In this document: positions 1-64,000 of the stretch, in pieces
Position numbering within the stretch: the stretch's first letter is position 1
How the letters are laid out: each line of letters begins with the position of its first letter
NCBI GenBank assembly: GCA_965208885.1
Contig: CBDBPS010000002.1
Span: 622,731-686,730, forward strand
Direction: 5' to 3'
From: Dehalococcoidia bacterium
GTDB lineage: Bacteria > Chloroflexota > Dehalococcoidia > UBA2979
Length of the DNA: 64,000 bases
Position numbers and translations under genes: made by a program
Notes under the pieces: model-generated
Seen by the model: only the letters and a program-made list of their open reading frames with translations
Told to the model about the DNA's origin: nothing
Database searches by the model: none

Positions 1-617
1 TCGACCTCGTCGACTTCCCGACGCTGATTTGGTACGAAACCGATTACAGCGTATACGTGATGAGGCAGGCGTCACGGCGCTCCTGGCGTATCGGCCAGAC
101 GGAGCCCGTGCAGGTCGTCTTCATGGCCTACCGGAACTCCCTGCAAGCGGACGCCCTCCAGCTCGTGGCGAAGAAGCTGCAAAGCTCCCTCGCCGTCGAG
201 GGTGAGCTGCCCGAGGACGGCCTCGCCGCCTTCGGGGACGACGGCGACGACCTCATGCTCGCCCTGGCGCGCAAGATCGTCGCGGGCGAGGAGGACGCGG
301 GCTCGGTCGAGTCGGTCTTCGAGCAGGCCCGGCAGGTCGCGGCGGAGGCCGAGGCGCTGCTGGTCGACGAGGGCTGGCACGCGCCCGAGCCGGTGATCGT
401 CGAGGCGGAGCCCGTCGCCGCCGTTGAGAGCGCGGACGGGCCCCGCGACAACGCCCCGGAGCGGCAGCGCACGCTGTTCTCGTGGGCGGAGTTCATGGCC
501 GGGGAGCAGGAGGAGCCGCCGAAGCGCCGCCAGCGGGACGAGGCTCCGACGTTGTCCCTCTTCGAGTGGGCGCTGGACCGCGAGCGCGAGGAGGCGCTGG
601 CGGGAGCGGCCCGGTAG
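1..617 (+). CDS. SNF2-family helicase, C-terminal fragment (5' end lies outside the window)
   Basis: The frame is open from nt 3 (DLVDFPTLIWYETDYSVYVMRQ...). SRRSWRIGQTEPVQVVFMAY matches SNF2 helicase motif VI (R-x-G-Q). It is followed by an acidic/Ala-rich tail with a duplicated LF(S/E)WA motif. Confidence 0.7.
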   Translation, partial: DLVDFPTLIWYETDYSVYVMRQASRRSWRIGQTEPVQVVFMAYRNSLQADALQLVAKKLQSSLAVEGELPEDGLAAFGDDGDDLMLALARKIVAGEEDAGSVESVFEQARQVAAEAEALLVDEGWHAPEPVIVEAEPVAAVESADGPRDNAPERQRTLFSWAEFMAGEQEEPPKRRQRDEAPTLSLFEWALDREREEALAGAAR

Positions 618-763
618 GGCGATTCGGGAGGGGAGGGCTGCCGCCGTGGGCGGCGTCCTCCCCTCCACGCCTCTGTACGGTCGTTCGTGCGTTAAGCGGG
701 AGCACCAGGAGCCGCAGGATGCCCCCGCCGGCATGGCCCTCGCCAGAGGAGCACGACGCGGAC

Positions 764-1129
764 CTAGATCGGCAGGTTCACGGAGACGGGTCCGGCGCGG
801 GTATCGGTCCCGCCCTCGTAGGGCTGATACGTGGCCGCGAAGAACCGCACGACCCCGTCCCTCCAATCCGCGAGGCACGGGGCCGAGGTCACCAGCAGGG
901 AGCCCGTGCCGTGGTGCGCGATCTTGCCGTCGCCGCGGTGGTGGGCGAGGTGGTCGCGGATGGCGCCCCGACCCACGCGCACCATCCTGCCCTCGCGTAC
1001 GAGCGAGAGCGGCGCCCAGATGACGTAGACGCCGGTGACGTGCGGCGGCGGGTCGCAGGTTGCGAGCAGACACCACTCGCGTCCGCAGCGTTGCCAGTCA
1101 AGCTCCAGGTCAGGCACTCGTCGCACCAC
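764..1129 (-). CDS. Hypothetical small protein, weak GIY-YIG-nuclease-like N-terminal pattern
   Basis: 121-aa ORF. GVYVIW...MVRVGRGAIRDHLAHHRGD resembles the GIY / YIG / Arg spacing of GIY-YIG domains. The amino-acid composition is protein-like, unlike the overlapping shadow ORFs. The function call is tentative. Confidence 0.4.
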   Translation of the reverse strand: MVRRVPDLELDWQRCGREWCLLATCDPPPHVTGVYVIWAPLSLVREGRMVRVGRGAIRDHLAHHRGDGKIAHHGTGSLLVTSAPCLADWRDGVVRFFAATYQPYEGGTDTRAGPVSVNLPI

Positions 1130-1233
1130 GGCGGGGGGGCCTGCGGGCCGCCGCCGCAGTTGCCATTGCTGCTCGCAGCGTGTGTGAGGCCCCTTCTTCG
1201 TGTCCGTGGAGCAGGCAACGGCAGGCTGCGGCC

Positions 1234-1443
1234 CTACTCGATCGTGAACAGGTCATCGAAGTCGGTCGTCCCGAGCACGCGCAGCAGGCGTTGCCGGACC
1301 TCCGGCGAGGGGTGGGCGCTGCCGCTCATGAGCTGCGACATATGGCCCGAGGAGATCCCGAGCAGGCGCGCCAGCTCGTTCTGGGCGATCTCGCACTCGT
1401 CGAGGAAGGCCCAGACCGGGTCCGGCCGCAGCCGGACCCGCAA
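1234..1443 (-). CDS. XRE-family helix-turn-helix transcriptional regulator
   Basis: 69 aa. ...CEIAQNELARLLGISSGHMSQLMSG... is a classic HTH_3/XRE motif. Confidence 0.75.
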   Translation of the reverse strand: MRVRLRPDPVWAFLDECEIAQNELARLLGISSGHMSQLMSGSAHPSPEVRQRLLRVLGTTDFDDLFTIE

Positions 1444-1692
1444 CTGGGTGCGTCTCTCCTTCGCTTCGCCCCGGGCTCGGTTGGTCCCGTTCCATGATTC
1501 AGTCCGACGACAACACTCGAACGAGCGCTCCCGGCAGTGTCACGAGTCAGCAGATGCGGCACAAGGCCGTCCTGGTCGAAGCCCTGTGTATCCTGAGCGC
1601 GAGCGACCCTAAGACGCCGGTACGCATCGAGCCGGCCGGTGAAGCTTTGGGCAGCTTGCATTGCGGTAAGCTCGGACGGAGCCTGAAGAGAG

Positions 1693-1953
1693 ATGCGCGA
1701 GCATCTGGAGGGACGCGAAATGCAGAAGGTGCTGCACAAGAAGGCAACAGTACAGCCCGGCGGGAGAGTCGAGATCGTCGACGGCGACCTTCAGGCAGGG
1801 GAACACGTGGACGTGGTGATTTCGCCTGCACAGGAGCCCTCCGCTCGCTCGGCCTGGCAGGTCATCTCGGCGGGCGCGGGGCAACGCCTCTTCAAGAGCG
1901 CGAAGGACGTTGACGATTACCTCGCCGAGGAGCGAGCGTCCTGGCAGCGCTGA
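1693..1953 (+). CDS. Type II antitoxin (VapB-like, AbrB/SpoVT-type) upstream of the PIN toxin
   Basis: Small ORF whose stop overlaps the start region of the downstream PIN gene. The true start may be the internal ATG at 1720 (MQKVLHKKATVQPGGRVEI...). Confidence 0.6.
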   Translation: MREHLEGREMQKVLHKKATVQPGGRVEIVDGDLQAGEHVDVVISPAQEPSARSAWQVISAGAGQRLFKSAKDVDDYLAEERASWQR

Positions 1954-2384
1954 CTCTCCCCACAAGCGGCTCCGTCTACCTGGATACCTCGGCGATCATC
2001 TACAGCGTGGAGCGAATCGAGCCGTACCTCACGTTGTTGGCTCCTGCGTGGCAGCAGGCCGAGGCGGGGCAGCTCGTGGCGGTGTGCAGCGAGTTGGTCA
2101 TTGCCGAAACGCTGGTCCGACCCATTCGGGAGCGCGATCTCGATCTCGAAGCGGCGTTCCGCGACGTGTTCGCTGCCCCGGAGGTGGAGGTGGTGCCTGC
2201 CACACGTCGACTCTGGGAGGAGACCGCCCGTCTGCGTGCTGCGACGGGACTGAAAACGCCCGACGCCCTTCACGCAGCTACAGCCCTGCAGGCCGAGTGC
2301 GCGCTCTTCGTCACCAACGACACCGACTTTCGCCGTGTCGACGGGTTGCCGGTCGCCATCCTCGATGACCTTCTCGCCGCTTGA
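1950..2384 (+). CDS. vapC: PIN-domain ribonuclease toxin VapC
   Basis: The frame opens at 1914 and encodes YLDTSAIIYSVE (the first acidic PIN motif) upstream of the ATG at 2007 used in the track. ...LFVTNDTDF is at the C-terminus. There is no ATG/GTG/TTG between the in-frame stop at 1911 and the PIN motif, so a non-canonical start (CTG ~1950) is implied. The start is uncertain. Confidence 0.8.
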   Translation: MTLPTSGSVYLDTSAIIYSVERIEPYLTLLAPAWQQAEAGQLVAVCSELVIAETLVRPIRERDLDLEAAFRDVFAAPEVEVVPATRRLWEETARLRAATGLKTPDALHAATALQAECALFVTNDTDFRRVDGLPVAILDDLLAA

Positions 2385-2521
2385 GTCTCAACATGGAGCG
2401 CGGAGGCGCCGCAGGAGCGTGGGCTCTACGGCGGGCTGGGATCGGCTCGGCCTTGCGTCCGCGCGGAGCCCGTAGTTGCACCCTCCCCCCTAGTGAGTTC
2501 CAGATACAACCCGCCATCGCG

Positions 2522-4321
2522 CTAAGGGCGCGGCCAGATGGTGACGACCCGATCAGCGAGCCGACGCGAGCGCTCGATAATGGAAGCTTCATCCCATGAC
2601 GCGACCTGAATCAGCTCCAGGTTGAGTTGCAGCCGACTGTGTTCGGCGAGCCCCGTTCGCTTCGTGTCCCACGGTGCATTCGACAGCGGGTGTGCATTCA
2701 GGCTTCTCGTCACAAGCGTCAGATTCCCCAACGTGTGCACGAGGCGGTCGCGCCGTTCGATCGCCTCCACCGGTTCATCGGAGACTCCAAGCGGCCAGTC
2801 CCCCTCGCGCCAGCCCTGCGGCATCAGGTGCTCGATCGTGAGCGAGCCACGCGGGACGCGCTGGTGCTCGGTCTTGGGGGACCGAATCGAGTCCTCGATG
2901 GCCTCGATGACGAGCCGGAGACGACCTCGAGTGAGCAGGCTGTACAGCGGGAATTCCTCAATGGCTGAGCGCACGCGGGCATCGCTGGGCCAGAGCCTTG
3001 TCTCGGTGTCGTGCTGTGTAAGGAAGTCGCGGATGACCTTGTGGACCTCGCCCGGGTGAGCCGCAGGGAGACGGTTGAGGAGTTCGAGGAACAGTCGGTT
3101 GTAGCCCTGGGTCGGTATCCTGCAGAGCATCCGGCGCACGAGGTAGCTCTCGATGGTGCCCAAGGATTGCGCAAGCACGTCGTCACGCACATCCGGCTGC
3201 CCGAGAAGCCAAAGCAGGACTGGCGTAAGAACCCTGATATCCATAGTGCGCCAGCGGTAAAGGAACTCCGACAGCGGATCGTCGGCTTCGGAGCGCTGGA
3301 GGCGGCTATAGACATCGGCCGTCTCCCGAATGTCGAAGGCCACGGTGCCGACCGACGAGGCGTCCTCCAGGTATCGGCGGAACTTCAAAAAGACATCGTC
3401 CGTCTTGACCTCTTCCTGGAGTCGCGCCTCCAGCCAGTAGTTGAGGTACGTGTCGATGCGAGGCCTGACGATCCGTCCCTGTCGCACCTCCTCGCGCCAC
3501 CAGGGGTCATCGAACTCGGACCAGTGGTCGGCGTTCAGCCGCTCCGGATCGATGCCTTCACTCTCCGCGGTGTGGAGAACGAGATTCTTTATGAGGTCCG
3601 AGGCGAGTAGGGGCGTCCCTCGGGCGTTCAACGTCTCAAAGATCACGTTCGGGTCGTCGTCAAGGTCAAGATCGATCACGACCAGCTCAAGCAGGCTCCC
3701 TAGCGCAGCTTCCAGTGCCTTCGCACGCTGGCTCCCGCCGTCGTCTCCCGCCGCCAGCCACTGCTCGACCTGGTCGTGAAAGAACTCGTGCGCCTGCACG
3801 ATCGCGGAGTCCTCGAACCCCTCGGTAGGCGAGCCGTTCTCCATTGCGCGGCGAAAGGCTGCCTGATCTGCGCTCGAGGGCCAGACTTTGAAAAGCAGTG
3901 CGTCGTCCCCGCCAGTCAGGTCCTCGTGGTTGAGAACGTACCGCGCCAGCCGCCGCCCCTCGGCATACCCGCGCGCTTCAAGCACCTCCTGCGCGGCGTC
4001 GAGCAGCAACTGAAGCGTCGTCAGCCGTTGTTGGCCGTCGATGACGTGCCGCAGCTCGGGCTGCGATGCAGGCGAGGGCCGCTGCTGCACGACCACGGCG
4101 CCGAGAAAGTGCGCACCAGCTTCCTGCTCGGCGAGGGCGGCCCCTCCCTCACCTGCCTCCGCCAGCTTCTCGAGGTAGCGCTCTGCGATGTTCTGCACAT
4201 CCTCCCAGAGGGGGTCCCACTGATCGTCCTTGGTCCACACGTATGGGCGCTGAAAGGTCGGAATGACGTAGCGGACGTCCTTCAGAAACAGGTTTCGGAG
4301 GTTGAGGATGCCTGCCTTCAT
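2522..4321 (-). CDS. GmrSD-family DUF262/DUF1524 protein (putative Type IV modification-dependent restriction endonuclease)
   Basis: 599 aa. The N-terminus YVIPTFQRPYVWTKDDQWDPLWEDV is the DUF262 (ParB-like NTPase) signature (DGQQRLTTL is also present). The C-terminus IEHLMPQGW...LGNLTLV is the DUF1524 His-Me finger signature. Confidence 0.85.
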   Translation of the reverse strand: MKAGILNLRNLFLKDVRYVIPTFQRPYVWTKDDQWDPLWEDVQNIAERYLEKLAEAGEGGAALAEQEAGAHFLGAVVVQQRPSPASQPELRHVIDGQQRLTTLQLLLDAAQEVLEARGYAEGRRLARYVLNHEDLTGGDDALLFKVWPSSADQAAFRRAMENGSPTEGFEDSAIVQAHEFFHDQVEQWLAAGDDGGSQRAKALEAALGSLLELVVIDLDLDDDPNVIFETLNARGTPLLASDLIKNLVLHTAESEGIDPERLNADHWSEFDDPWWREEVRQGRIVRPRIDTYLNYWLEARLQEEVKTDDVFLKFRRYLEDASSVGTVAFDIRETADVYSRLQRSEADDPLSEFLYRWRTMDIRVLTPVLLWLLGQPDVRDDVLAQSLGTIESYLVRRMLCRIPTQGYNRLFLELLNRLPAAHPGEVHKVIRDFLTQHDTETRLWPSDARVRSAIEEFPLYSLLTRGRLRLVIEAIEDSIRSPKTEHQRVPRGSLTIEHLMPQGWREGDWPLGVSDEPVEAIERRDRLVHTLGNLTLVTRSLNAHPLSNAPWDTKRTGLAEHSRLQLNLELIQVASWDEASIIERSRRLADRVVTIWPRP

Positions 4322-4737
4322 CGTTCTCCCTTCGAAAGGGTCCGACTGCTCGGGGGTGACAGTAGCGGACAGTGAGGACGGTCCGCCGACTCTGTTCTAC
4401 GGCATCCACAAGCGTACGCGCGACATCACGGGCGGATGGAGGACTCCGTGAGACGCCACGGCTTCACGGTGGCGGTGATGAACGCGGACGTGGTGCCGCC
4501 CGAGCAGACAGGCCTGAACCTCATCGACTGGCTACGATCGTCTGGTTCGAGGCGGAGGTCTCGGTTTTCCAATCCACACGAAACGCTGCGTTACTCATGG
4601 GCCGTGAGTTTGCTTTCACAGGGCGGGTAGAGCCCGGCCCCTCATGAGGGCTGACACGCGCTACGGGATCCTCCGGGCACGATACCTTGGACGAGATGGG
4701 GAGCGCGACCTATCGTAGCCTGAGGAGAAGGGACGGC

Positions 4738-6726
4738 GTGAGCCGAGTGAGCGCTCTGAACATCAGCAGCTTCATCTGGGGCATCGCGGACGATGTACTG
4801 CGGGATGTCTACGTCCGGGGCAAGTACCGAGACGTCATCCTGCCCATGACGGTCATCCGCCGCCTCGATGCGGTCCTCGAACCAACCAAGGACGATGTGC
4901 TCCGCATGAAGGAGCAACTCGACTCAGCCGGCATCACCAACCAGGACAGTGCGCTGCGTCAGGCGTCAGGCGAGGCCTTCTACAACACGTCGCCTTTCCG
5001 TCTCCGCGACCTCACATCCCGCGGGAGGCAACAGCAGCTTCAGGCCGATTTCGAGGCGTACCTCGACGGCTTCTCACCCAACGTTCAGGAGGTCCTGGAG
5101 AAGTTCAAGTTCCGCAATCAGGTCCCCACACTCGTCGAGGCCGATGCGCTGGGCTTCCTGCTCGAGAAGTTCCTCGACCCATCGACCAATCTCAGCCCCC
5201 GCCCGGTTCTGAACGGCGACGGCTCCGTGCGTCTCGACGGTCTCGACAACCACGGCATGGGCACGGTCTTCGAGGAGCTCATCCGCCGCTTCAACGAAGA
5301 GAACAACGAGGAGGCCGGCGAGCACTTCACCCCCCGCGACGTGGTGCAGCTCATGGCGCGCCTCGTCTTCCTGCCCGTGGCCGAGCAGGTCCGGTCAGGC
5401 ACCTACCTGGTCTATGACGGCGCCTGCGGCACGGGCGGGATGCTGACCGTCGCCGAGGAGACGCTGACCCAGCTCGCGTCCGAGCATGGGAAGGAGGTCT
5501 CCGTCCACCTGTACGGGCAGGAGGTCAATCCCGAGACCTACGCGATCAGCAAGGCCGACCTGATCCTCAAGGGCGAAGGGACCGAGGCCGACAACATGCG
5601 GTTCGGCTCCACCCTCGCCGGCGACGCCTTCCCGTCCCGCGAGTTCGACTTCATGCTCTCCAACCCGCCTTACGGCAAGAGCTGGAAGACCGACCTGGAG
5701 CGTATGGGCGGCAAGCCCGCCATCACGGACCTGCGCTTCGTCGTCGAGCACGACGGCGATCCCGACTACTCGCTGATCACCCGCTCCAGCGACGGCCAGA
5801 TGATGTTCCTGGCCAACATGCTCAGCAAGATGAAGCGCACCACGCCGCTCGGCAGCCGCATCGCCGAGGTGCACAACGGGAGTTCGCTCTTCACCGGCGA
5901 TGCCGGTCAGGGCGAGAGCAACATCCGCCGCTGGACCATCGAGAACGACTGGCTCGAGGCGATCGTCGCCCTGCCGCTCAACATGTTCTACAACACCGGC
6001 ATCGCCACCTACATCTGGATCCTCAGCAACCGCAAGGCGGCGCATCGACGGGGCCACGTGCAGCTCATCGACGCCACACAGTGGTACCGCCCCCTGCGCC
6101 GGAACCTCGGGAGCAAGAACTGCGAACTCTCGGACGAGGACATCCGGCGCATCTGCGATGCCTTCATCGCTTTCGAGGAGACGGAGCAGTCAAAGATCTT
6201 CCCCAACGAGGCCTTCGGCTACCGGAAGGTCACCGTTGAACGGCCGCTGCGACTAGCGAGTGCAGACCCGCACCGGGCTCATACCGCCAAAGAGATCAAG
6301 GCGCTAAAGGACGGCAGCGAGCGCGCGAAGACCGCGCCGCCGGTCATCAGGCGTGTCCACAAGGCGGGAGTCGCGCCCGACCCTCTGCGCGGTCTCTTCC
6401 CCGCCACCATCGACGGCGGGTCGGTAGTCGTCGAGTACGAGCCTGACACCAACCTGCGCGATACCGAACAGGTGCCGCTGCTCCACGATGGCGGCATCGA
6501 AGGCTTCCTGAAACAGGAGGTGCTCCCCTACGCTCCAGATGCCTGGTACGGGGCGTCCAGCGTCAAGATCGGCTACGAGATCAGCTTCACGCGGCACTTC
6601 TACAAGCCTGAGCTGCTCCGAACCCTTGACGACATCCGTTCCGATATTCTGGCGGTCGATCGGGAGACGGAGGGGCTGCTGGCGGAGATCGTCGGCGCCT
6701 CAAGTATCAGAGAGGACATTCGGTAG
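4738..6726 (+). CDS. hsdM: Type I restriction-modification system, DNA methyltransferase subunit HsdM
   Basis: N-terminal HsdM domain (FIWGIADDVLRDVYVRGKYRDVILPMTVIRRLD), SAM motif YDGACGTGGML and catalytic NPPYGKSWK. GTG 4738 is preceded by GAGGAGAAGGGA. Alternative starts are TTG 4687 and ATG 4696. Confidence 0.95.
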   Translation: MSRVSALNISSFIWGIADDVLRDVYVRGKYRDVILPMTVIRRLDAVLEPTKDDVLRMKEQLDSAGITNQDSALRQASGEAFYNTSPFRLRDLTSRGRQQQLQADFEAYLDGFSPNVQEVLEKFKFRNQVPTLVEADALGFLLEKFLDPSTNLSPRPVLNGDGSVRLDGLDNHGMGTVFEELIRRFNEENNEEAGEHFTPRDVVQLMARLVFLPVAEQVRSGTYLVYDGACGTGGMLTVAEETLTQLASEHGKEVSVHLYGQEVNPETYAISKADLILKGEGTEADNMRFGSTLAGDAFPSREFDFMLSNPPYGKSWKTDLERMGGKPAITDLRFVVEHDGDPDYSLITRSSDGQMMFLANMLSKMKRTTPLGSRIAEVHNGSSLFTGDAGQGESNIRRWTIENDWLEAIVALPLNMFYNTGIATYIWILSNRKAAHRRGHVQLIDATQWYRPLRRNLGSKNCELSDEDIRRICDAFIAFEETEQSKIFPNEAFGYRKVTVERPLRLASADPHRAHTAKEIKALKDGSERAKTAPPVIRRVHKAGVAPDPLRGLFPATIDGGSVVVEYEPDTNLRDTEQVPLLHDGGIEGFLKQEVLPYAPDAWYGASSVKIGYEISFTRHFYKPELLRTLDDIRSDILAVDRETEGLLAEIVGASSIREDIR

Positions 6727-7226
6727 TGGCGACCCGCAGAAGAACCTTCTTCAGCTTTCACTACAAACCAGATAACTGGCGGGCGGCTCAGGTCAGGAAC
6801 ATGGGTGTCGTGGAGGGGAATGCTCCCGTTTCTGACAATGACTGGGAAACCATCCAGCGGGGCGGTGACGCTGCGATCAAGAGGTGGATCAACGGGCAAT
6901 TGAGTGGCAAGTCCTGCGCTATCGTCTTGATTGGCAGCAAGACAGCCGGGCGGAAGTGGATCAACTACGAGATTGAGACGGCTTGGAACGAAGGGAAGGG
7001 GCTGCTTGGAATCTACGTCCACAACCTGAAGGACGGGAGGGGCGCGCAATCCACTAAGGGTGACAACCCTTTCTCTGGATTCACTGTGGGTACTCGGAAG
7101 CTCTCGGGAATAGTACAGGCGTACTCTCCGCCGTACACCGGGAGCAGGAATGTCTACTCATACATCGAGCAGAACATCGCCGAGTGGGTTGAGGAAGCAA
7201 TCCGGATTCGGAAGAGCTACCCGTGA
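6726..7226 (+). CDS. ThsB-like TIR-like domain protein (DUF1863 family), copy 1
   Basis: RRTFFSFHYKPDNWRAAQVRN, IKRWINGQL, AIVLIGSKTAGRKWINYEIE and GLLGIYVHNLKDGRG..KGDNPF are hallmarks of Thoeris ThsB / DUF1863. The GTG start overlaps the hsdM stop (TAGTG). Confidence 0.8.
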   Translation: MATRRRTFFSFHYKPDNWRAAQVRNMGVVEGNAPVSDNDWETIQRGGDAAIKRWINGQLSGKSCAIVLIGSKTAGRKWINYEIETAWNEGKGLLGIYVHNLKDGRGAQSTKGDNPFSGFTVGTRKLSGIVQAYSPPYTGSRNVYSYIEQNIAEWVEEAIRIRKSYP

Positions 7227-7675
7227 CGCAAGAGGACGCCACACAGCCAGCGCTCAGCGAAGAGTCCGGAGCTGTTCACAAACACCTTGAGATCATGCAG
7301 GGCGTGATCAATCGCATGGCGGAGAACAGTCGCTCCTGCAAGGTGTGGTGCGTCACCCTCGTTTCAGCGACTCTGGTGCTGGTGGCGAGGACGGGGGAGC
7401 CAGAACACGCGCTTATCGCGTTAGCTCCTACTGTCCTGTTCTACGTCTTGGATGCCTACTACCTGTCGCTGGAACGAGCTTTCCGACAGTCATACAACAG
7501 CTTCGTTCGCAAGGTGCATCAGGGGCGCGTGTCGGTCTCGGACCTCTACACCGTGGTTCCTACCGGCTCGATAATGCGCGGAGCCCTCTGGGCGATGTCC
7601 AGATCCTTCTCCGTGCCGCCCTTCTATGCCGTCGTCGTCGTGACGATCTTGCTGGCGTGGTTGCTGGTGTTCTAA
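7223..7675 (+). CDS. Small predicted membrane protein (about three hydrophobic helices), unknown family
   Basis: 150 aa. Amphipathic N-terminal helix (HLEIMQGVINRMAENS), then the hydrophobic stretches VWCVTLVSATLVLVA, ALIALAPTVLFYVLDAYYL and PPFYAVVVVTILLAWLLVF. Start GTG overlaps the upstream stop (GTGA). Confidence 0.6.
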   Translation: MTQEDATQPALSEESGAVHKHLEIMQGVINRMAENSRSCKVWCVTLVSATLVLVARTGEPEHALIALAPTVLFYVLDAYYLSLERAFRQSYNSFVRKVHQGRVSVSDLYTVVPTGSIMRGALWAMSRSFSVPPFYAVVVVTILLAWLLVF

Positions 7676-7686
7676 GTCGGAGCAGG

Positions 7687-8256
7687 ATGATGGCCTCCGG
7701 TATACCCAGGCACAAGGTGTTCATCAGCTTCCATGAGCGCGACCTCGAGTACAAAGAGAGATTCGTGCGCATGATGGGGACGCGCGTCGTGGACAGGTCC
7801 GTTGATACGGGGGGCATCGACGACACCGGCCTGAAGACGGCGACCGTGCGGCAGAAGATCCGCGACGAGTACGTGCGGGACGCCACCGTCACGATCGTGC
7901 TTATCGGTCCGCGCACCTGGCAGCGCAAGCACGTGGACTGGGAGATCGGCTCCAGTATCAGGAACACGAGGAAGAACTCCCGCTGCGGACTGGTGGGCAT
8001 CATCCTTCCAAATCACCCGGCGCACGGGAAGAAGCAGCGGCGTAACCCGCGCCTCTTCCCTCCGCGCCTCGCGGACAACTGCCGGGGAGATGATCCCTAC
8101 GCGCTCATCTACGATTGGCCGAATCCCTGGACGCCTGCGAAGATCGCGGAGTGGATCCACCGCGCCTTCGTGCGCAGGAGGGGGACGCCCCCGGACAACT
8201 CGAGGGAGTCGTTCGCGCGCAACAGAACGAGGGACTACCGCAAGGGCTGGCAGTGA
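7687..8256 (+). CDS. ThsB-like TIR-like domain protein (DUF1863 family), copy 2 (divergent)
   Basis: The internal ATG-ATG at 7687/7690 follows GGAG. HKVFISFHERDLEYKERF... and ATVTIVLIGPRTWQRKHVDWEIGS match the TIR-like DUF1863 pattern. The longer track ORF from 7345 overlaps the TM gene in another frame and is rejected. Confidence 0.7.
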   Translation: MMASGIPRHKVFISFHERDLEYKERFVRMMGTRVVDRSVDTGGIDDTGLKTATVRQKIRDEYVRDATVTIVLIGPRTWQRKHVDWEIGSSIRNTRKNSRCGLVGIILPNHPAHGKKQRRNPRLFPPRLADNCRGDDPYALIYDWPNPWTPAKIAEWIHRAFVRRRGTPPDNSRESFARNRTRDYRKGWQ

Positions 8257-8261
8257 GCGAC

Positions 8262-9707
8262 ATGGAGCATACCCCGCCCCTCCACCCCTACCGCTCCTAC
8301 CGGCCCTCCGGTGTCGAATGGCTGGGCGACGTCCCGGAGCATTGGGATGTGCGGCGTATCAAGACGTTCCTTCGTGAACGTGACGAGCGGGGCGACGATG
8401 GGAACCGCGAGCTACTATCGCTGACTCGGACGCAGGGATTGGTGCCACAAGCCCAAGCGTCCGAACGAATCGCACTCACAGATAATCTGGTGAACCACAA
8501 GGTCTGCAGCCCTGGAGACCTCATTATGAACCGGATGCAAGCGTGGTCTGGTATGTTCGCGATTGCATCTCAAGAGGGCTTAGTTAGTCCTGATTACTGT
8601 GTCCTTCAACCTGTCGGGACCTCCTACGACATGCAGTACTTCGAGCGCTTATTCAAGGTACCTGCGATCGTTGGCGCATTCGCGAGATATTCGAAGGGAA
8701 TAGGCAGCGGATTCAACCGGCTATACACACCGGACCTTGGGAGAATCGCAGTATCGGTCCCGACCCGCACTGAGCAGCGCGCCATAACCGGCTACCTTGA
8801 CTACGTGGACCGGCACATCCGGCGCTACGTCGACGCCAAGCGGAAGCTCATCGAGCTACTGGAGGAGGAGCGGCAGGCCGTCGTCAACCAGGCCGTCACG
8901 CGGGGCCTCGACCGCAACGTGCGCCTCAAGCCCTCCGGCGTCGAGTGGCTGGGCGACATGCCCGAGCACTGGGAGGTGCGGCCACTCAAACGCGTTCTGC
9001 ATCGCCTCATCGACTGCGAACACAAGACCGCCCCTGCCGTCAATGCGAGCTCGTATCGGGTGGTGCGTACCTCCGCAGTACGGGGAGGCTCCCTCGTGAT
9101 TGCAGGTACGTATTGCACGTCGGAAGAGGCATTCGCTGAGTGGACGAGAAGGGGAGCGCCCGAGCCAGGTGATGTTATTTTCACGCGCGAGGCACCAGCA
9201 GGTGAGGCCTGTGTCGTGCCCGGCGACCTCAGCCTCTGCCTGGGGCAGCGTACCGTCTTGATGAAGGTCGACCGAAGTGCTTATGAGCCGCATTTCCTCG
9301 TCCACATGTTGTACGCAGGTCCATCGCGCGACGAGATGGAGTTGGCTTCCCGAGGCTCTACTGTTCCCCACTTCAATGTTGAAGATATCGGTGTGCTGCC
9401 GGTGCTCGCGCCGCCGGTTTCGGAACAAACCGCAATCGTCGGCTACCTCGCCCACGAAACCGCAGCGATCGATACCACCATCGACCGCTTGGGCCGCGAA
9501 ATCGAGCTGATTGAGGAGTACCGCACGAGGCTGGTCGCCGACGTGGTGACTGGTAAGCTCGACGTGCGGGGGGCAGAGGCGCAGTTGTTGGACGAGGAAG
9601 GCGACGACTGGCGAGAAGAAGCCCGGCCGGGGGACTTCCTTGATGATGACCGCATCCCCGAGGAGCCCTCGGACGGCCTGACAATTGAGAGTGAGGTAGC
9701 GAGATGA
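8262..9707 (+). CDS. hsdS: Type I R-M specificity subunit HsdS (two target-recognition domains)
   Basis: The conserved region is duplicated (PSGVEWLGDVPEHWDVRRIK / PSGVEWLGDMPEHWEVRPLK), with the central and C-terminal coiled-coil spacers (IELLEEERQAVVNQAVTRGLD; LIEEYRTRLVADVVTGKLDV) typical of HsdS. ATG 8262 lies 5 nt after the TIR2 stop. Confidence 0.9.
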   Translation: MEHTPPLHPYRSYRPSGVEWLGDVPEHWDVRRIKTFLRERDERGDDGNRELLSLTRTQGLVPQAQASERIALTDNLVNHKVCSPGDLIMNRMQAWSGMFAIASQEGLVSPDYCVLQPVGTSYDMQYFERLFKVPAIVGAFARYSKGIGSGFNRLYTPDLGRIAVSVPTRTEQRAITGYLDYVDRHIRRYVDAKRKLIELLEEERQAVVNQAVTRGLDRNVRLKPSGVEWLGDMPEHWEVRPLKRVLHRLIDCEHKTAPAVNASSYRVVRTSAVRGGSLVIAGTYCTSEEAFAEWTRRGAPEPGDVIFTREAPAGEACVVPGDLSLCLGQRTVLMKVDRSAYEPHFLVHMLYAGPSRDEMELASRGSTVPHFNVEDIGVLPVLAPPVSEQTAIVGYLAHETAAIDTTIDRLGREIELIEEYRTRLVADVVTGKLDVRGAEAQLLDEEGDDWREEARPGDFLDDDRIPEEPSDGLTIESEVAR

Positions 9708-9925
9708 CGGACTGGGAGAGCTGCCCCGCAGTCGAGAGCGTCCCCGGCAAGGTCAGCGGCGCCTCCATCTTCACAGGGACGAGGGTGCCGGTCTCGGCCC
9801 TGTTTGAGAACCTCGCGAGCGGGGCCACGGTTGAAGAGTTCCTGGACTGGTTTCCGGGCGTCGAGGAGTGGCAGGTGCGGGCTGTCCTCGATCACGAGGC
9901 GCAGGCCCTCCGGATGCCCGCCTAG
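9704..9925 (+). CDS. DUF433-domain protein (antitoxin-like)
   Basis: GASIFTGTRVPVSALFENLASGATVEEFLDWFPGVEEWQVRAVLDH matches the DUF433 pattern. ATGA overlap with the hsdS stop. Confidence 0.75.
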   Translation: MTDWESCPAVESVPGKVSGASIFTGTRVPVSALFENLASGATVEEFLDWFPGVEEWQVRAVLDHEAQALRMPA

Positions 9926-9927
9926 TC

Positions 9928-10251
9928 GTGAGGATCTTGTTCGATCAGGGCACGCCCGCTCCTCTCCGGCGGCACCTCGGCGACCATGAGGTCGATACCG
10001 TGGCGGAGCGAGGGTGGTCCAAGCTGAACAACGGAGACCTGGTCGGGAGGGCCGAGGACGAGGGCTACGACATCCTCGTCACGACCGACCAGAACATGCG
10101 CTACCAGCAGAACCTCGCTGGCCGGCGGCTGGCGGCGGTGGTGCTGCTGTCCACGGCGTGGCCGTACGTGCGGCTGCGGACCGCGGAGATTCGCGCGGCC
10201 ATCAGTGAGGTTCGTCCCGGGGAGTTCAGGGAAGTCCCGATTCCACGTTAG
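9928..10251 (+). CDS. DUF5615-family PIN-like protein (partner of DUF433)
   Basis: GTG 9928 lies 2 nt after the DUF433 stop. VRILFDQGTPAPLRRHLGDHEVDTV...GYDILVTTDQNM matches the DUF5615 pattern. The upstream extension from 9868 in the track overlaps DUF433 and is rejected. Confidence 0.7.
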   Translation: MRILFDQGTPAPLRRHLGDHEVDTVAERGWSKLNNGDLVGRAEDEGYDILVTTDQNMRYQQNLAGRRLAAVVLLSTAWPYVRLRTAEIRAAISEVRPGEFREVPIPR

Positions 10252-10314
10252 ACTCTCCTCCTGAGGCGACGGAAGGCGCACCCCCCGGCCAATCTGCGCA
10301 GCGTCCCCGACCCA

Positions 10315-10632
10315 TTGCGAGGGAAGGCCGAGGCGAAAACGTTGCTCTGGGAGTGGGATCCAAATAAGAACCGAGCCAACCTTCGAGACCACGGTATCGA
10401 GTTCGAGACCGCTATACTCGTCTTCAGCGACCCGCTTGCGGCGACGGTTCCGGATCCACACCCGCACGAAGAGCGGTGGCGGACAATGGCAGTCGTGGGA
10501 GCGGCGGCCATCGTGGTCGTACACACTTCTCCCAAACTCGACCCGGGATCGGGCGAGGAGGTTGGACGCATCGTCTCCGCCCGCAAGCTGACCAGGCGCG
10601 AGCGACAACACTATGAAGAAGGACATGTCTGA
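10315..10632 (+). CDS. brnT: BrnT-family (DUF497) ribonuclease toxin
   Basis: LWEWDPNKNRANLRDHGIEFETAILVFSDPLAATVPD is the DUF497/BrnT N-terminal signature. The start is uncertain (TTG 10315 or TTG 10342 after GAGG). Confidence 0.75.
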   Translation: MRGKAEAKTLLWEWDPNKNRANLRDHGIEFETAILVFSDPLAATVPDPHPHEERWRTMAVVGAAAIVVVHTSPKLDPGSGEEVGRIVSARKLTRRERQHYEEGHV

Positions 10633-13600
10633 TCTGACGCAGCGCCAGAGGGACCAATTGCGGGCCCTGGAGGCCCTCCCGGACGATCAGATCGATCTGT
10701 CAGAAGCGCCCGAGGTCCTCGACTGGTCGAACGCGGCTCGCGGCAAGTACCACCGACCGGGCGAAGCACACGTCGGCCGTCCGCTTCGCACGACCACCGA
10801 CACGAGCGAGGGGGGGCTGGAGCGACTCATCTGCACGGCGCTGACTGGAGCGCCCTGCGACTCACCGGACAGCAGCGCGTTCCACGAGCGTCCGGCCACC
10901 TACAACGCGGGCTGGATCTGCGGAGAGCCACGCGACTACGACCGCGAATACTGCGTCGACCTCGTCCAGCTCGCCGCGTTTCTCCAGGCTACCCAGCCCG
11001 ACGCCGCCGAATCCTTCGAGTTCGACACGGATGGCCCGGCGCGGCGCAAGTTCCTGGCCCGACTGCAGGGCGAGATTACGAAGCGCGGGACCGTCGATGT
11101 GTTGCGGAAGGGCGTGAGCCACGGACCGCACCGGATCGACCTGATGTACGGCTCTCCGTCTCCGGGGAACGAGGCAGCGCGGGTCCGGTACGGGCAGAAC
11201 CGGTTCAGCGTCACGAGGCAACTCCGTTACAGCCGTGAAGAGGCCCAGCTCGCGCTCGACCTGTGCCTCTTCGTCAACGGCTTGCCCGTCGCCACCTTCG
11301 AGCTCAAGAACAGCCTGACCAAGCAAACAGTCGCCGATGCCGTCGAGCAGTACAAGCGGGATCGCAACCCACGGGAGAAGCTCTTCCAACTCGGCCGCTG
11401 CCTCGTCCACTTCGCCGTGGACGACCATGAGGTGCAGTTCTGCACCCAGCTGCGAGGCAGGGAGTCATGGTTCCTGCCCTTCAACCGTGGCTGGGACGGC
11501 GGCGCCGGCAACCCGACCAACCCCAACGGCCTCAAGACCGACTACCTGTGGAAGCAGGTCCTCACCCGCGACGGCCTCACCGACATCATCGAGAACTACG
11601 CCCAGATTGTGGAGACGAAGGATGAGAGGACCGGCCGCAAGAGGCGCGAGCAACTCTGGCCGCGCTACCACCAGCTCGACGTGGTACGGGAGTTGCTGGC
11701 CGACGCTTCGGAGCGTGGAGTCGGGTTCCGGTACCTGATCGAGCACTCGGCCGGCAGCGGAAAGTCGAACTCCATCGCCTGGCTGGCCCACCAATTGATC
11801 GGGCTGGAGCGAGACGGCGCCACCATCGTCGACTCGGTGATTGTCGTAACGGACCGGCGGGTGCTCGACAGGCAGATACGCGACACCATCAAGCAGTTCG
11901 CGCAGGTTGGCTCCGTCGTGGGCCACGCTCAGGATGCCGCCCATCTCCGCACCCTGCTCGAGGAGGGCAAGCGGATCGTCATCACCACCGTTCAGAAGTT
12001 CCCGTTCATCCTCGATGCGATCGGAGATGAGCATCGCGGGCGCAAGTTCGCCCTCATCATTGACGAGGCCCACTCAAGCCAGGGCGGACGGACATCGACG
12101 TCGGTCTCCATGGCACTGGGGAAGGCTGGCGTGGTGGACGAGGACGAGACGGCCGAGGACACGATCAACCGACTGATGGAGTCTCGGAAGCTGCTGCCCA
12201 ACGCTAGCTACTTCGCCTTCACCGCTACGCCCAAGAACAAGACCCTCGAGATATTCGGCGACCCCGCGACCGAGGGCGGGAAGACGCGGCACGCGCCATT
12301 CCACTCCTACACCATGAAGCAGGCGATCCAGGAGGGATTCATCATCGATGTCCTTCGGAACTACACGCCCGTGGACAGCTACTACCGGCTGGTGAAGACA
12401 GTGGAGGGAGACCCCGAGTTCGACACCAAGCGGGCCGGGAAGAAACTGCGCCGCTACGTCGAGGACAACGACCACGCGATCCGCCTGAAGGCCGAGATCA
12501 TGGTGGACCACTTTCACGAGCAGGTGGCGGGCCTTCAGAAGATCGGCGGCCAGGCGCGAGCGATGGTCGTCACGAGCAGCGTTCAGCGGGCGATCAGCTA
12601 CTACGACGCCATCCGCAACTACCTGATCGAGCGCAAGAGTCCGTACCGCGTCATAGTCGCCTTCTCGGGCGAGCGCGAGTACGGCGGCGCGAGAGTCACG
12701 GAGACGTCCCTCAACGGCTTCTCATCGAGCCTGATCGCCGAGAAGATTCGCGAGGAGCCATTCCGGTTCCTGGTCTGCGCCGACAAGTTCCAGACCGGCT
12801 ATGACGAGCCGCTGCTGCACACGATGTACGTAGACAAACAACTCGCGGGTGTGAAGGCCGTGCAGACGCTGTCGCGCCTCAACCGCGCCCACCCTCGGAA
12901 GCACGACGCCTTCGTGCTGGACTTCGCCAACGACGCCGACACGATCCAGACCGCCTTCGCCGACTACTACCGCACCACCGTACTCGCCGAAGAGACCGAT
13001 CCAGACAGGCTGCACGACCTCAAGGCGGCCCTCGACGGTTACCAGGTCTACGCGCCCGAGCAGGTGGACGATCTGGTGGAACGGTATCTCTCGGGAGCGG
13101 AACGGGACCGGCTCGACCCCATCCTGGACACCTGCGTCGCCGTCTACCGCGAGCAGCTGGACGAGGATGGCCAGGTCGACTTCAAGGGGAAGGCGAAGGC
13201 CTTTCTCCGAACCTACGACTTCCTGGCGGCCACCCTGCCGTACACGTATCCCGACTGGGAGAAGCTCTCGATCTTCCTGACGTTCCTCGTACCCAAACTG
13301 CCCGCCCCAATCGAGGACGACCTGTCAAAGGGGATCCTCGACGCCATCGACATGGACAGCTACCGCATCGAGAAGCAGGCGGTACGGGACATCCAGTTGC
13401 CAGACGAGGATGCCAAGATTGGTCCTGTTCCGACCGAGGGTGGAGGCCAGAAACCCGAGACGGAATTGGACCGGCTCTCGAACATCCTCAGGGAGTTCAA
13501 CGACCGCTTCGGCAGCATCGAGTGGAAGGACCACGACAAGATCGAGAAGGTGATCGCCGAGGAGTTGCCGAGGAAGGTTGCCGAGGATCGGGCGTATCAG

Positions 13601-13810
13601 AACGCGATGGCCAACTCCGACCGGCAGAACGCCCGGATCGAGCACGACAAGGCCCTCGAGCGCGCCATGACTGACGTGCTCGCCGACCACACCGAGCTGT
13701 TCAAGCAGTTCAGCGACAACGAGTCGTTCCGCCGCTGGCTCTCCGAGATGGTCTTCGCTGTCACCTATTCGGGATCGGCCTCGCCCGCCAGCACGGCGAT
13801 CGCGACGTAG
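10613..13810 (+). CDS. hsdR: Type I restriction enzyme R subunit HsdR with a ~55-aa N-terminal BrnA (DUF4415)-like extension
   Basis: Helicase motifs (SAGSGKSNSIAW, DEAHSSQGG, FTATPKNKT, QTLSRLNR) and an N-terminal nuclease region. The first ~50 residues (LTQRQRDQLRALEALPDDQIDLSEAPEVLDWSNAARGKYHRP) look like the N-terminal part of a BrnA antitoxin. The start overlaps the brnT 3' end. Confidence 0.9.
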   Translation: MKKDMSDLTQRQRDQLRALEALPDDQIDLSEAPEVLDWSNAARGKYHRPGEAHVGRPLRTTTDTSEGGLERLICTALTGAPCDSPDSSAFHERPATYNAGWICGEPRDYDREYCVDLVQLAAFLQATQPDAAESFEFDTDGPARRKFLARLQGEITKRGTVDVLRKGVSHGPHRIDLMYGSPSPGNEAARVRYGQNRFSVTRQLRYSREEAQLALDLCLFVNGLPVATFELKNSLTKQTVADAVEQYKRDRNPREKLFQLGRCLVHFAVDDHEVQFCTQLRGRESWFLPFNRGWDGGAGNPTNPNGLKTDYLWKQVLTRDGLTDIIENYAQIVETKDERTGRKRREQLWPRYHQLDVVRELLADASERGVGFRYLIEHSAGSGKSNSIAWLAHQLIGLERDGATIVDSVIVVTDRRVLDRQIRDTIKQFAQVGSVVGHAQDAAHLRTLLEEGKRIVITTVQKFPFILDAIGDEHRGRKFALIIDEAHSSQGGRTSTSVSMALGKAGVVDEDETAEDTINRLMESRKLLPNASYFAFTATPKNKTLEIFGDPATEGGKTRHAPFHSYTMKQAIQEGFIIDVLRNYTPVDSYYRLVKTVEGDPEFDTKRAGKKLRRYVEDNDHAIRLKAEIMVDHFHEQVAGLQKIGGQARAMVVTSSVQRAISYYDAIRNYLIERKSPYRVIVAFSGEREYGGARVTETSLNGFSSSLIAEKIREEPFRFLVCADKFQTGYDEPLLHTMYVDKQLAGVKAVQTLSRLNRAHPRKHDAFVLDFANDADTIQTAFADYYRTTVLAEETDPDRLHDLKAALDGYQVYAPEQVDDLVERYLSGAERDRLDPILDTCVAVYREQLDEDGQVDFKGKAKAFLRTYDFLAATLPYTYPDWEKLSIFLTFLVPKLPAPIEDDLSKGILDAIDMDSYRIEKQAVRDIQLPDEDAKIGPVPTEGGGQKPETELDRLSNILREFNDRFGSIEWKDHDKIEKVIAEELPRKVAEDRAYQNAMANSDRQNARIEHDKALERAMTDVLADHTELFKQFSDNESFRRWLSEMVFAVTYSGSASPASTAIAT

Positions 13811-13845
13811 CGCGCCGCCGACGACCTCCGAGAGAGGTCCATCGC

Positions 13846-14762
13846 CGCTCAACGAAGGCCGGGTTCGGACCCCGGCGACACTTCGGCGTGGACCACCGCC
13901 GTCGACGCGACGTTGATCGCTCAACGAAGGCCGGGGTTCGGACCCCGGCGACACTGGGAATGGCGTAGAACGCGGGCCGCCCGTGGTCGTCGCTCAACGA
14001 AGGCCGGGGTTCGGACCCCGGCGACACAGGGAGGTCTCGACGACCGGGAACACAGTCCGGACCGCTCAACGAAGGCCGGGGTTCGGACCCCGGCGACACC
14101 TGGCGCAGTTGCCGCACGTCCTCCACGAGCCCGCTTCGCTCAACGAAGGCCGGGGTTCGGACCCCGGCGACACGCCGCGTCGGCGGCGAGGGCGGGGAGC
14201 TTCCAGATGCCGCTCAACGAAGGCCGGGGTTCGGACCCCGGCGACACTTCCTGAGCGTGGACGTGGCAACGGCGGTCGGCGCGCGCTCAACGAAGGCCGG
14301 GGTTCGGACCCCGGCGACACTACTCTCAACCTGGAAGACAAGGGCCTCAGCCCTTCGCTCAACGAAGGCCGGGGTTCGGACCCCGGCGACACAGGGCGCT
14401 TGCCGAACCGTGACGGGAAGCACCGGGAAGCGCTCAACGAAGGCCGGGGTTCGGACCCCGGCGACACTCAGGTCTCTTACGTCAACCGCATACCCCTGTG
14501 GGGACGCTCAACGAAGGCCGGGGTTCGGACCCCGGCGACACCCCCAACATCCGCTACTACGGCACGGCCTTTGACGACGCTCAACGAAGGCCGGGGTTCG
14601 GACCCCGGCGACACGTGGATCCAGATGGTCGGGTGGGCATCCCAGGGCACCGCTCAACGAAGGCCGGGGTTCGGACCCCGGCGACACCCGGCGAACACGA
14701 GCTCGATCGTGAGGCCGACCGCTTCCGCTCAACGAAGGCCGGGGTTCGGACCCCGGCGACAC
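13846..14762 (-). CRISPR. CRISPR array: 13 repeats (37 nt; distal copy 36 nt) and 12 spacers (35-38 nt)
   Basis: Plus-strand repeat is CGCTCAACGAAGGCCGGGGTTCGGACCCCGGCGACAC (internal stem GCCGGGG/CCCCGGC). Repeat starts: 13846, 13918, 13991, 14063, 14137, 14211, 14284, 14356, 14431, 14505, 14578, 14651, 14726. The copy at 13846 lacks one G, which marks the degenerate distal end. The strand is assigned from the cas operon and leader position. Confidence 0.97.
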
Positions 14763-14916
14763 TGCTAATCGTATCAGGGGAGGAGCCTGAAGAGAGGATT
14801 GCCCACTATTGCGGCTGTGGAAGGCCCTGGGCGGTGCGGGATCCGGGCCGTTCATGGCTCGATTCTACCCAATATCACCACTGACTCGCTGAATCACCGG
14901 ACGTTCGCAGACCGTG
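14763..14916 (-). promoter_or_regulatory. Putative CRISPR leader between cas2 and the first (newest-end) repeat
   Basis: 154-nt non-coding stretch, visibly less G+C-rich than its surroundings. It lies between the cas2 stop and the intact repeat end of the array. The degenerate repeat is at the opposite end. Confidence 0.5.
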
Positions 14917-15207
14917 TCAGAGCAGCCATGGCTGACCAAGCTTCCGTCCCTGGCTTCGCCCGAGGCGCAGCGTAGCGTCGTCGATCTTGGCGGGGAAGCG
15001 GTAGACGATCACGGAGTCCCGCTCGTGATCGATCACGTCGGCGACCTCGCCGATCATGCGAGCCAGCCGCGTCGCGGAGAGCCGACACTCGAACACCGAG
15101 AACTGCACGCGCTGGCCGTACTTCTCGCACATGTCGGCAATCCGCCTGAGTCGCACTCCTCCGGCGCCTTCCGTGTCAGCGATGTCGTACGTGATGAGAA
15201 CGTCCAT
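14917..15207 (-). CDS. cas2: CRISPR-associated endoribonuclease Cas2
   Basis: 96 aa. MDVLITYDIAD...VQFSVFEC is the typical Cas2 ferredoxin-fold N-terminus. Confidence 0.9.
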   Translation of the reverse strand: MDVLITYDIADTEGAGGVRLRRIADMCEKYGQRVQFSVFECRLSATRLARMIGEVADVIDHERDSVIVYRFPAKIDDATLRLGRSQGRKLGQPWLL

Positions 15208-15210
15208 CGT

Positions 15211-16227
15211 TCAAGGCAGCACGAACGGAGGATACGCCGGCAGGTCGCCGCGCAGGTGTCGCGCGAGCAACGTGGCCTGGACCGAGGGCAGCGCCCACCG
15301 CTCCACCGGTCGCCCCAGGAGTTGATGCTGAATCTCCGTCTCCTTGTGCGCCTCCCACGCTTCGAGCAACCGCGTTCGTCCGTCGCTGCTGAGGTAGACA
15401 CCGCCGCCCGGCGTGTGGTCGAAGTCGCCCACGCCGATCTGCCGGCGGCGGACGAGCGACACGACGAAACGATCCGTCAGCGCCCGGAACTCTTCGGCAA
15501 GGTCCAGCGCGAGCGACGGTCGGCCCGCGCGAGGACGGTGGAAAAACCCCATTTGGTAGTCGAGCCCGACGCTCTCCGCAGCGCCGATGCACTCCGTCAC
15601 GAGCATCCCGTAGCAGAAGCCGAGCAGGGCGTTGACCGGATCGCGGGGCGGCCGGCGCGTCCTCCCGGAGAACTCGAGCTCGCTTGACGACACGGCCTGG
15701 GCGAGCGCGCGAAAGTAGATCCTGGCCGCATCCCCCTCGACGCCTCGCACGTGGTCGCCGGTTTCTGCTTCGGCCAACCGAGCGATGCGCTCCCTGATCT
15801 GCTCGCCTCGGGCGGCGAGCTCTTCGGCCGCGGCAGGGTCCTTCTCGTCCCGCGACCAGCGACGGACGATCGTGCTGCTGTTCTGGAGCTTGGCCGCCAC
15901 CACCGCCCTGGCCACGTCCAACGACCGCGCATCGTCCGTCACCGTCTCGAACTGCGCCGTGCGCAGGTGCACGTTCCCGCTGGTCGGGCCGTTGACGACG
16001 AACCGGATCGCGCCGTTCATCTGGAGGGCCGCGACCCGCACGCCGCGGCGCACGCACGCGTCGAGCGCCTGCGTGGTGATCTGCGCGCCGCCCAGCACGA
16101 CGAGCGCGTCGACCGCTTCAAGCGGAACGCGCTGGCTGCCTTCCGGCGAAGAGACGAGCAACGATCCCCGCCGATGCTGCACCCGCGCGCGGTGGTTCCT
16201 GACGTAGACGGTGTTCAGGTACCTCAT
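15211..16227 (-). CDS. cas1: CRISPR-associated integrase Cas1
   Basis: MRYLNTVYVRNHRARVQHRRGSLLV... and ...PRDPVNALLGFCYGML... are Cas1 motifs. The ATG at 16227 overlaps the cas4 stop (ATGA). The longer track ORF (to 16515) overlaps cas4. Confidence 0.95.
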   Translation of the reverse strand: MRYLNTVYVRNHRARVQHRRGSLLVSSPEGSQRVPLEAVDALVVLGGAQITTQALDACVRRGVRVAALQMNGAIRFVVNGPTSGNVHLRTAQFETVTDDARSLDVARAVVAAKLQNSSTIVRRWSRDEKDPAAAEELAARGEQIRERIARLAEAETGDHVRGVEGDAARIYFRALAQAVSSSELEFSGRTRRPPRDPVNALLGFCYGMLVTECIGAAESVGLDYQMGFFHRPRAGRPSLALDLAEEFRALTDRFVVSLVRRRQIGVGDFDHTPGGGVYLSSDGRTRLLEAWEAHKETEIQHQLLGRPVERWALPSVQATLLARHLRGDLPAYPPFVLP

Positions 16228-16832
16228 CGGAAGACGATGTTCTCCATGTAGCGGTTCACCCTGCGCGGCGCGCTGGAGAGTTCCGGCAGGCAGTGGTACA
16301 GGAGCTGGCACTCCGTACAGCGCGCGTCGTTGGGTGCCGCGGGCAGCTCGAACGTCAGGAGTTGCTTCCTGATCTGGTCGATGACCTCGCGCACCTCGCG
16401 GCGCAGCGCCTCGGTGAAGTCCACCTGCACGCGTCGTCGCGGTCCGCCGTACCACACGTACCCGTGTGGTATCTCGACATCGAGCATCTCCTCCAGACAG
16501 AGCGCCTGTGCGCACAGCTGCAGGTCCGCGGCGGAGCCGTGGCGCACGCCGGCCTTGTACTCGACGGGACGAACAGCGTCGCCTGCCACCTCGACGGCGT
16601 CGGCGCGACCCGACAGTCCCAACTCCTCCGACCAGAGGGGGATCGCCCTGAGCACCTGCTTCCCCCGCTCCTGGCGATGCTCTCCGCTATCGACCCGGCG
16701 GTGGGCGCGGGTTCCCCTGACGGTGTGGGCGTTGTCGCTCCACACACCGTCGCAGTGGATGAGGGCGCACTGCCTCGGGCAGTACACGAAGTGCTCGATC
16801 GCGGAAATCTGGACGACGGGCTCGGGTGTCAT
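16224..16832 (-). CDS. cas4: CRISPR-associated RecB-like exonuclease Cas4 (not fused to Cas1)
   Basis: N-terminal FVYCPRQCAL plus a C-terminal CTECQLLYHC cysteine cluster, and the PD-(D/E)xK core (GRADAVE...VEYK). Confidence 0.9.
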   Translation of the reverse strand: MTPEPVVQISAIEHFVYCPRQCALIHCDGVWSDNAHTVRGTRAHRRVDSGEHRQERGKQVLRAIPLWSEELGLSGRADAVEVAGDAVRPVEYKAGVRHGSAADLQLCAQALCLEEMLDVEIPHGYVWYGGPRRRVQVDFTEALRREVREVIDQIRKQLLTFELPAAPNDARCTECQLLYHCLPELSSAPRRVNRYMENIVFR

Positions 16833-17722
16833 AGCCGCACCGCTCCGATCGCCCGCGTCTTCTCTTCGCCTCTCGGCTTATAAGACGCACTTTGCCACGC
16901 TGCATGAACACCGAGCCGTGCCCAGCCAGCCTTCCGTACGGGGTTCCAGAGGTCCAGGAGCGCATCGATACCGTCGTCGTCGAGCGGCTGGCTCCACGCT
17001 GGCCAGTGGAAGCTGCGCCGCTCCCCGCTCCCGTCCACCTGTTGCCAGCCCCGCTGGCGTGCTGAAGCATCGGCGGACCGGCCAAGCCGCCTGTCAGCCC
17101 CTCGTCCTCGTACCGGCAGGAGGGCGAGACCGAAGAACGCGAGGACCTCGACGACGGGATCAACCCAAGGGTCCGTCTTGTCGACCAGAGAACCCAACCG
17201 CGTCTGGTCGAATCCCAGACCGCTCGCCTGTATGCGATCAGCGTTGCCTGCCAGCGATGCGTGGATGAGGGATCCACCATCGAGGGGCCTGTATACCTTC
17301 AACAGCCGATGGTGCAGCCACTTCATGGGGCCCGTGCCAGGCGGATCAAGGGGTGCGTGTTCCACCAGGCCGTCTCGATCGACAGCGAGATCGGTCATCG
17401 TTGACGAGAGCGTCCACGAGTGCTCGTCGCTCCGCGCAGCGCGTGCCCGCGCCGCGAAAGCCTCGACGGGCACCCTCCGCTGGAGCCTGGCGGTGCCTCG
17501 CCAGTCCTCCGCAATCGGCAACTGGGCCAGCGACTCCGCGTCCGGCCAGGACTCGACGAGCGCGGCCACCGGATCGGCCTGCTCGGATGAGAGCACCGCC
17601 ACGGGCTCCGCATCGGTCGTCCAGTGCAGCCGTATGCGCTCGTCGAGGACGGTGGCACCCACCGCCGCGAGCCAGGCGTTGACCCACGAAGCACGCCAGC
17701 CCGGACACACCACCTCCATCAT
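16829..17722 (-). CDS. Type I-U-associated protein, Csb3/Cas8u-like (tentative large-subunit substitute)
   Basis: 297 aa, located between cas3 and cas4 with 4-nt overlaps at both ends. The N-terminus CPGWRASWVNAWLAAVGATVL resembles the N-terminal pattern I associate with Csx17/Csb3 proteins. The assignment rests on position plus weak motif similarity only. Confidence 0.5.
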   Translation of the reverse strand: MMEVVCPGWRASWVNAWLAAVGATVLDERIRLHWTTDAEPVAVLSSEQADPVAALVESWPDAESLAQLPIAEDWRGTARLQRRVPVEAFAARARAARSDEHSWTLSSTMTDLAVDRDGLVEHAPLDPPGTGPMKWLHHRLLKVYRPLDGGSLIHASLAGNADRIQASGLGFDQTRLGSLVDKTDPWVDPVVEVLAFFGLALLPVRGRGADRRLGRSADASARQRGWQQVDGSGERRSFHWPAWSQPLDDDGIDALLDLWNPVRKAGWARLGVHAAWQSASYKPRGEEKTRAIGAVRL

Positions 17723-20520
17723 CACGATCCCTCCTGTGGCACATCGACACCGGCGGAAACCGCGTGGTCCGCCCGGATAACGACCGCCTCCAGCAACCCC
17801 AACCCCCACGGACCAAAGCGCTCGTTCAGCTTTCTGAAGCGGCGTGGCTGGTCCCAGTCCACGCGGGCGAGGTCAGCGGGCGCGCTGACCGACAGGCCAT
17901 CCACGACGGCAGACACGTTCGCAGCCGTGCCGTCGCGCGTTGCTGGTGGCGGCACTAGCGGCCGACCCCTGCCGTGGTGGCTGATCACGAGGTGGAGCAA
18001 TAGGTCGCGGTGCTCGGGATCACCCCACGAGGGGCGCCGCTCCAGCCACGCGCGCACCAGACGGGCCGACAGATTCTCGTGGCGGCCGCCACGGGGCCAG
18101 CCGGACGCGGCGCGTGTCTTCTCCCAGCTATGGCGGGCGGTGGTCGACTTGGCCATGAGCGCACCGCGCTGCCCCTCGGGGTCAAGCCATCTCTGGAAGC
18201 GGCGGTCGGCCTTGCCGATGTCATGCAACGCTCCGGCGCGCTCCACGACCTCGGCCAGCGTCGAGGGAAGACCGATGCGCTCGGCGATGGTGCGCGCCAT
18301 GGCCCCCACCGCCCGGCCGTGCTTATCGAGCTCGACCGCTTCGGACGTCAACGACATCTCGTCGCCTTCGCTGCCAAAGTCGCTACTGGGGCGCTGGGAC
18401 TCAGGCGCCACGACCCGCAGCCGGGCGACTTCGAGCCGCGGACGCTCAACGGCCGGACGCAGTGCGTCGGTGAACGCGACCCACTCCCCGTCGTTCCATC
18501 CGGCCGGCGATTCGGCGGCCCGGAGCGCAGCCAGGATCGCCATCACCGCCTCGTCCCGGTCGGACTGAGCGATCTCGTCCTCCTCATCCTCCCCCAGCGC
18601 GATCTCCAGCTGCGGCCCCACCTCGACGCCGCACAGACGCCCGATCGCCTTCGCGTCCAGAGGCAGTCCCTGTCCCGCCAGTGATGCGTCCACGACCGGC
18701 TTCGACGCGTCCGGGTCCCAGCCAAAGTGATCCAGCAAGCCGCGGTCGGCGGGAAGCACGATCTGGTCGCCCGGCCGCAGGTCCGCAGCACTGGTCCGAT
18801 CCACCGTCATGCCGTCGGGGGCGAGCCGGTGAACGTCTTCGTCGTCCTGCAGTGCCTCCCACACCTCGCGTATCGGAACGTCCACGGCCTCGCGATCGCT
18901 GGCGCGCGGCCAGAGCCGCTGGCCCTCCTCGGGTACGTGGACGCGCCAGATGAGCGCCACCGAGTACTCGGCCCCCTGGATGCCGCTGAAGTAAGGCTCC
19001 ACGGGAGCTTCCCCGTCGGGCCGGGTGGTCGTCTTCGTCCACTCCCACAGAATCCCCGGCAGCACCTCCGGCGCCCGTCCGGGATCGTCGCCCGGAGCAC
19101 CCAGCACCTCGGCCACCTGCGCGGGCGGAAGGTTCACTGTGCGGTCGTCCCCGTCGGAGCACGCGCTCTCCAGGCGCTGCAGCACCCGTGCGGGCTCCTC
19201 GCCGTAGACGGGCCAGGATTCGGAGTCCTTCCCGCGGCTCGCCCTGCCTCGCCGCTTCGGGGGCGGCGCATGTACGTACACCGCCCGCGCGTGCTGGTGA
19301 TGTCCGAGCCGGTTCAATCTCCCCAGCCGCTGCGTGAGCGCCCGCACGCCACACGCCTCCGTGACGAGGTACTCCGCGTCGAGGTCCGCACCGACCTCCA
19401 GGGTCTGCGTCGCGACTACGACAAGGTGCCGTTCCCGCGAGGAGTCTAGGGATCGGGTTGCGGCCATGCCGGTAGCGGGATCGAGGATGCACGCCCGAAT
19501 CCGTTCGGCCTCCCGCTCGCGGTTGAGCCCGGTCAACAGGAGGAGATCGACATCCGGCAACCAGCCGCGCAGGCGCTCGAACGTCTCCCGCGCCGTCTTC
19601 GGCGTGTTCGCGAAGACCAGGCAGGATGCCGGCGCTCTGTCCGCGAGCAGGTCGCGTGCCGCTTCCGCGAGGAGGTTGGCGGTGTCGCCCTTCTCGAACA
19701 CGCGAACCTCCAGTGGCTTCGTGGCGTGCAGCCGCCGCTCGATGACCGGGTTCGTCCGATCTTCCTCGTCGAGGTCGAACCGCTCGCCCGTGGCGTCGCC
19801 GGTCGCTGTGAGCGCCGTGATGCTCGCTCGCGAACGGAGCTCCCCGAGCGGGGCCTCCGCGTTAGGTGTGCACTCGGCGAGCGCAGCCACCAATGCCCGC
19901 AGGTGTGGCGCCAAGTGCGCTTCGTCCAGGAGGACGAGGCTGTCCGTCCCTGCCATCGCGGCGTCGATCGGGCGAAGCGACCGTGACGATCCATAGCCCC
20001 GGAACAGGAGCCGCGAGCCGTACATCGGCAACGTGCAGAGGATGACCGTGGGCCGCGAGGGATCGGTTGGCGTCCGAGACGCGACCCCGCCGCGTAGCCG
20101 AATCACATCGAGCGGCGGTGCGCCTGGGTCGGCCGAGAGGGAGCGGAGGCGCTCGGCGACCGCAGCGACAACCTCGCGATCCTTGCCCGAGAGTCCGCTC
20201 GCATCGGGTTCCCTGAGCACCCGCGCCAGCCGCCCCTCCGCATGCTCGTGGGTCGAGTCCACCAGCAGGCGACGATTGACGACCCACCAGATGCGGGTCG
20301 GCGCCGTCCGCCGCTGAGGGTCTCGGTCCGCCTGTGTCGCGAGCCACCACACCGCGATGTCGAGGCACGCGGTCTTGCCCAGCCCGGTCGGAACGCCGAC
20401 CCGCTCAGGCCACCTGTCCGTCTCGGCGACCTGCCGGGCCAGTCGCTCCTGCCACGGGAACGGCGTTCGCCCGTGGATGGCCTCGTAGAAGTCGGCGAAG
20501 GTGGGGAGGGGAGCCATCAT
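17722..20520 (-). CDS. cas3: CRISPR-associated helicase/nuclease Cas3 with a C-terminal HD domain (type I-U/I-G architecture)
   Basis: The start MMAPLPTFADFYEAIHGRTPFPWQERLA follows an SD-like GGTGGAA. Helicase motifs VPTGLGKTAC, VLLDEAH and QRLGRLNR. The C-terminal HD motifs are LDKHGRAV...GALHDIGKADRRFQ...HLVISHHG. Confidence 0.9.
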   Translation of the reverse strand: MMAPLPTFADFYEAIHGRTPFPWQERLARQVAETDRWPERVGVPTGLGKTACLDIAVWWLATQADRDPQRRTAPTRIWWVVNRRLLVDSTHEHAEGRLARVLREPDASGLSGKDREVVAAVAERLRSLSADPGAPPLDVIRLRGGVASRTPTDPSRPTVILCTLPMYGSRLLFRGYGSSRSLRPIDAAMAGTDSLVLLDEAHLAPHLRALVAALAECTPNAEAPLGELRSRASITALTATGDATGERFDLDEEDRTNPVIERRLHATKPLEVRVFEKGDTANLLAEAARDLLADRAPASCLVFANTPKTARETFERLRGWLPDVDLLLLTGLNREREAERIRACILDPATGMAATRSLDSSRERHLVVVATQTLEVGADLDAEYLVTEACGVRALTQRLGRLNRLGHHQHARAVYVHAPPPKRRGRASRGKDSESWPVYGEEPARVLQRLESACSDGDDRTVNLPPAQVAEVLGAPGDDPGRAPEVLPGILWEWTKTTTRPDGEAPVEPYFSGIQGAEYSVALIWRVHVPEEGQRLWPRASDREAVDVPIREVWEALQDDEDVHRLAPDGMTVDRTSAADLRPGDQIVLPADRGLLDHFGWDPDASKPVVDASLAGQGLPLDAKAIGRLCGVEVGPQLEIALGEDEEDEIAQSDRDEAVMAILAALRAAESPAGWNDGEWVAFTDALRPAVERPRLEVARLRVVAPESQRPSSDFGSEGDEMSLTSEAVELDKHGRAVGAMARTIAERIGLPSTLAEVVERAGALHDIGKADRRFQRWLDPEGQRGALMAKSTTARHSWEKTRAASGWPRGGRHENLSARLVRAWLERRPSWGDPEHRDLLLHLVISHHGRGRPLVPPPATRDGTAANVSAVVDGLSVSAPADLARVDWDQPRRFRKLNERFGPWGLGLLEAVVIRADHAVSAGVDVPQEGS

Positions 20521-20546
20521 CGTTCCACCGCGAAGGTGCTCGCTCG

Positions 20547-21983
20547 TCAAGCCCGGCCATCGAGTGGGACGCAGAGTCCGAACCCGCGCTGCCGCCCGGA
20601 GCCGATGACGACCGGCCCCGGAATCGCTTGCTCGAACCGCAGCTCCACGTGGGAGTAAGGAAGCGCCGGCCTGCCCGGCCTGTTCACCTCCACGGGGGCG
20701 AGGTCGATCGCTCCGGCAACAAGGGGCGTGCGGGCCGACCGGAAGGCGACGGGGGCGGGGAGTCCGGCGTGTTCGCACCAGCGGGCGACCTCCGCGAGGT
20801 CGAGCCGGCGGCGGCGCTCGTGGATTGCAGGTACTGCTGTCGCCCAGTGGCGCGAAGCTCGTAGCCAACTCTCTGGATGGGCGGCCACGGGACGCTCTTC
20901 TTCGTCTCGGGGAACGACTGCCACGTCCACGCCGCGACCCCTGAGCCGACGGACCGAGAACGCCGCGTCGCGGGCCATGTGTCGGACAGTCGCGTCACAC
21001 CCTGGGGGCAGCCACAGAGCCAGTCCGTGGATGCGCCCGCGCGACCGCTGGAAGCCGACGTCGGGGAGCGCGAGGTAGCGGGCGAGCTCGTAGCCCGTCC
21101 CGCCGAACCCATGCCCGTGGAGCACTGCCGGAGGCTCCCCATACAGCTCCTGGTACCGGCTAAGTACGGCCGCCTTGAAGGCCGTGGTCAGCGCCGACAC
21201 GCGCCGCCCGGAGACAGCCGTCTCGAGGCGCAGCCACGAGACGACTTCGCCCTCGTCCCGCAGCTCATCTGACAGGGGTGAGCGGTACGCGACGGGGTGT
21301 TTCAGCGCCGGAGACTGCGACCGGCTGGCCGAGGCGCCGCGCGCGGTCCACTGCTCGTGGAGGCGGTCCCAGCGCGCGAGGTCTCCCTCGCGCGTCACGT
21401 TGATCACGGTCTCGCCTTCGCGATCAGGAACGAATGGCTCGGAGTCAGCGACAGACACAGGCAGGGACGTGTCGACTCGCAGTCGCACCGGCGAGTCCGA
21501 GGAGCCGAGGTAGCCCACCCGCGCGGCGCGGAGCCGAAGCGCTTCGATGAGCATCGGGGCTGGCGGCTCTACTTCCCATACGTAGGCGATGTGCGCGGAG
21601 TGCGGAGCGACTCGCACACCTCCACGACTGAGGGCTGCTATTCGGCCCACGTATTCCTGCTGGGTGCTCACTTCACTTCGAGCACCACGCCTGACGGTGG
21701 CGAAGGAGCGTTGCTGCTGGACCACGTAACGCTGCAGCAGCCGGTTGTGAACCGGTCGCGAGTCCGCATAGATGACCGGTGGCCGCAGCTGCTCCAACCA
21801 CACGAGCTCCGCGCCGTCGGTGACCCGGCACGCGTCTCCGGTCCCGTCGGCCGCCACCAACGCTGCGAAGAGGCGCGCCGGAGACGGCGGCCACTCCCCG
21901 CATGTCAGCCTGCCCGTGTTGGCAGTACCGTCGGGGTCACCGCGAAACGTGCCCTGAAGAAACTCGACGGCTACCGAGAACAT
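20547..21983 (-). CDS. csb2: Type I-U Csb2 (Cas5u / Cas_GSU0054 family)
   Basis: MFSVAVEFLQGTFRGDPDGT...GEWPPSPARLFAALVAA is the characteristic Csb2 N-terminus. The ATG overlaps the csb1 stop (ATGA at 21983). Confidence 0.75.
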   Translation of the reverse strand: MFSVAVEFLQGTFRGDPDGTANTGRLTCGEWPPSPARLFAALVAADGTGDACRVTDGAELVWLEQLRPPVIYADSRPVHNRLLQRYVVQQQRSFATVRRGARSEVSTQQEYVGRIAALSRGGVRVAPHSAHIAYVWEVEPPAPMLIEALRLRAARVGYLGSSDSPVRLRVDTSLPVSVADSEPFVPDREGETVINVTREGDLARWDRLHEQWTARGASASRSQSPALKHPVAYRSPLSDELRDEGEVVSWLRLETAVSGRRVSALTTAFKAAVLSRYQELYGEPPAVLHGHGFGGTGYELARYLALPDVGFQRSRGRIHGLALWLPPGCDATVRHMARDAAFSVRRLRGRGVDVAVVPRDEEERPVAAHPESWLRASRHWATAVPAIHERRRRLDLAEVARWCEHAGLPAPVAFRSARTPLVAGAIDLAPVEVNRPGRPALPYSHVELRFEQAIPGPVVIGSGRQRGFGLCVPLDGRA

Positions 21984-23206
21984 CAGTCGTCGAGGTCGGG
22001 CCAGGTCGAGCGGATCGCCTTCGCGAGGGCGTCGCGGGGGCGCAGCACCATCGGCGGCTGTCCCCAGCCATCGAGCGGCACACCAACCGACTCGGCGTGT
22101 GTCCTGGCGGTCGCCAGCAGGTCGCGCGTCGTCTCGGCGGCGCCGAGGTCGCACGTCTCGTCCCCGGCGCTTCCGAGCCACGTCACAGTCGAGGCGGCCG
22201 GGCGCAGGTCTGCGCCGGAGCGGAGCGCGAAGGCGCGCCCGAAGGCGAGTTGGTGCGCGTGGAGCCCGAGGACGACGAGAAGCGCTCGCGCTGCGGCATC
22301 CGCTTCTTGTGAAGCATCTCGCCCGAGACTCACGCGCCGGAGCTGGGCAAACGATACGGTCGCCCGCTGCGTCACGCGCTGGAACGAGACAGCCGCCGCA
22401 GCCGGAGGATTATCCGTGTTCTCTCGCATGAACGGCACTTGCCCATGACCAATCATAGAAAGCTTGGACGCCTTACCTCCCTCGACTGCCTGGCCTTGGC
22501 CGAGGGCCCACGTGGTGAGGTTGTTCTCATCTGCGGTAATCGCCGCATCCTCACCGCCGCTGAGGTTCAGGTTTAGGGGGTCACCCTTGAGCCCCTTCAC
22601 CTTGGTGTCAACCGCAGCCGGTTTCCACCCGATGATCTCCGAGACCCAGGCGCGGGCGTGTTTGTGATTGTGGTTCTTCTTGCCCAGATGGGACTGCCAG
22701 AATCCGTACAGTAGCGCCTGCGGGAACCACGACATCAGCGGTCCGCAGTCCTGCGCGGTGGAGCCGAAGATAGCCTGCCCCAGTTCGGTCTTGATGAAGT
22801 CGACGTCATCCAGGCGGGCATCGCGGAGGTACGCATCCGCATTCCGGTGCGGGAAGTCGAGGCTCGACAACGACCGCGGCAGGTGCGCCGGCAGGCTGCC
22901 CAGGTCCGACAGGTCGAGGATGAACTCCGGTATCGAACTCGCCTCGCGGTCGCGCCGCAGGGCCTGCTCCAGGCGGTTGGCCTGGGAAGGCACATTGTCG
23001 ATCACGATGACGGGAGTGGCCTCCGCATCGCCGGGAGATGCCCAGCGACGGTCCAACTGGTAGTTCCCGCCCTCGTAGACTGCGGGCTTCACCGGGCCGC
23101 CGACCCCCGACAGGGGCTCGAGGTCGGCGTCGATTCGAATGCCGTCGTCGAACGAGTCGACCGCACAGGCGGACAGTAACCGTTCGAGACCGATCCTAGC
23201 ACTCAT
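21983..23206 (-). CDS. csb1: Type I-U Csb1 (Cas7u / Cas_GSU0053 family RAMP)
   Basis: 407 aa. LEPLSGVGGPVKPAVYEGG...VIVIDNVPSQANRLEQAL matches the Csb1/Cas7u pattern. It is the first gene of the operon, with SD GAAAGG 8 nt upstream. Confidence 0.75.
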   Translation of the reverse strand: MSARIGLERLLSACAVDSFDDGIRIDADLEPLSGVGGPVKPAVYEGGNYQLDRRWASPGDAEATPVIVIDNVPSQANRLEQALRRDREASSIPEFILDLSDLGSLPAHLPRSLSSLDFPHRNADAYLRDARLDDVDFIKTELGQAIFGSTAQDCGPLMSWFPQALLYGFWQSHLGKKNHNHKHARAWVSEIIGWKPAAVDTKVKGLKGDPLNLNLSGGEDAAITADENNLTTWALGQGQAVEGGKASKLSMIGHGQVPFMRENTDNPPAAAAVSFQRVTQRATVSFAQLRRVSLGRDASQEADAAARALLVVLGLHAHQLAFGRAFALRSGADLRPAASTVTWLGSAGDETCDLGAAETTRDLLATARTHAESVGVPLDGWGQPPMVLRPRDALAKAIRSTWPDLDD

Positions 23207-24133
23207 ACTCAGGGCCTTTCACGTTGGGGCGTAGCGCAGTATACGGCCCCGGCACTCGATGGCGGCGCCCGGCGATTCTCGATGGCGCAGCCCTCAGCGA
23301 ACCGTGCGGGGATGCGACGGGTGCCGCCCGCGTTGGCGTCTTCCCCAGGTCGGCACCGCCTACCTCCGCCAGCGTCGGAGCGTGAGCACGAGCCGCACCC
23401 AGCGCCAAAACAGGGCGTGCGCCAGTTCCCAGCGAGCGCCAATCAGGGACACCTTCCCCGGAGCAGCTCGTCGTGGCGGCGGGACCCGTCCCACCGGTAT
23501 GTCGACGGCGGAAGCGTCAGTTCGTGGTCGCCGATCAGGAGGAGTTGGAGTTCGCCCATGCGGACCCCACCCCTGGCTCGCTCCACGCGGCTCGCGCTCT
23601 TGCTGAGAAGGGTCGCGCGCGCCTGTCGCCACTCAACGACGAGCGGCGCGGCTTCCGCATAGTCGAATTTCTCGTCCTGCACGGGCTCCACGGTCACGAC
23701 CTCGGGGTGGCCGAGCGGGAGCCCGTCGATGCGTTGCGGCCGGCTGATGACCGCCTGTGGCGCGCCCGTTCGCGGCGGGTGCCGCGTCCGGCGTCCGCTC
23801 CCCCGGTCCTTCCGGCTGACCCCGAGGTTCGCGCGCGGGCAACGCATCGAGCAGGTCCGCAGAGTCGCCCGAGACTCTTGCCAGCCGCGCTCCGACCTCG
23901 TGGGCGAGCATCAGCAGACCCGCCTCCAGCTCCTCCTGACCCCGCTCGAGCGCTTGCAACCGCCGCATCACCGGCTCTGCCGCCGCGCCGCCGGCCTCCG
24001 ACTGGCGAAGCTTCAGCGCGTCCTCCATGCGCCGGGTGAGCCGTGGCCCCGAATCCTGGTCCAGCAGGGATGCGAGTTTTCGGGCACTCTCACCGAGGAG
24101 GGAGATGCCCATGCCCAGGCGCCGCCCTCGGGT

Positions 24134-24328
24134 CTGCGCATCACCGTCGAGGAGGCGTTCCTGCACTGCGGTCGCTCCCTGATCCGCTCGCGGCTCAGGG
24201 ACACCGAGGCGCAGATCGACTGCTCCTGCTACCCCACCTACGGGCAGGTGCTGGCCGACCAGATCCGGGGCGCGAACGCCGCCGAGATCGACGCCTCCGA
24301 GGACGAGGCCAACCGCGAGCGGCTCTAA
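24134..24328 (+). pseudogene. 3' remnant of a pyridoxamine-5'-phosphate-oxidase-like (FMN-binding split-barrel) gene
   Basis: Only the last ~65 codons look authentic (LRITVEEAFLHCGRSLIRSRL...YPTYGQVLADQIRG...). The upstream part of the same frame is Arg/Pro-rich nonsense, and no N-terminal half is found in any frame. Confidence 0.45.
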
Positions 24329-24617
24329 CTGACCGGGCGCCGGCACAGCTCGCGGGAGCGAGCGCGGACGCGCTGACGCAGTGCCGCGTCAGCGACAGGT
24401 CGTGTGTGCAGCGACAACGTCTGGAGCGATAGCGGTGCCCTCGGCCGGCAATCGTGGGAACTCTGGTGGACACGGCCGTGGCCAGCGGCCCCGCAGGACG
24501 TGTCAACAGCGCGCGCCCGCCAGATCCTGGCGCGCCAGAGTAGGCTGGTCCCCCTCTTCGGAGGTGGCGGCTGGCCTCACCGAGTCCCGAAGTGGCTGGC
24601 TGCCAGGGGGCTGGCGC

Positions 24618-26345
24618 CTAACGGCGCCACTCGGCGATGTTCCACAGGTGGCTGTCCCAGGCGTTCGGGCGCACGCCCCGCAGCGTGTCGTGGTGCGCCG
24701 ACACGAACCCGCGGTGCACGAGCGGGATCTCGGCGTAGCCCTGCACGAGCAGGTCGTTGAGCCGCTTGATGAGCGCAGCGCGGTCGTCCCCGTCCGTTGT
24801 GCGTGCGAGTTCCTCGTAGAGGCGGTCGTACTCCGGGTCGCACCAGCGCGCGACGTTGCCGTCTGACCAGTGGTTGCCGCGCGCCGCGATGTGGCCGCAG
24901 CGCTGGGCCGAGAGGTATTCCTGCGGATCCACGCCGGAGCCGGTGGTGTACATCTGCACGTCGGCGAAGAAGCGCCTGTAGGTCGACGACGCGTCGGCGA
25001 TGGGGTCGCCGCCGAAGAACACGCTCGCGCCGTGGTTCACAAGGGTCGTCTCGATGCCGATTTCTGCCCACCAGTCCCGCACCAGCGCCTGCGTGGCCTG
25101 GCGGACCGCGTTCGTGGAGGTCTGGTACGTAATGCGCAGCGCGATGCCCTCGTACTCGCGAACGCCGTCGCCATCCGAGTCGATCACCCCGTGCTCGTCG
25201 AGCAGCGCCTTCGCGCCCTCGATGTCCTGCGCCAGGCACCCGTCGTTCGCTGAGGAGACGTAGCGCTCCGGCCCCGGCACCAAATTGCACGTCGGCACCG
25301 CGGCGGAGCCGTAGAGCTCGTCCACGATGCGCGCGCGGTCGATGGCCATCGACATCGCCTGCGTGATCGGGGCGAATGTCAGAAACGGGTGCGGGTTGGC
25401 GCCGTCGAGGTACTCGGAGCGGTCCTCACCGAACGCGGGGTTCGGGTTCGTGTGATTGATCACGATGCGCTCGGTGTCCCCCGCGAACGCCGAGACGATG
25501 CTGCCGGGTCCCCCGCCGGCGAGGGCGGCGAGCGTCTCGGGCGCGATCTGCAGGTTCCAGGCGAAGTCCGCCTCGCCCGTCTCGAGCACCGCGCGCACCG
25601 CCTCCTCCGCGGTCCCGCCGCCGACGATCTCGACGCGGTCGAAGTAGGGCCGCTCGTCGCGGTAGTGCGGGTTGCGCTCGTAGGTGGCGCCCTGATCGGG
25701 CCGGAAGGAGACGAGGCGGTACGGCCCGGTGCCGAGCGGCGCGAGGTTCTGCGAGCCGCATGCGGCGGCGGCCGCGCCGATGCAGTCGCCGAACTGCGCG
25801 CGGCTGATCACCGGGCTCCCGGCTCCCACGAACGCCGTGTACGGATAGGGCGTGGGGGTCTCGAACGTGATGCGCACGGTCAGCGCATCGATGGCCTCGA
25901 CCGAGGCGATGCCGTTGAAGGCGTCGCTTCCCGTGCAGCCCGTCGCCTCGTCAGTGCAGTACCGCCACGTGAAGACGACATCGTCGGCGCTCACGTCGCT
26001 GCCGTCGGACCACGTCAGACCCTCGCGCAGCGTCCAGGTGATCGAGGCGAGGTCCGCGGCCACGCCGCCGTTTCCAACGGTCGGGATGCTTGCGGCCAGC
26101 CTCGGCACGAGCTGGCCATCAGGATCGTAGCTCGCGAGCGGTTCGAGCGTGACGGCCGCCGCGTCGATGTCCTTCCCGCCAGCGGAGAGGTAGGCGTTCG
26201 GGGTCGACGGCGCCTGCCAGTAGCGCAGCGTAAGCACGCGTTCGGGCCCCGCCGGTGTCTCCTCGCGCGCGTCCTCACAGGCGGCGAGCAGGGCAAGGAG
26301 GACGAGCAGGACGAGGGCGAACGGCAGCCTGAGCCGGATGTCCAC
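24618..26345 (-). CDS. ABC transporter substrate-binding lipoprotein, family 5 (peptide/nickel type)
   Basis: Signal peptide with lipobox (LLALLAAC). ...TLEPLASYDPDGQLVPRLA...WTLREGLTWSDGSDVSADDVVFTW is typical of DppA/OppA-like SBPs. GTG start is preceded by GGGAGG. No cognate permease or ATPase genes are adjacent. Confidence 0.9.
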   Translation of the reverse strand: MDIRLRLPFALVLLVLLALLAACEDAREETPAGPERVLTLRYWQAPSTPNAYLSAGGKDIDAAAVTLEPLASYDPDGQLVPRLAASIPTVGNGGVAADLASITWTLREGLTWSDGSDVSADDVVFTWRYCTDEATGCTGSDAFNGIASVEAIDALTVRITFETPTPYPYTAFVGAGSPVISRAQFGDCIGAAAAACGSQNLAPLGTGPYRLVSFRPDQGATYERNPHYRDERPYFDRVEIVGGGTAEEAVRAVLETGEADFAWNLQIAPETLAALAGGGPGSIVSAFAGDTERIVINHTNPNPAFGEDRSEYLDGANPHPFLTFAPITQAMSMAIDRARIVDELYGSAAVPTCNLVPGPERYVSSANDGCLAQDIEGAKALLDEHGVIDSDGDGVREYEGIALRITYQTSTNAVRQATQALVRDWWAEIGIETTLVNHGASVFFGGDPIADASSTYRRFFADVQMYTTGSGVDPQEYLSAQRCGHIAARGNHWSDGNVARWCDPEYDRLYEELARTTDGDDRAALIKRLNDLLVQGYAEIPLVHRGFVSAHHDTLRGVRPNAWDSHLWNIAEWRR

Positions 26346-26706
26346 GGGACCACCTCCCAGGTTGTCTGGACGCCTGCCGAATGGACTGCTGAAAGGATAC
26401 CGGCTCTCTGGGCTGCGGTGTTACGCCACAGCGCCCGAGTCCTCGCGCGCCAAACCCGCCCTGCTGTCGCCCCCACGGCGACGAGCCAGCCGCCGCGCTC
26501 GCCGGAGCAACCAGCTACGGTCCCGGATGCCAGCTGGACGCTGTGCGATGACTGGGTCACTTCATGAGCGACGTTGACTTGGGGCCAGCTATAACCATCA
26601 TCCCGGGAGGATTCCCCGCCGAGCGAAGCGGGGATGGCTGCAAGGCTACAGAGTCTTCGCTGAACCCACACGCTTTCCCGCCTACAATGAAAATGGCAGA
26701 TCGAAG

Positions 26707-26997
26707 ATGGTACTGTCTACCGTCAAGTTAGGCCCGCTCGACCTCCCGAACACGTACTCGATCGAGGAAGGCGCGATCCCCGTCGACGACCTCGCGCGCC
26801 TCGACGTACCGGTACTGTTCCTCGCGGGCGAGGAAGACGCGACCATCCCCATCGAGTTGACGGCCGCGGCACAACTCCACGTCGCCGGCTCGCGCATCGA
26901 GCTCGTGCCGGAGGCGGGTCACTCGCTGTACTGGGAGATGCCGGACGTCTTCAACGCCCGCGTGGACGCCTTCTTCGATGAGGTGCTGTCGGGCTAG
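26707..26997 (+). pseudogene. C-terminal fragment of an alpha/beta-hydrolase gene
   Basis: Encodes only the last ~95 residues (VPVLFLAGEEDATIP...VPEAGHSLYWEMPDVFNARVDAFF), which include the catalytic-His region. The nucleophile-elbow half is absent upstream. Confidence 0.5.
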
Positions 26998-28328
26998 GCA
27001 GCGCCTTCGGCGGCGACGGGGAGCTGCTTGGGCGGCGGCTCGCGCGAGACGAGGATGGCGAGCGCGCCCGTCAGGTAGGTCGCCACGAACACTGCGAAGA
27101 CACCCTGGTATGAGCCGAACGCGTCGAAGTACACGCCGGCGAGGATCGGGCCCGCCGCACCGAGCAGGATCGTGAACGGCTGGCCCACCCCTCGGATCGC
27201 ACCGATGTACACGCGCCCGAAGTACTTCGCGAAGATGAACTCGCTCAGCGGCACCGTTCCCCCGAAGCCGAAGCCCCAGCAGAAGAACGCGACGAACATC
27301 AGCGGCAGTGCCCCCGCTGGTGCCGATACCAGCATCAGAACCACCCCCATCGCCGAGGTCACGAGCGCCCCCGCACCCAGGTAGCGGACGTGGACACGCT
27401 GCAGGAAGTAGCCCCACACGAACTTCGAGCTCAGGTTCGCGCCACCGTTCACCGCGACGGCCAGGGCTGCCTCGCCGCGAGCGAAGCCGTGGTCGGTCAT
27501 GAACGGGATGGCATGCACCAGGACACCCGACAGCGCCATCATGTTCAGGCCGTAGCCGACCATAAGCAGCCAGATCGCGCGCGTCCGGATCGCCTCGGCA
27601 CGCGTGTAGGAGTTGGCCGCGTCGCGCGCCTGCGCCGCGCCCACCGTTGAGTCGGCACCGGCCGCGGAGTCGGGGTCGATGCCGTCGGGCAGCATCCCGT
27701 AGTCCTCGGGCCGCCGACGCATGATCAGCGCGACTGGCACGATGACCACGAACATCGCCACCGCGAGCGCTGCGTAGGCGTCGCGCCACCCGACTGCGTC
27801 GACGACGCGCGTCATCGTGATGGGCATGATCAGCCCCGCGAACGAGACGCCCGAGGAGCCCAGCGCGATCGCCCACCCTCGACGCACCACGAACCACTTC
27901 GCGAGCGTCACGTTGGAGACCAGCGGCCCGACCATCGAGAAGCCGGCGCCGCCGGCGACCATCGAGAGCACGATGAACTGCCACAGCTCCTCGACGCGCG
28001 ACATGCCGAAGAACGCCACGGCGTAGAGGCACGCGCCCGTGAGCATCAGCGGTCGCGCCCCGTGGCGGTCGACGAGCGGCCCGATGATGAAGCCGGAGAT
28101 CCCGCCGAGCAGGAACGCGGCCGACCCCCCGAGCGTGAACTCGGCAGCCGTCCAGCCGAGGTCCTCGGTCATCGGCCGCAGGAACACCCCGGCGATGGTG
28201 CCCGTGGTCCCCATCGCGGCGAACTGCGCAATGACCGCGCCCCCGACGATCCACCAGCCCCAGAAGATGCCTCGCCGCCTCGCGGGAGGCGCTGGGTCGG
28301 GTGGTGGTTCGTCAGGCGAGCGGGCCAT
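26994..28328 (-). CDS. MFS transporter (paralogue of 39460..40980)
   Basis: 444 aa with multiple hydrophobic helices and an MFS loop motif GPLVDRHGARPLM. Confidence 0.85.
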   Translation of the reverse strand: MARSPDEPPPDPAPPARRRGIFWGWWIVGGAVIAQFAAMGTTGTIAGVFLRPMTEDLGWTAAEFTLGGSAAFLLGGISGFIIGPLVDRHGARPLMLTGACLYAVAFFGMSRVEELWQFIVLSMVAGGAGFSMVGPLVSNVTLAKWFVVRRGWAIALGSSGVSFAGLIMPITMTRVVDAVGWRDAYAALAVAMFVVIVPVALIMRRRPEDYGMLPDGIDPDSAAGADSTVGAAQARDAANSYTRAEAIRTRAIWLLMVGYGLNMMALSGVLVHAIPFMTDHGFARGEAALAVAVNGGANLSSKFVWGYFLQRVHVRYLGAGALVTSAMGVVLMLVSAPAGALPLMFVAFFCWGFGFGGTVPLSEFIFAKYFGRVYIGAIRGVGQPFTILLGAAGPILAGVYFDAFGSYQGVFAVFVATYLTGALAILVSREPPPKQLPVAAEGAA

Positions 28329-28370
28329 GGCGCGGATGTTAGGGCTCAGCGCCTCAAGCCGCCGCCACCC

Positions 28371-30320
28371 CTACAGCCAGCGCGCGAACCACTCCACCAC
28401 GCGGTCGTAGTACTCCTGGCGCAAGCTCGGGTGGCCGACGCGCAGGAACAGGTGCGAGCAGTCCGGGTAGCGGATGAACTCGACCGGCTTGCCTCGGCGT
28501 TTGAGCCCCGCGAACAGCTCCTCGGACTGCGAGATCGGGACGCGGATGTCGGCGTCGCCGTGCTGCAGCAGCACCGGCGTCTCGATCGCGTCGACGTACA
28601 TGACGGGCGACCGCTCCAGGTAGTGATCGAGGCGGTCCTGCGGCAGGCCGCCCCACTGCTGCTCGCCGAAGCTCGCCGCGATGTCCGTCTGGCCGTACAT
28701 CGAGAGCAGGTTCGTCACCGGCGCGCCGATGGCCGCCGCGCGGAAGCGCTGGTCGTGGCCGATCAGCCACGAGGACATGAACCCGCCGTACGAGTAGCCG
28801 TGGACGCCCAGCCGGTCAGCGTCGACGTATGGGCGCTCGCAGACCGCGTCGAGCGCGGCGAGGAGGTCGCGGGAGTCCTCGCCGCCCCAGTCCTCGAACA
28901 CCGCCGAGGTGAACGCCTCGCCGTACGTCGTGGAGCCGCGCGGGTTCGTGTAGAGCACGAGGTTGCCGGCGCACGCGATGACCTGGTGCAGGGGGCTGAA
29001 CCCGGGGCCGAAGAAGCCGTTCGGCCCGCCATGGATATCGAGCACGAGCGGGTAGCGGCGCGACTCGTCGAAGTCGGGCGGGAACACGAGCCGGCAGTCG
29101 ATCTCGACGCCGTCACGTTCGACCGTGAAGCGCTCGGTGCGGCCGATCGCGTGGCTCGCGAGGTACTCCTCGGAGCTCGACGTGAGCACGGCGCTACCGC
29201 CGCCCTTGAGGTCGAGCGTGGTGACCTCGCCGGGCTGCTCGTATGTCGACGCGAGGAAAGCGAGGCGACGGCCGTCGGGGGAGGCGGTGAGCCCGCCGAC
29301 GATCTCCTCCTCGGCACGCTCCGCCCGCAGGTCTCCGTCGCGGTCGACGCTATAGATGCCCGAGGAGCCGCGAGAGTCGGCGGCGAAGACGACGCGGTCC
29401 CCGTGCCAGGCGACGGGCGGCGCTGCGGCAATCGGGAAGAAGCCCGCCTGCGGCTCGACCTCGTCGTCCGTGAGGGGGCGGCACGCGCCGGTCTCTGCGT
29501 CGGCTAGGTAGATGTAGTGCTGCCACGTGTTGGCATCGGGCGAGCCGACGAAGGCGATCTCGGTCCCGTCGGGCGACCACGCGGTGCCGCCCGCCGCGAC
29601 GTCTTTCCACACCAGCCGCCGCACTCGCCCGCCGCTCGCGGGCATCACGCAGAGCTCGCCGCCCCACGGCGCGCGCAGGAAGCGGCGCGGCGAGCGGTCC
29701 GAGACGAACGCGAGGCGTTCGCCGTCGGGCGAGACGGCGAGCGAGCGATGGTTGAAGTCGCCGTCGGTCAGCTGCTCGTGGCTGCCGCCGGGGACGTCGA
29801 CGCGGAACACGTGAGTGCGGGTCTCGCCGCGCCAGCCGATGGTGTCGCCTCGGTAGTAGAGCTCGCGCACCTCGCGCGTCCGAGGTCGCTCGGGGCCGTC
29901 CTGCTCCTCGTCGTGCGAGGGGTCGACGTCGGCGAGGCAGTAGATCGCCTGGCCGTCGGGCGCCCACACGTGGTCGGAGACGCCGCCGGGGATGTCAGTG
30001 AGCCGGGTAGACTCGCCGCCGTCGCTCGGTAGCAGCCAGAGCTGCGCGGGGCTGTCCTCGTCGGCGCGACGGCGGAACGCGAGCTGCGCCCCGTCGGGCG
30101 ACCAGCGCGGCGCTGCGTCGCGCGTGCCGGCGGTGAGCCGCCGCGACGCGCCGCCCTCGAACGGCGCGACCTGGATGTGTGAGTCGGTCTCCAGCGTCCG
30201 GGCGTCGACGCTCGTGGACACGTACGCGACCGCGCCATCCGTCGACCGCACGGTGGGTGCGCCGACGGCAGGCAGTCCGAAGACAAAGTCGCTGCCGAAG
30301 GGTTGTCGTTGCTCAGCCAT
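28371..30320 (-). CDS. S9-family serine peptidase (prolyl oligopeptidase / acylaminoacyl peptidase-like)
   Basis: The beta-propeller N-terminal half has repeated ...SPDG... blades. The C-terminal hydrolase domain has the GYSYGG nucleophile elbow and HGDADIRVP. ATG 30320 is chosen; the track ORF extends another 210 codons of low-complexity sequence. Confidence 0.9.
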   Translation of the reverse strand: MAEQRQPFGSDFVFGLPAVGAPTVRSTDGAVAYVSTSVDARTLETDSHIQVAPFEGGASRRLTAGTRDAAPRWSPDGAQLAFRRRADEDSPAQLWLLPSDGGESTRLTDIPGGVSDHVWAPDGQAIYCLADVDPSHDEEQDGPERPRTREVRELYYRGDTIGWRGETRTHVFRVDVPGGSHEQLTDGDFNHRSLAVSPDGERLAFVSDRSPRRFLRAPWGGELCVMPASGGRVRRLVWKDVAAGGTAWSPDGTEIAFVGSPDANTWQHYIYLADAETGACRPLTDDEVEPQAGFFPIAAAPPVAWHGDRVVFAADSRGSSGIYSVDRDGDLRAERAEEEIVGGLTASPDGRRLAFLASTYEQPGEVTTLDLKGGGSAVLTSSSEEYLASHAIGRTERFTVERDGVEIDCRLVFPPDFDESRRYPLVLDIHGGPNGFFGPGFSPLHQVIACAGNLVLYTNPRGSTTYGEAFTSAVFEDWGGEDSRDLLAALDAVCERPYVDADRLGVHGYSYGGFMSSWLIGHDQRFRAAAIGAPVTNLLSMYGQTDIAASFGEQQWGGLPQDRLDHYLERSPVMYVDAIETPVLLQHGDADIRVPISQSEELFAGLKRRGKPVEFIRYPDCSHLFLRVGHPSLRQEYYDRVVEWFARWL

Positions 30321-30462
30321 GACGTTCGCTCCCACTGCCCGTGATGTCTCGACCAGACAGTATCGAGGGTATCGCGCAACGTCAGGCGTGCGGGATGCGC
30401 CCCCGGACGCCACCGCCCCACGATTTCGCCTAAACTCCAACCTGACCGAGAGGAGACCCCCG

Positions 30463-31575
30463 ATGAGTAACCCACTGCATTCGAGACTGTGCCAGGAGTA
30501 CGGCTGCGAGATCCCGGTCGTCGCGTTCGCGCACACCAAGGACGTGATCGCCGCCGTCAGCAACGCGGGCGGCATCGGCGTCCTCGGCGCGACGAGCCTC
30601 ACGCCCGACGAACTGCGCTCCGACATCCGTTGGATCCGCGACAAGGTCGGCGACAAGCCGTTCGGCATCGACCTGCTCGTGCCGGCGTCGTTCGTGCAGG
30701 GCAACCTCGAGGACCTCGAGGAGATGATCCCGGAGGGCCACCGCACCTTCGTCCAGAACCTCAAGGACGAGCACGGCATCCCGGAGCCCGACCCCAACGA
30801 CCCGAAGAACAACGGCAGCACCAGCCGGCACGACCTGCTCGAGCGCTCGCGCGAGTCGCTCGAGATCCTCTTCGAGGAGCAGGTCCCTATCTTCGTCTCC
30901 GGCCTCGGCAGCCCGGCGTTCATCATCGACCGCGCGCACGAGGCGGGCATGAAGGTGTGGGGGCTCGTCGGTCTGCCGCGACAGGCACAGCGCCAGGTCG
31001 ACGCCGGCGTCGACGTGATCGTCGCGCAGGGCTACGACTCCGGCGGCCACAGCGGCACGGTCGGCACGTTCACGCTCGTGCCCGAGGTGATCGAGATGGC
31101 CAAGGGCACCGGCTCGCTGGTGCTCGCTGCCGGCGGCATCAACAACGGCAAGCAGCTCGCTGCCTCGCTCACGATGGGCGCCGCAGGGGTCTGGACCGGC
31201 ACGATCTGGCTGGCCACACACGAGTCCGAGACGGAGATGTTCCTCAAGCAGCGGCTCATCGAGGCGCGCGCCGAGGACCCGATCCAGTCGCGCGCGATGT
31301 CCGGGAAGCCGATCCGCCAGCTGCCGTCGCGCTGGTCGGACGCCTGGAAGCAGCCGGACGCACCCGACCCGCTGCCAATGCCACTGCAGGGCATGCTCGT
31401 GGGCGACGTCCTCGACGGCATCCGCGGCGCCAAGATGGAGGAGTGGATGACCACTCCGGCCGGCCAGAGCGCCGTCGGCATCCACGCCATCCGCCCCGCC
31501 GCCGACGTGGTCTACGGCCTCGCCGAGGAGGCGCTCGACTGCTTCGAGAGCGTCGGCGCCGCGGTCGAGGTGTAG
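30463..31575 (+). CDS. Nitronate monooxygenase / NAD(P)H-dependent flavin oxidoreductase family protein
   Basis: ATG follows GAGGAGA. AVSNAGGIGVLGA and VIVAQGYDSGGHSG are NMO/2-nitropropane dioxygenase motifs. Confidence 0.85.
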   Translation: MSNPLHSRLCQEYGCEIPVVAFAHTKDVIAAVSNAGGIGVLGATSLTPDELRSDIRWIRDKVGDKPFGIDLLVPASFVQGNLEDLEEMIPEGHRTFVQNLKDEHGIPEPDPNDPKNNGSTSRHDLLERSRESLEILFEEQVPIFVSGLGSPAFIIDRAHEAGMKVWGLVGLPRQAQRQVDAGVDVIVAQGYDSGGHSGTVGTFTLVPEVIEMAKGTGSLVLAAGGINNGKQLAASLTMGAAGVWTGTIWLATHESETEMFLKQRLIEARAEDPIQSRAMSGKPIRQLPSRWSDAWKQPDAPDPLPMPLQGMLVGDVLDGIRGAKMEEWMTTPAGQSAVGIHAIRPAADVVYGLAEEALDCFESVGAAVEV

Positions 31576-31580
31576 CGCGT

Positions 31581-32213
31581 ATGGCTCTGGACATCGTCGG
31601 CGCGGGGCTCGGCCGCACCGGGACGCTCTCGCTGAAGTACGCGCTCGAGCAGCTCGGCTTCGACAAGACGTACCACATGTTCGAAGTCGCGCAGAACCCC
31701 GAGCACCGCGACACGTGGTCAGCCGCCCGCCGCGGCGAGACCGTCGACTGGGATGCGCTGTTCGACGGCTATCGTGCGTCGGTCGACTGGCCCGCCTGCG
31801 ACTTCTGGCAGGAGCTCTCTGAGCACTACCCGGAGTCGAAGGTGTTGCTCAGCGTGCGCGATCCGGAGCGCTGGTACGCGAGCATCCGGAACACCATCCA
31901 CCTCAGTACGGCCGCGGGCCTGACCTCCGAAGACGAGACCGCCCGGAAGCAGGCCGAGTGGGGCAACTGGATGATCTGGGAGGCCAACTTCGACGACCGC
32001 ATGGAGGACAAGGACCACGTCATCGGGGTCTACGAGGCGCGCACCGCCCTGGTCAAGGCCACGATCCCGTCCGACCGCCTGCTGGTCTACGAGACCGGCA
32101 GCGGCTGGGAACCACTCTGCGAGTTCCTCGACGTGCCCGTGCCGGACGATCCCTACCCGCACGTGAACACCACCGAGGACTTCCGCGAGCGCTTCGGCAA
32201 CCGGGGGCAATGA
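31581..32213 (+). CDS. Sulfotransferase-family protein
   Basis: MALDIVGAGLGRTGTLSLKYALEQLGFDKTYHM resembles the PAPS-binding N-terminus of the small bacterial sulfotransferase family. The ATG at 31581 lies 5 nt after the upstream stop. Confidence 0.6.
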   Translation: MALDIVGAGLGRTGTLSLKYALEQLGFDKTYHMFEVAQNPEHRDTWSAARRGETVDWDALFDGYRASVDWPACDFWQELSEHYPESKVLLSVRDPERWYASIRNTIHLSTAAGLTSEDETARKQAEWGNWMIWEANFDDRMEDKDHVIGVYEARTALVKATIPSDRLLVYETGSGWEPLCEFLDVPVPDDPYPHVNTTEDFRERFGNRGQ

Positions 32214-32241
32214 CGACGCCCGCTACACCGGGAGGTGCGCG

Positions 32242-32907
32242 ATGGTGAGCCAGGGACCCGGCAGCATGGCCGAGGAGGACGGCGATGTCGTCGTCCGCAT
32301 CGAGCAGGTCTCCGCGCAACCGACGGGCGAGGGCAACCGCCTCGAGGTGAGCATCGAGACGAACCACGGGCCGCTCAGCGCGCTCATGGATCCGGCCGAG
32401 GGCAGCGTGAAGTGCGCGATCTTCGTCGGCACCGAGGGACCCGCCGACGGCGTCTACGCGAAGCTCGCCGAGGACCTCGTCGAGCAGGGCGTGACCTCGC
32501 TGCGCATCAGCCCGCGGCTCACCGGCGAGCTCGAGGAGACCGTGATCGACGTCCTCGCGGCGTGCTCGCTGCTCAAGGGCCTCGGCGGCGGCCGTGCGGT
32601 CGTCGTCGGGCACTCGTACGCGGGGGCGGTCGCGATCAAGTCGGGCGTGCTGAGCCCGTTCCTCACCGCCGTGGCGGCGCTGGCCGCGCAGCGCTACGGC
32701 ACCCAGGAGGTCGAGCAGCTCAACAAGCCACTGCTGCTGATCCACGGCGCGGATGACCAGGTGCTGCTCCCACTCGCCTCGGACGACATCTACCAGCGGG
32801 CGAACGAGCCCAAGCACATGGTGATCCTGCCCGACACCGGGCATCGCCTGCTGGGCGTGGAGCAGGAGGTCTACGACCTGCTCCATCAGTTCATCAGCGC
32901 CGCCTGA
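32242..32907 (+). CDS. Alpha/beta hydrolase (dienelactone-hydrolase-like)
   Basis: Nucleophile elbow VVGHSYAG, ...LLLIHGADDQVL and a C-terminal His (DTGHRL). Confidence 0.7.
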   Translation: MVSQGPGSMAEEDGDVVVRIEQVSAQPTGEGNRLEVSIETNHGPLSALMDPAEGSVKCAIFVGTEGPADGVYAKLAEDLVEQGVTSLRISPRLTGELEETVIDVLAACSLLKGLGGGRAVVVGHSYAGAVAIKSGVLSPFLTAVAALAAQRYGTQEVEQLNKPLLLIHGADDQVLLPLASDDIYQRANEPKHMVILPDTGHRLLGVEQEVYDLLHQFISAA

Positions 32908-33018
32908 GGCCGACCGGTCCGATCCGCGCACGCGACGGGACGTAAGAAAGAAGGCTTGGTAGACTCGCCCGCGAGTATTCACGCGGGCCGCGCCGCGGAG
33001 GCCGAGGAGGCATCACAC

Positions 33019-34242
33019 ATGGATTGGGCAGACACCGACGAGCAGGCAGCATTCCGCGAGGACGTTCGGTCGTTCATCGACTCGAACCTGCCGCAGTACT
33101 ACAAGGACAAGCGCGCCTGGAACGCCGTCACCCTCGAGGATGACTGGCAGATGGACATGGTCCACGGCAGCGACCAGGCGAAGGCCGCGGCGCAGGAGTG
33201 GTCCGACCGTATGTCCCAGCGCAGCTGGGTCGCCCCGCACTGGCCACAGGAGTACGGCGGCGCCGGCCTCACCACCATGGAGCAGTTCATCTTCAACATG
33301 GAGATGGCCGAGGCCGAGGCCCCCATGGTCGGCGGGCAGGGCCTGTCGCTGATGGGGCCGACGGTGCTGATCCACGGCACCGACGAGCAGAAGGAGCGCC
33401 TGCTGGCGCCCACGCTGCGCGGCGAGATGCTGTGGTCGCAGGGCTTCTCCGAGCCCGGCGCCGGCTCCGACCTCGCCTCGCTCCAGACGCGCGCCGTCCG
33501 CGACGGCGACGAGTACATCATCAACGGCCAGAAGATGTGGACCTCCACGGCCCACAAGTCCAACTGGCTGTTCGGCATGTTCCGCACCGACCCCGACGCC
33601 CCGAAGCACCGCGGCATCAGCTTCATGGTCATGCCGCAGACCGACAACGGCATCTCCGTCCGCCCGATCATTTCGATGGGCTTCGAGCACGCCACCAACG
33701 AGACGTTCTTCGAGGACGTCCGGGTGCCTGTGAACAACGTCATCGGCGAGGAGAACCGCGGCTGGTACGTCGGCATGACGCTGCTCGACTTCGAGCGCTC
33801 GAACATCGCCGGCGCGGTCGAGACGCGTCGGCGCCTGCAGTCGCTGATCGACTACATCGGCACGGATGAGGGCCAGGAGCGGACGCAGGACCGCGCGCGC
33901 ACCTCGCGCTCGGCGATCGCCGACCGCTGGATCGAGTCCGAGGTCCTGTTCAACTTCTCGTTCCGCATCATCTCGATGCAGGCGGGCGGCATGGTCCCGA
34001 ACTACGAGGCTTCGACCTCGAAGATCTTCAACTCGGAGCTCTCGCAGCGCACCGCGAACACCGGCATGAAGGCGTTCGGCCTCTACGCCAACATCTGGGA
34101 CCGCGAGCACGAGCGCACCCCGCTGGACGCGCGATTCACCCAGCTCTACGTCCACAGCGTGGTGTTCACGATCTTCGGCGGCTCGAACGAGATCCAGCGC
34201 AACATCATCGCGACGCGCGGACTGGCCCTGCCTCGCAGCTAG
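33019..34242 (+). CDS. Acyl-CoA dehydrogenase family protein, tandem paralogue 1
   Basis: 407 aa. ...WPQEYGGAGL..., FSEPGAGSDLASLQTRA, INGQKMWTS and GGSNEIQRNIIA are ACAD N/M/C-domain motifs. Confidence 0.9.
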   Translation: MDWADTDEQAAFREDVRSFIDSNLPQYYKDKRAWNAVTLEDDWQMDMVHGSDQAKAAAQEWSDRMSQRSWVAPHWPQEYGGAGLTTMEQFIFNMEMAEAEAPMVGGQGLSLMGPTVLIHGTDEQKERLLAPTLRGEMLWSQGFSEPGAGSDLASLQTRAVRDGDEYIINGQKMWTSTAHKSNWLFGMFRTDPDAPKHRGISFMVMPQTDNGISVRPIISMGFEHATNETFFEDVRVPVNNVIGEENRGWYVGMTLLDFERSNIAGAVETRRRLQSLIDYIGTDEGQERTQDRARTSRSAIADRWIESEVLFNFSFRIISMQAGGMVPNYEASTSKIFNSELSQRTANTGMKAFGLYANIWDREHERTPLDARFTQLYVHSVVFTIFGGSNEIQRNIIATRGLALPRS

Positions 34243-34266
34243 CTCCTCCTCGCACGCACAACGCAG

Positions 34267-34290
34267 CGCGCCCCGGGCAACCGGGGCGCG
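34267..34290 (+). terminator. Intrinsic-terminator-like hairpin after ACAD paralogue 1
   Basis: Perfect 10-bp stem CGCGCCCCGG/CCGGGGCGCG with loop GCAA, followed by TTTG. Confidence 0.55.
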
Positions 34291-34355
34291 TTTGCGTGCG
34301 CGGACCAGCAGCACGGGACCGGCTGGCCCCGTGGCCTACCCAGGCTAGGGCTCTG

Positions 34356-34748
34356 CTATCGAGACCAGAGGACAGGGACGGGGTAGTCCTTGATGAGCCG
34401 GTCCGGTGTGACGATGGTGAGCCCGTGCACGATCGCATGTGCCACGAGGAGCCGGTCAAACGGGTCGCGGTGTAGCTCGGGCAGCTTGCCCACCTGCAGC
34501 GTCGCAGCTTCGTCGATCCCCAGCGTCTCGATGCGATGGAGGCGTCGCTGCTCGGGGACGTACTCGTCCGGGGGCATACGCAGGCCGAGCCGTCCGAGGC
34601 CGTGCTTGATGGCGATCTCCCACGCCGAGACCGCACTCAGAAACACGTCGTTGGCGGGGTCGACTATCGCATCACGCGCCGCGGCCGACAGCTGAGCGTC
34701 ATCCTCTGCGAGCCAGAGGAATGCAACCGTGTCGAGCAGGAGCCGCAT
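34356..34748 (-). CDS. vapC: PIN-domain toxin VapC
   Basis: MRLLLDTVAFLWLAEDD...SAVSAWEIAIK...HRDPFDRLLVAHAIVHGLTIVTPD are PIN signatures. The internal ATG 34748 lies 13 nt after the antitoxin stop. Confidence 0.8.
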   Translation of the reverse strand: MRLLLDTVAFLWLAEDDAQLSAAARDAIVDPANDVFLSAVSAWEIAIKHGLGRLGLRMPPDEYVPEQRRLHRIETLGIDEAATLQVGKLPELHRDPFDRLLVAHAIVHGLTIVTPDRLIKDYPVPVLWSR

Positions 34749-34761
34749 ATCGCTCCGCGAC

Positions 34762-35013
34762 TCAGGTGGCTCGCCCTTCGAAGAGATCGAGCATCTCTTC
34801 GGGGAGCGGGTCGAAGAAGGAGTCCGGGATCTCCGCGAGGCCCTTGCCGAGTCCAACAGGGCGTGGCTCGTCCAGTGGTTCCTCGATCGGCCGGATCTCA
34901 GCCACGGGGCGATTGCGGCGGCAAAGAATGATGCGATCCCCCGGCTTCAGCCGTGCGATGTGCTCCGAGAGGTGTGTCTTCGCCTCGTGCATATTGAGTT
35001 GCGTGGTCGACAT
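34762..35013 (-). CDS. Phd/YefM-family type II antitoxin
   Basis: 83 aa. MSTTQLNMHEAKTHLSEHIARLKPGDRIILCRRNRPVAEIRPI matches the Phd/YefM N-terminal fold pattern. It lies immediately upstream of vapC. Confidence 0.75.
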   Translation of the reverse strand: MSTTQLNMHEAKTHLSEHIARLKPGDRIILCRRNRPVAEIRPIEEPLDEPRPVGLGKGLAEIPDSFFDPLPEEMLDLFEGRAT

Positions 35014-35157
35014 GACTCGATAGTAACCTCACTAGTAAGGCGATGCCAGTCCAGCCGCAGCGCCCATGTGGGGGTGAGGCGTGCGACGTGACAGACGCTG
35101 CTAGACTCGCGGCAGCAAGCGCGCGCGCATGCGCCGCGCACATCAAGGAGGCAGCGC

Positions 35158-36381
35158 ATGGACTGGGAAGACACCGCAGAGCAGGCAGCATTCCGCGAGG
35201 ACGTGCGCTCGTTCATCGAAGGGAACCTGCCGCAGTTCTACAAGGACAAGCGAGAGTGGAACGCCGTCACCCTGGAGGATGACTGGCAGGACCACATGAT
35301 GCACGGCGACGACGAGGCCAAGGCCGCCGCGCAGGAGTGGGCTGACACTCTCTCCTCGCGCAACTGGGTCGCGCCGCACTGGCCCGCCGAGTACGGCGGC
35401 GGCGGGCTCACCACCATGGAGCAGTTCATCTTCAACATGGAGATGGCGGAAGCCGAGGCACCCATGGTCGGCGGGAGCGGCCTCTCGCTCCTCGGCCCGA
35501 CGGTGCTGATCCACGGCACCGACGAGCAGAAGGAGCGCCTGCTGGCGCCGTCGCTGAGCGGCGAGATGCTGTGGTCGCAGGGCTTCTCCGAGCCCGGCGC
35601 CGGCTCCGACCTCGCCTCGCTGCAGACGCGCGCCGTCCGCGACGGCGACGAGTACATCATCAACGGCCAGAAGCTGTGGACCTCCTCGGCCCACAAGTCC
35701 AACTGGCTGTTTGGCATGTTCCGCACCGACCCGGACGCGCCGAAGCATCGCGGTATCACCTTCATGGTCATGCCGCAGATCAACAACGGCATCACCGTCC
35801 GCCCCATCACCACCATGGGCTGGGAGCACGGCACCAACGAGACGTTCTTCGAGGACGTGCACGTGCCCGCCAACAACGTCATCGGCGAGGTCAACCGCGG
35901 CTGGTACGTTGGCATGACCCTGCTCGACTTCGAGCGCTCGAACATCGCGGGCGCAGTCGAGACACGTCGGCGGTTGCAGTCGCTCATCGACTACATGGGC
36001 ACGGACGACGGGCAGTTGCGGACGCAGGACCGGGCGCGCACCATGCGGTCGGCGATCGCCGACCGCTGGATCGAGTCCGAGGTGCTGTTCAACTTCTCGT
36101 TCCGCATCATCTCGATGCAGGCGGGCGGGATGGTGCCGAACTACGAGGCGTCGACCTCGAAGATCTTCGGCTCCGAGCTGGACCAGCGGACGGCGAACAC
36201 CGGGATGAAGGCGTTCGGGCTGTACGCGAACATCTGGGACCGCGCGCACGAGCGCACTCCGCTGGACGCGCGCTTCACGCAGCTCTACGTGCACAGCGTG
36301 GTGTTCACGATCTTCGGCGGCTCGAACGAGATCCAGCGCAACATCATCGCGACCCGCGGACTGGCGCTGCCGCGCGGCTAG
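35158..36381 (+). CDS. Acyl-CoA dehydrogenase family protein, tandem paralogue 2
   Basis: 407 aa, collinear with paralogue 1. Most residues are identical by eye. Confidence 0.9.
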   Translation: MDWEDTAEQAAFREDVRSFIEGNLPQFYKDKREWNAVTLEDDWQDHMMHGDDEAKAAAQEWADTLSSRNWVAPHWPAEYGGGGLTTMEQFIFNMEMAEAEAPMVGGSGLSLLGPTVLIHGTDEQKERLLAPSLSGEMLWSQGFSEPGAGSDLASLQTRAVRDGDEYIINGQKLWTSSAHKSNWLFGMFRTDPDAPKHRGITFMVMPQINNGITVRPITTMGWEHGTNETFFEDVHVPANNVIGEVNRGWYVGMTLLDFERSNIAGAVETRRRLQSLIDYMGTDDGQLRTQDRARTMRSAIADRWIESEVLFNFSFRIISMQAGGMVPNYEASTSKIFGSELDQRTANTGMKAFGLYANIWDRAHERTPLDARFTQLYVHSVVFTIFGGSNEIQRNIIATRGLALPRG

Positions 36382-36403
36382 TCCCACCTCGCACGCAGAA
36401 CGC

Positions 36404-36434
36404 AACGCGCCCCGGGCATCCCCCGGGGCGCGTT
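36404..36434 (+). terminator. Terminator-like hairpin after ACAD paralogue 2
   Basis: 12-bp stem AACGCGCCCCGG/CCGGGGCGCGTT around a 7-nt loop. Confidence 0.5.
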
Positions 36435-36506
36435 GGCGTAAAGGGTGGGTAGAATCCCTCGAAGCAAGCACGCCAGCAGACGACGCGAACACGAAGGGGC
36501 CACCGC

Positions 36507-37730
36507 ATGGACTGGGAAGACACGACCGACCAGGCAGCGTTCCGCGAGAGCGTCCGCTCGTTCATCGATGAGAACCTGCCGCAGTACTACAAGGACAAGC
36601 GAAAGTGGAGCGCCGTCACCCTCGAGGACAACTGGCAGCAGGACATGGTCCACGGCAGCGACGAAGCACAGGCCGCCGCCCGCGAGTGGGCCGCGACGCT
36701 GGATTCGCGCAGCTGGTCGGCTCCGCACTGGCCGCAGGAGTACGGCGGCGCCGGCCTGACCACCATGGAGCAGTTCATCTTCAACATGGAGATGGCCGAG
36801 GCAGAGGCGCCCCTGGTCGGCGGCGGTGGTCTCTCACTCCTCGGACCGACCGTGCTGATCCACGGCACCGATGAGCAGAAGGAGCGCCTGCTGCCCGCGA
36901 CGCTGCGGGGCGAGATCCTGTGGGCGCAGGGCTTCTCGGAGCCGGGCGCCGGCTCTGACCTCGCATCGCTGCAGACGCGCGCGGTGCGCGACGGCGACGA
37001 GTACATCATCAACGGCCAGAAGATGTGGACCTCGTCGGCCCACAAGTCCAACTGGGTGTTCGGCATGTTCCGGACCGACCCGGACGCCCCGAAACACCGC
37101 GGCATCACCTTCATGGTCATGCCCCAGGAGAACAACGGCATCTCGGTCCGCCCCATCATCACCATGGGCTGGGAGCACGGCACCAACGAGACGTTCTTCG
37201 AGGACGTCCATGTCCCCGCCAGCAACGTCATCGGCGAGGTCAACCGCGGCTGGTACGTCGGCATGACCCTGCTCGACTTCGAGCGCTCGAACATCGCGGG
37301 CGCGGTCGAGACACGGCGACGGCTCCGCTCGCTGATCGACTACCTCGACACCGACGACGGCCGGTTGCAGGCGCAGGACCGTGTGGCCACCACGCGTGCG
37401 GCCATCGCGGACCGATGGATCGAGTCGGAGGTGCTGTTCAACTTCTCGTTCCGCATCATCTCGATTCAGGCGAGCGGCATGGTGCCGAACTACGAGGCGT
37501 CGACCTCGAAGATCTTCGGCTCGGAGCTGAACCAGCGCACGGCCAACACGGGTATGAAGGTGTTCGGGCTCTACTCGAACATCTGGGACCGCGCGCACGA
37601 GCGCACCCCCCTCGACGCGCGCTTCACCCAGCTCTACGTGCATAGCGTCGTCTACACGATCTTCGGCGGCTCGAACGAGATCCAGCGCAACATCATCGCA
37701 ACGCGCGGACTGGCGCTGCCTCGCGGCTAG
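36507..37730 (+). CDS. Acyl-CoA dehydrogenase family protein, tandem paralogue 3
   Basis: 407 aa, collinear with paralogues 1 and 2. Confidence 0.9.
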   Translation: MDWEDTTDQAAFRESVRSFIDENLPQYYKDKRKWSAVTLEDNWQQDMVHGSDEAQAAAREWAATLDSRSWSAPHWPQEYGGAGLTTMEQFIFNMEMAEAEAPLVGGGGLSLLGPTVLIHGTDEQKERLLPATLRGEILWAQGFSEPGAGSDLASLQTRAVRDGDEYIINGQKMWTSSAHKSNWVFGMFRTDPDAPKHRGITFMVMPQENNGISVRPIITMGWEHGTNETFFEDVHVPASNVIGEVNRGWYVGMTLLDFERSNIAGAVETRRRLRSLIDYLDTDDGRLQAQDRVATTRAAIADRWIESEVLFNFSFRIISIQASGMVPNYEASTSKIFGSELNQRTANTGMKVFGLYSNIWDRAHERTPLDARFTQLYVHSVVYTIFGGSNEIQRNIIATRGLALPRG

Positions 37731-37753
37731 TCCCACCTCGCACGCAGACCGCG

Positions 37754-37779
37754 ACGCGCCCCGGTCACCCGGGGCGCGT
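37754..37779 (+). terminator. Terminator-like hairpin after ACAD paralogue 3
   Basis: 11-bp stem ACGCGCCCCGG/CCGGGGCGCGT with loop TCAC, followed by TTG. Confidence 0.55.
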
Positions 37780-37828
37780 TTGCGTGTGCCCCCTGCCCGC
37801 CACGGCAGCCGGTGCTACGCTCGATCCG

Positions 37829-38992
37829 ATGGAGCCGAAGACCGAACGACAGGCCGAACTCGTGGCGCAGGCGCGGCAACTCGCCGCGCTGTTCGCCGTC
37901 GACGCCGCCGAGCACGACCGCGCCGGCTCCTTCCCGCACGCGCACTTCGAGGCCGCCCGGCGCGCGGGCTACACGGCCGCCTCGGTGCCCGAGGCGTACG
38001 GCGGCGGCGGGTACGGCCTCGACGATGTCGCGCTCGCGCAGATCGAGCTCGCGAAGCGCGACGGTTCGACAGCGCTCGGGCTGGCGATGCACCTCATGAT
38101 GTGCGGGACCGAGGCCCACGCACGCCAGTGGCCCGAGGCCGCCCGCGAGCGCATCTTCCGCGCGGTCGTGCACGAGGGCGCGCTGCTCAACAACGCCGCC
38201 GCCGAACGCAACCTCGGCTCACCGCAAGGCGGCGGGCGGCCCGAGACCACCGCCACCCCCGACGGCCCCGGCCGCTGGCGCGTGAACGGTACCAAGACCT
38301 ACACGACCGCAGCGCCCGTCCTCACCCACTTCGTCACCTACGTCGCCGTCGAGGACGGTAGCGGCGAGGTCGGCCGCATCGCGATCCATCGCGACCTGCC
38401 CGGCGTGCGCATCGAGGAGACCTGGGACGCGCTCGGCATGCGCGCCAGCGGCTCGGACGACGTGTGCTTCGAAGACGTGCTCGTCACCGACGAGGACTTC
38501 CTCACGCGCTCCAACCCGGAGCGCCAGCGCGAGCGGCCGGCCGCGTGGTTCGCGATCCTCGTCGGCGCGACGAGCCTCGGCGTGGCGGGGGCAGCGCGCG
38601 ACTACGCGGTACGCTTCGCGCGCGAGCGCCGCCCGATCGGCTCGCCCGGCCCGGTCGCGACCGTGCCGCATGTCCGGGAGCAGGTCGGGCGCATGGACGC
38701 CGCGCTCATGGCCGCGACGGCGCTGCTCATGCAGACCTCAGAGGCCTGGGAGCGCGACCCCGAAGCGCGGCCGCGCCTCGGCCCGCAGGTAGCGGCGTCG
38801 AAGCGGCTCGCCACCAACACCGCCGTCGAGGTGGTCGAGATCGCGATGCGCATCGTCGGCGGTGTCGCGATGCACCGCTCGGAGCCCCTCGAGCGCTACT
38901 TCCGAGATGTGCGCAGCGGGCTCATCAACCCGCCGATCGAGGCGCGCGCGCTGGAGACTATCGCAAGCGCGGCCCTCGACGACCCCGAGTAG
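37829..38992 (+). CDS. Acyl-CoA dehydrogenase-fold flavoprotein (type-2 C-terminal domain; possibly a flavin-dependent monooxygenase-like enzyme)
   Basis: FPHAHFEAARRAGYTAASVPEAYGGGG..., NGTKTYTT and the C-terminal YFRDVRSGLINPP (no Glu at the canonical catalytic-base loop). Confidence 0.75.
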   Translation: MEPKTERQAELVAQARQLAALFAVDAAEHDRAGSFPHAHFEAARRAGYTAASVPEAYGGGGYGLDDVALAQIELAKRDGSTALGLAMHLMMCGTEAHARQWPEAARERIFRAVVHEGALLNNAAAERNLGSPQGGGRPETTATPDGPGRWRVNGTKTYTTAAPVLTHFVTYVAVEDGSGEVGRIAIHRDLPGVRIEETWDALGMRASGSDDVCFEDVLVTDEDFLTRSNPERQRERPAAWFAILVGATSLGVAGAARDYAVRFARERRPIGSPGPVATVPHVREQVGRMDAALMAATALLMQTSEAWERDPEARPRLGPQVAASKRLATNTAVEVVEIAMRIVGGVAMHRSEPLERYFRDVRSGLINPPIEARALETIASAALDDPE

Positions 38993-39026
38993 CAACCCCG
39001 CTCCCACCGCGCGAAAGGAGTCCCCG

Positions 39027-39500
39027 ATGAGCCTCCACCGACTCGAAGCGGCGCAGGTGCTCCCCGTGGACCGCGCGGAGGCGTGGACGTTCTTCTCCAA
39101 CCCTCGCAACCTCGCGGTGATCACGCCGCCGGACATGGGCTTCGAGATCACCGAGGAGATCCCGGAGCGCGTGCATCCGGGCCTCATCGTCGTCTACCGC
39201 GTGCGCCCACTCCTCGGCATCCCCGTGACGTGGGTGACGGAGATCACCGCGGTCGTCGAGGAGGAGCTGTTCGTCGACGACCAGCGGATCGGGCCCTACC
39301 GCTTCTGGCACCACCAGCACCACTTCCGCGAGGTGGCGGATGGCACGGAGATGCGCGACATCGTCCACTATGCGCTGCCATTCGGCCCCCTCGGCGGCCT
39401 GGTGAACGAGCGCGTGGTCGCCCCACGCGTGCAGGGCATCTTCGACTTCCGTCGAGGGGTTATCGAGCAGCGCTTCGGGCTGGCGCCGCAGCCGCGCTGA
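39027..39500 (+). CDS. SRPBCC-superfamily (START/cyclase-dehydrase-like) protein
   Basis: ATG follows AAAGGAG. ...VLPVDRAEAWTFFSNPRNL...DDQRIGPYRFWHHQHHF... is a pattern typical of the SRPBCC ligand-binding family. Confidence 0.7.
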   Translation: MSLHRLEAAQVLPVDRAEAWTFFSNPRNLAVITPPDMGFEITEEIPERVHPGLIVVYRVRPLLGIPVTWVTEITAVVEEELFVDDQRIGPYRFWHHQHHFREVADGTEMRDIVHYALPFGPLGGLVNERVVAPRVQGIFDFRRGVIEQRFGLAPQPR

Positions 39501-40980
39501 CGGCTGGCACAGCCCCGTCGCCGTCGCCGTCGAGGCTCCATTCCGAGAGGCCGAGCCCATCGTGCGTCAGGCTCGCGAGACCTGTCGTGGCGAGCGCCGG
39601 GGCCGCGACTGTGATCGGTGACGCCGGCACGGTTGCGGCGACCGGAACCGCGGCTGCGACCGGCGCGGGCGCGGGCGGGGTCATCGCGGCGAGCTGGGCG
39701 GCCGTGACCTTCTGCGGCGGCTCGCGCGAGATGAGGATCGCGGCCGCGCCGAGGCAGTAGAGCAAGATCATCAGGGTCCACGCCGAGAAGTACGTGCCGC
39801 TCGCGTCGAACAGCACCGAGGCGATCACCGGCCCCAGCGCGCCGAAGAGGATCCCTGCCGGCATCCCGACGCTGCGCACTGCACCGATATACACGCGGCC
39901 GAAGTACTTCGCCCAGATGAACTCGCCCAGCGGCACTCCGCCGCCGAAGCCCAGGCCCCAGAGGAAGAACGCGACGTGCATGAGCACCAGCAGCCCAAGC
40001 CCCGCGGCGGCGAGCTGCAGCGCCGAGCCGATGCACAGCAGTCCGAAGCACATCGCCCACAGGATGCGCGGGTGCCACCGCCCCAGCGCCCAGCCCCACA
40101 GGATCTTCGCGGCGAGGTTGCCGACGCCCGCGACGCCCACCGCCAGCGCTGCCTCGGTGCGCGTGAAGCCGGCCTCGGTCACGAACGGGATGCCGTGGAT
40201 GAGCAGCGTGAAGGCCGCCGCCCCGAAGAACGCGAACGAGATCGTGAGCAAGTAGAGGGCGCGTGTGCGCAGCGCCTCGCTGCGGGTGTACGAGTTGAGG
40301 CGGTCGAGGTTCAGTGCCTCAGTGTCCGCGACCGAGGTGCCCACGCCGTCCTCGCGCCGCCCGTCGGGAAGCTGGTCGTAGTCCTCGGGCTGGCGGCGCA
40401 TGATGAGCGCCGTGGGCAGCGCCAGTAGCAGCACGGCGACGGCGAGGATCTGGTAGCCCTCGCGCCATCCGAGGCCGTCGACGATGCGCGTCATGGCGAA
40501 CGGGACGAACATCCCGGCGAACGAGATGCCCGTTGAGCCCAGCGCGATCGCCCACCCGCGCCCAAGCACGAACCACTTCGAGAGCGCGATGTTCACGACG
40601 AGCGGACCGACGAGCGACATGCCGAGCCCGACGCCGAACGCCTGCAGCAAGATGAACTGCCACAGCTCCGTGATCTGCGAGGTCAGGAACATCGCCACCG
40701 AGAGCGCGATCGCGCCGAAGATCATGAGCGGGCGCGGCCCGTGGCGGTCCACGAGCGGGCCAACGATCACGCCCGACATGCCGTTGACGGCGTTCGCGCC
40801 TGCGGTCGCGATGGTGAAGGCGGCGACGGTCCAGCCCATGTCCTGGGTGACCGGGCTGAGGAACACGCTCATCGAGGCGAAGCCCGCGCCGACGGCCACG
40901 AAGGAGCCGATGACTCCACCGCCGACCATGTACCAGCCGTAGAAGATGCGTGGCTGCGCCGCCGCGCTAGTCGCCATCAA
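39460..40980 (-). CDS. MFS transporter (paralogue of 26994..28328) with an Ala/Pro-rich C-terminal tail
   Basis: Shares blocks with the other MFS gene (GPLVDRHGPRPLM; LSKWFVLGRGWAIALGSTGISFAG). The 3' end converges on and overlaps the SRPBCC gene by ~40 nt. Confidence 0.85.
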   Translation of the reverse strand: MMATSAAAQPRIFYGWYMVGGGVIGSFVAVGAGFASMSVFLSPVTQDMGWTVAAFTIATAGANAVNGMSGVIVGPLVDRHGPRPLMIFGAIALSVAMFLTSQITELWQFILLQAFGVGLGMSLVGPLVVNIALSKWFVLGRGWAIALGSTGISFAGMFVPFAMTRIVDGLGWREGYQILAVAVLLLALPTALIMRRQPEDYDQLPDGRREDGVGTSVADTEALNLDRLNSYTRSEALRTRALYLLTISFAFFGAAAFTLLIHGIPFVTEAGFTRTEAALAVGVAGVGNLAAKILWGWALGRWHPRILWAMCFGLLCIGSALQLAAAGLGLLVLMHVAFFLWGLGFGGGVPLGEFIWAKYFGRVYIGAVRSVGMPAGILFGALGPVIASVLFDASGTYFSAWTLMILLYCLGAAAILISREPPQKVTAAQLAAMTPPAPAPVAAAVPVAATVPASPITVAAPALATTGLASLTHDGLGLSEWSLDGDGDGAVPAVSAAAAPARSAAR

Positions 40981-41056
40981 TCCATCCTACGCGCCGCGCG
41001 CGGCAGCTTCGCCTGTATCATCGCGCCGCACGGCGAACACGGTGCGAGGTGCTGCG

Positions 41057-43579
41057 ATGACGATGCCGCTCGACGGACTGCGCGTGATCGACCTGACGCG
41101 GGGGACGGTAGGACCGTTCTGCACCCGCCTTCTCGGCGACTACGGCGCCGACGTGATCAAGATCGAGCCGCCCGAGGGCGACCCGGCGCGTCACACTCCG
41201 CCGTTCTACCAGGACGAGCCCGGCCTCGAGCGCTCCGGCCTGTTCCTGTTCCTCAACACCAACAAGCGCAGCGTTGTGCTGGACCTCAAGACCGACGAGG
41301 GGCGCGAGAACCTGCTGCGGCTCGTGCAGGACGCCGACGCGGTCATCGAGAACTTCAGGCCGGGCACCCTCGAAGGGCTCGGCCTCGGCTACGACGTGCT
41401 CAGCGAGGTCAATCCGATGGTGGTGCTGACCTCGCTCACCAATTTCGGGCAGGACGGCCCGTACCGCGACTACGAGGCGACCGACCTCACGATCTTCGGG
41501 ATGGGCGGCAACCTCCAGGCAGCGGGGGACGCCGAGCTCGAGCCGGTGAAGACGGCCGGCCGCATGACCGGCTACCACGGCGGCCACGTCGGCGCACTCG
41601 CCACGATGGTCGCGCTGCACGGCTCGAAGGAGCGCGGCGAGGGCGAGCACGTCGACCTCTCGCTCTTCGAGACGGCGACGCACTCGATCGACGCGCGACT
41701 CGCTCAGCTCATGGGGCACCAGTACACGGGGAATATCGCCGGGCGCGCGGGCGTGGTCTCGCAGGTCGGATCGGGCGTGTTCCCGTGCATGGACGGGTTC
41801 TTCATCATCAGCTCGGGCCCCTCACGGCTGCCCGGCGTGATCCGCATGATCGGTCGCGAGGACCTGCTCGAGCACCCCGACTGGTCCACGGTCGCGGCAC
41901 GCTCCGCTCCCGAGCGCATCGAGGAATTCACCGCCCACCTGCTGCCGTTCACGCTCCAGCACACCAAGGCCGAGCTGCGCCAGGCGTGCGAAGACTTCGG
42001 CGTCCTCGCCGGTCCCATCAACACCATGGAAGACCTGCTGCAGGACCCGAGTTTCGTCGAGCGCGAGTTCTTCCAGACCATCGACCACCCGGAGACGGGC
42101 CCGCTGACCTACCCCGGCTTCCACTCCACGCTGCACCGCGACGAGGGCCCCATGCCGGAGCGGCGGCACGCCCCGCTCCTCGGCGCTCACACACAGGAAG
42201 TGCTCGACGCCGCCCCGCCGAAGCGCGCCCCCGTCGTGCGCTCGAACGCTGAGCCCACGCCGGTGCTCACGCCGACCACCGGCCGCCTCCCGCTGGAGGG
42301 CCTGCGCGTCATCGACTTCACGGTGGTCTGGGCCGGCCCGTACGCGACGATGCACCTCGCGGAGTGGGGCGCCGAGGTGATCCGCGTGGAGTCGACGCAG
42401 TTCGCGCCCTCGACGTCACGAGGGTTCATGGTGCGGCCGCCGCTGGAGATGGTGCAGGCGGTGGGCCCGACCAACATCACCTACCCCAACAACGAGCCGG
42501 GCGAGCGGCCCTGGAACCGCTGGTCGGGATTCACCCACCACGCCCGCAACAAGAAGTCGGTCACCCTCGACTACGCCTCGCCCGAGGGCCAGGAGATCCT
42601 CGACCGGCTGATCGCGGTCTCCGACGGCCTGATCGAGAACAACCTGCCGCCGAACGTCGAGCGCAACAACATCACGTGGGAGCGGCTGTCGAGCGTGAAC
42701 CCGCGGATGATCATGGTGCGATCGCCGGGGTTCGGCATCACCGGGCCGTACACCCGCTACCGCACGTTCGGGAACCACATGGAGGCGCTCTGCGGGCACC
42801 CCGTGATCCGCGCCTACCCCGGCTATAGCCTCGAGCGTGCCCCGAGCGGCGTGCCGTCCGACGCCGCGTCGGGCGTTGGCTCCGCCCTGGCGTTCATGAA
42901 CGGGCTGCGCTACCGCGAGCAGACCGGCAAGGGGCTCATGATCGAGCTCGCCACCGCCGAGAACTTCGTCGGGTACATCGGTGAGTTCGTCATGGACTAC
43001 TCGATGAACGGCCGGCAGTGGGAGTACATGGCGAACAGCCACTTCTTCCTCGCCCCGCACAACGTCTACCCCGTCCACGGCATCGACCGATGGGTCACCA
43101 TCGCGGTCCGCAACGAGCGCGAGTGGCAGGCGCTGTGCGACTCGATGCGCATGCCGGAGCTTGCCGACGACCCACGCTTCGCGACGATGGCGGACCGCTA
43201 CGCCAACCGCGCGGAGCTCGACGCGATCATCGCGGAGTGGACGCGGCCCCTCGACCCGTACTGGATCATGCACCGCCTCCAGGCCGTCGGGATCCCGGCG
43301 GGCGTGGTGATGACCGAGGCCGACGCCTACGCCGACCGCCAGCACCACGCGCGCGACTTCTTCCAGACCGTCGAGAACCCGGACACGGGCATCCAGCGCC
43401 AGGTGGGCCGCGCGTGGAAGGCGAGTCGCTCACCGATGGGCGCGACGCGCCACGCCCCACACCTCGGGCAGGACAACGAGTACGTCTACAAGGAGGTCAT
43501 GGGCTACTCGGACGCCGAGTACCGCGGTTTCGAGGAGCGCGGCCACATCGGCACGGAGTACGACCCCGACATCCCGTAG
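41057..43579 (+). CDS. Tandem double-domain family III CoA-transferase (CaiB/BaiF type)
   Basis: Two complete modules in one frame. Module 1 starts LDGLRVIDLTRGTVGPFCTRLLGDYGADVIKIE. Module 2 starts LEGLRVIDFTVVWAGPYATMHLAEWGAEVIRVE. Each ends with a ...PLLG(A/Q)...EVL-type segment. Confidence 0.85.
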   Translation: MTMPLDGLRVIDLTRGTVGPFCTRLLGDYGADVIKIEPPEGDPARHTPPFYQDEPGLERSGLFLFLNTNKRSVVLDLKTDEGRENLLRLVQDADAVIENFRPGTLEGLGLGYDVLSEVNPMVVLTSLTNFGQDGPYRDYEATDLTIFGMGGNLQAAGDAELEPVKTAGRMTGYHGGHVGALATMVALHGSKERGEGEHVDLSLFETATHSIDARLAQLMGHQYTGNIAGRAGVVSQVGSGVFPCMDGFFIISSGPSRLPGVIRMIGREDLLEHPDWSTVAARSAPERIEEFTAHLLPFTLQHTKAELRQACEDFGVLAGPINTMEDLLQDPSFVEREFFQTIDHPETGPLTYPGFHSTLHRDEGPMPERRHAPLLGAHTQEVLDAAPPKRAPVVRSNAEPTPVLTPTTGRLPLEGLRVIDFTVVWAGPYATMHLAEWGAEVIRVESTQFAPSTSRGFMVRPPLEMVQAVGPTNITYPNNEPGERPWNRWSGFTHHARNKKSVTLDYASPEGQEILDRLIAVSDGLIENNLPPNVERNNITWERLSSVNPRMIMVRSPGFGITGPYTRYRTFGNHMEALCGHPVIRAYPGYSLERAPSGVPSDAASGVGSALAFMNGLRYREQTGKGLMIELATAENFVGYIGEFVMDYSMNGRQWEYMANSHFFLAPHNVYPVHGIDRWVTIAVRNEREWQALCDSMRMPELADDPRFATMADRYANRAELDAIIAEWTRPLDPYWIMHRLQAVGIPAGVVMTEADAYADRQHHARDFFQTVENPDTGIQRQVGRAWKASRSPMGATRHAPHLGQDNEYVYKEVMGYSDAEYRGFEERGHIGTEYDPDIP

Positions 43580-43588
43580 CGGCTCCGT

Positions 43589-45106
43589 TCACCGCCCGAG
43601 GAGCACCTCGATGCGCGCTATGTCGAGGTGCTCCCGCACGACTGCAGCTAGCCGGTCAAACGCCGCCTCGCGCTGGTCGGCGAACCCGGTCGCCTCGACG
43701 CCCCGGTCGTGGCGTCCGAGGGCGCGCAGCAACACGGCGCGCACGCCATCGTTGTGCAGCAGCCCGTGGAGGTACGTACCCGTGATCCGCCCATCGGGCG
43801 AGACGGCGCCGTCGGGGCGGCCGTCGAGGGTGAGCAGCGGCCGGGCGTCCCCCTCACCGGCGTGCTGGCCCATGTGGATCTCGTAGCCGCTCACTGGCAG
43901 GCCAGCCGCGCCGGCCCACAGCCCGGCCGCCGCGCGCACCTCACCCGACGCCTGCCGCGTCGTCTTCGCCGCGACGAACCGCGTCTCGACGGGCAGCAGG
44001 CCGAGCCCGGCCGTCGAGGTGCCCGCTGGCGCCTCGACGCCCTCCTCGTCGACGAGGCGCTCGCCGAGCATCTGAAAGCCGCCGCAGATCCCGAGCACGG
44101 CACCGCCGCGCGCCGCGTGCTCCTCGATCGCTCGGTCCAATCCCTGTTCTCGAAGCCACTCGAGGTCGGCGATGGTCGCCTTGGTACCGGGCAGCACCGC
44201 GAGGTCTGGCTCGCCGAGCTCGTCGGCGTGCCGCACCCAGCGCACGCGCACGCCCGGCTCGCGGGCGAGCGGGTCGAAGTCGTCGAAGTTCGCGATCCGG
44301 GGCAGCCGCACCACCGCCACGTCGACCTCGTGCGCCGCGTCGTCGGCAGCGCCCGCCTCGGGGCGTTCGAGGGCGACCGCGTCCTCCTCGGCCACGCCGA
44401 TGTCGTCGATCCACGGGATCACACCAAGTACCGGCACGCCTGTGCGCTCCTCGATCTCCTCGATCGCGGGGCCGAGCAGCGAGGGGTCTCCGCGGAAGCG
44501 GTTAATGACGAAGCCGCTCACGAGCGCGCGGTCCTCGGGCGGCAGCAGCTCGAGCGTGCCGAGCAGGTGCGCGAACACGCCGCCTCGATCGATGTCGCCA
44601 ACGAGCAGGGTCGGCGCATGCGCGTGGCGGGCGACACGCATGTTGGTGATGTCGCCCGCGCGCAGGTTCGGCTCGGCGGGGCTCCCCGCCCCCTCGGCAA
44701 CGACGAGGTCGTAGCGCGCCCGCAGCGCGTCGAGTGCCTCGGCTGCGTCGGGCCAGAGGTCCTGCTTGCGGCCGACGAAGTCGCGGCTGTGCAGCACCCC
44801 TGCGGGACGGCCGCGCAGTACGAGTTGCGAGGTGCGGTCGCCCTGTGGTTTGAGCAGCACGGGGTTCATGTCGACGTGCGGTTCGAGGCCGGCGGCCGCA
44901 GCCTGCTCCGCCTGCGCGCGGCCGATCTCGAGGCCGTCGGCGGTGACCGCGGCGTTGTTGGACATGTTCTGCGCCTTGAACGGCGCGACGTGGACGCCGT
45001 CCTGCCGGAAGATGCGGCACAGCGCCGCCACCACGACCGACTTGCCGACGGACGACGCCGTCCCGACCACCATCAGCACCGGCGCCAGGCCCCGCTCGCT
45101 CGTCAC
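43589..45106 (-). CDS. cobQ: Cobyric acid synthase CobQ/CbiP
   Basis: LMVVGTASSVGKSVVVAALCRIFRQDG..APFKAQNMSNNA is the N-terminal P-loop. The C-terminal glutamine amidotransferase domain has ICGGFQMLG. GTG 45106 overlaps the upstream stop (GTGA). Confidence 0.9.
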   Translation of the reverse strand: MTSERGLAPVLMVVGTASSVGKSVVVAALCRIFRQDGVHVAPFKAQNMSNNAAVTADGLEIGRAQAEQAAAAGLEPHVDMNPVLLKPQGDRTSQLVLRGRPAGVLHSRDFVGRKQDLWPDAAEALDALRARYDLVVAEGAGSPAEPNLRAGDITNMRVARHAHAPTLLVGDIDRGGVFAHLLGTLELLPPEDRALVSGFVINRFRGDPSLLGPAIEEIEERTGVPVLGVIPWIDDIGVAEEDAVALERPEAGAADDAAHEVDVAVVRLPRIANFDDFDPLAREPGVRVRWVRHADELGEPDLAVLPGTKATIADLEWLREQGLDRAIEEHAARGGAVLGICGGFQMLGERLVDEEGVEAPAGTSTAGLGLLPVETRFVAAKTTRQASGEVRAAAGLWAGAAGLPVSGYEIHMGQHAGEGDARPLLTLDGRPDGAVSPDGRITGTYLHGLLHNDGVRAVLLRALGRHDRGVEATGFADQREAAFDRLAAVVREHLDIARIEVLLGR

Positions 45107-46092
45107 CAGACCTCGTCCAATGACGCCGCGAGCGCGTCGAGGAGTCGCGGGAGTTCGGCAGACGGTGGCGCGGCGACGCGCACCCACTCCGGCAGGCCGA
45201 ACGAGGTGCAGTCGCGCACCTCGATGCCTCGATGCAGCAGGGCGGCGCGGAGCCCGCGGGCGTCGCCAACCCGTGCCAGCACGAAGTTAGCCCGCGCGGG
45301 GCTGACGGCGATGCCGCGAGCGGCGAAGAAGGCGTGCATCGCCTCGCGCGTCTCGGCCACCTCGCGCACGACGGCGCGACGCTCGGCGTCGAGGGGGATC
45401 GCGGCGTGGGCCGCCTCGATAGCGGGCGCGCTCACCGACCAGGTGGGCTGGAGCGCGGCGAGCCGCCCGATGAGCGCCGCCGGCCCTGCCACGTAGCCGA
45501 CACGCAGGCCGGGGATCGCGTGGAGCTTGGTGAACGACTGCACGACGAGCACCGGCAGCCCGTCACGCACCAGCTTGTTGGCGTCCCAGGCGTCCTCGAC
45601 GAACGGCTCGTAGACCGCGTCGACGAGCACGACGCCACCCGCGACGCGCAGCACGCGCCGGATGACCGACTCGTCGAGGTACACGCCGGCGGGGCTGCTC
45701 GGGTTCGCGATCGCCGTGAGCAGCGCGCGTGGCGGGTCGTCGGGCGGTGGTGCGAAGTCCGGCGGAAACGCCTCGTGGCGTTCGACCCGGAAGCCACCCG
45801 CGAGGGCGGCTCGCTCGTACTCGCCGAACGTCGGTGTGAACACCGTGCAGGCATCCCCCGGCCCCAACACCGCGCGCAGGGCGAGGTGGATCGCCTCGGT
45901 CGCGCCCGACGTGATCAGCACCTGCTCCCTCGACACGCCGATGGACAGCGCCACCTCGGCGCGCAGCACGGCGGGATCGGCCTCCGGGTAGCGGCCGATC
46001 TCGGCACGGTGGGCCGCCTCGATCACCGCCGGGTGCGGGCCGTGCGGGTGCAGGTTCGAGGCGAGGTCGAGCGTTCCTTCGTCGCTGTTCAT
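45103..46092 (-). CDS. cobD: Threonine-phosphate decarboxylase CobD/CobC-type aminotransferase-fold enzyme
   Basis: Class I/II aminotransferase pattern (ITSGATEAIHLALRA..., SFTKLHAIPGLRVGY with the PLP Lys). It lies between cbiB and cobQ. Confidence 0.8.
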   Translation of the reverse strand: MNSDEGTLDLASNLHPHGPHPAVIEAAHRAEIGRYPEADPAVLRAEVALSIGVSREQVLITSGATEAIHLALRAVLGPGDACTVFTPTFGEYERAALAGGFRVERHEAFPPDFAPPPDDPPRALLTAIANPSSPAGVYLDESVIRRVLRVAGGVVLVDAVYEPFVEDAWDANKLVRDGLPVLVVQSFTKLHAIPGLRVGYVAGPAALIGRLAALQPTWSVSAPAIEAAHAAIPLDAERRAVVREVAETREAMHAFFAARGIAVSPARANFVLARVGDARGLRAALLHRGIEVRDCTSFGLPEWVRVAAPPSAELPRLLDALAASLDEVW

Positions 46093-47015
46093 GATCTGCT
46101 CCCCACACCCATCAGCACTGCCCCGAGCACTGCACCGGCAACCAGCGCCGCCTCGGTCGCGAGGACGCAGGCACGCCCGATGTCCTCGTGCGTCGGTGCG
46201 CGCAGGCCCTCGCCGAGGACGTAGTCGCCAGGCTTGGCGAGCCGGACGCCGAGCGCGCCCGCCATCGCGGCCATGGGGTGGCCCGCGTTCGGGCTCGCCG
46301 TCTCACCGGCGTCGAGGCGCCACTGCCGCGCGGCGCGCGCGCCGTCACCGTGGATAGCCGCGGCAGCGCACAGCGCGAGCGCGGTGAGGCGCGCGGGCAC
46401 GAGGTTGAGCGCGTCGTCGGTACGGGCGGCTGCAGCGCCGAGGTCGATCCAACGCTCGTCGCGGTAGCCCCACATCGCGTCGAGGGTGTTCGCGGCGCGG
46501 TACGCCCAGGCGGCGGGCAGCCCGCCGACCGCGTACCAGAGCCACGACGCGATCACGCCGTCGCTGAGGTTCTCCGCCACCGACTCAATGGTCGCCGCGG
46601 CCAACTCGGACGCGTCGAGACCATCGACGTTACGACTCACGAGATGCGTGCCGAGCAGCGTCCGCGCGGTGCCGAGGTCGTGGTCACGGAGCGCTGCCTC
46701 GATCTCGCCCGCGCGGCCGAGGAGTGTGCGCAGCGCGAAGCTGAGCGAGAGCGCCCCGGCGTCGACGGCCACCCGCCGGGGGCCGGAGCCGCCCAGACGC
46801 GCCGAGACCTGCCACGCCGCCAGCGCCGCGATGAGCGGGAACGCCGCAGCGACACCTCGGCCGTAGCGGCGTCGCTCTCCCGCGCCCTCGGGCGCGAACC
46901 TTTCGAGGGTCCCGGCAAGCGCGCCCAGCGCGCCGACGGGGTGGAGCCGCGTCGGCGGGTCACCAGCGACGCCATCGATGGCTACCGCGAGTGCGAGGGT
47001 GATCGCGCGCCGCAT
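46089..47015 (-). CDS. cbiB: Adenosylcobinamide-phosphate synthase CbiB
   Basis: MRRAITLALAVAIDGVAGDPPTRLHPV... is the typical CbiB N-terminus. Membrane protein. Confidence 0.9.
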   Translation of the reverse strand: MRRAITLALAVAIDGVAGDPPTRLHPVGALGALAGTLERFAPEGAGERRRYGRGVAAAFPLIAALAAWQVSARLGGSGPRRVAVDAGALSLSFALRTLLGRAGEIEAALRDHDLGTARTLLGTHLVSRNVDGLDASELAAATIESVAENLSDGVIASWLWYAVGGLPAAWAYRAANTLDAMWGYRDERWIDLGAAAARTDDALNLVPARLTALALCAAAAIHGDGARAARQWRLDAGETASPNAGHPMAAMAGALGVRLAKPGDYVLGEGLRAPTHEDIGRACVLATEAALVAGAVLGAVLMGVGSRS

Positions 47016-47016
47016 C

Positions 47017-47613
47017 TCAGAAGTCGATGCCGCGCTGCGCCTTGATGCCCTGCTGGTACGGGTGCTTCACCTCGGTCATCTCCGATACCAGGTCCGCGAA
47101 CTCGACCAGCTCAGGGGCGGCGTTGCGGCCCGTCATGATGATGTGCATGTCGGCGGGTCGATCGCGCAACACGCCGATCACCTCGTCGGCCTCGAGCCAG
47201 CCGTAGGTGATGGGGTACGTGATCTCGTCGAGCACGACGAGGTCGTAGGCGGCCGACTCGATCTTCGCGCGGGCCAGCGCCCAGCACTCACGCGCGAGGG
47301 CGATGTCCTTGTTGATGTCCTTCGAGAGCCACGTGAAGCCGTCGCCGAGCGGGATCATCTCGATGCCCATCCGGCGCGCGGCGCGCGTCTCACCGTAGTT
47401 GGCGGTCTTCGACTTGATGAACTGCAGCCAGCAGATCTTCCAGCCTCGCCCCCACGCGCGCATCGTGACACCGAGCGCCGAGGAGGTCTTGCCCTTCCCA
47501 TTTCCCGTGTAGAGCAGCACCAGCGGATGCGACTTGCGGAACAGGGCGTCCTCGCCGCCCGGCTGGTCGCCCTGCACGGCCTCGTCCGCGGGCTCACTCC
47601 ACTTCTGGGTCAT
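47017..47613 (-). CDS. cobO: Cob(I)yrinic acid a,c-diamide adenosyltransferase (CobO/BtuR type)
   Basis: LLYTGNGKGKTSSALG P-loop and ...LVVLDEITY... Confidence 0.9.
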   Translation of the reverse strand: MTQKWSEPADEAVQGDQPGGEDALFRKSHPLVLLYTGNGKGKTSSALGVTMRAWGRGWKICWLQFIKSKTANYGETRAARRMGIEMIPLGDGFTWLSKDINKDIALARECWALARAKIESAAYDLVVLDEITYPITYGWLEADEVIGVLRDRPADMHIIMTGRNAAPELVEFADLVSEMTEVKHPYQQGIKAQRGIDF

Positions 47614-47614
47614 C

Positions 47615-48451
47615 TCACGCCTCCAGGCGCGAGGGGATGACCACGGGCGCGCCCGATACGGGGTGCGGCAGCACGGTCACGCCGCCGCCGTAGACGCGCT
47701 GGACGTGCTCCGACGTGACCACCTCGGACGGCGGTCCCTCGGCAACCACCTCGCCGCGGTCCAGCAGCACGATACGGTCGCAGTACGCGGCGGCCAGCGT
47801 GAGGTCGTGGACGATCAGCAGCACGCCAGCCTCGGCTGCGGCCAGCTCCGCCACCAACTCGAGGATCTCGACCTGCGCGTTCGCGTCGAGGTTCGAGGTC
47901 GGCTCGTCGAGCAGCAGCAGCGGCGCCTCCTGCGCGAGCGCACGCGCGATGAAGGCACGTCGCCGCTCACCGCCGGACAGCGAGCCAAGCTCGCGGTCGG
48001 CGAAGCGGTCGCAGCCCGCGCGTCGCATCGCCTCGTCGGCCACGTCGAAGTCGTGCCGCGACTCACGGGCGAGCAGTCCGAGGTGCGGGTGCCGCCCGAG
48101 CACCACGAGGTCGCGTACGCGCATCGTCGCGGGCGCCTCGGGGAGTTGCTGCACGACGGCGACGCGCATGGCGAGCTCACGGCGCGGGAGCGCGTTGAGC
48201 GCGTCGCCCTCGATGGCGACTGTGCCTGCCGAGGGCCGGAGCATGCCCGTCACGACCCGGAGCAGTGTGCTCTTGCCTGCCCCGTTCGGGCCGACCAGCC
48301 CGACCACCTCGCCGCGCCGGACGGTGACCTCGACGTCACGAAGGATGGGCTGCCCCCCGAGCTCGACGTCGATGCCGGACGCTTCGAGGAGCGGAGTGTG
48401 CGCGGGCGTAGTGGGGCCCGAGGCAGGCGGGCGCGTCGTCATCGTGGTCAT
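47615..48451 (-). CDS. ABC transporter ATP-binding protein (FecE/BtuD-like)
   Basis: Walker A GPNGAGKST, signature LSGGERRRAFIARAL and Walker B LLLLDEPTS. The ATG at 48451 overlaps the permease stop (ATGA). Confidence 0.9.
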   Translation of the reverse strand: MTTMTTRPPASGPTTPAHTPLLEASGIDVELGGQPILRDVEVTVRRGEVVGLVGPNGAGKSTLLRVVTGMLRPSAGTVAIEGDALNALPRRELAMRVAVVQQLPEAPATMRVRDLVVLGRHPHLGLLARESRHDFDVADEAMRRAGCDRFADRELGSLSGGERRRAFIARALAQEAPLLLLDEPTSNLDANAQVEILELVAELAAAEAGVLLIVHDLTLAAAYCDRIVLLDRGEVVAEGPPSEVVTSEHVQRVYGGGVTVLPHPVSGAPVVIPSRLEA

Positions 48452-49557
48452 AGCGCCGCCGCCCGTCGCGTGCGCAGCAGCCAGAGGAAGAACGGCCCGC
48501 CGAGCAGCGCCGTGAGCACCCCGACCGGGACCTCCTGCGGCGACAGCATGGTCCTCGCCAGCAGGTCGACGAGGATGAGGAACGACGCGCCGAAGAGCGC
48601 CGCGAGCGGCAGCAGTCGTCGGTGGTCGCCGCCGAACGCCAATCGCACCGCGTGAGGCACGATCAGCCCGACGAAGCCGATGACCCCGGCCATCGCCACG
48701 GCAGTGGCCGCCGTGAGCGAGGCGGCGGCCAGCACGATGAGCTTGGTGCGCGTCACGGGCACGCCGAGCTGCGCCGCCTGCTCCTCGTCGAGCTGGAGCA
48801 CGTTGAGCACCCTCGCATGCATCGCCACGACGACGGTGCCGACGACGAGGTAGGGCGCGGCCCAGCCGATGCGCTCCCAGTTCGAAGTGTTGAAGCCGCC
48901 GAAGAGGAACGAAAAGATCGGCCGCGCCTGCTCGCCGCCGGTGAGCAGGATGAACGCCGTCGCCGCCCCGAAGACAGCGGAGAGCGCCACCCCGGCGAGG
49001 ATGAGCGTCGTGCTGTCCACGCCACCGCCGCCCGTCGCGAGCAGGTAGACGAGGACGACCGTCGCGAGGGCGCCCGCGAAGGCGAACACGGGGACCCAGC
49101 CGAAGCCGTAGGCGTCGGTGGAGAGCGGCGAGATGATGGCGATCGCCGCGCCCAGCGCCGCGCCCGACGCGACGCCGAGCAGGAACGGCCCGGCGAGCGG
49201 GTTGCGGAACACTCCCTGGTACGAGGCGCCGGACAGCGCGAGCGCCGCGCCCACGGCTCCCGCCGCGAGCACCCTCGGCAGCCGGATGTCGAGCACGATC
49301 GTCTCCTGCGTGACCGGCACCGTGACGTCGACGGTGATGAGCGGCAGGCGGTCGAGCAGGATGCGCAGCACCGTCTGCGGCGCGATGTCCGCCGCCCCCT
49401 GCGTCAGCGCGACCAGCGCCACGACCACGAGCAGCACGACGGCTGCGAGCGCCGGGCCGGGCGCCCGCGGGACGGATCGAGGGAGCCACGCGGCGCGAAC
49501 CGCGGGCGGCGGTGCCACCGCCTCACCCACACGTGCGCCGAGGGATTCGCGTGCCAC
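48448..49557 (-). CDS. FecCD/BtuC-family ABC transporter permease
   Basis: Polytopic membrane protein with the typical FecCD C-terminal region (...IGFVGLIVPHAVRL...). GTG 49557 lies 9 nt after GGAGG, which sits in the riboswitch terminator stem. The start is uncertain by a few codons. Confidence 0.85.
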   Translation of the reverse strand: MARESLGARVGEAVAPPPAVRAAWLPRSVPRAPGPALAAVVLLVVVALVALTQGAADIAPQTVLRILLDRLPLITVDVTVPVTQETIVLDIRLPRVLAAGAVGAALALSGASYQGVFRNPLAGPFLLGVASGAALGAAIAIISPLSTDAYGFGWVPVFAFAGALATVVLVYLLATGGGGVDSTTLILAGVALSAVFGAATAFILLTGGEQARPIFSFLFGGFNTSNWERIGWAAPYLVVGTVVVAMHARVLNVLQLDEEQAAQLGVPVTRTKLIVLAAASLTAATAVAMAGVIGFVGLIVPHAVRLAFGGDHRRLLPLAALFGASFLILVDLLARTMLSPQEVPVGVLTALLGGPFFLWLLRTRRAAAL

Positions 49558-49584
49558 GAAAACGCCCCTCCGGTGCGAGGGGCA
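49557..49584 (-). terminator. Riboswitch expression-platform hairpin (terminator / SD-sequestering)
   Basis: Minus strand reads GCCCCTC-GCACCG-GAGGGGC followed by GTTTTC and then the GTG start. The 3' arm contains the GGAGG SD. Confidence 0.6.
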
Positions 49585-49785
<201 letters not shown>

Positions 49786-49819
49786 CCCGGCCACGAGTTC
49801 GGGTCCCTCGGTATGGCTG

Positions 49820-50060
49820 GGTCCGGCGAGCCGATCCGTCCGCCTCTCCCGGTCTGCCCAGGGTCGGCGAGCCGATCCGTCCCCCTCTCCCTCGAGGGAG
49901 AGGGCTGGGGTGAGGGGGTTCCGGCTCCCCGGGGTGCCTCGAGCCTCGAGGGGGCGCCCCCCTCACCCTCACCCTCTCCCCCCACAGGGGGGCGAGGGGA
50001 TCAGAGGCGGCGGCCTCCGCCCAGCAGGGGGGCGAGGGGATGAAGGGCGGCGGCCTCGGC
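49820..50060. repeat. Cluster of GC-rich direct and inverted repeats (REP/MITE-like)
   Basis: Direct repeat GGCGAGCCGATCCGTCC(G/C)CCTCTCCC at 49825 and 49866. Perfect 22-nt palindrome CCCTCTCCCTCGAGGGAGAGGG at 49883-49904. A 48-nt unit lies at 49957-50004, and its 3' part is duplicated in tandem (CAGGGGGGCGAGGGGAT..GGCGGCGGCCTC.GCCC x2, 49985-50060). Confidence 0.6.
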
Positions 50061-50062
50061 CC

Positions 50063-50527
50063 CTACCCGCCCGCGTCGGTCTCCCAGCGCGTCTGCGTCT
50101 CGACGAATGCGCCCTCGAGCCACGCGTGGCCGACCTGGATGCGGAGCGAGTAGAGCCAGACCTCCTCGCCCTCGGGCGCCTCACCGGCCAGCAGGTCGAA
50201 CGGCTCGCCGGTCTCCGGGTTCACGTACTTCGCGGCGAACGCGGCCACGACGGCCTCTGGCGCATCCTCGAACGCGTGCCGCTCGACGACACCCTCGATG
50301 ATCGCGACGTCCTCGGCACTCTCGTGGTGGACGACCGCGTAGGGCTGGTGGCGGAGGTTGAAGACCTTCTGCCCGCCCGTGCCGAACCAGAGTTCGTCGC
50401 CCACCAGCACGCCCCACACAGGCATCGAGTGTGGCCGGCCGTCGGGACGGGTCGTGGCGAGCCAGTACGACGTGGCGGCGCGCAGCCGCGAGAGTGCGCG
50501 CTCGCGCATGTGCTCGACGGGTGCCAT
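50063..50527 (-). CDS. Pyridoxamine-5'-phosphate-oxidase-family (split-barrel flavin/deazaflavin-binding) protein
   Basis: MAPVEHMRERALSRLRAATSYWLATTRPDGRPHSMPVWGVLVGDELWFGT is the typical PNPOx-like N-terminal pattern. The internal ATG 50527 is chosen. Confidence 0.7.
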   Translation of the reverse strand: MAPVEHMRERALSRLRAATSYWLATTRPDGRPHSMPVWGVLVGDELWFGTGGQKVFNLRHQPYAVVHHESAEDVAIIEGVVERHAFEDAPEAVVAAFAAKYVNPETGEPFDLLAGEAPEGEEVWLYSLRIQVGHAWLEGAFVETQTRWETDAGG

Positions 50528-50600
50528 GCGTCTGTCTCCGGGAAAGGCGCCGGCCCGCGTGATGCGGGCCGGCGTGTGTGCGTTGCCTGCGAGGTGAGAG

Positions 50601-51827
50601 CTAGCCGCGAGGCAGCCCCAGCCCACGCGTGGCGATGATGTTGCGCTGCACCTCGGAGCTGCCCCCGGCGATCGTCGACGGGATCGAGCGGATGTAGCCG
50701 CGGATGTGGTCGCCCTTGAGCACCTCGCGGCCGTCGCCCGGCCAGATCTGCGAGTGCAGGCCGAAGGCGCGCACGCCCACGCGGTGCAGCTCCTGGCCCT
50801 GCTCGCTCGCGAACATCTTGCCCATCGACGCCTCGTAGTTCGGGACGAGGCCGGCCGCCTGCATCGAGGCGACACGGAGCGAGAGGTTGTACGAGATCTC
50901 GGTCGAGATGTAGCGGTCCGCGATGCGGTCACGGATCGAGTCGCTGCGGCTCAGCAGCGAGCGCTCGTCGTTCACCACGGCGTCGAGGAGTTCGGCCAGC
51001 TGCAACTGCTGGTCCACGGGCCCCGCGATGCCCGAGCGCTCGAAGTCGAGCAGGGTCATCCCGACGTACCAGCCGCGGTTCTCCTCGCCCAGCACGTTGG
51101 CGACGGGGACGCGGACGTCCTCGAAGAAGACCTCGTTGATCACGTGGCCCCAGGCCGCGTCGATCAGGGGCCGGACGTTGATGCCGGGCTGGCGGATGTT
51201 GTCGATCATGATGAACGAGATGCCGCGGTGCTTCGGCGCGTCCGGGTTGGTGCGGACGAGCGCGAAGATCGCGTCGGACATGTGGGCGGCCGAGGTCCAG
51301 ATCTTCTGGCCGTTCACGACGTACTCGTCGCCGTCGCGCATGGCGCGGGTCTGCAGGCCGCCGAGGTCGGAGCCGGCGCCCGGCTCGGAGTAGCCCTGCG
51401 CCCACGCAACCTTGCCGGAGAGGATGTCGCCGACGTACTTCTCCTTCTGCTCAGGGGTGCCATGCACGAGCACGGTTGGCCCGAGCAGCGCTACGCCGGA
51501 GCCACCAACCGCGGGCGCCTGGGCGCGGGCCATCTCCTCGTTGAAGATGACCTGCTCCATTGCCGTGAGGCCGGCGCCGCCGAACTCCTCGGGCCAGTGC
51601 GGTGCGACCCAGCCGTTCTCGGCGAGGGCGCCGGCCCACTCGCTCGCGGCGGCCTGTACGTCCTCGTCGGGGTTCTGCCGGTCGGCGTACCACGCGAAGA
51701 AGCCCTCGAGGGCGGCTTCCTCGCCGGTCTCGATGCGGCGCTTATAGAGATCGGGCAGCCGCTCCTCGATGAAAGTCGAAACACGATTGCGGAATGCCGC
51801 CTGTTCGGCGTCGTCGTTCCAGTTCAT
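50601..51827 (-). CDS. Acyl-CoA dehydrogenase family protein (fourth paralogue of the 407-aa family)
   Basis: MNWNDDAEQAAFRNRVSTFIEERLP... is collinear with the tandem paralogues and ends ...GGSSEVQRNIIATRGLGLPRG. The track ORF extends 198 codons further upstream, antisense to the next gene; this extension is rejected. Confidence 0.9.
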   Translation of the reverse strand: MNWNDDAEQAAFRNRVSTFIEERLPDLYKRRIETGEEAALEGFFAWYADRQNPDEDVQAAASEWAGALAENGWVAPHWPEEFGGAGLTAMEQVIFNEEMARAQAPAVGGSGVALLGPTVLVHGTPEQKEKYVGDILSGKVAWAQGYSEPGAGSDLGGLQTRAMRDGDEYVVNGQKIWTSAAHMSDAIFALVRTNPDAPKHRGISFIMIDNIRQPGINVRPLIDAAWGHVINEVFFEDVRVPVANVLGEENRGWYVGMTLLDFERSGIAGPVDQQLQLAELLDAVVNDERSLLSRSDSIRDRIADRYISTEISYNLSLRVASMQAAGLVPNYEASMGKMFASEQGQELHRVGVRAFGLHSQIWPGDGREVLKGDHIRGYIRSIPSTIAGGSSEVQRNIIATRGLGLPRG

Positions 51828-51978
51828 GGGGCTCCTCGCTCCGATGCTATGTCGTGCGGCGATGATGCGCCTCGCGGCGCGCCGTGGCAAACCTCGACCT
51901 CCCCGCGGTGGCCTCGATGGGCTGCCGCGGCGTGCCCGCGACTGGTAGCCTGCGCGCCGTACGCACGGAGGTGCCCGC

Positions 51979-53124
51979 ATGCCCGAGTCCCTGACCCCCG
52001 AACTGATCGAACTACGCGACCGCACACAGGCAGTCGTCGACGACCTGCGCGCGCTCGAAGCCGAGCTTCCCGATGACCTCGACGCGCCCATCCCACCGGA
52101 GATCGCCGCGCGGGCGCGCGAGCGCTCGCAGGCCGCGGGCCTGTTCGGCATGACACAGCCGGCCGAGTTCGGCGGCACGAACGCCGGGCCGCTGGAGCTC
52201 ACCGTCGCGCGCGAGACGGTCGCGGCCGGCAACCTGCGCCTCGGGCGCAGCGTGTTCGGCCCGGGCCCGGGCGTGCTGCGCACCGCCGAGGGCGACGCGC
52301 GAGACCGCTTCCTCGAGCCGGTGTTGCGCGGCGACATGCAGGGCTCGTTCGCCTTCACGGAGCCCGGCGACGCGCTCAAGCCGACGTGGGCCGTCCGCGA
52401 CGGCGACGACCTGCTCGTCACCGGCCGGAAGGCCTATGTCAGCGGCGGCGCCACCGCCGACTTCTACTCGGCGCTCATCAACGTCGAGGACGGTGACCAG
52501 GGGCCCGGCGGCACCGCGATGCTGGTCATCGAGGCGGGCACACCGGGCGTCTCCATCGACAACTCCTTCGTCTCGATGGACGGCGGCGGCCACGTCTCGA
52601 TGTCGTTCAATGAGGCGCGCGTGCCGGTAGCGAACGTGATCGGCGCGATCGGCGAGGGGATGCCTCGCGCGCTCGGGAACATCAACGACATGCGCCTCGG
52701 CGTGGCCGCCGAGTGCGCAGGTCTGTCGATGTGGACCACAGAGTTCACGACCACCCACCTCAAGGCGCCCCACCGCAGCGGCACACCGCTCGGTGAGCGC
52801 GAGGGCGTGCGCCTGCGCTACGCGGACATGCGCATCGAGACCTACGCGGCGCGCAGCATGCTGTACCGCAGCGCGCGGCTCCGCGAGACCGGCGACGACG
52901 CCATCAACGAGATCGCGGCGACGAAGATGTTCGCCGCGGAGGCCGTCGGCCGCCACGTCGACACGGCGATCCAGCTTGCGGGCGGGCAGGCGCTGATCGT
53001 CGGACACCCGCTGGAGGCGCTGTACCGGCGGGTGCGCGCGCTACGGCTGGGCGAGGGCGCCTCGGACCTGCTCCGCATCAACGTGGCCCGCGGCATCCTC
53101 GAGTTCAACGCCGGGCGGCTGTAG
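51979..53124 (+). CDS. Acyl-CoA dehydrogenase (canonical catalytic-Glu loop present)
   Basis: FAFTEPG, VTGRKAYVSGG and the C-terminal LRLGEGASDLLR (the Glu-Gly position of MCAD-type enzymes). Confidence 0.85.
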   Translation: MPESLTPELIELRDRTQAVVDDLRALEAELPDDLDAPIPPEIAARARERSQAAGLFGMTQPAEFGGTNAGPLELTVARETVAAGNLRLGRSVFGPGPGVLRTAEGDARDRFLEPVLRGDMQGSFAFTEPGDALKPTWAVRDGDDLLVTGRKAYVSGGATADFYSALINVEDGDQGPGGTAMLVIEAGTPGVSIDNSFVSMDGGGHVSMSFNEARVPVANVIGAIGEGMPRALGNINDMRLGVAAECAGLSMWTTEFTTTHLKAPHRSGTPLGEREGVRLRYADMRIETYAARSMLYRSARLRETGDDAINEIAATKMFAAEAVGRHVDTAIQLAGGQALIVGHPLEALYRRVRALRLGEGASDLLRINVARGILEFNAGRL

Positions 53125-53128
53125 GACC

Positions 53129-54304
53129 GTGACGCAGGAGCGAATCTGGCGGCTCGATGAGGAAGGCAAGCCGACGCCACTCGACGAAGCCAAGTACGAG
53201 AACGAAGACGCGCTACAAGAGTTGATCGCGAAGTATCCCGACGTGCTTGCGGGTGAACAGATGACGCCGGACGAGCCTCGCCGGTGGCTGCTGGTTCGCC
53301 GCGAGATGGGCATCGCCGACAGAGCCGAGTCTGGCGACCGTTGGTCTGTCGACCACCTTCTGATCGACCAGGACGCGGTCCCGACCCTCGTCGAGGCAAA
53401 ACTCGAAGACAATCCCGAGATCAGACGCAAGATCGTCGGGCAACTCCTCGAGTACGCCGCCCACGCGACTCGATATTGGACTATCGAGCAGGTCCGCCGT
53501 CTCTTCGAAGCAAAGCACGGAGGTGAGGAACTTGGACGCGCGCGGCTCGCCGAGTTCCTAGACGAGTCGGAACCGGAGGAGGATGCCTACGAGAAGTTCT
53601 GGGCGCGTGTGGACACCAACCTACGGGCTGACAACATCCGACTGTTGTTCGCTGTGGATCGGCTTCCCGATGAGCTGGCGCATGTCGTTGCCTTCCTGAA
53701 CCGGAACATGGACCACGTCGAAGTGCTGGCGGTGGAACTCCGGCAGTTCCGCTCACAAGGTGCCCACACGCTCGTCCCGCGCGTGGTCGGCGCTTCGGAT
53801 GGCCGCCGAGCCCGGTCGGGCGCTAGGCGCCGAACGCACACTTTGGAGACCCTGCTCGCCGAGTTCGCGGAGGGGCCGATCCGCGATGCCGTGCGCGAGT
53901 TGATCGAACGAGCGGAACGCTCGGGAGCGACGCTTGGATGGGGCTCGGCTGGAGCCAGCATCCGCGGGATGTGCCCAGCACGGCCCGGCCTGGTGACCAT
54001 TGCGTGGCTCTCGCCTCCCGGAAAGATGACCGGGATGACCACCTTCGACTTCTCGTTCGGTACGGCCATCCTGGACGATGCGGAGAGGCCGCCGGACCCG
54101 TCGCTCCGCGAGGCTCTCCTCAGATACGTGAGCCAGTTCGAGACGGATTCGTGGGCGCGCCATAACTCCGTGAGAGAGACCGTGTGGGAGGTCTCCCCAG
54201 AGCACGCGGCGGAGCACATCGGGATCCTCACCAGCCGCGTCGAGACGGTGCTGCGCGAACTGGCCGCCCTGTCTGCGCCGGCCGGGGAGCCCCCCTCACC
54301 CTAG
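53129..54304 (+). CDS. Hypothetical protein with an N-terminal PD-(D/E)xK (NucS/DUF91-like) nuclease-fold motif
   Basis: ...EDALQELIAKYPDVLAG...WLLVRREMGI...SVDHLLIDQDAVPTLVEAKLEDN...VGQLLEYAAH fits the D...(E)xK...Q..Y arrangement of NucS-like restriction-fold domains. The C-terminal ~270 aa are unassigned. GTG lies 4 nt after the ACAD stop. Confidence 0.45.
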   Translation: MTQERIWRLDEEGKPTPLDEAKYENEDALQELIAKYPDVLAGEQMTPDEPRRWLLVRREMGIADRAESGDRWSVDHLLIDQDAVPTLVEAKLEDNPEIRRKIVGQLLEYAAHATRYWTIEQVRRLFEAKHGGEELGRARLAEFLDESEPEEDAYEKFWARVDTNLRADNIRLLFAVDRLPDELAHVVAFLNRNMDHVEVLAVELRQFRSQGAHTLVPRVVGASDGRRARSGARRRTHTLETLLAEFAEGPIRDAVRELIERAERSGATLGWGSAGASIRGMCPARPGLVTIAWLSPPGKMTGMTTFDFSFGTAILDDAERPPDPSLREALLRYVSQFETDSWARHNSVRETVWEVSPEHAAEHIGILTSRVETVLRELAALSAPAGEPPSP

Positions 54305-54338
54305 CCCTCTCCCCCCACAGGGGGGGCGAGGGGACCAG
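54290..54338. repeat. Second copy of the 48-nt GC-rich repeat unit seen at 49957-50004
   Basis: CCCCCCTCACCCTAGCCCTCTCCCCCCACAGGGGGGGCGAGGGGACCAG compared with CCCCCCTCACCCTCACCCTCTCCCCCCACAGGGGGGCGAGGGGATCAG. It overlaps the last five codons and the stop of the 53129..54304 CDS. Confidence 0.6.
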
Positions 54339-54386
54339 ATCCCGCGCTGCCGCCACCGGCCGAGTAGCCCTCGATCGACGCACAGC

Positions 54387-54415
54387 AATCGGCCCGCCAT
54401 GACGGCGGGCCGATT
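54387..54415. terminator. Bidirectional terminator-like hairpin between convergent genes
   Basis: Perfect 12-bp stem AATCGGCCCGCC/GGCGGGCCGATT with a 5-nt loop. Confidence 0.5.
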
Positions 54416-54438
54416 CGCGTGTTGCCGAGGTCCCGGCG

Positions 54439-54948
54439 CTACGGGAAGGCCGGCCCCGGCGCCTGCCAGGGCTCGTGCTCCGGCGGCTCGTCCGAGAGGC
54501 GCCACTGCGGCAGCGCCCAGCCGTCGCCGAGGTCCACCATCTGGACCTCCACTCGCTTGCCGATCGCGACGTTGTTGAGGTCCTCGGAGATGCCCTCGGC
54601 CGTGACGATATTGCCGATCAGCCGCAGCGCACGGCCCTCGCCGTACTCCTCGCGTGCCTCGTCGAGCTCGATGAGCGCGACGATGTAGGGCACGAACTCG
54701 CGGAATGCGGGGTTAATCGGGTGCGGCACCATGTAGTACGAGTAGATCGCGCCCTTGCCCGAGAGGCCCTCCCACTCGGAGTCGAGCGAGCGGCAGTCGG
54801 GGCAGGCGGTCATGACCGGGTAGCGGAGGTGCCCGCAGTCCGAGCATTTCTGCACGTGGAGTTGGCCCGTCGCCTGCATCTGCAGGTACTCGCGGTGTGG
54901 CTGGTCGTTCTCCGGCACGAATACGCCGGCGCCCAGGTATGAAGCCAT
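54439..54948 (-). CDS. DUF35 OB-fold / zinc-ribbon protein (partner of the thiolase-like protein)
   Basis: Zn-ribbon CSDCGHLRYPVMTACPDC followed by an OB-fold region (GKGAIYSYYMV...). It lies directly downstream of the thiolase-like gene. Confidence 0.8.
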   Translation of the reverse strand: MASYLGAGVFVPENDQPHREYLQMQATGQLHVQKCSDCGHLRYPVMTACPDCRSLDSEWEGLSGKGAIYSYYMVPHPINPAFREFVPYIVALIELDEAREEYGEGRALRLIGNIVTAEGISEDLNNVAIGKRVEVQMVDLGDGWALPQWRLSDEPPEHEPWQAPGPAFP

Positions 54949-54994
54949 CGTTGGTCTCCGTCTCTGCTTCGCGCGGTGTTCGCCTCGACCCTCG

Positions 54995-56248
54995 CTAGAC
55001 CTGGTTGGTCATCACGAGCGCGGAGCCCTGCGACGGCATGCCCCACCCGAGGTTGGCCGTGATCTGCGCGTTCTCGACCTGGCGGCAGTGTCCCTCGCTG
55101 TAGTCGTGGGAGTGCTCGCCGTCGGCCCAGTTCGGGCAGTAGTCGTCGACGGTGCCGCGCAGCTGGCGGACGTTCTCGACGACCATGTTCATCCCGTGCG
55201 TGTAGCCCTCGCAGAGGTGGCCGCCCGAGGGGTTGTTGGGTCTTGCCCCGCCGAGCTCGATGGTGCCGTTGGAGACGTACTCACCTCCCTCCCCGAAGTC
55301 GCAGAAGCCGTAGGCCTCCAGCTGGAAGAGCGCGGTGAAGGTGAACGCGTCGTACGAGCCGGTGATGTCCACCTCGTGCGGCTGCACGCCCGAGTTCGGC
55401 CACAGGATCTCGCGGCCGAAGACGCCGGCGTGGCGGTTGATCGGCCCGTAGCCCCAGTGGTACTCGGGACCGTACTTGTGGGTCCGGCCGGCCGTGCCGA
55501 GGATCGTCGCCGGCGTGTGCCGCAGCGACTTCGCACGCTCGATGTCGGTGATGACGATCGCCGTGGCGTTGTCGGTCTCGACGCAGCAGTGCAGCAGGCC
55601 GAACGGCCACACGATGAGGCGGCTGTTGAGCACGTCGTCCACCGTATAGCGCGTCTTGTAGTAGGCCTTCGGGTTGTTCGACGCGCCCTTGCTGTGCGCC
55701 ACCTTGACGTGCGCGAGCTGCTCCAGCGTCGTGCCGTACTCCCACATGTGGCGCACGAAGGAGAGCCCGAACATCTGGAGCGCGCTCCCGACGCCATAGA
55801 TGCCCTGGTGGATCATGCTGTTGGCGTGCGTCGTTGGGAACATCGGCGGAGGCGCGTCGCCGACGGGCGTGCCGCCGATGCGCGCCTCGGTGTAGCCGTT
55901 CATCGTGCGGTAGAGGATGAACGCGTCCGCGAGGCCGCCCTCGAGCGCGCCGATCGCCGCGCCGATCATCGTCTCGGTGGAGTTGCCGCCGCCGAAGATA
56001 TCGACGTGGTAGTCGAGCTGGATGCCGAGGTCCTGCGCGATCTGGTCCGAGAAGGCGCGGTCGTTGCTGCCGTACGCCATCATCCCCCAGCTGGTGGAGT
56101 CCCACTCCAGCCCGGAGTCGTGGACCGCGTTGCGGATCGCCTCGACGCCCATGCGGCGCGTGGTGCGCCCCGAGTTGCGGGAGAACTCGGTCTCACCGAC
56201 GCCGACGATCGCGTACTTTCCGCGAAGGTTGTTTACCGCCTTCGTCAT
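54995..56248 (-). CDS. Thiolase-like protein (SCP-x / lipid-transfer-type, DUF35-associated)
   Basis: MTKAVNNLRGKYAIVGVGETEFSR..., with the C-terminal thiolase-fold motifs GGHLCEGYTHGMN and ...NLGWG. ATG 56248 follows GGAGGAG. Confidence 0.85.
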   Translation of the reverse strand: MTKAVNNLRGKYAIVGVGETEFSRNSGRTTRRMGVEAIRNAVHDSGLEWDSTSWGMMAYGSNDRAFSDQIAQDLGIQLDYHVDIFGGGNSTETMIGAAIGALEGGLADAFILYRTMNGYTEARIGGTPVGDAPPPMFPTTHANSMIHQGIYGVGSALQMFGLSFVRHMWEYGTTLEQLAHVKVAHSKGASNNPKAYYKTRYTVDDVLNSRLIVWPFGLLHCCVETDNATAIVITDIERAKSLRHTPATILGTAGRTHKYGPEYHWGYGPINRHAGVFGREILWPNSGVQPHEVDITGSYDAFTFTALFQLEAYGFCDFGEGGEYVSNGTIELGGARPNNPSGGHLCEGYTHGMNMVVENVRQLRGTVDDYCPNWADGEHSHDYSEGHCRQVENAQITANLGWGMPSQGSALVMTNQV

Positions 56249-56442
56249 CGCTACTCCTCCGTCCGGCAGGTGTGTCCGGCCTGCCGCCTGCAATATAGCG
56301 AACGCTATAGCGCATCGGCGCCGTGGCGCCGGGTAATCCGGGTGTGCTGGACCGCGAAACGGCCCGTGGCCCTTCCCGTGCGGATCGATCCGGGCTATAC
56401 ATCGTGCGGAACAGGCGAACGCCGGAAGAATCGAGGTGGGGC

Positions 56443-57723
56443 ATGCCGGGACCGCTCGCGGGTATCAAGGTGTTCGAGGTATCGCAGATCGTGGCCGGGC
56501 CGTACGCCGGGCAGACGCTCGCGGACTTCGGGGCTGACGTAGTGAAGTGCGAGCCGCCGGGTGGCGAGGGCCTGCGCGTGCTGGGCGAGTTCGTGCCCGG
56601 CGAGAGCAAGGCGTTCCACACGCTCAACCGCGGCAAGCGCAGCCTGGTCCTGGACCTGAGCAACGAGGCCGGCCAGGCGGCGGTGCACCGGCTCATCCCG
56701 GAGTTCGACGTCTTCCTGATCAACTCGAGGCCCGGCGTGCCGCAGCGACTCAACGTGGACTACGAGACGCTGACTCGGTTCCGGCCGGACCTCGTCTACA
56801 TCGAGAACAGCGGCTACGGCGACCGCGGGCCCGGGGCCGAGCGCTCGGGCTCCGACATCATCGCCCAGGCGTACAGCGGCCTGATGGCCGCCGACGGCAA
56901 GGTGGACGAGTACGGCGCGCCGGAGATGATCACGGCCACCGCCCCCGGCGACTACCACGCCGGCCTTGGCGCAGCGCTCGGCGTGGTCGCGGCGCTCTTC
57001 CACCGCGAGCGCACAGGCGAGGGGCAGCACATCGCCAGCTCGCTGCTCGCGGCGGGGCTCAACCTGGCCAGCGGCTCGGTCAGCCAGCTCCCGGTGTTCG
57101 ACGCGATGGTCACGAACCCTGCGATGCAGCGCCTCTACGAGGCGCGCGATGCGGGCGCCAGCTACCAGGAGCAGCTTGCCGCCAAGGGCAACATGTTCGA
57201 GATGCTCGGCAAGGCGTTCCGGCTCTACTACGGCGGCTACAGCGTGAAGGACGGCGCGGTCATCCTGGGCGCGCTCACGCCGGCCAACCGCGACCAGTTC
57301 CGCCGCGCTCTCGGCGTCGAGGATGACCCGACGGCCGACCCGGAGTTCAACGCGCTGGACCCTGCGAACAATGCGATCGCCGAGGCGATGCTCGAGCGCG
57401 TCCGCAACGTCATGCTCACCAAGACGATGGACGAGTGGATCGCGGCGTTCGACGCCGTCGGCGCGCCGGCGTCGAAGGTGAACCACCCGGAGGAGATGGC
57501 CGACGACCCGCAGGTGAACGCCATGGGCTACATGGTCGACCTTGACCACGAGCTCACGGGGCCGGAGCGCATGGTCGGCCCGATCGTCCAGATGTCGAAG
57601 ACACCGACGGGCAACAACATGGCGTCGCCGACGCTGGGGCGGCACACCGACGAGATCCTGCAGGAGCACGGCTGGAACGACGAGGAGATCGCCGCGCTGC
57701 GCGCCGCGGGAGGCACCGACTAG
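56443..57723 (+). CDS. Family III CoA-transferase (CaiB/BaiF type)
   Basis: LAGIKVFEVSQIVAGPYAGQTLADFGADVVKCEPPGG is the typical N-terminal Rossmann motif. ...LGRHTDEILQEHGW is at the C-terminus. Confidence 0.9.
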   Translation: MPGPLAGIKVFEVSQIVAGPYAGQTLADFGADVVKCEPPGGEGLRVLGEFVPGESKAFHTLNRGKRSLVLDLSNEAGQAAVHRLIPEFDVFLINSRPGVPQRLNVDYETLTRFRPDLVYIENSGYGDRGPGAERSGSDIIAQAYSGLMAADGKVDEYGAPEMITATAPGDYHAGLGAALGVVAALFHRERTGEGQHIASSLLAAGLNLASGSVSQLPVFDAMVTNPAMQRLYEARDAGASYQEQLAAKGNMFEMLGKAFRLYYGGYSVKDGAVILGALTPANRDQFRRALGVEDDPTADPEFNALDPANNAIAEAMLERVRNVMLTKTMDEWIAAFDAVGAPASKVNHPEEMADDPQVNAMGYMVDLDHELTGPERMVGPIVQMSKTPTGNNMASPTLGRHTDEILQEHGWNDEEIAALRAAGGTD

Positions 57724-57809
57724 CCCCCGCACACGGCGCAAGACGTAACACGTAGAATGGGCGCGTCCCGGCGGAGTCGCCGGGGCGCTGATGAGAAACC
57801 GAGGACACG

Positions 57810-59036
57810 ATGGACTGGGCAGACAACGCAGAGCAGGCCGCGTTCCGCGCGGAGGTGCAGGCAGTCATCCGTGACGGCCTCCCGGAGCACTACCAGGAGG
57901 TAGCCAAGAAGGGCGGCGCGATGTTCGAGGAGGGCTGGTCCGCCGACCGCAAGTCGGACGACCCCACCCGCCGCGGCGCCGCCGAGGACTGGTCGCGCGC
58001 CCTCGCCGACCGCGGCTGGGTCGCCCCGCACTGGCCGAAGGAGTACGGCGGCGCGGGACTGAGCACGTGGGAGCAGTACATCTTCAAGGAGGAGCTGGCG
58101 AAGGCCGCCGCCCCGAGCGTCGGCGGCGGCGGAGTCTCGCTGCTCGGCCCCACGCTCATCGTGCACGGCACCGACGAGCAGAAGGCGTCCTACCTGCCGG
58201 GGATCCTCTCCGGCGAGGTCTCGTGGGCGCAGGGCTACTCCGAGCCGGGCGCAGGCTCGGACCTCGCTGGCCTGCAGACCCGCGCCCTGCGCGACGGTGA
58301 CGAGTTTGTCGTCAACGGCCAGAAGATCTGGACCTCAGGCGCGCAGTTCGCCGATAAGCTCTTCGCACTCGTGCGCACCGACCCGGACGCGCCGAAACAC
58401 CGCGGCATCTCGTTCCTGCTGTTCGACGACATCAAGTCGCCGGGGCTCACGGTGCGGCCGCTGATCAGCATGTCGTGGAAGCACATCTTCAACGAGACGT
58501 TCTTCGAGGACGTGCGCGTCCCCGCCCAGAACGTCGTCGGTGAGGAGAACCGCGGCTGGTACGTCGGCATGACCCTGCTCGACTACGAGCGCTCCTCGGT
58601 CGACAGCGCGGTCAACGACCGCGTGGCCATGGAGCAGCTCATGGCGTACGTGAAGACCGACGACGGCGCGGGCCGCAACCGCCTCGACATCCCGAGCGTG
58701 CGCGGTGACCTGGCCGACGCGTGGGTTGCCACCGAGGTCGCGGCGAACCTCTCGCTGCGTGTCGCCTCGATGCAGGGCGCGGGGCTGATCCCGAACTACG
58801 AGTCCTCGATGGTGAAGATGTTCGGCACGGAGACGATGCAGAAGCTCCAGCGCACCGGGACGCGCGTCTTCGGGCTCTACGCCAACCTCTGGGACCAGGA
58901 GCACGAGCTCACGCCGATGCGCGCGCGTTTCACGCACGGCTACGTCGACGCGATCCCGATGACGATCGCGGGCGGGAGCAGCGAGATCCAGCGCAACATC
59001 ATCGCCACGCGCGGCCTCGGGCTGCCTCGCAGCTAG
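57810..59036 (+). CDS. Acyl-CoA dehydrogenase family protein (fifth paralogue of the family)
   Basis: MDWADNAEQAAFRAEVQAVIRDGLP... and ...GGSSEIQRNIIATRGLGLPRS, collinear with the others. Confidence 0.9.
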   Translation: MDWADNAEQAAFRAEVQAVIRDGLPEHYQEVAKKGGAMFEEGWSADRKSDDPTRRGAAEDWSRALADRGWVAPHWPKEYGGAGLSTWEQYIFKEELAKAAAPSVGGGGVSLLGPTLIVHGTDEQKASYLPGILSGEVSWAQGYSEPGAGSDLAGLQTRALRDGDEFVVNGQKIWTSGAQFADKLFALVRTDPDAPKHRGISFLLFDDIKSPGLTVRPLISMSWKHIFNETFFEDVRVPAQNVVGEENRGWYVGMTLLDYERSSVDSAVNDRVAMEQLMAYVKTDDGAGRNRLDIPSVRGDLADAWVATEVAANLSLRVASMQGAGLIPNYESSMVKMFGTETMQKLQRTGTRVFGLYANLWDQEHELTPMRARFTHGYVDAIPMTIAGGSSEIQRNIIATRGLGLPRS

Positions 59037-59068
59037 TCCCACGCCGCACGGCGTCAGGCGCACGCACA

Positions 59069-59094
59069 ACGGCCCCGGCTCCCGCCGGGGCCGT
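59069..59094 (+). terminator. Intrinsic-terminator-like hairpin after ACAD paralogue 5
   Basis: 10-bp stem ACGGCCCCGG/CCGGGGCCGT with a 6-nt loop, followed by TTCGTT. Confidence 0.55.
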
Positions 59095-59295
59095 TTCGTT
59101 GGACTACATTCGTGGTGCCTGCGGACGCGACCCGGCGGGCGATCTGCCCGACCCACGAGCGGATCCGGGCCCGATCCGGGCGAATTCCTTACGGAAACAG
59201 GCGGAAACGGCCTGTAGGGACTAGCCATGAATGCGCATATGCGCGTAATCTTTTGCTGCCCGGGGGGAGCCCGGCGCGACGGGAAAGGATGAACA

Positions 59296-59589
59296 GTGAA
59301 CAAAGCAGACCTGATCGCGGAAGTAGCGGCGAAGTCCGGGGCGAGCAACGCCGAGACCGAGCGCGTCCTCAACGGATTCCGCGACGTCGTCGCCTCGTCC
59401 GTGAGCCTGGGGGACGAAGTGTCCTACCCGGGCCTCGGCAAGTTCAGCCGGGTAGAGCGTGGCGAGCGCATGGCGCGCAACCCCCGCACCGGCGAGTCGG
59501 TGGTGGTGCCGCCGTCGAGCGCGCCGAAGTTCACGGCGAGCTCCAAGCTCAAGGCGATCGTCTCCGGCAAGGAGCCCGCTCCCGCGTAG
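59296..59589 (+). CDS. hup: HU-family nucleoid-associated DNA-binding protein
   Basis: MNKADLIAEVAAKSG...GDEVSYPGLGKFSRVERGERMARNPRTGESVVVP is the canonical HU/IHF fold sequence. GTG start follows GGAAAGGA. Confidence 0.9.
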   Translation: MNKADLIAEVAAKSGASNAETERVLNGFRDVVASSVSLGDEVSYPGLGKFSRVERGERMARNPRTGESVVVPPSSAPKFTASSKLKAIVSGKEPAPA

Positions 59590-59610
59590 CCGTCACGCGA
59601 CGCAAATACA

Positions 59611-59642
59611 ACGGCGGCAGCGCTGCGAGGCGCTGCCGCCGT
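59611..59642. terminator. Terminator hairpin after hup (also faces the convergent GPP34 gene)
   Basis: 12-bp stem ACGGCGGCAGCG/CGCTGCCGCCGT with an 8-nt loop, followed by TTCT. Confidence 0.6.
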
Positions 59643-59691
59643 TTCTCGTGCCCGGGTACTCGGCCCGTTCGAGGAGGCCTCGAGGTTGGGC

Positions 59692-60345
59692 CTAGTAGTA
59701 CATCCGCGCCTGCACCGAGGCGGCCACGGACAGCTCGATGTCCAGGATTGCCCGGGTCATGGCCTGTGCGATGAGGTCCAGCTTGCGGACCTGCTCGATG
59801 CGCGGGGCGGCGCGTTCCAGCTCCTGCCGGGAGAGCAGGTCGCTGAAGATGCCACACGCCTCGGCGAGGGCGATGATCATGACGTCGCGGGGGCTGGGGA
59901 TCTCGTTGCTGAACAGCACACCCATGATGCGCAGCTTCACTTCGCGCTCGGCCGTGCCGTCGACGGCCGGGTAGCGCCGCGAGCGGAAGACCCAGAGGTG
60001 CCGGTCGTCGCGGCTCTCCAGGATGCCGCGCTGGACCAGCCGCGCGAGGGCTTCCTGGCGAATATCCGCCGAGCGCTGCGCGGTCTGCTCCACCCAGTAG
60101 CGAATGTCCTGCTGCCCGCCCGCCGAGATCTCTCGTAGCGTCGGGTCCAGCAGGTCGTCGCCGATCGGCGTGGCGTCGAGGAGGATCAGGTTTTCGAGGT
60201 CCGTATCGATACGGTCTTCCATCGCGAGGTCCATCAGGACGGCGCCGGCGAGGGCGTAGTCAAGGGTCCAACTGCGCGTGTGCGCGAACCTGCCGTCCTC
60301 GTCACCGAGCAGGAGCAAGATGATCTCTTCAGCGAACCGCAGCAT
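59692..60345 (-). CDS. GPP34/GOLPH3-family protein
   Basis: MLRFAEEIILLLLGDEDGRF....LDYALAGAVLMDLAMEDRI is the typical GPP34 N-terminus. Confidence 0.75.
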   Translation of the reverse strand: MLRFAEEIILLLLGDEDGRFAHTRSWTLDYALAGAVLMDLAMEDRIDTDLENLILLDATPIGDDLLDPTLREISAGGQQDIRYWVEQTAQRSADIRQEALARLVQRGILESRDDRHLWVFRSRRYPAVDGTAEREVKLRIMGVLFSNEIPSPRDVMIIALAEACGIFSDLLSRQELERAAPRIEQVRKLDLIAQAMTRAILDIELSVAASVQARMYY

Positions 60346-60491
60346 GGCCCTCGCCCCCTCCAGACGACGCGTCCGGCGCCTCTACCGCGCAAGTTTACTC
60401 GCTAGACGAGCTCAGGTCTCGCCGATATTGGTTTTGTACTACGCATGCCCGGGTCATCTGAGCGTACTCGCGTCCACGACGGTCGGCTGAG

Positions 60492-60908
60492 CTATTCCGG
60501 TTCGCAGTTGAACTGCCACCTGACGCCGAAGCGGTCAGTGCAGGCTCCGAAGTAGGCGCCCCAGAACATGTCCTCCAGGGGCATCGTCACCGTGCCGCCC
60601 TCGGCCATGCGGCCGAAGAGCTCATCGGTCTCCTCGCGGCTGCTCGGCATGCAGGAGATCGCGAAGTTGTTTCCCATCTGCGTCGGCTCGGGCGACCACG
60701 TAGGGGTATCGCTGCCCATCAGCACGCTATCGCCCATCGGGAGCGAGACGTGCATGACGTGCTCGCGCTCGTCCTCCGGGACGATGAAGTCGTCGGGCCC
60801 GTCCCCGAACGTCAGGAGGTTGTCGAACTCGCCGCCGAAGACGGAGCGGTAGAACTCGAACGCCTCCCGGCAGTTGCCGTTGAAGTTCAGTTGGATGCCG
60901 AGCGCCAT
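60492..60908 (-). CDS. VOC/glyoxalase-superfamily protein (PhnB-like)
   Basis: MALGIQLNFNGNCREAFEFYRSVFGGE...HVMHVSLPMGDSVLMGSD...FWGAYFGACTDRFGVRWQFN matches the PhnB/3-demethylubiquinone-methyltransferase-like VOC family. The internal ATG 60908 is chosen. Confidence 0.75.
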   Translation of the reverse strand: MALGIQLNFNGNCREAFEFYRSVFGGEFDNLLTFGDGPDDFIVPEDEREHVMHVSLPMGDSVLMGSDTPTWSPEPTQMGNNFAISCMPSSREETDELFGRMAEGGTVTMPLEDMFWGAYFGACTDRFGVRWQFNCEPE

Positions 60909-61097
60909 TGGTCCACCCCATCTGGTCAGCGTGTAGCAGGCAGGTCGCGTAGAAACACGATAGCGCGGTGGCGCGCTCTGATCAGGTCGGGCCGGGGCCG
61001 CCGAGGCTGTGACGATCAGGGGCGCTGTGCCACAGTGACCGCACTCGCGCGCCGCGCCCCGCGAGAGGCGCCTTCGATCGTGACAAGGGTGACTCGA

Positions 61098-64000
61098 TGA
61101 CATTCTCCGGGGAGCTGTGGCGGTTCACCGAGGGCGTCCGCGGGCGGATCGCGCTAGCCGTCATCGTCGGCCTCGCCGCTGTCGCGGCCGGCGTCGCGCG
61201 GCTGGCCCTGCTGGGCTGGATCGGGGCGCGCATCTTCGAGGGCGACGGCCTCGCCGAGCTGACGCCCCTCATCGTCGCCGCGGGTAGCGCTGTCCTGGCC
61301 ACCTCCGCGTTGCATTACGTCAAGGAGGAGATCGCCAACGGCACCGCCCTCGACGTGCAGTTCGCGCTACGCCAGCGGCTCTTCGACCAGGTCTCGCGCC
61401 TGGGGCCGGCGCACTTCGACCGCCAGCGCACCGGCGACGTGACCGTCGGGGTCATCGAGGGCGTCGAGCAGCTCGAGACGTTCTTCGGGCAGTACCTGCC
61501 GCAGCTGATCGTGGCGACGGTGGCGCCGCTCGGCATCTTCATCTTCATGGGCTGGCTCGACCTCCCGGTGGCGGCTGTCTACCTCGCCTTCGCGCTCGCG
61601 ACGCTGCTCGTCCCGTCGCTGCTCAAGCAACGCAACGCCGACGCGTCGCTGCGCCGGCGCGACGCGTACGGCGCCTTCGCCGCCGACTTCCTCGACTCCG
61701 TGCAGGGGCTCGCCACCCTCAAGGCGTTCGGCCAGAGCGGCCGCCGAGGTGAGGCGTTGGCGCAACGCGCGCACGAGGTGTTCCGCTCGACGATGGGCGT
61801 GCTCGTGAGCAACGCAGTCGCGCAGGGCCTCACCATCCTCGCGATCACCGTCGGCGCGGCCGTGGCGCTGTTCGTGGGTGCGCTGCGCGTCGAGAGCGGC
61901 GCGATGGAGCTGGCCGAGTTGCTCGTCGTGCTCATGCTCGGCGTCGAGGTGTTCCGCCCGCTGCGCGAGCTCAGCCAGCTCTTCCACCAGGGCCTCTTCG
62001 GCGTGGCTGCCGCCGAGGCCGTGCTCGACATCGACCGCGCCGAGCCCCTCACGCCCGACACCGACGCCGCGCCTGCGCGCGATCTGGAGCCGCGCATCGA
62101 GTTCGACGACGTGACGTTCAGCTACCCAACCGGGCGTCGACCGGCGCTGAACGGCGTCTCGTTCACCGTCGAGCCCGGGCGGCGCATTGGCGTGGTCGGC
62201 CGCTCCGGCTCCGGCAAGTCGACGCTGGTGTGGCTGCTCCAGCGCCTCTACACGCCGCAGCAGGGCACGATCCGCCTCGGCGGCCACGACCTGAACGAAC
62301 TGCGCTTCGAGGACATCCGCGCGCAGATGGCTGTCGTGCTGCAGGACACGTACCTGTTCCACGGATCGGTGCTGGCGAACCTGCGGTTCGCGAAGCCCGA
62401 CGCGACCGACGATGAGGTCCGCGAGGCGGCGCGCGCCGCGAACGCGCACGAGTTCATCACCAACCTTCCCGAGGGCTACTCGACAGTGATCGGCGAGCGT
62501 GGCCACCGCCTCTCGGGCGGCGAGCGACAGCGCATCGCCATCGCCCGCGCACTGCTGCGCAACGCGCCGATCCTGATCCTCGACGAGGCGCTCTCGAGCG
62601 TGGACGCCGAGAACGAGGCGACCATCCAGGCGGCGCTGGACGCGCTCATGCAGGGGCGGACGACGCTGATCATGGCGCACCGCCTGTCGAGCGTGCGCGC
62701 GTGCGACGAGATCCTCGTGCTGGACGACGGCAGGCTCGTCGAGCGCGGCGACCACGAGACGCTGCTCCAGGAGGGCGGGGTCTACGACTGGCTCATGGCC
62801 GGCCAGATGACCGACCCGAGCCTCGACGAGTGGGCTGCCGGCGCTCCCGCGCCCGAGCCGGCCGCCGTCGGCGATTCGGGCGCGCTGACCATGCGCGCCG
62901 ATGTCGGCGGGCCGACCGAGGCGATCATCCGCGCCGAGGGCATGGGGTGGCGCGAGACCTCCGCACGGCTGCTCAGCCTCGCCGCCCCCTACTGGGCGAA
63001 GACGACCCTCACCTTCGTGACGGGCGTGGCCTTCTTCCTCGGCTCGATCGCGGTGGGCGTGATCGGTGCGCTCATGGTCGCGAACGTGCGCGAGGGGGAG
63101 TCGATCGCCTTGCTCGCCGTGCTCTTGATGGTCGTCGCCGTGTTGACCGGCGTGTTCCGGTTCCTCGAGAACTGGATCTCGCACGACATGGCGTTCCGCC
63201 TGCTCGCGGACATGCGCATTGACCTCTTCCGCAAGCTCGACCAGCTCGCGCCGGCCTACCTGCTGCGACGGCGCACCGGCGACCTCGTGTCGATGGCGAC
63301 GCAGGACGTGGAGACCGTCGAGTACTTCTTCGCGCACACCATCGCCAACGCCTTCGTGAGCGTCGTCGTGCCGGGCGCGGCCTTGATCACGCTGTTCGTC
63401 GTCGACTGGCGGCTCGGGCTGGGCCTCGCGCCGCTGCTGGTGGTGGCCGGGCTGAGCCCGTTGTTCACTCGCCGCATCGTCGACCGGCTAGGGTCACGCT
63501 CGAGGGACCACCTCGGAGCGCTCAACGCGCACATGGTCGACACGTTGCAGGGGCTGCGCGAGGTGACCGCGTTCCAGCGCGAGCCCGAGCGCAAGGCGGA
63601 GTTCGAGGGGCTGATGGGCGAGTACCGCCCAGTCCGGGCCGGCTTCAACCGCCAGATCTCGACGCAGCGCACGCTCCTCGAGGGCCTGACCGGGTTCGGC
63701 GGCCTCGCGGTGCTCACGATCGGTGGCGCGCTCGCTGTGCGCGGCGAGGTCGACTCGTCGCTCGCGCCGATGCTCACCCTGCTCGCGATGGGCGCGTTCA
63801 TGCCCGTCGCCGAGCTGGCGCAGGTGGGTCGGCGACTCGGCGACACGCTCGGCGCGACGCGCCGCCTGACGGCCGTACACAGCGAGCAGGTGGCGGTTCT
63901 CGACGGCCCCGGCATGGCCGCCGGTGGCGAGGCAGCCGCGACCACGGGGGTCTCGGAAGGCGCGTTCGCCGCCGTCGGTTTCACGTACGAGGACACCCCG
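61098..64000 (+). CDS. Fused ABC exporter (TMD-NBD-TMD..., CydD/CydC-like), 3' end outside the window
   Basis: My own translation from ATG 61098 stays open to the window end. The first half has a 6-TM-type domain, then Walker A GRSGSGKST, signature LSGGERQRIAIARAL and Walker B ILILDEA. After a short linker a second transmembrane domain begins (~nt 62950) in the same frame. This ORF is not in the track, presumably because it has no stop in the window. Confidence 0.9.

Follow-up and report, generated by a model that had tools for sequence, protein, structure and literature searches.

Three tightly packed small genes (6726-7226, 7223-7675 and 7687-8256, all on the + strand) lie between hsdM and hsdS in a Dehalococcoidia bacterium, within the 64,000-nucleotide stretch of DNA analysed here (the window), and the question is what they encode and why they sit inside a restriction-modification (R-M) operon. 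An earlier note, made from the letters alone, had described a Thoeris-family cassette with two divergent ThsB-type TIR genes and without a ThsA, a description that Pfam and PADLOC support. On sequence evidence, we confidently assign the trio thsB1-thsF-thsB2 to the type V Thoeris anti-phage systems and regard it as the cargo of a Type I R-M operon. The genes concerned are listed below.

4687..6726, + strand: hsdM (Pfam HsdM_N 4.5e-22, N6_Mtase 2.5e-53; PADLOC MTase_I 3.2e-238)
6726..7226, + strand: thsB1 (ORF1, 166 aa), ThsB-type TIR protein, predicted catalytic Glu E82
7223..7675, + strand: thsF (ORF2, 150 aa), three-transmembrane (3-TM) membrane effector of type V Thoeris, by homology
7687..8256, + strand: thsB2 (ORF3, 189 aa), second, divergent ThsB-type TIR protein, predicted catalytic Glu E86
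8262..9707, + strand: hsdS (PADLOC Specificity_I 8.4e-100; Pfam Methylase_S 7.8e-6)
9704..10632, + strand: small genes between hsdS and hsdR, context outside the Thoeris cassette, comprising the next three entries
9704-9925, + strand: DUF433 gene (Pfam DUF433 5.5e-14)
9868-10251, + strand: weak DUF5615-like ORF (Pfam DUF5615 6.9e-4)
10315-10632, + strand: BrnT toxin gene (Pfam BrnT_toxin 2e-20)
10613..13810, + strand: hsdR (Pfam HSDR_N, SWI2_SNF2, ResIII, T1R_D3-like; PADLOC REase_I 7.8e-42)

With hsdM, hsdS and hsdR all recognised by Pfam and PADLOC, the host operon is a Type I R-M system, and its full order is hsdM, Thoeris genes, hsdS, toxin-antitoxin genes, hsdR. The hsdM coordinates are those of the longest ORF, and translation may in fact begin a little further downstream. 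The packing and overlaps described earlier were found again at the same positions, as was every quoted peptide motif in the ORF translations. At the hsdM/ORF1 junction (TAGTG), the stop TAG (6724-6726) shares a base with the GTG of ORF1 (6726); at the ORF1/ORF2 junction, the 4-nt overlap GTGA (7223-7226) holds both the start codon of ORF2 and the stop codon of ORF1. The ORF2 stop (7675) is followed after 11 nt by the ATG of ORF3 at 7687, and the ORF3 stop at 8256 after 5 nt by the ATG of hsdS (8262). The true start of ORF3 is possibly one or two codons downstream of 7687. Because these start and stop codons overlap or abut, the cassette and the R-M genes are likely co-transcribed, as had been proposed. 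No promoter-like or terminator-like site was found by a scan of 4610-12450, whose E. coli-type consensus may not apply to Chloroflexota.

Base composition had been taken to indicate a separately inserted cassette, at about 60% G+C against about 70% in hsdM. The first figure stands (60.1%; ORF1 56.3, ORF2 59.2, ORF3 63.9), but the second does not, as hsdM has 64.1%, hsdS 61.1% and hsdR 64.0%, and only ORF1 and ORF2 are modestly below hsdM. The whole island (2522-13810) has a G+C content of 63.2% versus 69.7% for 14000-64000, so that the low-G+C unit is the entire defence island, and the compositional argument for a separate insertion is weaker than it was made to appear.

Both outer genes encode ThsB-type TIR proteins, as judged from their sequences, with the predicted catalytic Glu intact in each. 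ORF1 matches Pfam PF08937 ThsB_TIR (7.5e-27) and the PADLOC models ThsB PDLC00433 (2.1e-72) and PDC-M50B (3.6e-63), and among PDB entries it aligns with 8WCF ('EcThsB', E 2.4e-46) and with the B. cereus ThsB structures 9B7D (4.7e-20) and 6LHY (5.2e-20). ORF3, which shares 25% identity with ORF1, matches ThsB_TIR (1.9e-14) and PDC-M50B (5.7e-11), and PF08937 was found in 120 of the 120 ORF3 homologues listed (the best 120 of 2643). Its AF2 model (pLDDT 69.8) shows weak matches to EcThsB 8WCF, MyD88 TIR and DNPH1 folds. Retention of the motif Glu in both proteins, an earlier claim, is borne out by alignment. The YEI motif of B. cereus ThsB (6LHY/9B7D) contains a Glu that we take to be the catalytic residue of that protein. 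E82 of ORF1 aligns with this Glu and is invariant in 15 aligned homologues; the WEI of ORF3 falls opposite YEI in the alignment with 6LHY (E 1.1e-3), and E86 is invariant in 28 homologues.

Hydropathy places three hydrophobic segments in ORF2 (residues 38-57, 62-79 and 128-150), preceded by an amphipathic helix that is conserved at the N-terminus, the arrangement that had been read from the translation, and the AF2 model is all-helical (pLDDT 83.8). ORF2 matches PADLOC PDC-M50A (7.6e-31) and gave no Pfam hit by hmmscan, with no match to PF10028 or SLATT even at E<=10; no solved structure resembling the AF2 model was found. For comparison with a verified type V system, B. thuringiensis DAR 81934 was used, whose published TIR sequence is matched by protein P0271 at 100% identity. 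The gene immediately downstream (L037 3773-4198, 141 aa) is taken as ThsF, and from its adjacency and the consecutive IMG gene ids we infer that it is the tested effector. ORF2 aligns with this 141-aa protein by BLASTP (36% identity over 88 aa, E 1e-17), and a profile of the ORF2 family (112 members) matches it by hhalign over nearly its full length (probability 99.4%, E 5.3e-21, 123 columns), with the three hydrophobic segments at matching places in both. PF10028, the family behind the type V label 'DUF2270', has no hmmscan match in the verified B. thuringiensis ThsF (E<=1) and is matched weakly by five of the 112 ORF2-family representatives (best 9e-4); these results count against the assignment, and the source study describes its effector annotations as noisy and as resting on cluster representatives (Yirmiya et al. 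2025, bioRxiv 10.64898/2025.12.03.692087). Given its homology to an experimentally verified type V ThsF, ORF2 most likely serves as the effector and is gated by a nucleotide signal that the TIR proteins make. This favours the minimal membrane effector that had been offered as one of two readings. The neighbourhood survey that had been suggested shows, in addition, that the arrangement recurs. Of 32 related genome loci, which come almost entirely from Dehalococcoidia, 29 have a TIR ORF adjoining the ORF2 homologue on the same strand, and about 18 have TIR genes on both sides of it.

The trio is also already catalogued. Table S1 of Yirmiya et al. (2025) contains two TIR genes two gene numbers apart, 2620551307 and 2620551309, both labelled 'DUF2270 - Type V'; ORF1 is 70% identical to IMG 2620551307 and ORF3 51% identical to IMG 2620551309. 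The PADLOC run suggested in the earlier note recognised PDC-M50A in ORF2 and PDC-M50B in ORF1 and ORF3, and called the ORF2 and ORF1 pair as the candidate system PDC-M50, predicted from cassettes embedded in R-M, BREX or DISARM operons (Payne et al. 2024, bioRxiv 10.1101/2024.01.29.577857). The locus is therefore a new example of a known system and not a new kind, contrary to the novelty that had been implied. Also outdated is the accompanying view that the only partner of ThsB in described Thoeris systems is a SIR2-SLOG or TM-Macro ThsA, since eleven types have been verified to date. Neither Pfam nor PADLOC gave a SIR2, SLOG or Macro match in the genes scanned between 482 and 15687, where the absence of such a ThsA holds as claimed, and type I and type II Thoeris were rejected as candidates.

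Type V Thoeris and the window's cassette share TIR ThsB gene(s) adjoining a three-TM effector of about 140-150 aa, near full-length homology of that effector to the presumed B. thuringiensis ThsF, and a thsB-thsF-thsB layout with the same two TIR clusters in Table S1. The verified systems, however, are free-standing Bacillus loci with a single ThsB that belongs to other TIR clusters, whereas the cassette here has two ThsBs from clusters common to types XI and VI and resides in a Chloroflexota host inside a Type I R-M operon. Weighing against the assignment are these other TIR clusters, the lack of defence from a V. cholerae type V system that was tested, and the failure of 3'cADPR to activate that of Bacillus sp. 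1NLA3E (Yirmiya et al. 2025). PDC-M50 was likewise defined from an embedded operon context, but as a two-gene candidate, to which the window adds a second TIR gene; the link from ORF2 to a verified ThsF provides this candidate with a mechanism. Type I Thoeris (B. cereus MSX-D12, ThsB with a SIR2-SLOG ThsA) resembles the locus in the alignment of ORF1 with 6LHY/9B7D (E about 5e-20, Glu conserved) and in that multiple ThsB genes per locus are typical; it differs in that no SIR2-SLOG ThsA lies beside the window's cassette, whose effector is predicted to be a membrane protein rather than an NADase. Type XI Thoeris (ThsB with a HIT hydrolase effector) shares the TIR cluster of ORF1 and, in a Gordonia effector, the TM module, while ORF2 is the TM module alone, without a HIT domain.

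A mode of action can be proposed by analogy with the characterised type V system, in which the signal is 3'cADPR and the 3-TM ThsF was modelled by AF3 as a channel-like heptamer (Yirmiya et al. 2025). There, the verified B. thuringiensis ThsB produces 3'cADPR, and added 3'cADPR triggers effector toxicity. Upon phage infection, one or both ThsBs would convert NAD+ into a cyclic ADP-ribose-type signal, and ThsF, as a ring-shaped homo-oligomer in the membrane, would bind this signal in positively charged pockets between neighbouring protomers. Activated ThsF would then compromise the membrane, so that growth would stop or the cell would die before any phage progeny emerged. With two ThsBs the system can probably sense a wider variety of phages, in line with other Thoeris loci that have several ThsBs. 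A single operon would in this way supply a first line of defence (restriction) and a second (abortive infection).

The explanation that competes best keeps this architecture and changes the chemistry, with a ThsF subfamily that answers a signal other than 3'cADPR, be it 2'cADPR, canonical cADPR or an undescribed molecule. It includes the case in which the two ThsBs make different molecules or act in sequence and converge on one effector. We consider it a possible, though not the favoured, account. Neither ORF1 nor ORF3 falls in a TIR cluster to which the verified type V ThsBs belong. ORF3 and a verified type VI ThsB share 39% identity, and the type VI signal is 2'cADPR; the ORF1 cluster (2661146773) also contains ThsBs of type XI, a type in which no known signal molecule was detected (Yirmiya et al. 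2025). The low identity between ORF1 and ORF3 points the same way, as does the type XI-like effector on a Gordonia plasmid, in which a HIT domain is followed by a fused ThsF/ORF2-like TM module. One verified type V system, that of Bacillus sp. 1NLA3E, did not respond to 3'cADPR (Yirmiya et al. 2025). The sole type V system with a defined signal nevertheless uses 3'cADPR, TIR cluster is a poor predictor of product, as members of one cluster occur with effectors of several types, and multi-ThsB loci are usually put down to sensing breadth and not to differing signals. More specifically, and rather unlikely in our estimate, this widespread ThsF subfamily may be gated by a non-3'cADPR TIR product, possibly the type XI signal, since its ThsB partners come from type XI/VI TIR clusters and its TM module is the one seen in HIT fusions. 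Under that reading, one effector might receive from the two flanking ThsBs signals that differ chemically or have been modified in succession. The ThsF-like TM module would in that case be a ligand-gated membrane module common to several Thoeris types, and these Dehalococcoidia operons would offer a route to the missing type XI signal.

It is improbable that the TIR proteins are toxic direct NADases that deplete NAD+, with ORF2 as a membrane anchor, sensor or unrelated passenger. NAD+ depletion is indeed the effector activity of TIR domains in CBASS, Pycsar, SPARTA and AVAST, and TIR toxicity is allowed for in unverified configurations (Yirmiya et al. 2025). But ORF2 is homologous to an effector made toxic by added 3'cADPR, ORF1 closely resembles ThsBs that produce a signal (B. 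cereus ThsB, EcThsB), and the ORF2 family is constant and strictly linked to varied TIR partners, a pattern that fits swappable sensors with a fixed effector.

The survey of related loci also bears on whether the Thoeris genes are functionally integrated with their host operon, by sensing R-M failure or anti-restriction proteins or by needing Hsd subunits. Of the 32 loci, 23 carry the cassette in the hsdM-hsdS gap, and in the window it is translationally coupled to hsdM. Embedded defence genes such as PrrC, AbiE and PDC candidates are likewise cargo between hsd genes, and PrrC, which is almost exclusively embedded, monitors its host R-M system. PrrC is functionally coupled to that host, however, and no such coupling is indicated for the window's cassette. 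The TIR and ThsF pair also occurs without R-M genes in about nine of the 32 loci and on plasmids of Klebsiella and C. botulinum, where a B. thuringiensis-like TIR gene is followed by an ORF2-like gene. Moreover, two hsdM lineages host the cassette (sharing about 39% and 75-83% identity with the hsdM of the window), the same hsdM-hsdS gap in related loci holds unrelated cargo (AbiEi/AbiEii, PDC-M32), and verified type V systems defend without R-M genes, all of which speaks against integration, which we consider improbable.

Finally, small TM SLATT effectors are linked to TIR genes, but a SLATT-type or other known 2TM effector in place of ThsF, as in type VII Thoeris, is very improbable and was rejected, given that ORF2 has no SLATT match even at E<=10, that its ThsF match is far stronger and that its hydrophobic segments number three, not two; one of the 112 family members matches SLATT_6 (E 0.0077).

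The ThsA-less cassette that the earlier note had placed between hsdM and hsdS is, judged by its homologies, a type V Thoeris system (ThsB TIR sensors plus the small membrane effector ThsF) and represents an uncharacterised member of an already known kind. The existence of the cassette was confirmed, and the mechanistic guess of a TIR-made nucleotide signal gating a minimal membrane effector appears essentially right by ThsF homology. The claim of novelty did not survive, because type V Thoeris has already been defined and automated tools flag the cassette as the PADLOC candidate system PDC-M50. A false lead is thereby removed, and the remaining value of the result is modest. The genes concerned are the following.

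Genes of the defence island (window positions, strand, identity)
2522-4321, -, GmrSD-family type IV (modification-dependent) restriction gene, directly upstream of the R-M operon
4687-6726, +, hsdM
6726-7226, +, ORF1 (thsB1)
7223-7675, +, ORF2 (thsF)
7687-8256, +, ORF3 (thsB2)
8262-9707, +, hsdS
9704-9925, +, DUF433 protein (5.5e-14)
9868-10251, +, weak DUF5615/PIN-like ORF (6.9e-4)
10315-10632, +, BrnT ribonuclease toxin (2e-20)
10613-13810, +, hsdR

The junctions were as first described (TAGTG at hsdM/ORF1, GTGA at ORF1/ORF2, 11 nt ahead of ORF3 and 5 nt ahead of hsdS), and all of the quoted peptide motifs were found in the translations. A scan with E. coli-type consensus detected no promoter-like or terminator-like sites inside the R-M operon, and this absence, together with the codon overlaps, favours co-transcription of the cassette with the R-M genes. 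The G+C estimate of about 60% for the cassette was accurate (60.1%), whereas that of about 70% for hsdM was too high (64.1%). With hsdS at 61.1%, hsdR at 64.0% and the whole island (2522-13810) at 63.2%, a cassette-specific G+C island was rejected. The foreign-looking unit is the entire defence island, GmrSD gene included, because the island contrasts with the remaining window (69.7%) and only ORF1 and ORF2 fall modestly below hsdM. The hsdS-hsdR gap (9704-10632, +) holds further small embedded genes (DUF433, DUF5615/PIN-like and BrnT); the end of the BrnT ORF runs into the beginning of the hsdR ORF, in whose first 196 residues no BrnA antitoxin was found. Elsewhere, a cobalamin riboswitch lies at 49668-49745 (-; Rfam 44.2 bits, exceeding the gathering threshold), and no tRNA genes were found across the 64-kb window.

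Both outer genes of the cassette encode ThsB-type TIR proteins that share only 25% identity. ORF1 matches Pfam ThsB_TIR (7.5e-27) and a PADLOC ThsB model (2.1e-72). Among crystal structures it matches 8WCF (E. coli ThsB, E 2.4e-46), 9B7D (4.7e-20) and 6LHY (5.2e-20), the last two being B. cereus ThsB. ORF3 matches ThsB_TIR at 1.9e-14 and has 2643 homologues, with PF08937 present in 120/120 among the matches listed; its AF2 model, of moderate confidence only (pLDDT 69.8), resembles E. coli ThsB, the MyD88 TIR and the related DNPH1 fold with weak E-values. The glutamate of the (Y/W)EI motif (E82 in ORF1, E86 in ORF3) lines up with its B. cereus ThsB counterpart and is invariant among the aligned homologues.

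The identity of ORF2 can be traced through type V Thoeris, one of the types V to XI defined by Yirmiya et al. (bioRxiv 10.64898/2025.12.03.692087), which combines ThsB with ThsF, a three-TM protein labelled DUF2270 whose activating signal is 3'cADPR and whose model is a channel-like heptamer (Yirmiya et al., 10.64898/2025.12.03.692087). For the verified B. thuringiensis DAR 81934 system, whose published ThsB sequence is that of P0271 (100% identity), the tested effector was taken as the 141-aa gene directly downstream of the ThsB gene (3773-4198 of that locus, L037). This protein shares 36% identity with ORF2 across 88 residues (E 1e-17), matches the 112-member ORF2 family profile in hhalign (99.4% probability, E 5.3e-21, 123 columns) and has three hydrophobic segments matching those of ORF2. 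On the strength of the alignment, the profile match and the common three-segment pattern, ORF2 is classed by homology as a ThsF. Table S1 of the same study lists IMG genes 2620551307 and 2620551309, two gene numbers apart, both as 'DUF2270 - Type V'; the authors caution that their effector annotations are noisy, being based on representatives of clusters (Yirmiya et al., 10.64898/2025.12.03.692087). The TIR domain of the former is 70% identical to that of ORF1, and that of the latter 51% identical to that of ORF3.

ORF2 also matches the PADLOC profile PDC-M50A (7.6e-31), and PDC-M50B is matched by ORF1 and ORF3. PDC-M50 is one of 145 candidates derived from gene cassettes that lie inside BREX, DISARM or Type I R-M operons (Payne et al.), and it is now tied to a verified system and mechanism. 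A full-text literature search for 'PDC-M50' or '8WCF' returned no paper, PDC-M50 being present only in a supplementary table, and an E. coli TIR survey (PMC11350192) contains no description of a thsB-thsF-thsB system.

By homology, the ThsBs would sense infection and turn NAD+ into an ADP-ribose-derived signal, which ThsF oligomers would bind, so that the membrane would be breached and infection aborted. The other option raised in the earlier note, that the TIRs act as direct NADases, was judged unlikely and rejected. Verified type V ThsBs fall in TIR clusters other than those of ORF1, whose cluster includes type XI ThsBs, and ORF3, whose cluster includes ThsBs of type VI, a type that signals through 2'cADPR (Yirmiya et al., 10.64898/2025.12.03.692087). 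The cassette points to a candidate ThsB/ThsF pairing with TIR clusters distinct from those of verified type V.

The predicted linkage between ORF2 homologues and TIR genes was borne out across 32 genome loci encoding close ORF2 relatives, of which 30 come from MAGs of Dehalococcoidia, SAR202 or further Chloroflexota, one from Nitrospirota and one from Eubacteriales. An adjacent same-strand TIR ORF was present in 29/32, and TIR genes flanked the homologue on both sides in roughly 18. The upstream partner is ORF1-like or a short TIR of 129-136 aa, and the downstream partner is ORF3-like or, in one case, a DUF1883-TIR; such varied partners beside a constant ORF2 fit swappable sensors around a constant effector. 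The homologues lacking a recognisable TIR neighbour (L003, L023 and L029, around 6001-6440) have neighbours that include a 771-aa HATPase_c_3 protein, an unannotated 681-aa protein and a DUF499 protein, respectively. Downstream of hsdR, both L010 (11732-12169) and L017 (11671-12081) have another ORF2-like gene of divergent sequence (~40% identity), and L010 carries an additional ORF1-like TIR gene upstream of hsdM (844-1329).

The thsB-thsF-thsB form is common in Dehalococcoidia and a habitual occupant of the hsdM-hsdS gap, where the cassette sits in 23 of the 32 loci, beside hsdM genes of two lineages (about 39% and 75-83% identity to the window hsdM). AbiEi/AbiEii or the candidate PDC-M32 often share this gap in related loci, so that it serves to stack defence cargo; in two Dehalococcoidia loci they lie upstream of the Thoeris cassette (L005, 3945-5485; L020, 4987-5858). 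Plasmids of Klebsiella and C. botulinum have an ORF2-like gene after a TIR gene resembling that of B. thuringiensis, without R-M context. Because hsdM lineages and gap cargo vary and these plasmid pairs lack R-M genes, the R-M operon is a habitual carrier and not a functional requirement; functional dependence of the cassette on R-M was rejected as very improbable in view of the plasmid pairs. Plasmid homologues of B. thuringiensis ThsB in B. cereus and Priestia have no ThsF-like neighbour.

The ORF2 family is large and well conserved, with 1469 matches in a 90%-clustered database and 4129 representatives at 50% identity (E<=1e-3), and is marked by an N-terminal helix, QxVIxRMAxNSxxxKxW, and an LDxYYLxLE motif; the exact ORF2 sequence had no match in public contigs. 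Hydropathy indicates three membrane segments, and the AF2 model is all-helical (pLDDT 83.8), with no Foldseek match in the PDB at E<=0.001 and only generic helical bundles among the results. The notion of a SLATT effector deserves almost no credence and was rejected. Nothing relevant was found in Pfam by hmmscan for ORF2 (E<=10) or for the ThsF-like proteins from B. thuringiensis, C. botulinum and Klebsiella. PF10028 draws no hmmscan match from the verified ThsF of B. thuringiensis and only weak ones from 5/112 members of the family. Since both ORF2 and this ThsF lack a PF10028 score in plain hmmscan, Pfam-based annotation will miss a family of >4000 representatives at 50% identity. Weak matches to PF24838 ('8xMP' octameric membrane protein) were seen for the B. 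thuringiensis ThsF (L037, 3773-4198) and 2/112 family members (E 0.012 and 0.0013); a distant relationship, compatible with an oligomeric ring, is possible.

The Gordonia terrae plasmid pPAE01 (L039, 1578-3088) carries a ThsB_TIR gene and, after it, the gene for a 340-aa 'HIT domain protein', in which a HIT domain (residues 22-110) precedes a ThsF-like module (residues 154-296; hhalign 98.8%, E 8.2e-17). Thus, the type XI-like HIT effector seems to include a membrane module of the ThsF kind, which suggests that the module is common to types V and XI. Similar matches occur on Rathayibacter and Dietzia plasmids.

Follow-up and report, generated by a model that had tools for sequence, protein, structure and literature searches.

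Can the HsdR subunit of a type I restriction–modification (R-M) system act as the antitoxin of a toxin gene embedded in its own locus? The question is raised by a 64-kb stretch of DNA (hereafter the window, meaning the whole stretch analysed) in which the hsdR reading frame opens inside the 3′ end of a brnT toxin gene and begins with a peptide resembling the toxin-binding part of a BrnA antitoxin. The features on which the argument rests are as follows.

4687–6726, + strand: hsdM, methyltransferase of the same type I system (PADLOC MTase_I, E = 3e-238).
8115–9707, + strand: hsdS, specificity subunit (PADLOC Specificity_I, E = 1e-99, residues 59–490).
9704–10251, + strand: DUF433/DUF5615 (PIN-like) gene pair in the hsdS–brnT interval (Pfam).
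10342–10632, + strand: brnT, encoding a RelE-superfamily BrnT/DUF497 RNase toxin (Pfam PF04365 and PDB 7VD7 chain A).
10613–10632, + strand: overlap of the brnT 3′ end and the 5′ end of the fused ORF (read from the sequence).
10613–10759, + strand: BrnA-derived segment, codons 1–49 of the fused ORF (...ALEALPDDQIDLSEAPEVLDWSNAARGKYHRP; similarity to P0002 and 7VD7_B).
10760–10789, + strand: linker GEAHVGRPLR, codons 50–59 (alignments and pN/pS).
10790–10792, + strand: ACG (Thr60) at the site of the canonical hsdR start codon (orthologues begin MTTDTSE).
10790–13810, + strand: HsdR body with PD-(D/E)xK nuclease, SF2 motor and C-terminal domains (Pfam, TIGR00348, PADLOC REase_I).

HsdR is complete from codon 60 onwards. 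Its Pfam domains are HSDR_N, SWI2_SNF2, ResIII and a T1R_D3-like domain, the catalytic motifs D-x13-ELK, GSGKSNS and DEAH are intact and readable in the translation, and the protein matches PADLOC REase_I as well as TIGR00348 (hsdR; E = 7e-62, 209.9 bits, which lies under the NCBIfam curated cut-off of 284.55). The true start of hsdS is probably located downstream of TTG 8115. Of the two small genes that follow, the first is recognized as DUF433 (Pfam E = 5.5e-14) and the second as DUF5615 at a score under the Pfam cut-off (E = 7e-4); the pair looks like a second toxin–antitoxin-like cargo in the hsdS–hsdR slot.

The brnT gene is placed in that same slot, within the hsd locus. Its ORF spans 10315–10632 with TTG 10315 as the first codon, and TTG 10342, at which the alignment to 7VD7 chain A begins, is the probable start. 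A BrnT (DUF497) gene ending at 10632 had been proposed from the letters alone, and this assignment was borne out by a full-length domain match (PF04365, E = 2e-20, profile positions 1–77 of 77) and by the similarity to PDB 7VD7 chain A, annotated as “toxin” (E = 7.5e-19 over residues 2–94). For the 96-aa protein BrnT_toxin was the sole Pfam match, and PADLOC gave none. The fused ORF (10613–13810, 1065 codons) overlaps brnT, with the toxin gene upstream and its stop codon (10630–10632) inside the fused frame.

The first ~50 residues of this frame had been described as BrnA-like, and two alignments agree. Residues 1–54 align with P0002 at 57% identity (E = 7.8e-12 in a search of 5.8 billion proteins); this 96-aa protein is a complete BrnA (Pfam BrnA_antitoxin, PF14384) in which the ribbon-helix-helix (RHH) domain follows the peptide-like part. 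Moreover, residues 11–49 align with 7VD7_B (E = 1.4e-4), a 44-aa antitoxin chain ending ...RGKFFRP, and the end of this chain (...FFRP) coincides exactly with the fusion breakpoint. A profile check of the N-terminus against BrnA failed: the N-terminal 70 aa alone gave no Pfam or NCBIfam match, because the Pfam match in P0002 (residues 24–87) falls mostly in the RHH half. An AlphaFold2 model of residues 1–320 built on 77 sequences reached a mean pLDDT of 43.8, too low to be informative, and hinted at a helix at residues 10–20 only. The BrnA peptide was also observed fused to a DEAD/MZB helicase (L052) and, as a tandem double, ahead of another HsdR (P0130).

The expected RHH part of BrnA is missing, as had been supposed. 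A tblastn search with the RHH half found no trace of it anywhere in the 64-kb window, and only 10 codons separate ...YHRP from HsdR-homologous sequence; the RHH domain is deleted, not frameshifted. The linker contains a remnant of the first RHH β-strand residues (canonical VKKQIT, fused G-x-K-H-V-G), and its remainder consists of a few codons of uncertain origin. No separate BrnA gene occurs in the window, while a BrnA elsewhere in the genome is possible.

Both start codons proposed for the fused frame lie inside the brnT 3′ end, ATG 10613 being codon 1 and ATG 10625 codon 5. The latter overlaps the brnT stop codon as ATGTCTGA and is preceded by the purine-rich GAAGAAGGAC. Twelve of 15 fused loci have ATG as codon 5 and the other three have GTG, and the sequence before it reads AAGAAGG, AGGAAGG or AAGCAGG without exception. 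When codons 1–85 of the window were scanned, in-frame ATG, GTG or TTG triplets were found at codons 1, 5 and 16 only, in keeping with the claim that no start codon lies between TTG at codon 16 and the conserved HsdR region. HsdR lacks a start of its own where its conserved N-terminus (MTTDTSEKGLE in orthologues) begins: more than 100 HsdR orthologues begin MTTDTSEKGLERLIC, and codon 60 of the window is ACG at the position of that Met. The corresponding codon in the 15 fused loci is ACG, GCG, TCG, CCG or ACC, and a start codon in none. The structural part of the original prediction (brnT, BrnA peptide, in-frame HsdR and loss of the RHH domain) was therefore correct in every detail.

The same junction was identified in 16 other loci (L001, L003–L016 and L084), 11 of which are from species-representative genomes (ten labelled Chloroflexota, one Gemmatimonadetes). 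Intact in-frame fused ORFs of 1051–1067 aa are present in nine species-representative genomes (L008–L016) and L084 carries a fused ORF of 1070 aa with a different linker, the count of intact ORFs covering the ten other fused loci that are readable to their end. The 15 sequences with an “HVG” linker align across the junction without a gap; the other linker classes are QVYVP, L084/P0201 and P0208. One locus (L001) is a decayed R-M locus in which brnT is frameshifted too and the junction is 1 nt out of frame. The BrnA-derived peptide is under purifying selection, with a pN/pS of 0.165/0.467 = 0.35, as compared to 0.67 and hence weaker constraint in linker codons 50–61. For the HsdR body, pN/pS is valid only for indel-free pairs, as indels break the ungapped alignment; the window and L011 form such a pair and give 0.034/0.238. 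A neighbour-joining tree of HsdR N-termini, which has no support values, is usable only for near-identical fused and canonical HsdR bodies. A search of the representative library was useful for variants and yields no prevalence figure; full-length fusions are presumably hidden in it by clustering with canonical HsdRs at 50% identity. A junction-spanning 71-mer used as protein-homologue query gave 11 word-index candidates and returned P0001 only. In summary, the gene fusion is real, inherited, held in frame and under purifying selection in many genomes.

Among the 17 fused loci, brnT is intact in 13, where it directly precedes the fused ORF, frameshifted in two (L001, and L007 by +2 “TC”, where the aligned brnT region is 98% identical to the window) and deleted in two (L008 and L016), with the fused hsdR kept in the latter. 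Loss of the toxin thus need not entail loss of the fusion. This observation favours a view in which the BrnA remnant is a frozen accident that merely supplies hsdR with a start codon and ribosome loading, neutralisation of BrnT being irrelevant to HsdR, BrnT being in the process of loss and no regulatory coupling existing. With the canonical ATG gone, the upstream start would indeed be indispensable whatever BrnT does, and the hsdS–hsdR slot is a cargo site for toxin–antitoxin genes in general. However, a mere leader would not be expected to keep all BrnA motif residues, and every position conserved in 58 canonical BrnAs is kept in the fused set; the stronger constraint on the peptide than on the adjoining linker and the predominance of intact brnT genes likewise speak against it. 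The losses of brnT also look recent, judging from a 3′ remnant in L008 and possibly another in L016, so that relaxed constraint on the peptide would not yet be visible in these two loci. We consider the leader-only explanation unlikely.

A second alternative, which we regard as very improbable, is that most HsdR is initiated within the frame or at a non-canonical codon (ACG at codon 60 in the window, GTG at codon 54 in others), so that the cell would contain untagged HsdR and only little of the fused form. Codon 54 is GTG in nine of the 15 fused loci, which makes it a candidate internal start, and it encodes the V of a conserved H-V-G, this V being kept in 13 of the 15. However, this codon is GTC in the window, and GTC or CGC in L006, L007, L010 and L011 as well; none of the five has an ATG, GTG or TTG between codons 16 and 68, and in the window no Shine–Dalgarno-like sequence precedes codon 54 or 60. 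Moreover, no stop codon intervenes upstream, and initiation at codon 1 or 5 inevitably yields the fusion. The idea of a sequencing or assembly error, or of an inactivating deletion of recent date, hiding a normal brnA and hsdR or a dead hsdR, has a negligible chance of being correct: in its favour are a G7 homopolymer (10810–10816) just downstream of the junction and the 1-nt frame loss in L001, but the junction is shared with 16 other independent assemblies (some chromosome-level), the RHH domain has neither room nor trace, ten other genomes have an intact ORF of 1051–1070 codons and the HsdR catalytic motifs of the window are intact, by which this reading is effectively refuted. As the junction is inherited in frame and under selection, an assembly error at 10780–10800 and a fresh pseudogene are ruled out.

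Related loci indicate how the fusion may have arisen. As had been suggested, orthologous hsdR loci were compared for separate brnA genes, and complete ones were found: within this R-M family, hsdS and hsdR are separated by a complete brnT–brnA pair in L029 and L081, and L044 has a complete brnA. These layouts are possible precursors of the fusion. Together with L087 and L089, these canonical loci share the hsdM–hsdS–(cargo)–hsdR order of the window, with HsdRs that are 74–83% identical (the one in L081 being fragmented) and with DUF433/DUF5615, DarTG or a complete brnTA pair as cargo. In L087 and L089, unlike in the window, hsdR opens with an ATG of its own (MTTDTSE...) and each cargo gene is a separate ORF. 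The slot is thus a general landing site for toxin–antitoxin genes, occupied by DarTG in L016 and L087 and by DUF433/DUF5615 in the window and in L089, where the pair is directly upstream of a canonical hsdR. A deletion, possibly in such a layout, eliminated the BrnA RHH domain, its stop codon and the stretch up to hsdR, and the canonical hsdR start codon disappeared afterwards (ATG to ACG). The original prediction had offered either a deletion-generated fusion or a functional coupling; the deletion origin is supported, and the two alternatives are not mutually exclusive.

We consider it probable, on the strength of the sequence comparisons, that in this inherited fusion HsdR itself is the antitoxin of BrnT and that its N-terminus keeps the bound RNase inactive. 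The fusion is conserved in many Chloroflexota genomes, and the restriction enzyme therefore probably also restrains the toxin. Beyond the anatomy, homology, conservation, frame and selection observed above, we infer that BrnT is toxic, that the fused peptide binds it and that the arrangement has the following biological role. HsdR would be translated from the brnA start only, and this start, overlapping the brnT stop codon, would probably be translationally coupled to brnT. The HsdR N-terminus corresponds to the ~45-residue segment that binds the toxin in BrnA-type antitoxins. Without the RHH domain the BrnT/HsdR pair would no longer repress its own promoter, and the fate of BrnT would depend on how much HsdR is present and whether it is intact. 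The most likely effect would be addiction, i.e. halting synthesis of the hsdR 5′ end would deprive the cell of the only cis-encoded antidote; release of BrnT upon destruction of HsdR is a possible second effect. Fusion to so large a protein probably deprives an antitoxin of the lability seen in the classical type, which counts against HsdR as antitoxin.

A more specific version, which we put forward tentatively and hold to be doubtful, is that HsdR acts as a guard, with BrnT parked on its N-terminus and set free once HsdR is broken down or pushed aside. Counter-defence by a phage could serve as a trigger, as could restriction alleviation of the ClpXP type, and HsdR is the subunit destroyed in the latter process (PMC12707154). 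The earlier proposal that phage anti-restriction or loss of HsdR would free BrnT is weakened by the fact that brnT is broken in four of the 17 fused loci while hsdR is kept. If correct, the guard model would give a type I system a built-in abortive-infection or growth-arrest backup, reinventing PrrC-like logic from a toxin–antitoxin module.

Should HsdR prove to be the BrnT antidote, the locus would be a natural hard-wiring of a restriction enzyme and a toxin–antitoxin module in one protein, and a simple, testable model for the coupling of first-line (restriction) and second-line (toxin) responses in defence islands. It would also imply that a short toxin-binding antitoxin peptide is transferable onto other proteins. 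Tethering through a BrnA peptide may be a more general trick (compare L052 and P0130), and comparable tethers may be concealed in the N-terminal extensions of further defence proteins. Domain-based surveys miss such fusions because Pfam detects nothing in the fused N-terminus. No description of antitoxin–HsdR fusions and no mention of PDB 7VD7 was found in the searchable literature.

One precedent is PrrC, an anticodon nuclease that the type IC R-M enzyme EcoprrI keeps under guard and that T4 Stp activates (PMC12707154). There, as here, a type I hsd locus harbours an RNase gene in its hsdS–hsdR interval, and the RNase is silenced by physical association with the restriction enzyme, which in the window is presumed from the fused peptide. 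In contrast, BrnT is a small RelE-fold RNase, not of the ABC-ATPase type and without homology to PrrC, and the 96-aa protein is not of the PrrC type (NTPase plus anticodon nuclease domains). In the window, silencing would be the task of a recognizable antitoxin peptide that is covalently part of HsdR, and no activating signal is known.

The BrnT/BrnA type II toxin–antitoxin system itself is represented by BrnTA of Brucella abortus (Pfam PF04365/PF14384) and by PDB 7VD7, a complex of toxin and antitoxin fragment. The window shares with it the toxin-first order with an overlapping antitoxin start, the full-length BrnT domain and the N-terminal antitoxin motif LPDDQID...PE.LDWS.A.RG.FYRP. It differs in that the RHH DNA-binding and dimerisation domain is replaced by a 1006-residue HsdR, in that the “antitoxin” is neither small nor an autorepressor, and in that Pfam is blind to the remnant. 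Single-chain BrnT–BrnA fusion proteins have been catalogued (PMC11980606, in which HsdR does not occur), and there too a BrnTA component is part of a gene fusion. Those proteins combine the toxin with its own complete antitoxin, RHH or HTH domain retained, whereas in the window the toxin-binding peptide alone is joined to an unrelated defence enzyme.

The + strand of the region encodes a type I restriction-modification (R-M) operon into which several cargo genes are inserted:

4687-6726, +: hsdM (PADLOC MTase_I, E 3e-238)
6726-8256, between hsdM and hsdS: two TIR-like ThsB-type genes around a small PDC-M50-like gene
6726-7226: the first TIR-like ThsB-type protein
7223-7675: the small protein, matching PADLOC candidate PDC-M50A
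about 7684-8256: the second TIR-like protein
8115-9707, +: hsdS (PADLOC Specificity_I, E 1e-99)
9704-10251, between hsdS and brnT: DUF433/DUF5615 pair
10315/10342-10632, +: brnT (Pfam BrnT_toxin PF04365, full-length, E 2e-20)
10613-13810, +: fused ORF of 1065 codons (brnA'::hsdR)

Residues 2-94 of the brnT product align to the toxin in PDB 7VD7 (chain A, E 7.5e-19), an entry for which no paper was found in the literature searched. The fused ORF contains HSDR_N, SWI2_SNF2/ResIII and T1R_D3-like domains (Pfam), and the HsdR nuclease motif D-x13-ELK as well as the motor motifs GSGKSNS and DEAH are legible in its translation. Its match to TIGR00348 hsdR (E 7e-62) reaches 209.9 bits, below the NCBIfam curated cut-off of 284.55. 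The three genes at 6726-8256 appear to form a candidate defence system (PDC-M50) within the R-M operon; the same insert is carried by L010, another fused locus. In the pair at 9704-10251, which is likely a second toxin-antitoxin pair, the DUF433 gene overlaps the DUF5615 gene (PIN-like, with a score under the Pfam cut-off). Upstream of hsdM lie a PIN-domain protein (2007-2384) and a GmrSD-type type IV restriction enzyme (2522-4321, - strand; GmrSD_N and GmrSD_C). About 50 nt past the hsdR stop begins a CRISPR array (13861-14765; 13 repeats of about 37 nt, spacing 72-75), beyond which cas2, cas1, cas4, a 326-aa ORF and a Cas3 with C-terminal HD domain follow on the - strand (14917-20868). The whole stretch around the R-M operon is a defence island.

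The original prediction held that this HsdR begins with a BrnA-like peptide lacking the ribbon-helix-helix (RHH) part, and both elements are borne out. The first 61 residues match two database proteins among 5.8 billion: P0001, the same truncated peptide encoded on a related contig, and P0002, a BrnA of 96 aa that carries Pfam BrnA_antitoxin and is 57% identical over fused-ORF residues 1-54. Past residue 54, P0002 goes on as VKKQITIRLDADIVAWFK..., its RHH domain. In the fused ORF ...HRP and TTDTSEGGLERLIC lie only ten codons apart (GEAHVGRPLR), and tblastn found no trace of the RHH half within the window. The RHH half is deleted rather than frameshifted. Residues 11-49 also match 7VD7 chain B, the "antitoxin" (E 1.4e-4). 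This chain has 44 residues and ends in ...RGKFFRP, the very point at which the window peptide (...RGKYHRP) stops resembling BrnA; the retained peptide hence corresponds to that part of a related antitoxin which was crystallised together with a BrnT homologue. The proposed profile comparison gave a negative result, as neither Pfam nor NCBIfam profiles detect the peptide; the Pfam match in the complete P0002 spans residues 24-87, mostly the RHH half.

Four further fused proteins were found in the protein database (P0003, P0004, P0005 and P0030), and on the contigs that encode them (L003-L006) the order is again hsdS, usually DUF433, sometimes DUF5615, then brnT and brnA'::hsdR. Scanning the peptide alignment against 185,579 species-representative genomes yielded 80 loci, mostly in Chloroflexota MAGs (Dehalococcoidia, Tepidiformaceae, Caldilineaceae). 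The same junction recurs in L007-L016. In nine of these, L008-L016, the ORF stays intact and in frame over 1051-1067 aa, while that of L007 leaves the contig end after 611 aa; the fused ORF of L084 (1070 aa) differs in its linker. As the junction also aligns without any indel in 15 sequences of the "HVG-linker" class, the suspected assembly error or frameshift is dispelled, and an artefact or one-off event is ruled out.

L007 (JAPOOQ010000105.1) is the closest relative of the window, with 98% nucleotide identity over brnT and 95% for the peptide. Its 5 kb contig is binned as a Gemmatimonadetes MAG, which points to mis-binning or horizontal transfer because all the rest of the fused loci that the genome scan turned up are in Chloroflexota MAGs; the organism of the window is itself probably a member of the Chloroflexota. 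Right after the junction, 20 nt into HsdR-homologous sequence, the window has a slippage-prone G7 homopolymer (10810-10816; GAG GGG GGG, Glu-Gly-Gly) where relatives read GAG AAG/AGG/CGA GGN. In L001, a 1-nt deletion breaks the frame a few bases upstream of the equivalent site.

More than 100 orthologous HsdRs start MTTDTSEKGLERLIC. At the position of that ATG the window reads ACG (Thr60, 10790-10792), and across the fused loci the codon is ACG, GCG, TCG, CCG or ACC, a start codon in none, which fits a single ancestral ATG-to-ACG loss. Because codons 1-85 offer in-frame ATG, GTG or TTG only at codons 1, 5 and 16, HsdR cannot be translated without the peptide, as foreseen, except from a non-canonical start. 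The conserved initiator is codon 5, with ATG in 12 loci and GTG in 3; it shares bases with the brnT stop (ATGTCTGA) and is preceded by a purine-rich AAGAAGG or AGGAAGG, and this combination suggests translational coupling of the fused ORF to brnT.

Averaged over all pairs, pN/pS is 0.35 (0.165/0.467) for peptide codons 6-49 and 0.67 (0.289/0.434) for codons 50-61. The fused set retains every position that is strongly conserved among the N-termini of 58 canonical BrnAs (A18, L19, L22, P23, D24, D25, I27, P33, E34, L36, D37, W38, S39, R43, G44, F/Y46, Y47, R48, P49). Substitution pattern and motif retention therefore indicate that the peptide is kept as a protein under BrnA-like constraints, the linker being much freer.

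Separate brnA genes, about which the prediction had asked, exist in the same R-M family: L029, L044 and L081 hold a complete brnA between hsdS and hsdR, preceded by brnT in L029 and L081, and are precursor-like loci. The hsdS-hsdR slot is evidently where toxin-antitoxin cargo lands. Canonical loci read hsdS-DUF433-DUF5615-hsdR (L089, the pair directly before hsdR) and DarT-DarG-hsdR (L087). DarT-DarG, an ssDNA ADP-ribosyltransferase toxin with its macrodomain antitoxin, sits directly upstream of canonical hsdR in L087 (6287-8004) and of fused hsdR in the brnT-deleted L016 (4268-5979). Recombination of hsdR bodies behind a conserved fused 5' module is suggested by a neighbour-joining tree (without support values) in which fused and canonical HsdR N-termini interleave; the L014 HsdR, for instance, falls beside canonical P0044 and P0034, yet L004 and L015 have exactly its peptide. 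Other linker classes (L084, P0201, P0208, P0246, and P0130 with its tandem peptides) possibly had independent origins.

The peptide also occurs in other settings: in tandem before an HsdR N-terminus (P0130), before AbrB/MazE-like sequence (P0142, likeness by eye), and, as complete BrnA, before a Swt1-like HEPN domain (P0240) or reading through into a 560-aa region (L048:6001-7986). In L052 (6001-8481), an 826-aa ORF right after intact brnT has the same N-terminal peptide, broken at ...FYRP, followed by a DEAD/Helicase_C/MrfA Zn-binding (MZB, DUF1998) helicase whose own start may be an internal Met. Here, in a single instance, the BrnA peptide is fused to another kind of large SF2 protein besides HsdR.

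The sequences thus show that HsdR is made from the brnA start and bears the toxin-binding segment of BrnA, with the RHH part gone and the arrangement conserved and constrained. BrnT would bind to the HsdR N-terminus and be neutralised there, and we therefore infer that HsdR serves as a cis-encoded antitoxin. Addiction is plausible: losing hsdR expression or the 5' end of the gene would leave the cell without the antidote, which would stabilise the restriction subunit and the island. Of the fused loci, 13 keep an intact toxin gene. The gene carries a frameshift in L001 (whole R-M locus decayed, junction 1 nt short) and in L007 (+2 "TC"; 98% identity to the window across the aligned part of brnT). 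It is deleted in L008, with a 3' remnant left, and in L016, where any remnant is tentative; upstream of hsdR these two loci have an HTH/M78-peptidase gene or DarTG. That the fusion persists without BrnT would be accounted for if the BrnA remnant merely supplied a start for hsdR, although this leaves the preservation of BrnA motifs unexplained. A guard function, in which HsdR destruction releases BrnT, is plausible as well. In type IA and IB systems, HsdR is the subunit that ClpXP degrades when restriction is alleviated (PMC12707154). Yet a strict guard role sits poorly with repeated toxin loss while the fusion stays, and a tethered antitoxin is probably not labile.

Among known systems, PrrC provides the precedent of an RNase that is encoded within an hsd locus and held silent by the restriction enzyme (PMC12707154); the brnT/brnA'::hsdR system is no PrrC homologue but may work like the PrrC-EcoprrI pair. 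BrnT-BrnA single-chain fusions have been described (PMC11980606), and an antitoxin-HsdR fusion was not found in the literature searched. In contrast to canonical BrnTA, the fused locus lacks the RHH domain, which was searched for, and unlike canonical HsdR, that of the window has no start of its own. The brnA'::hsdR fusion is a well-supported conserved architecture with a putative antitoxin function.
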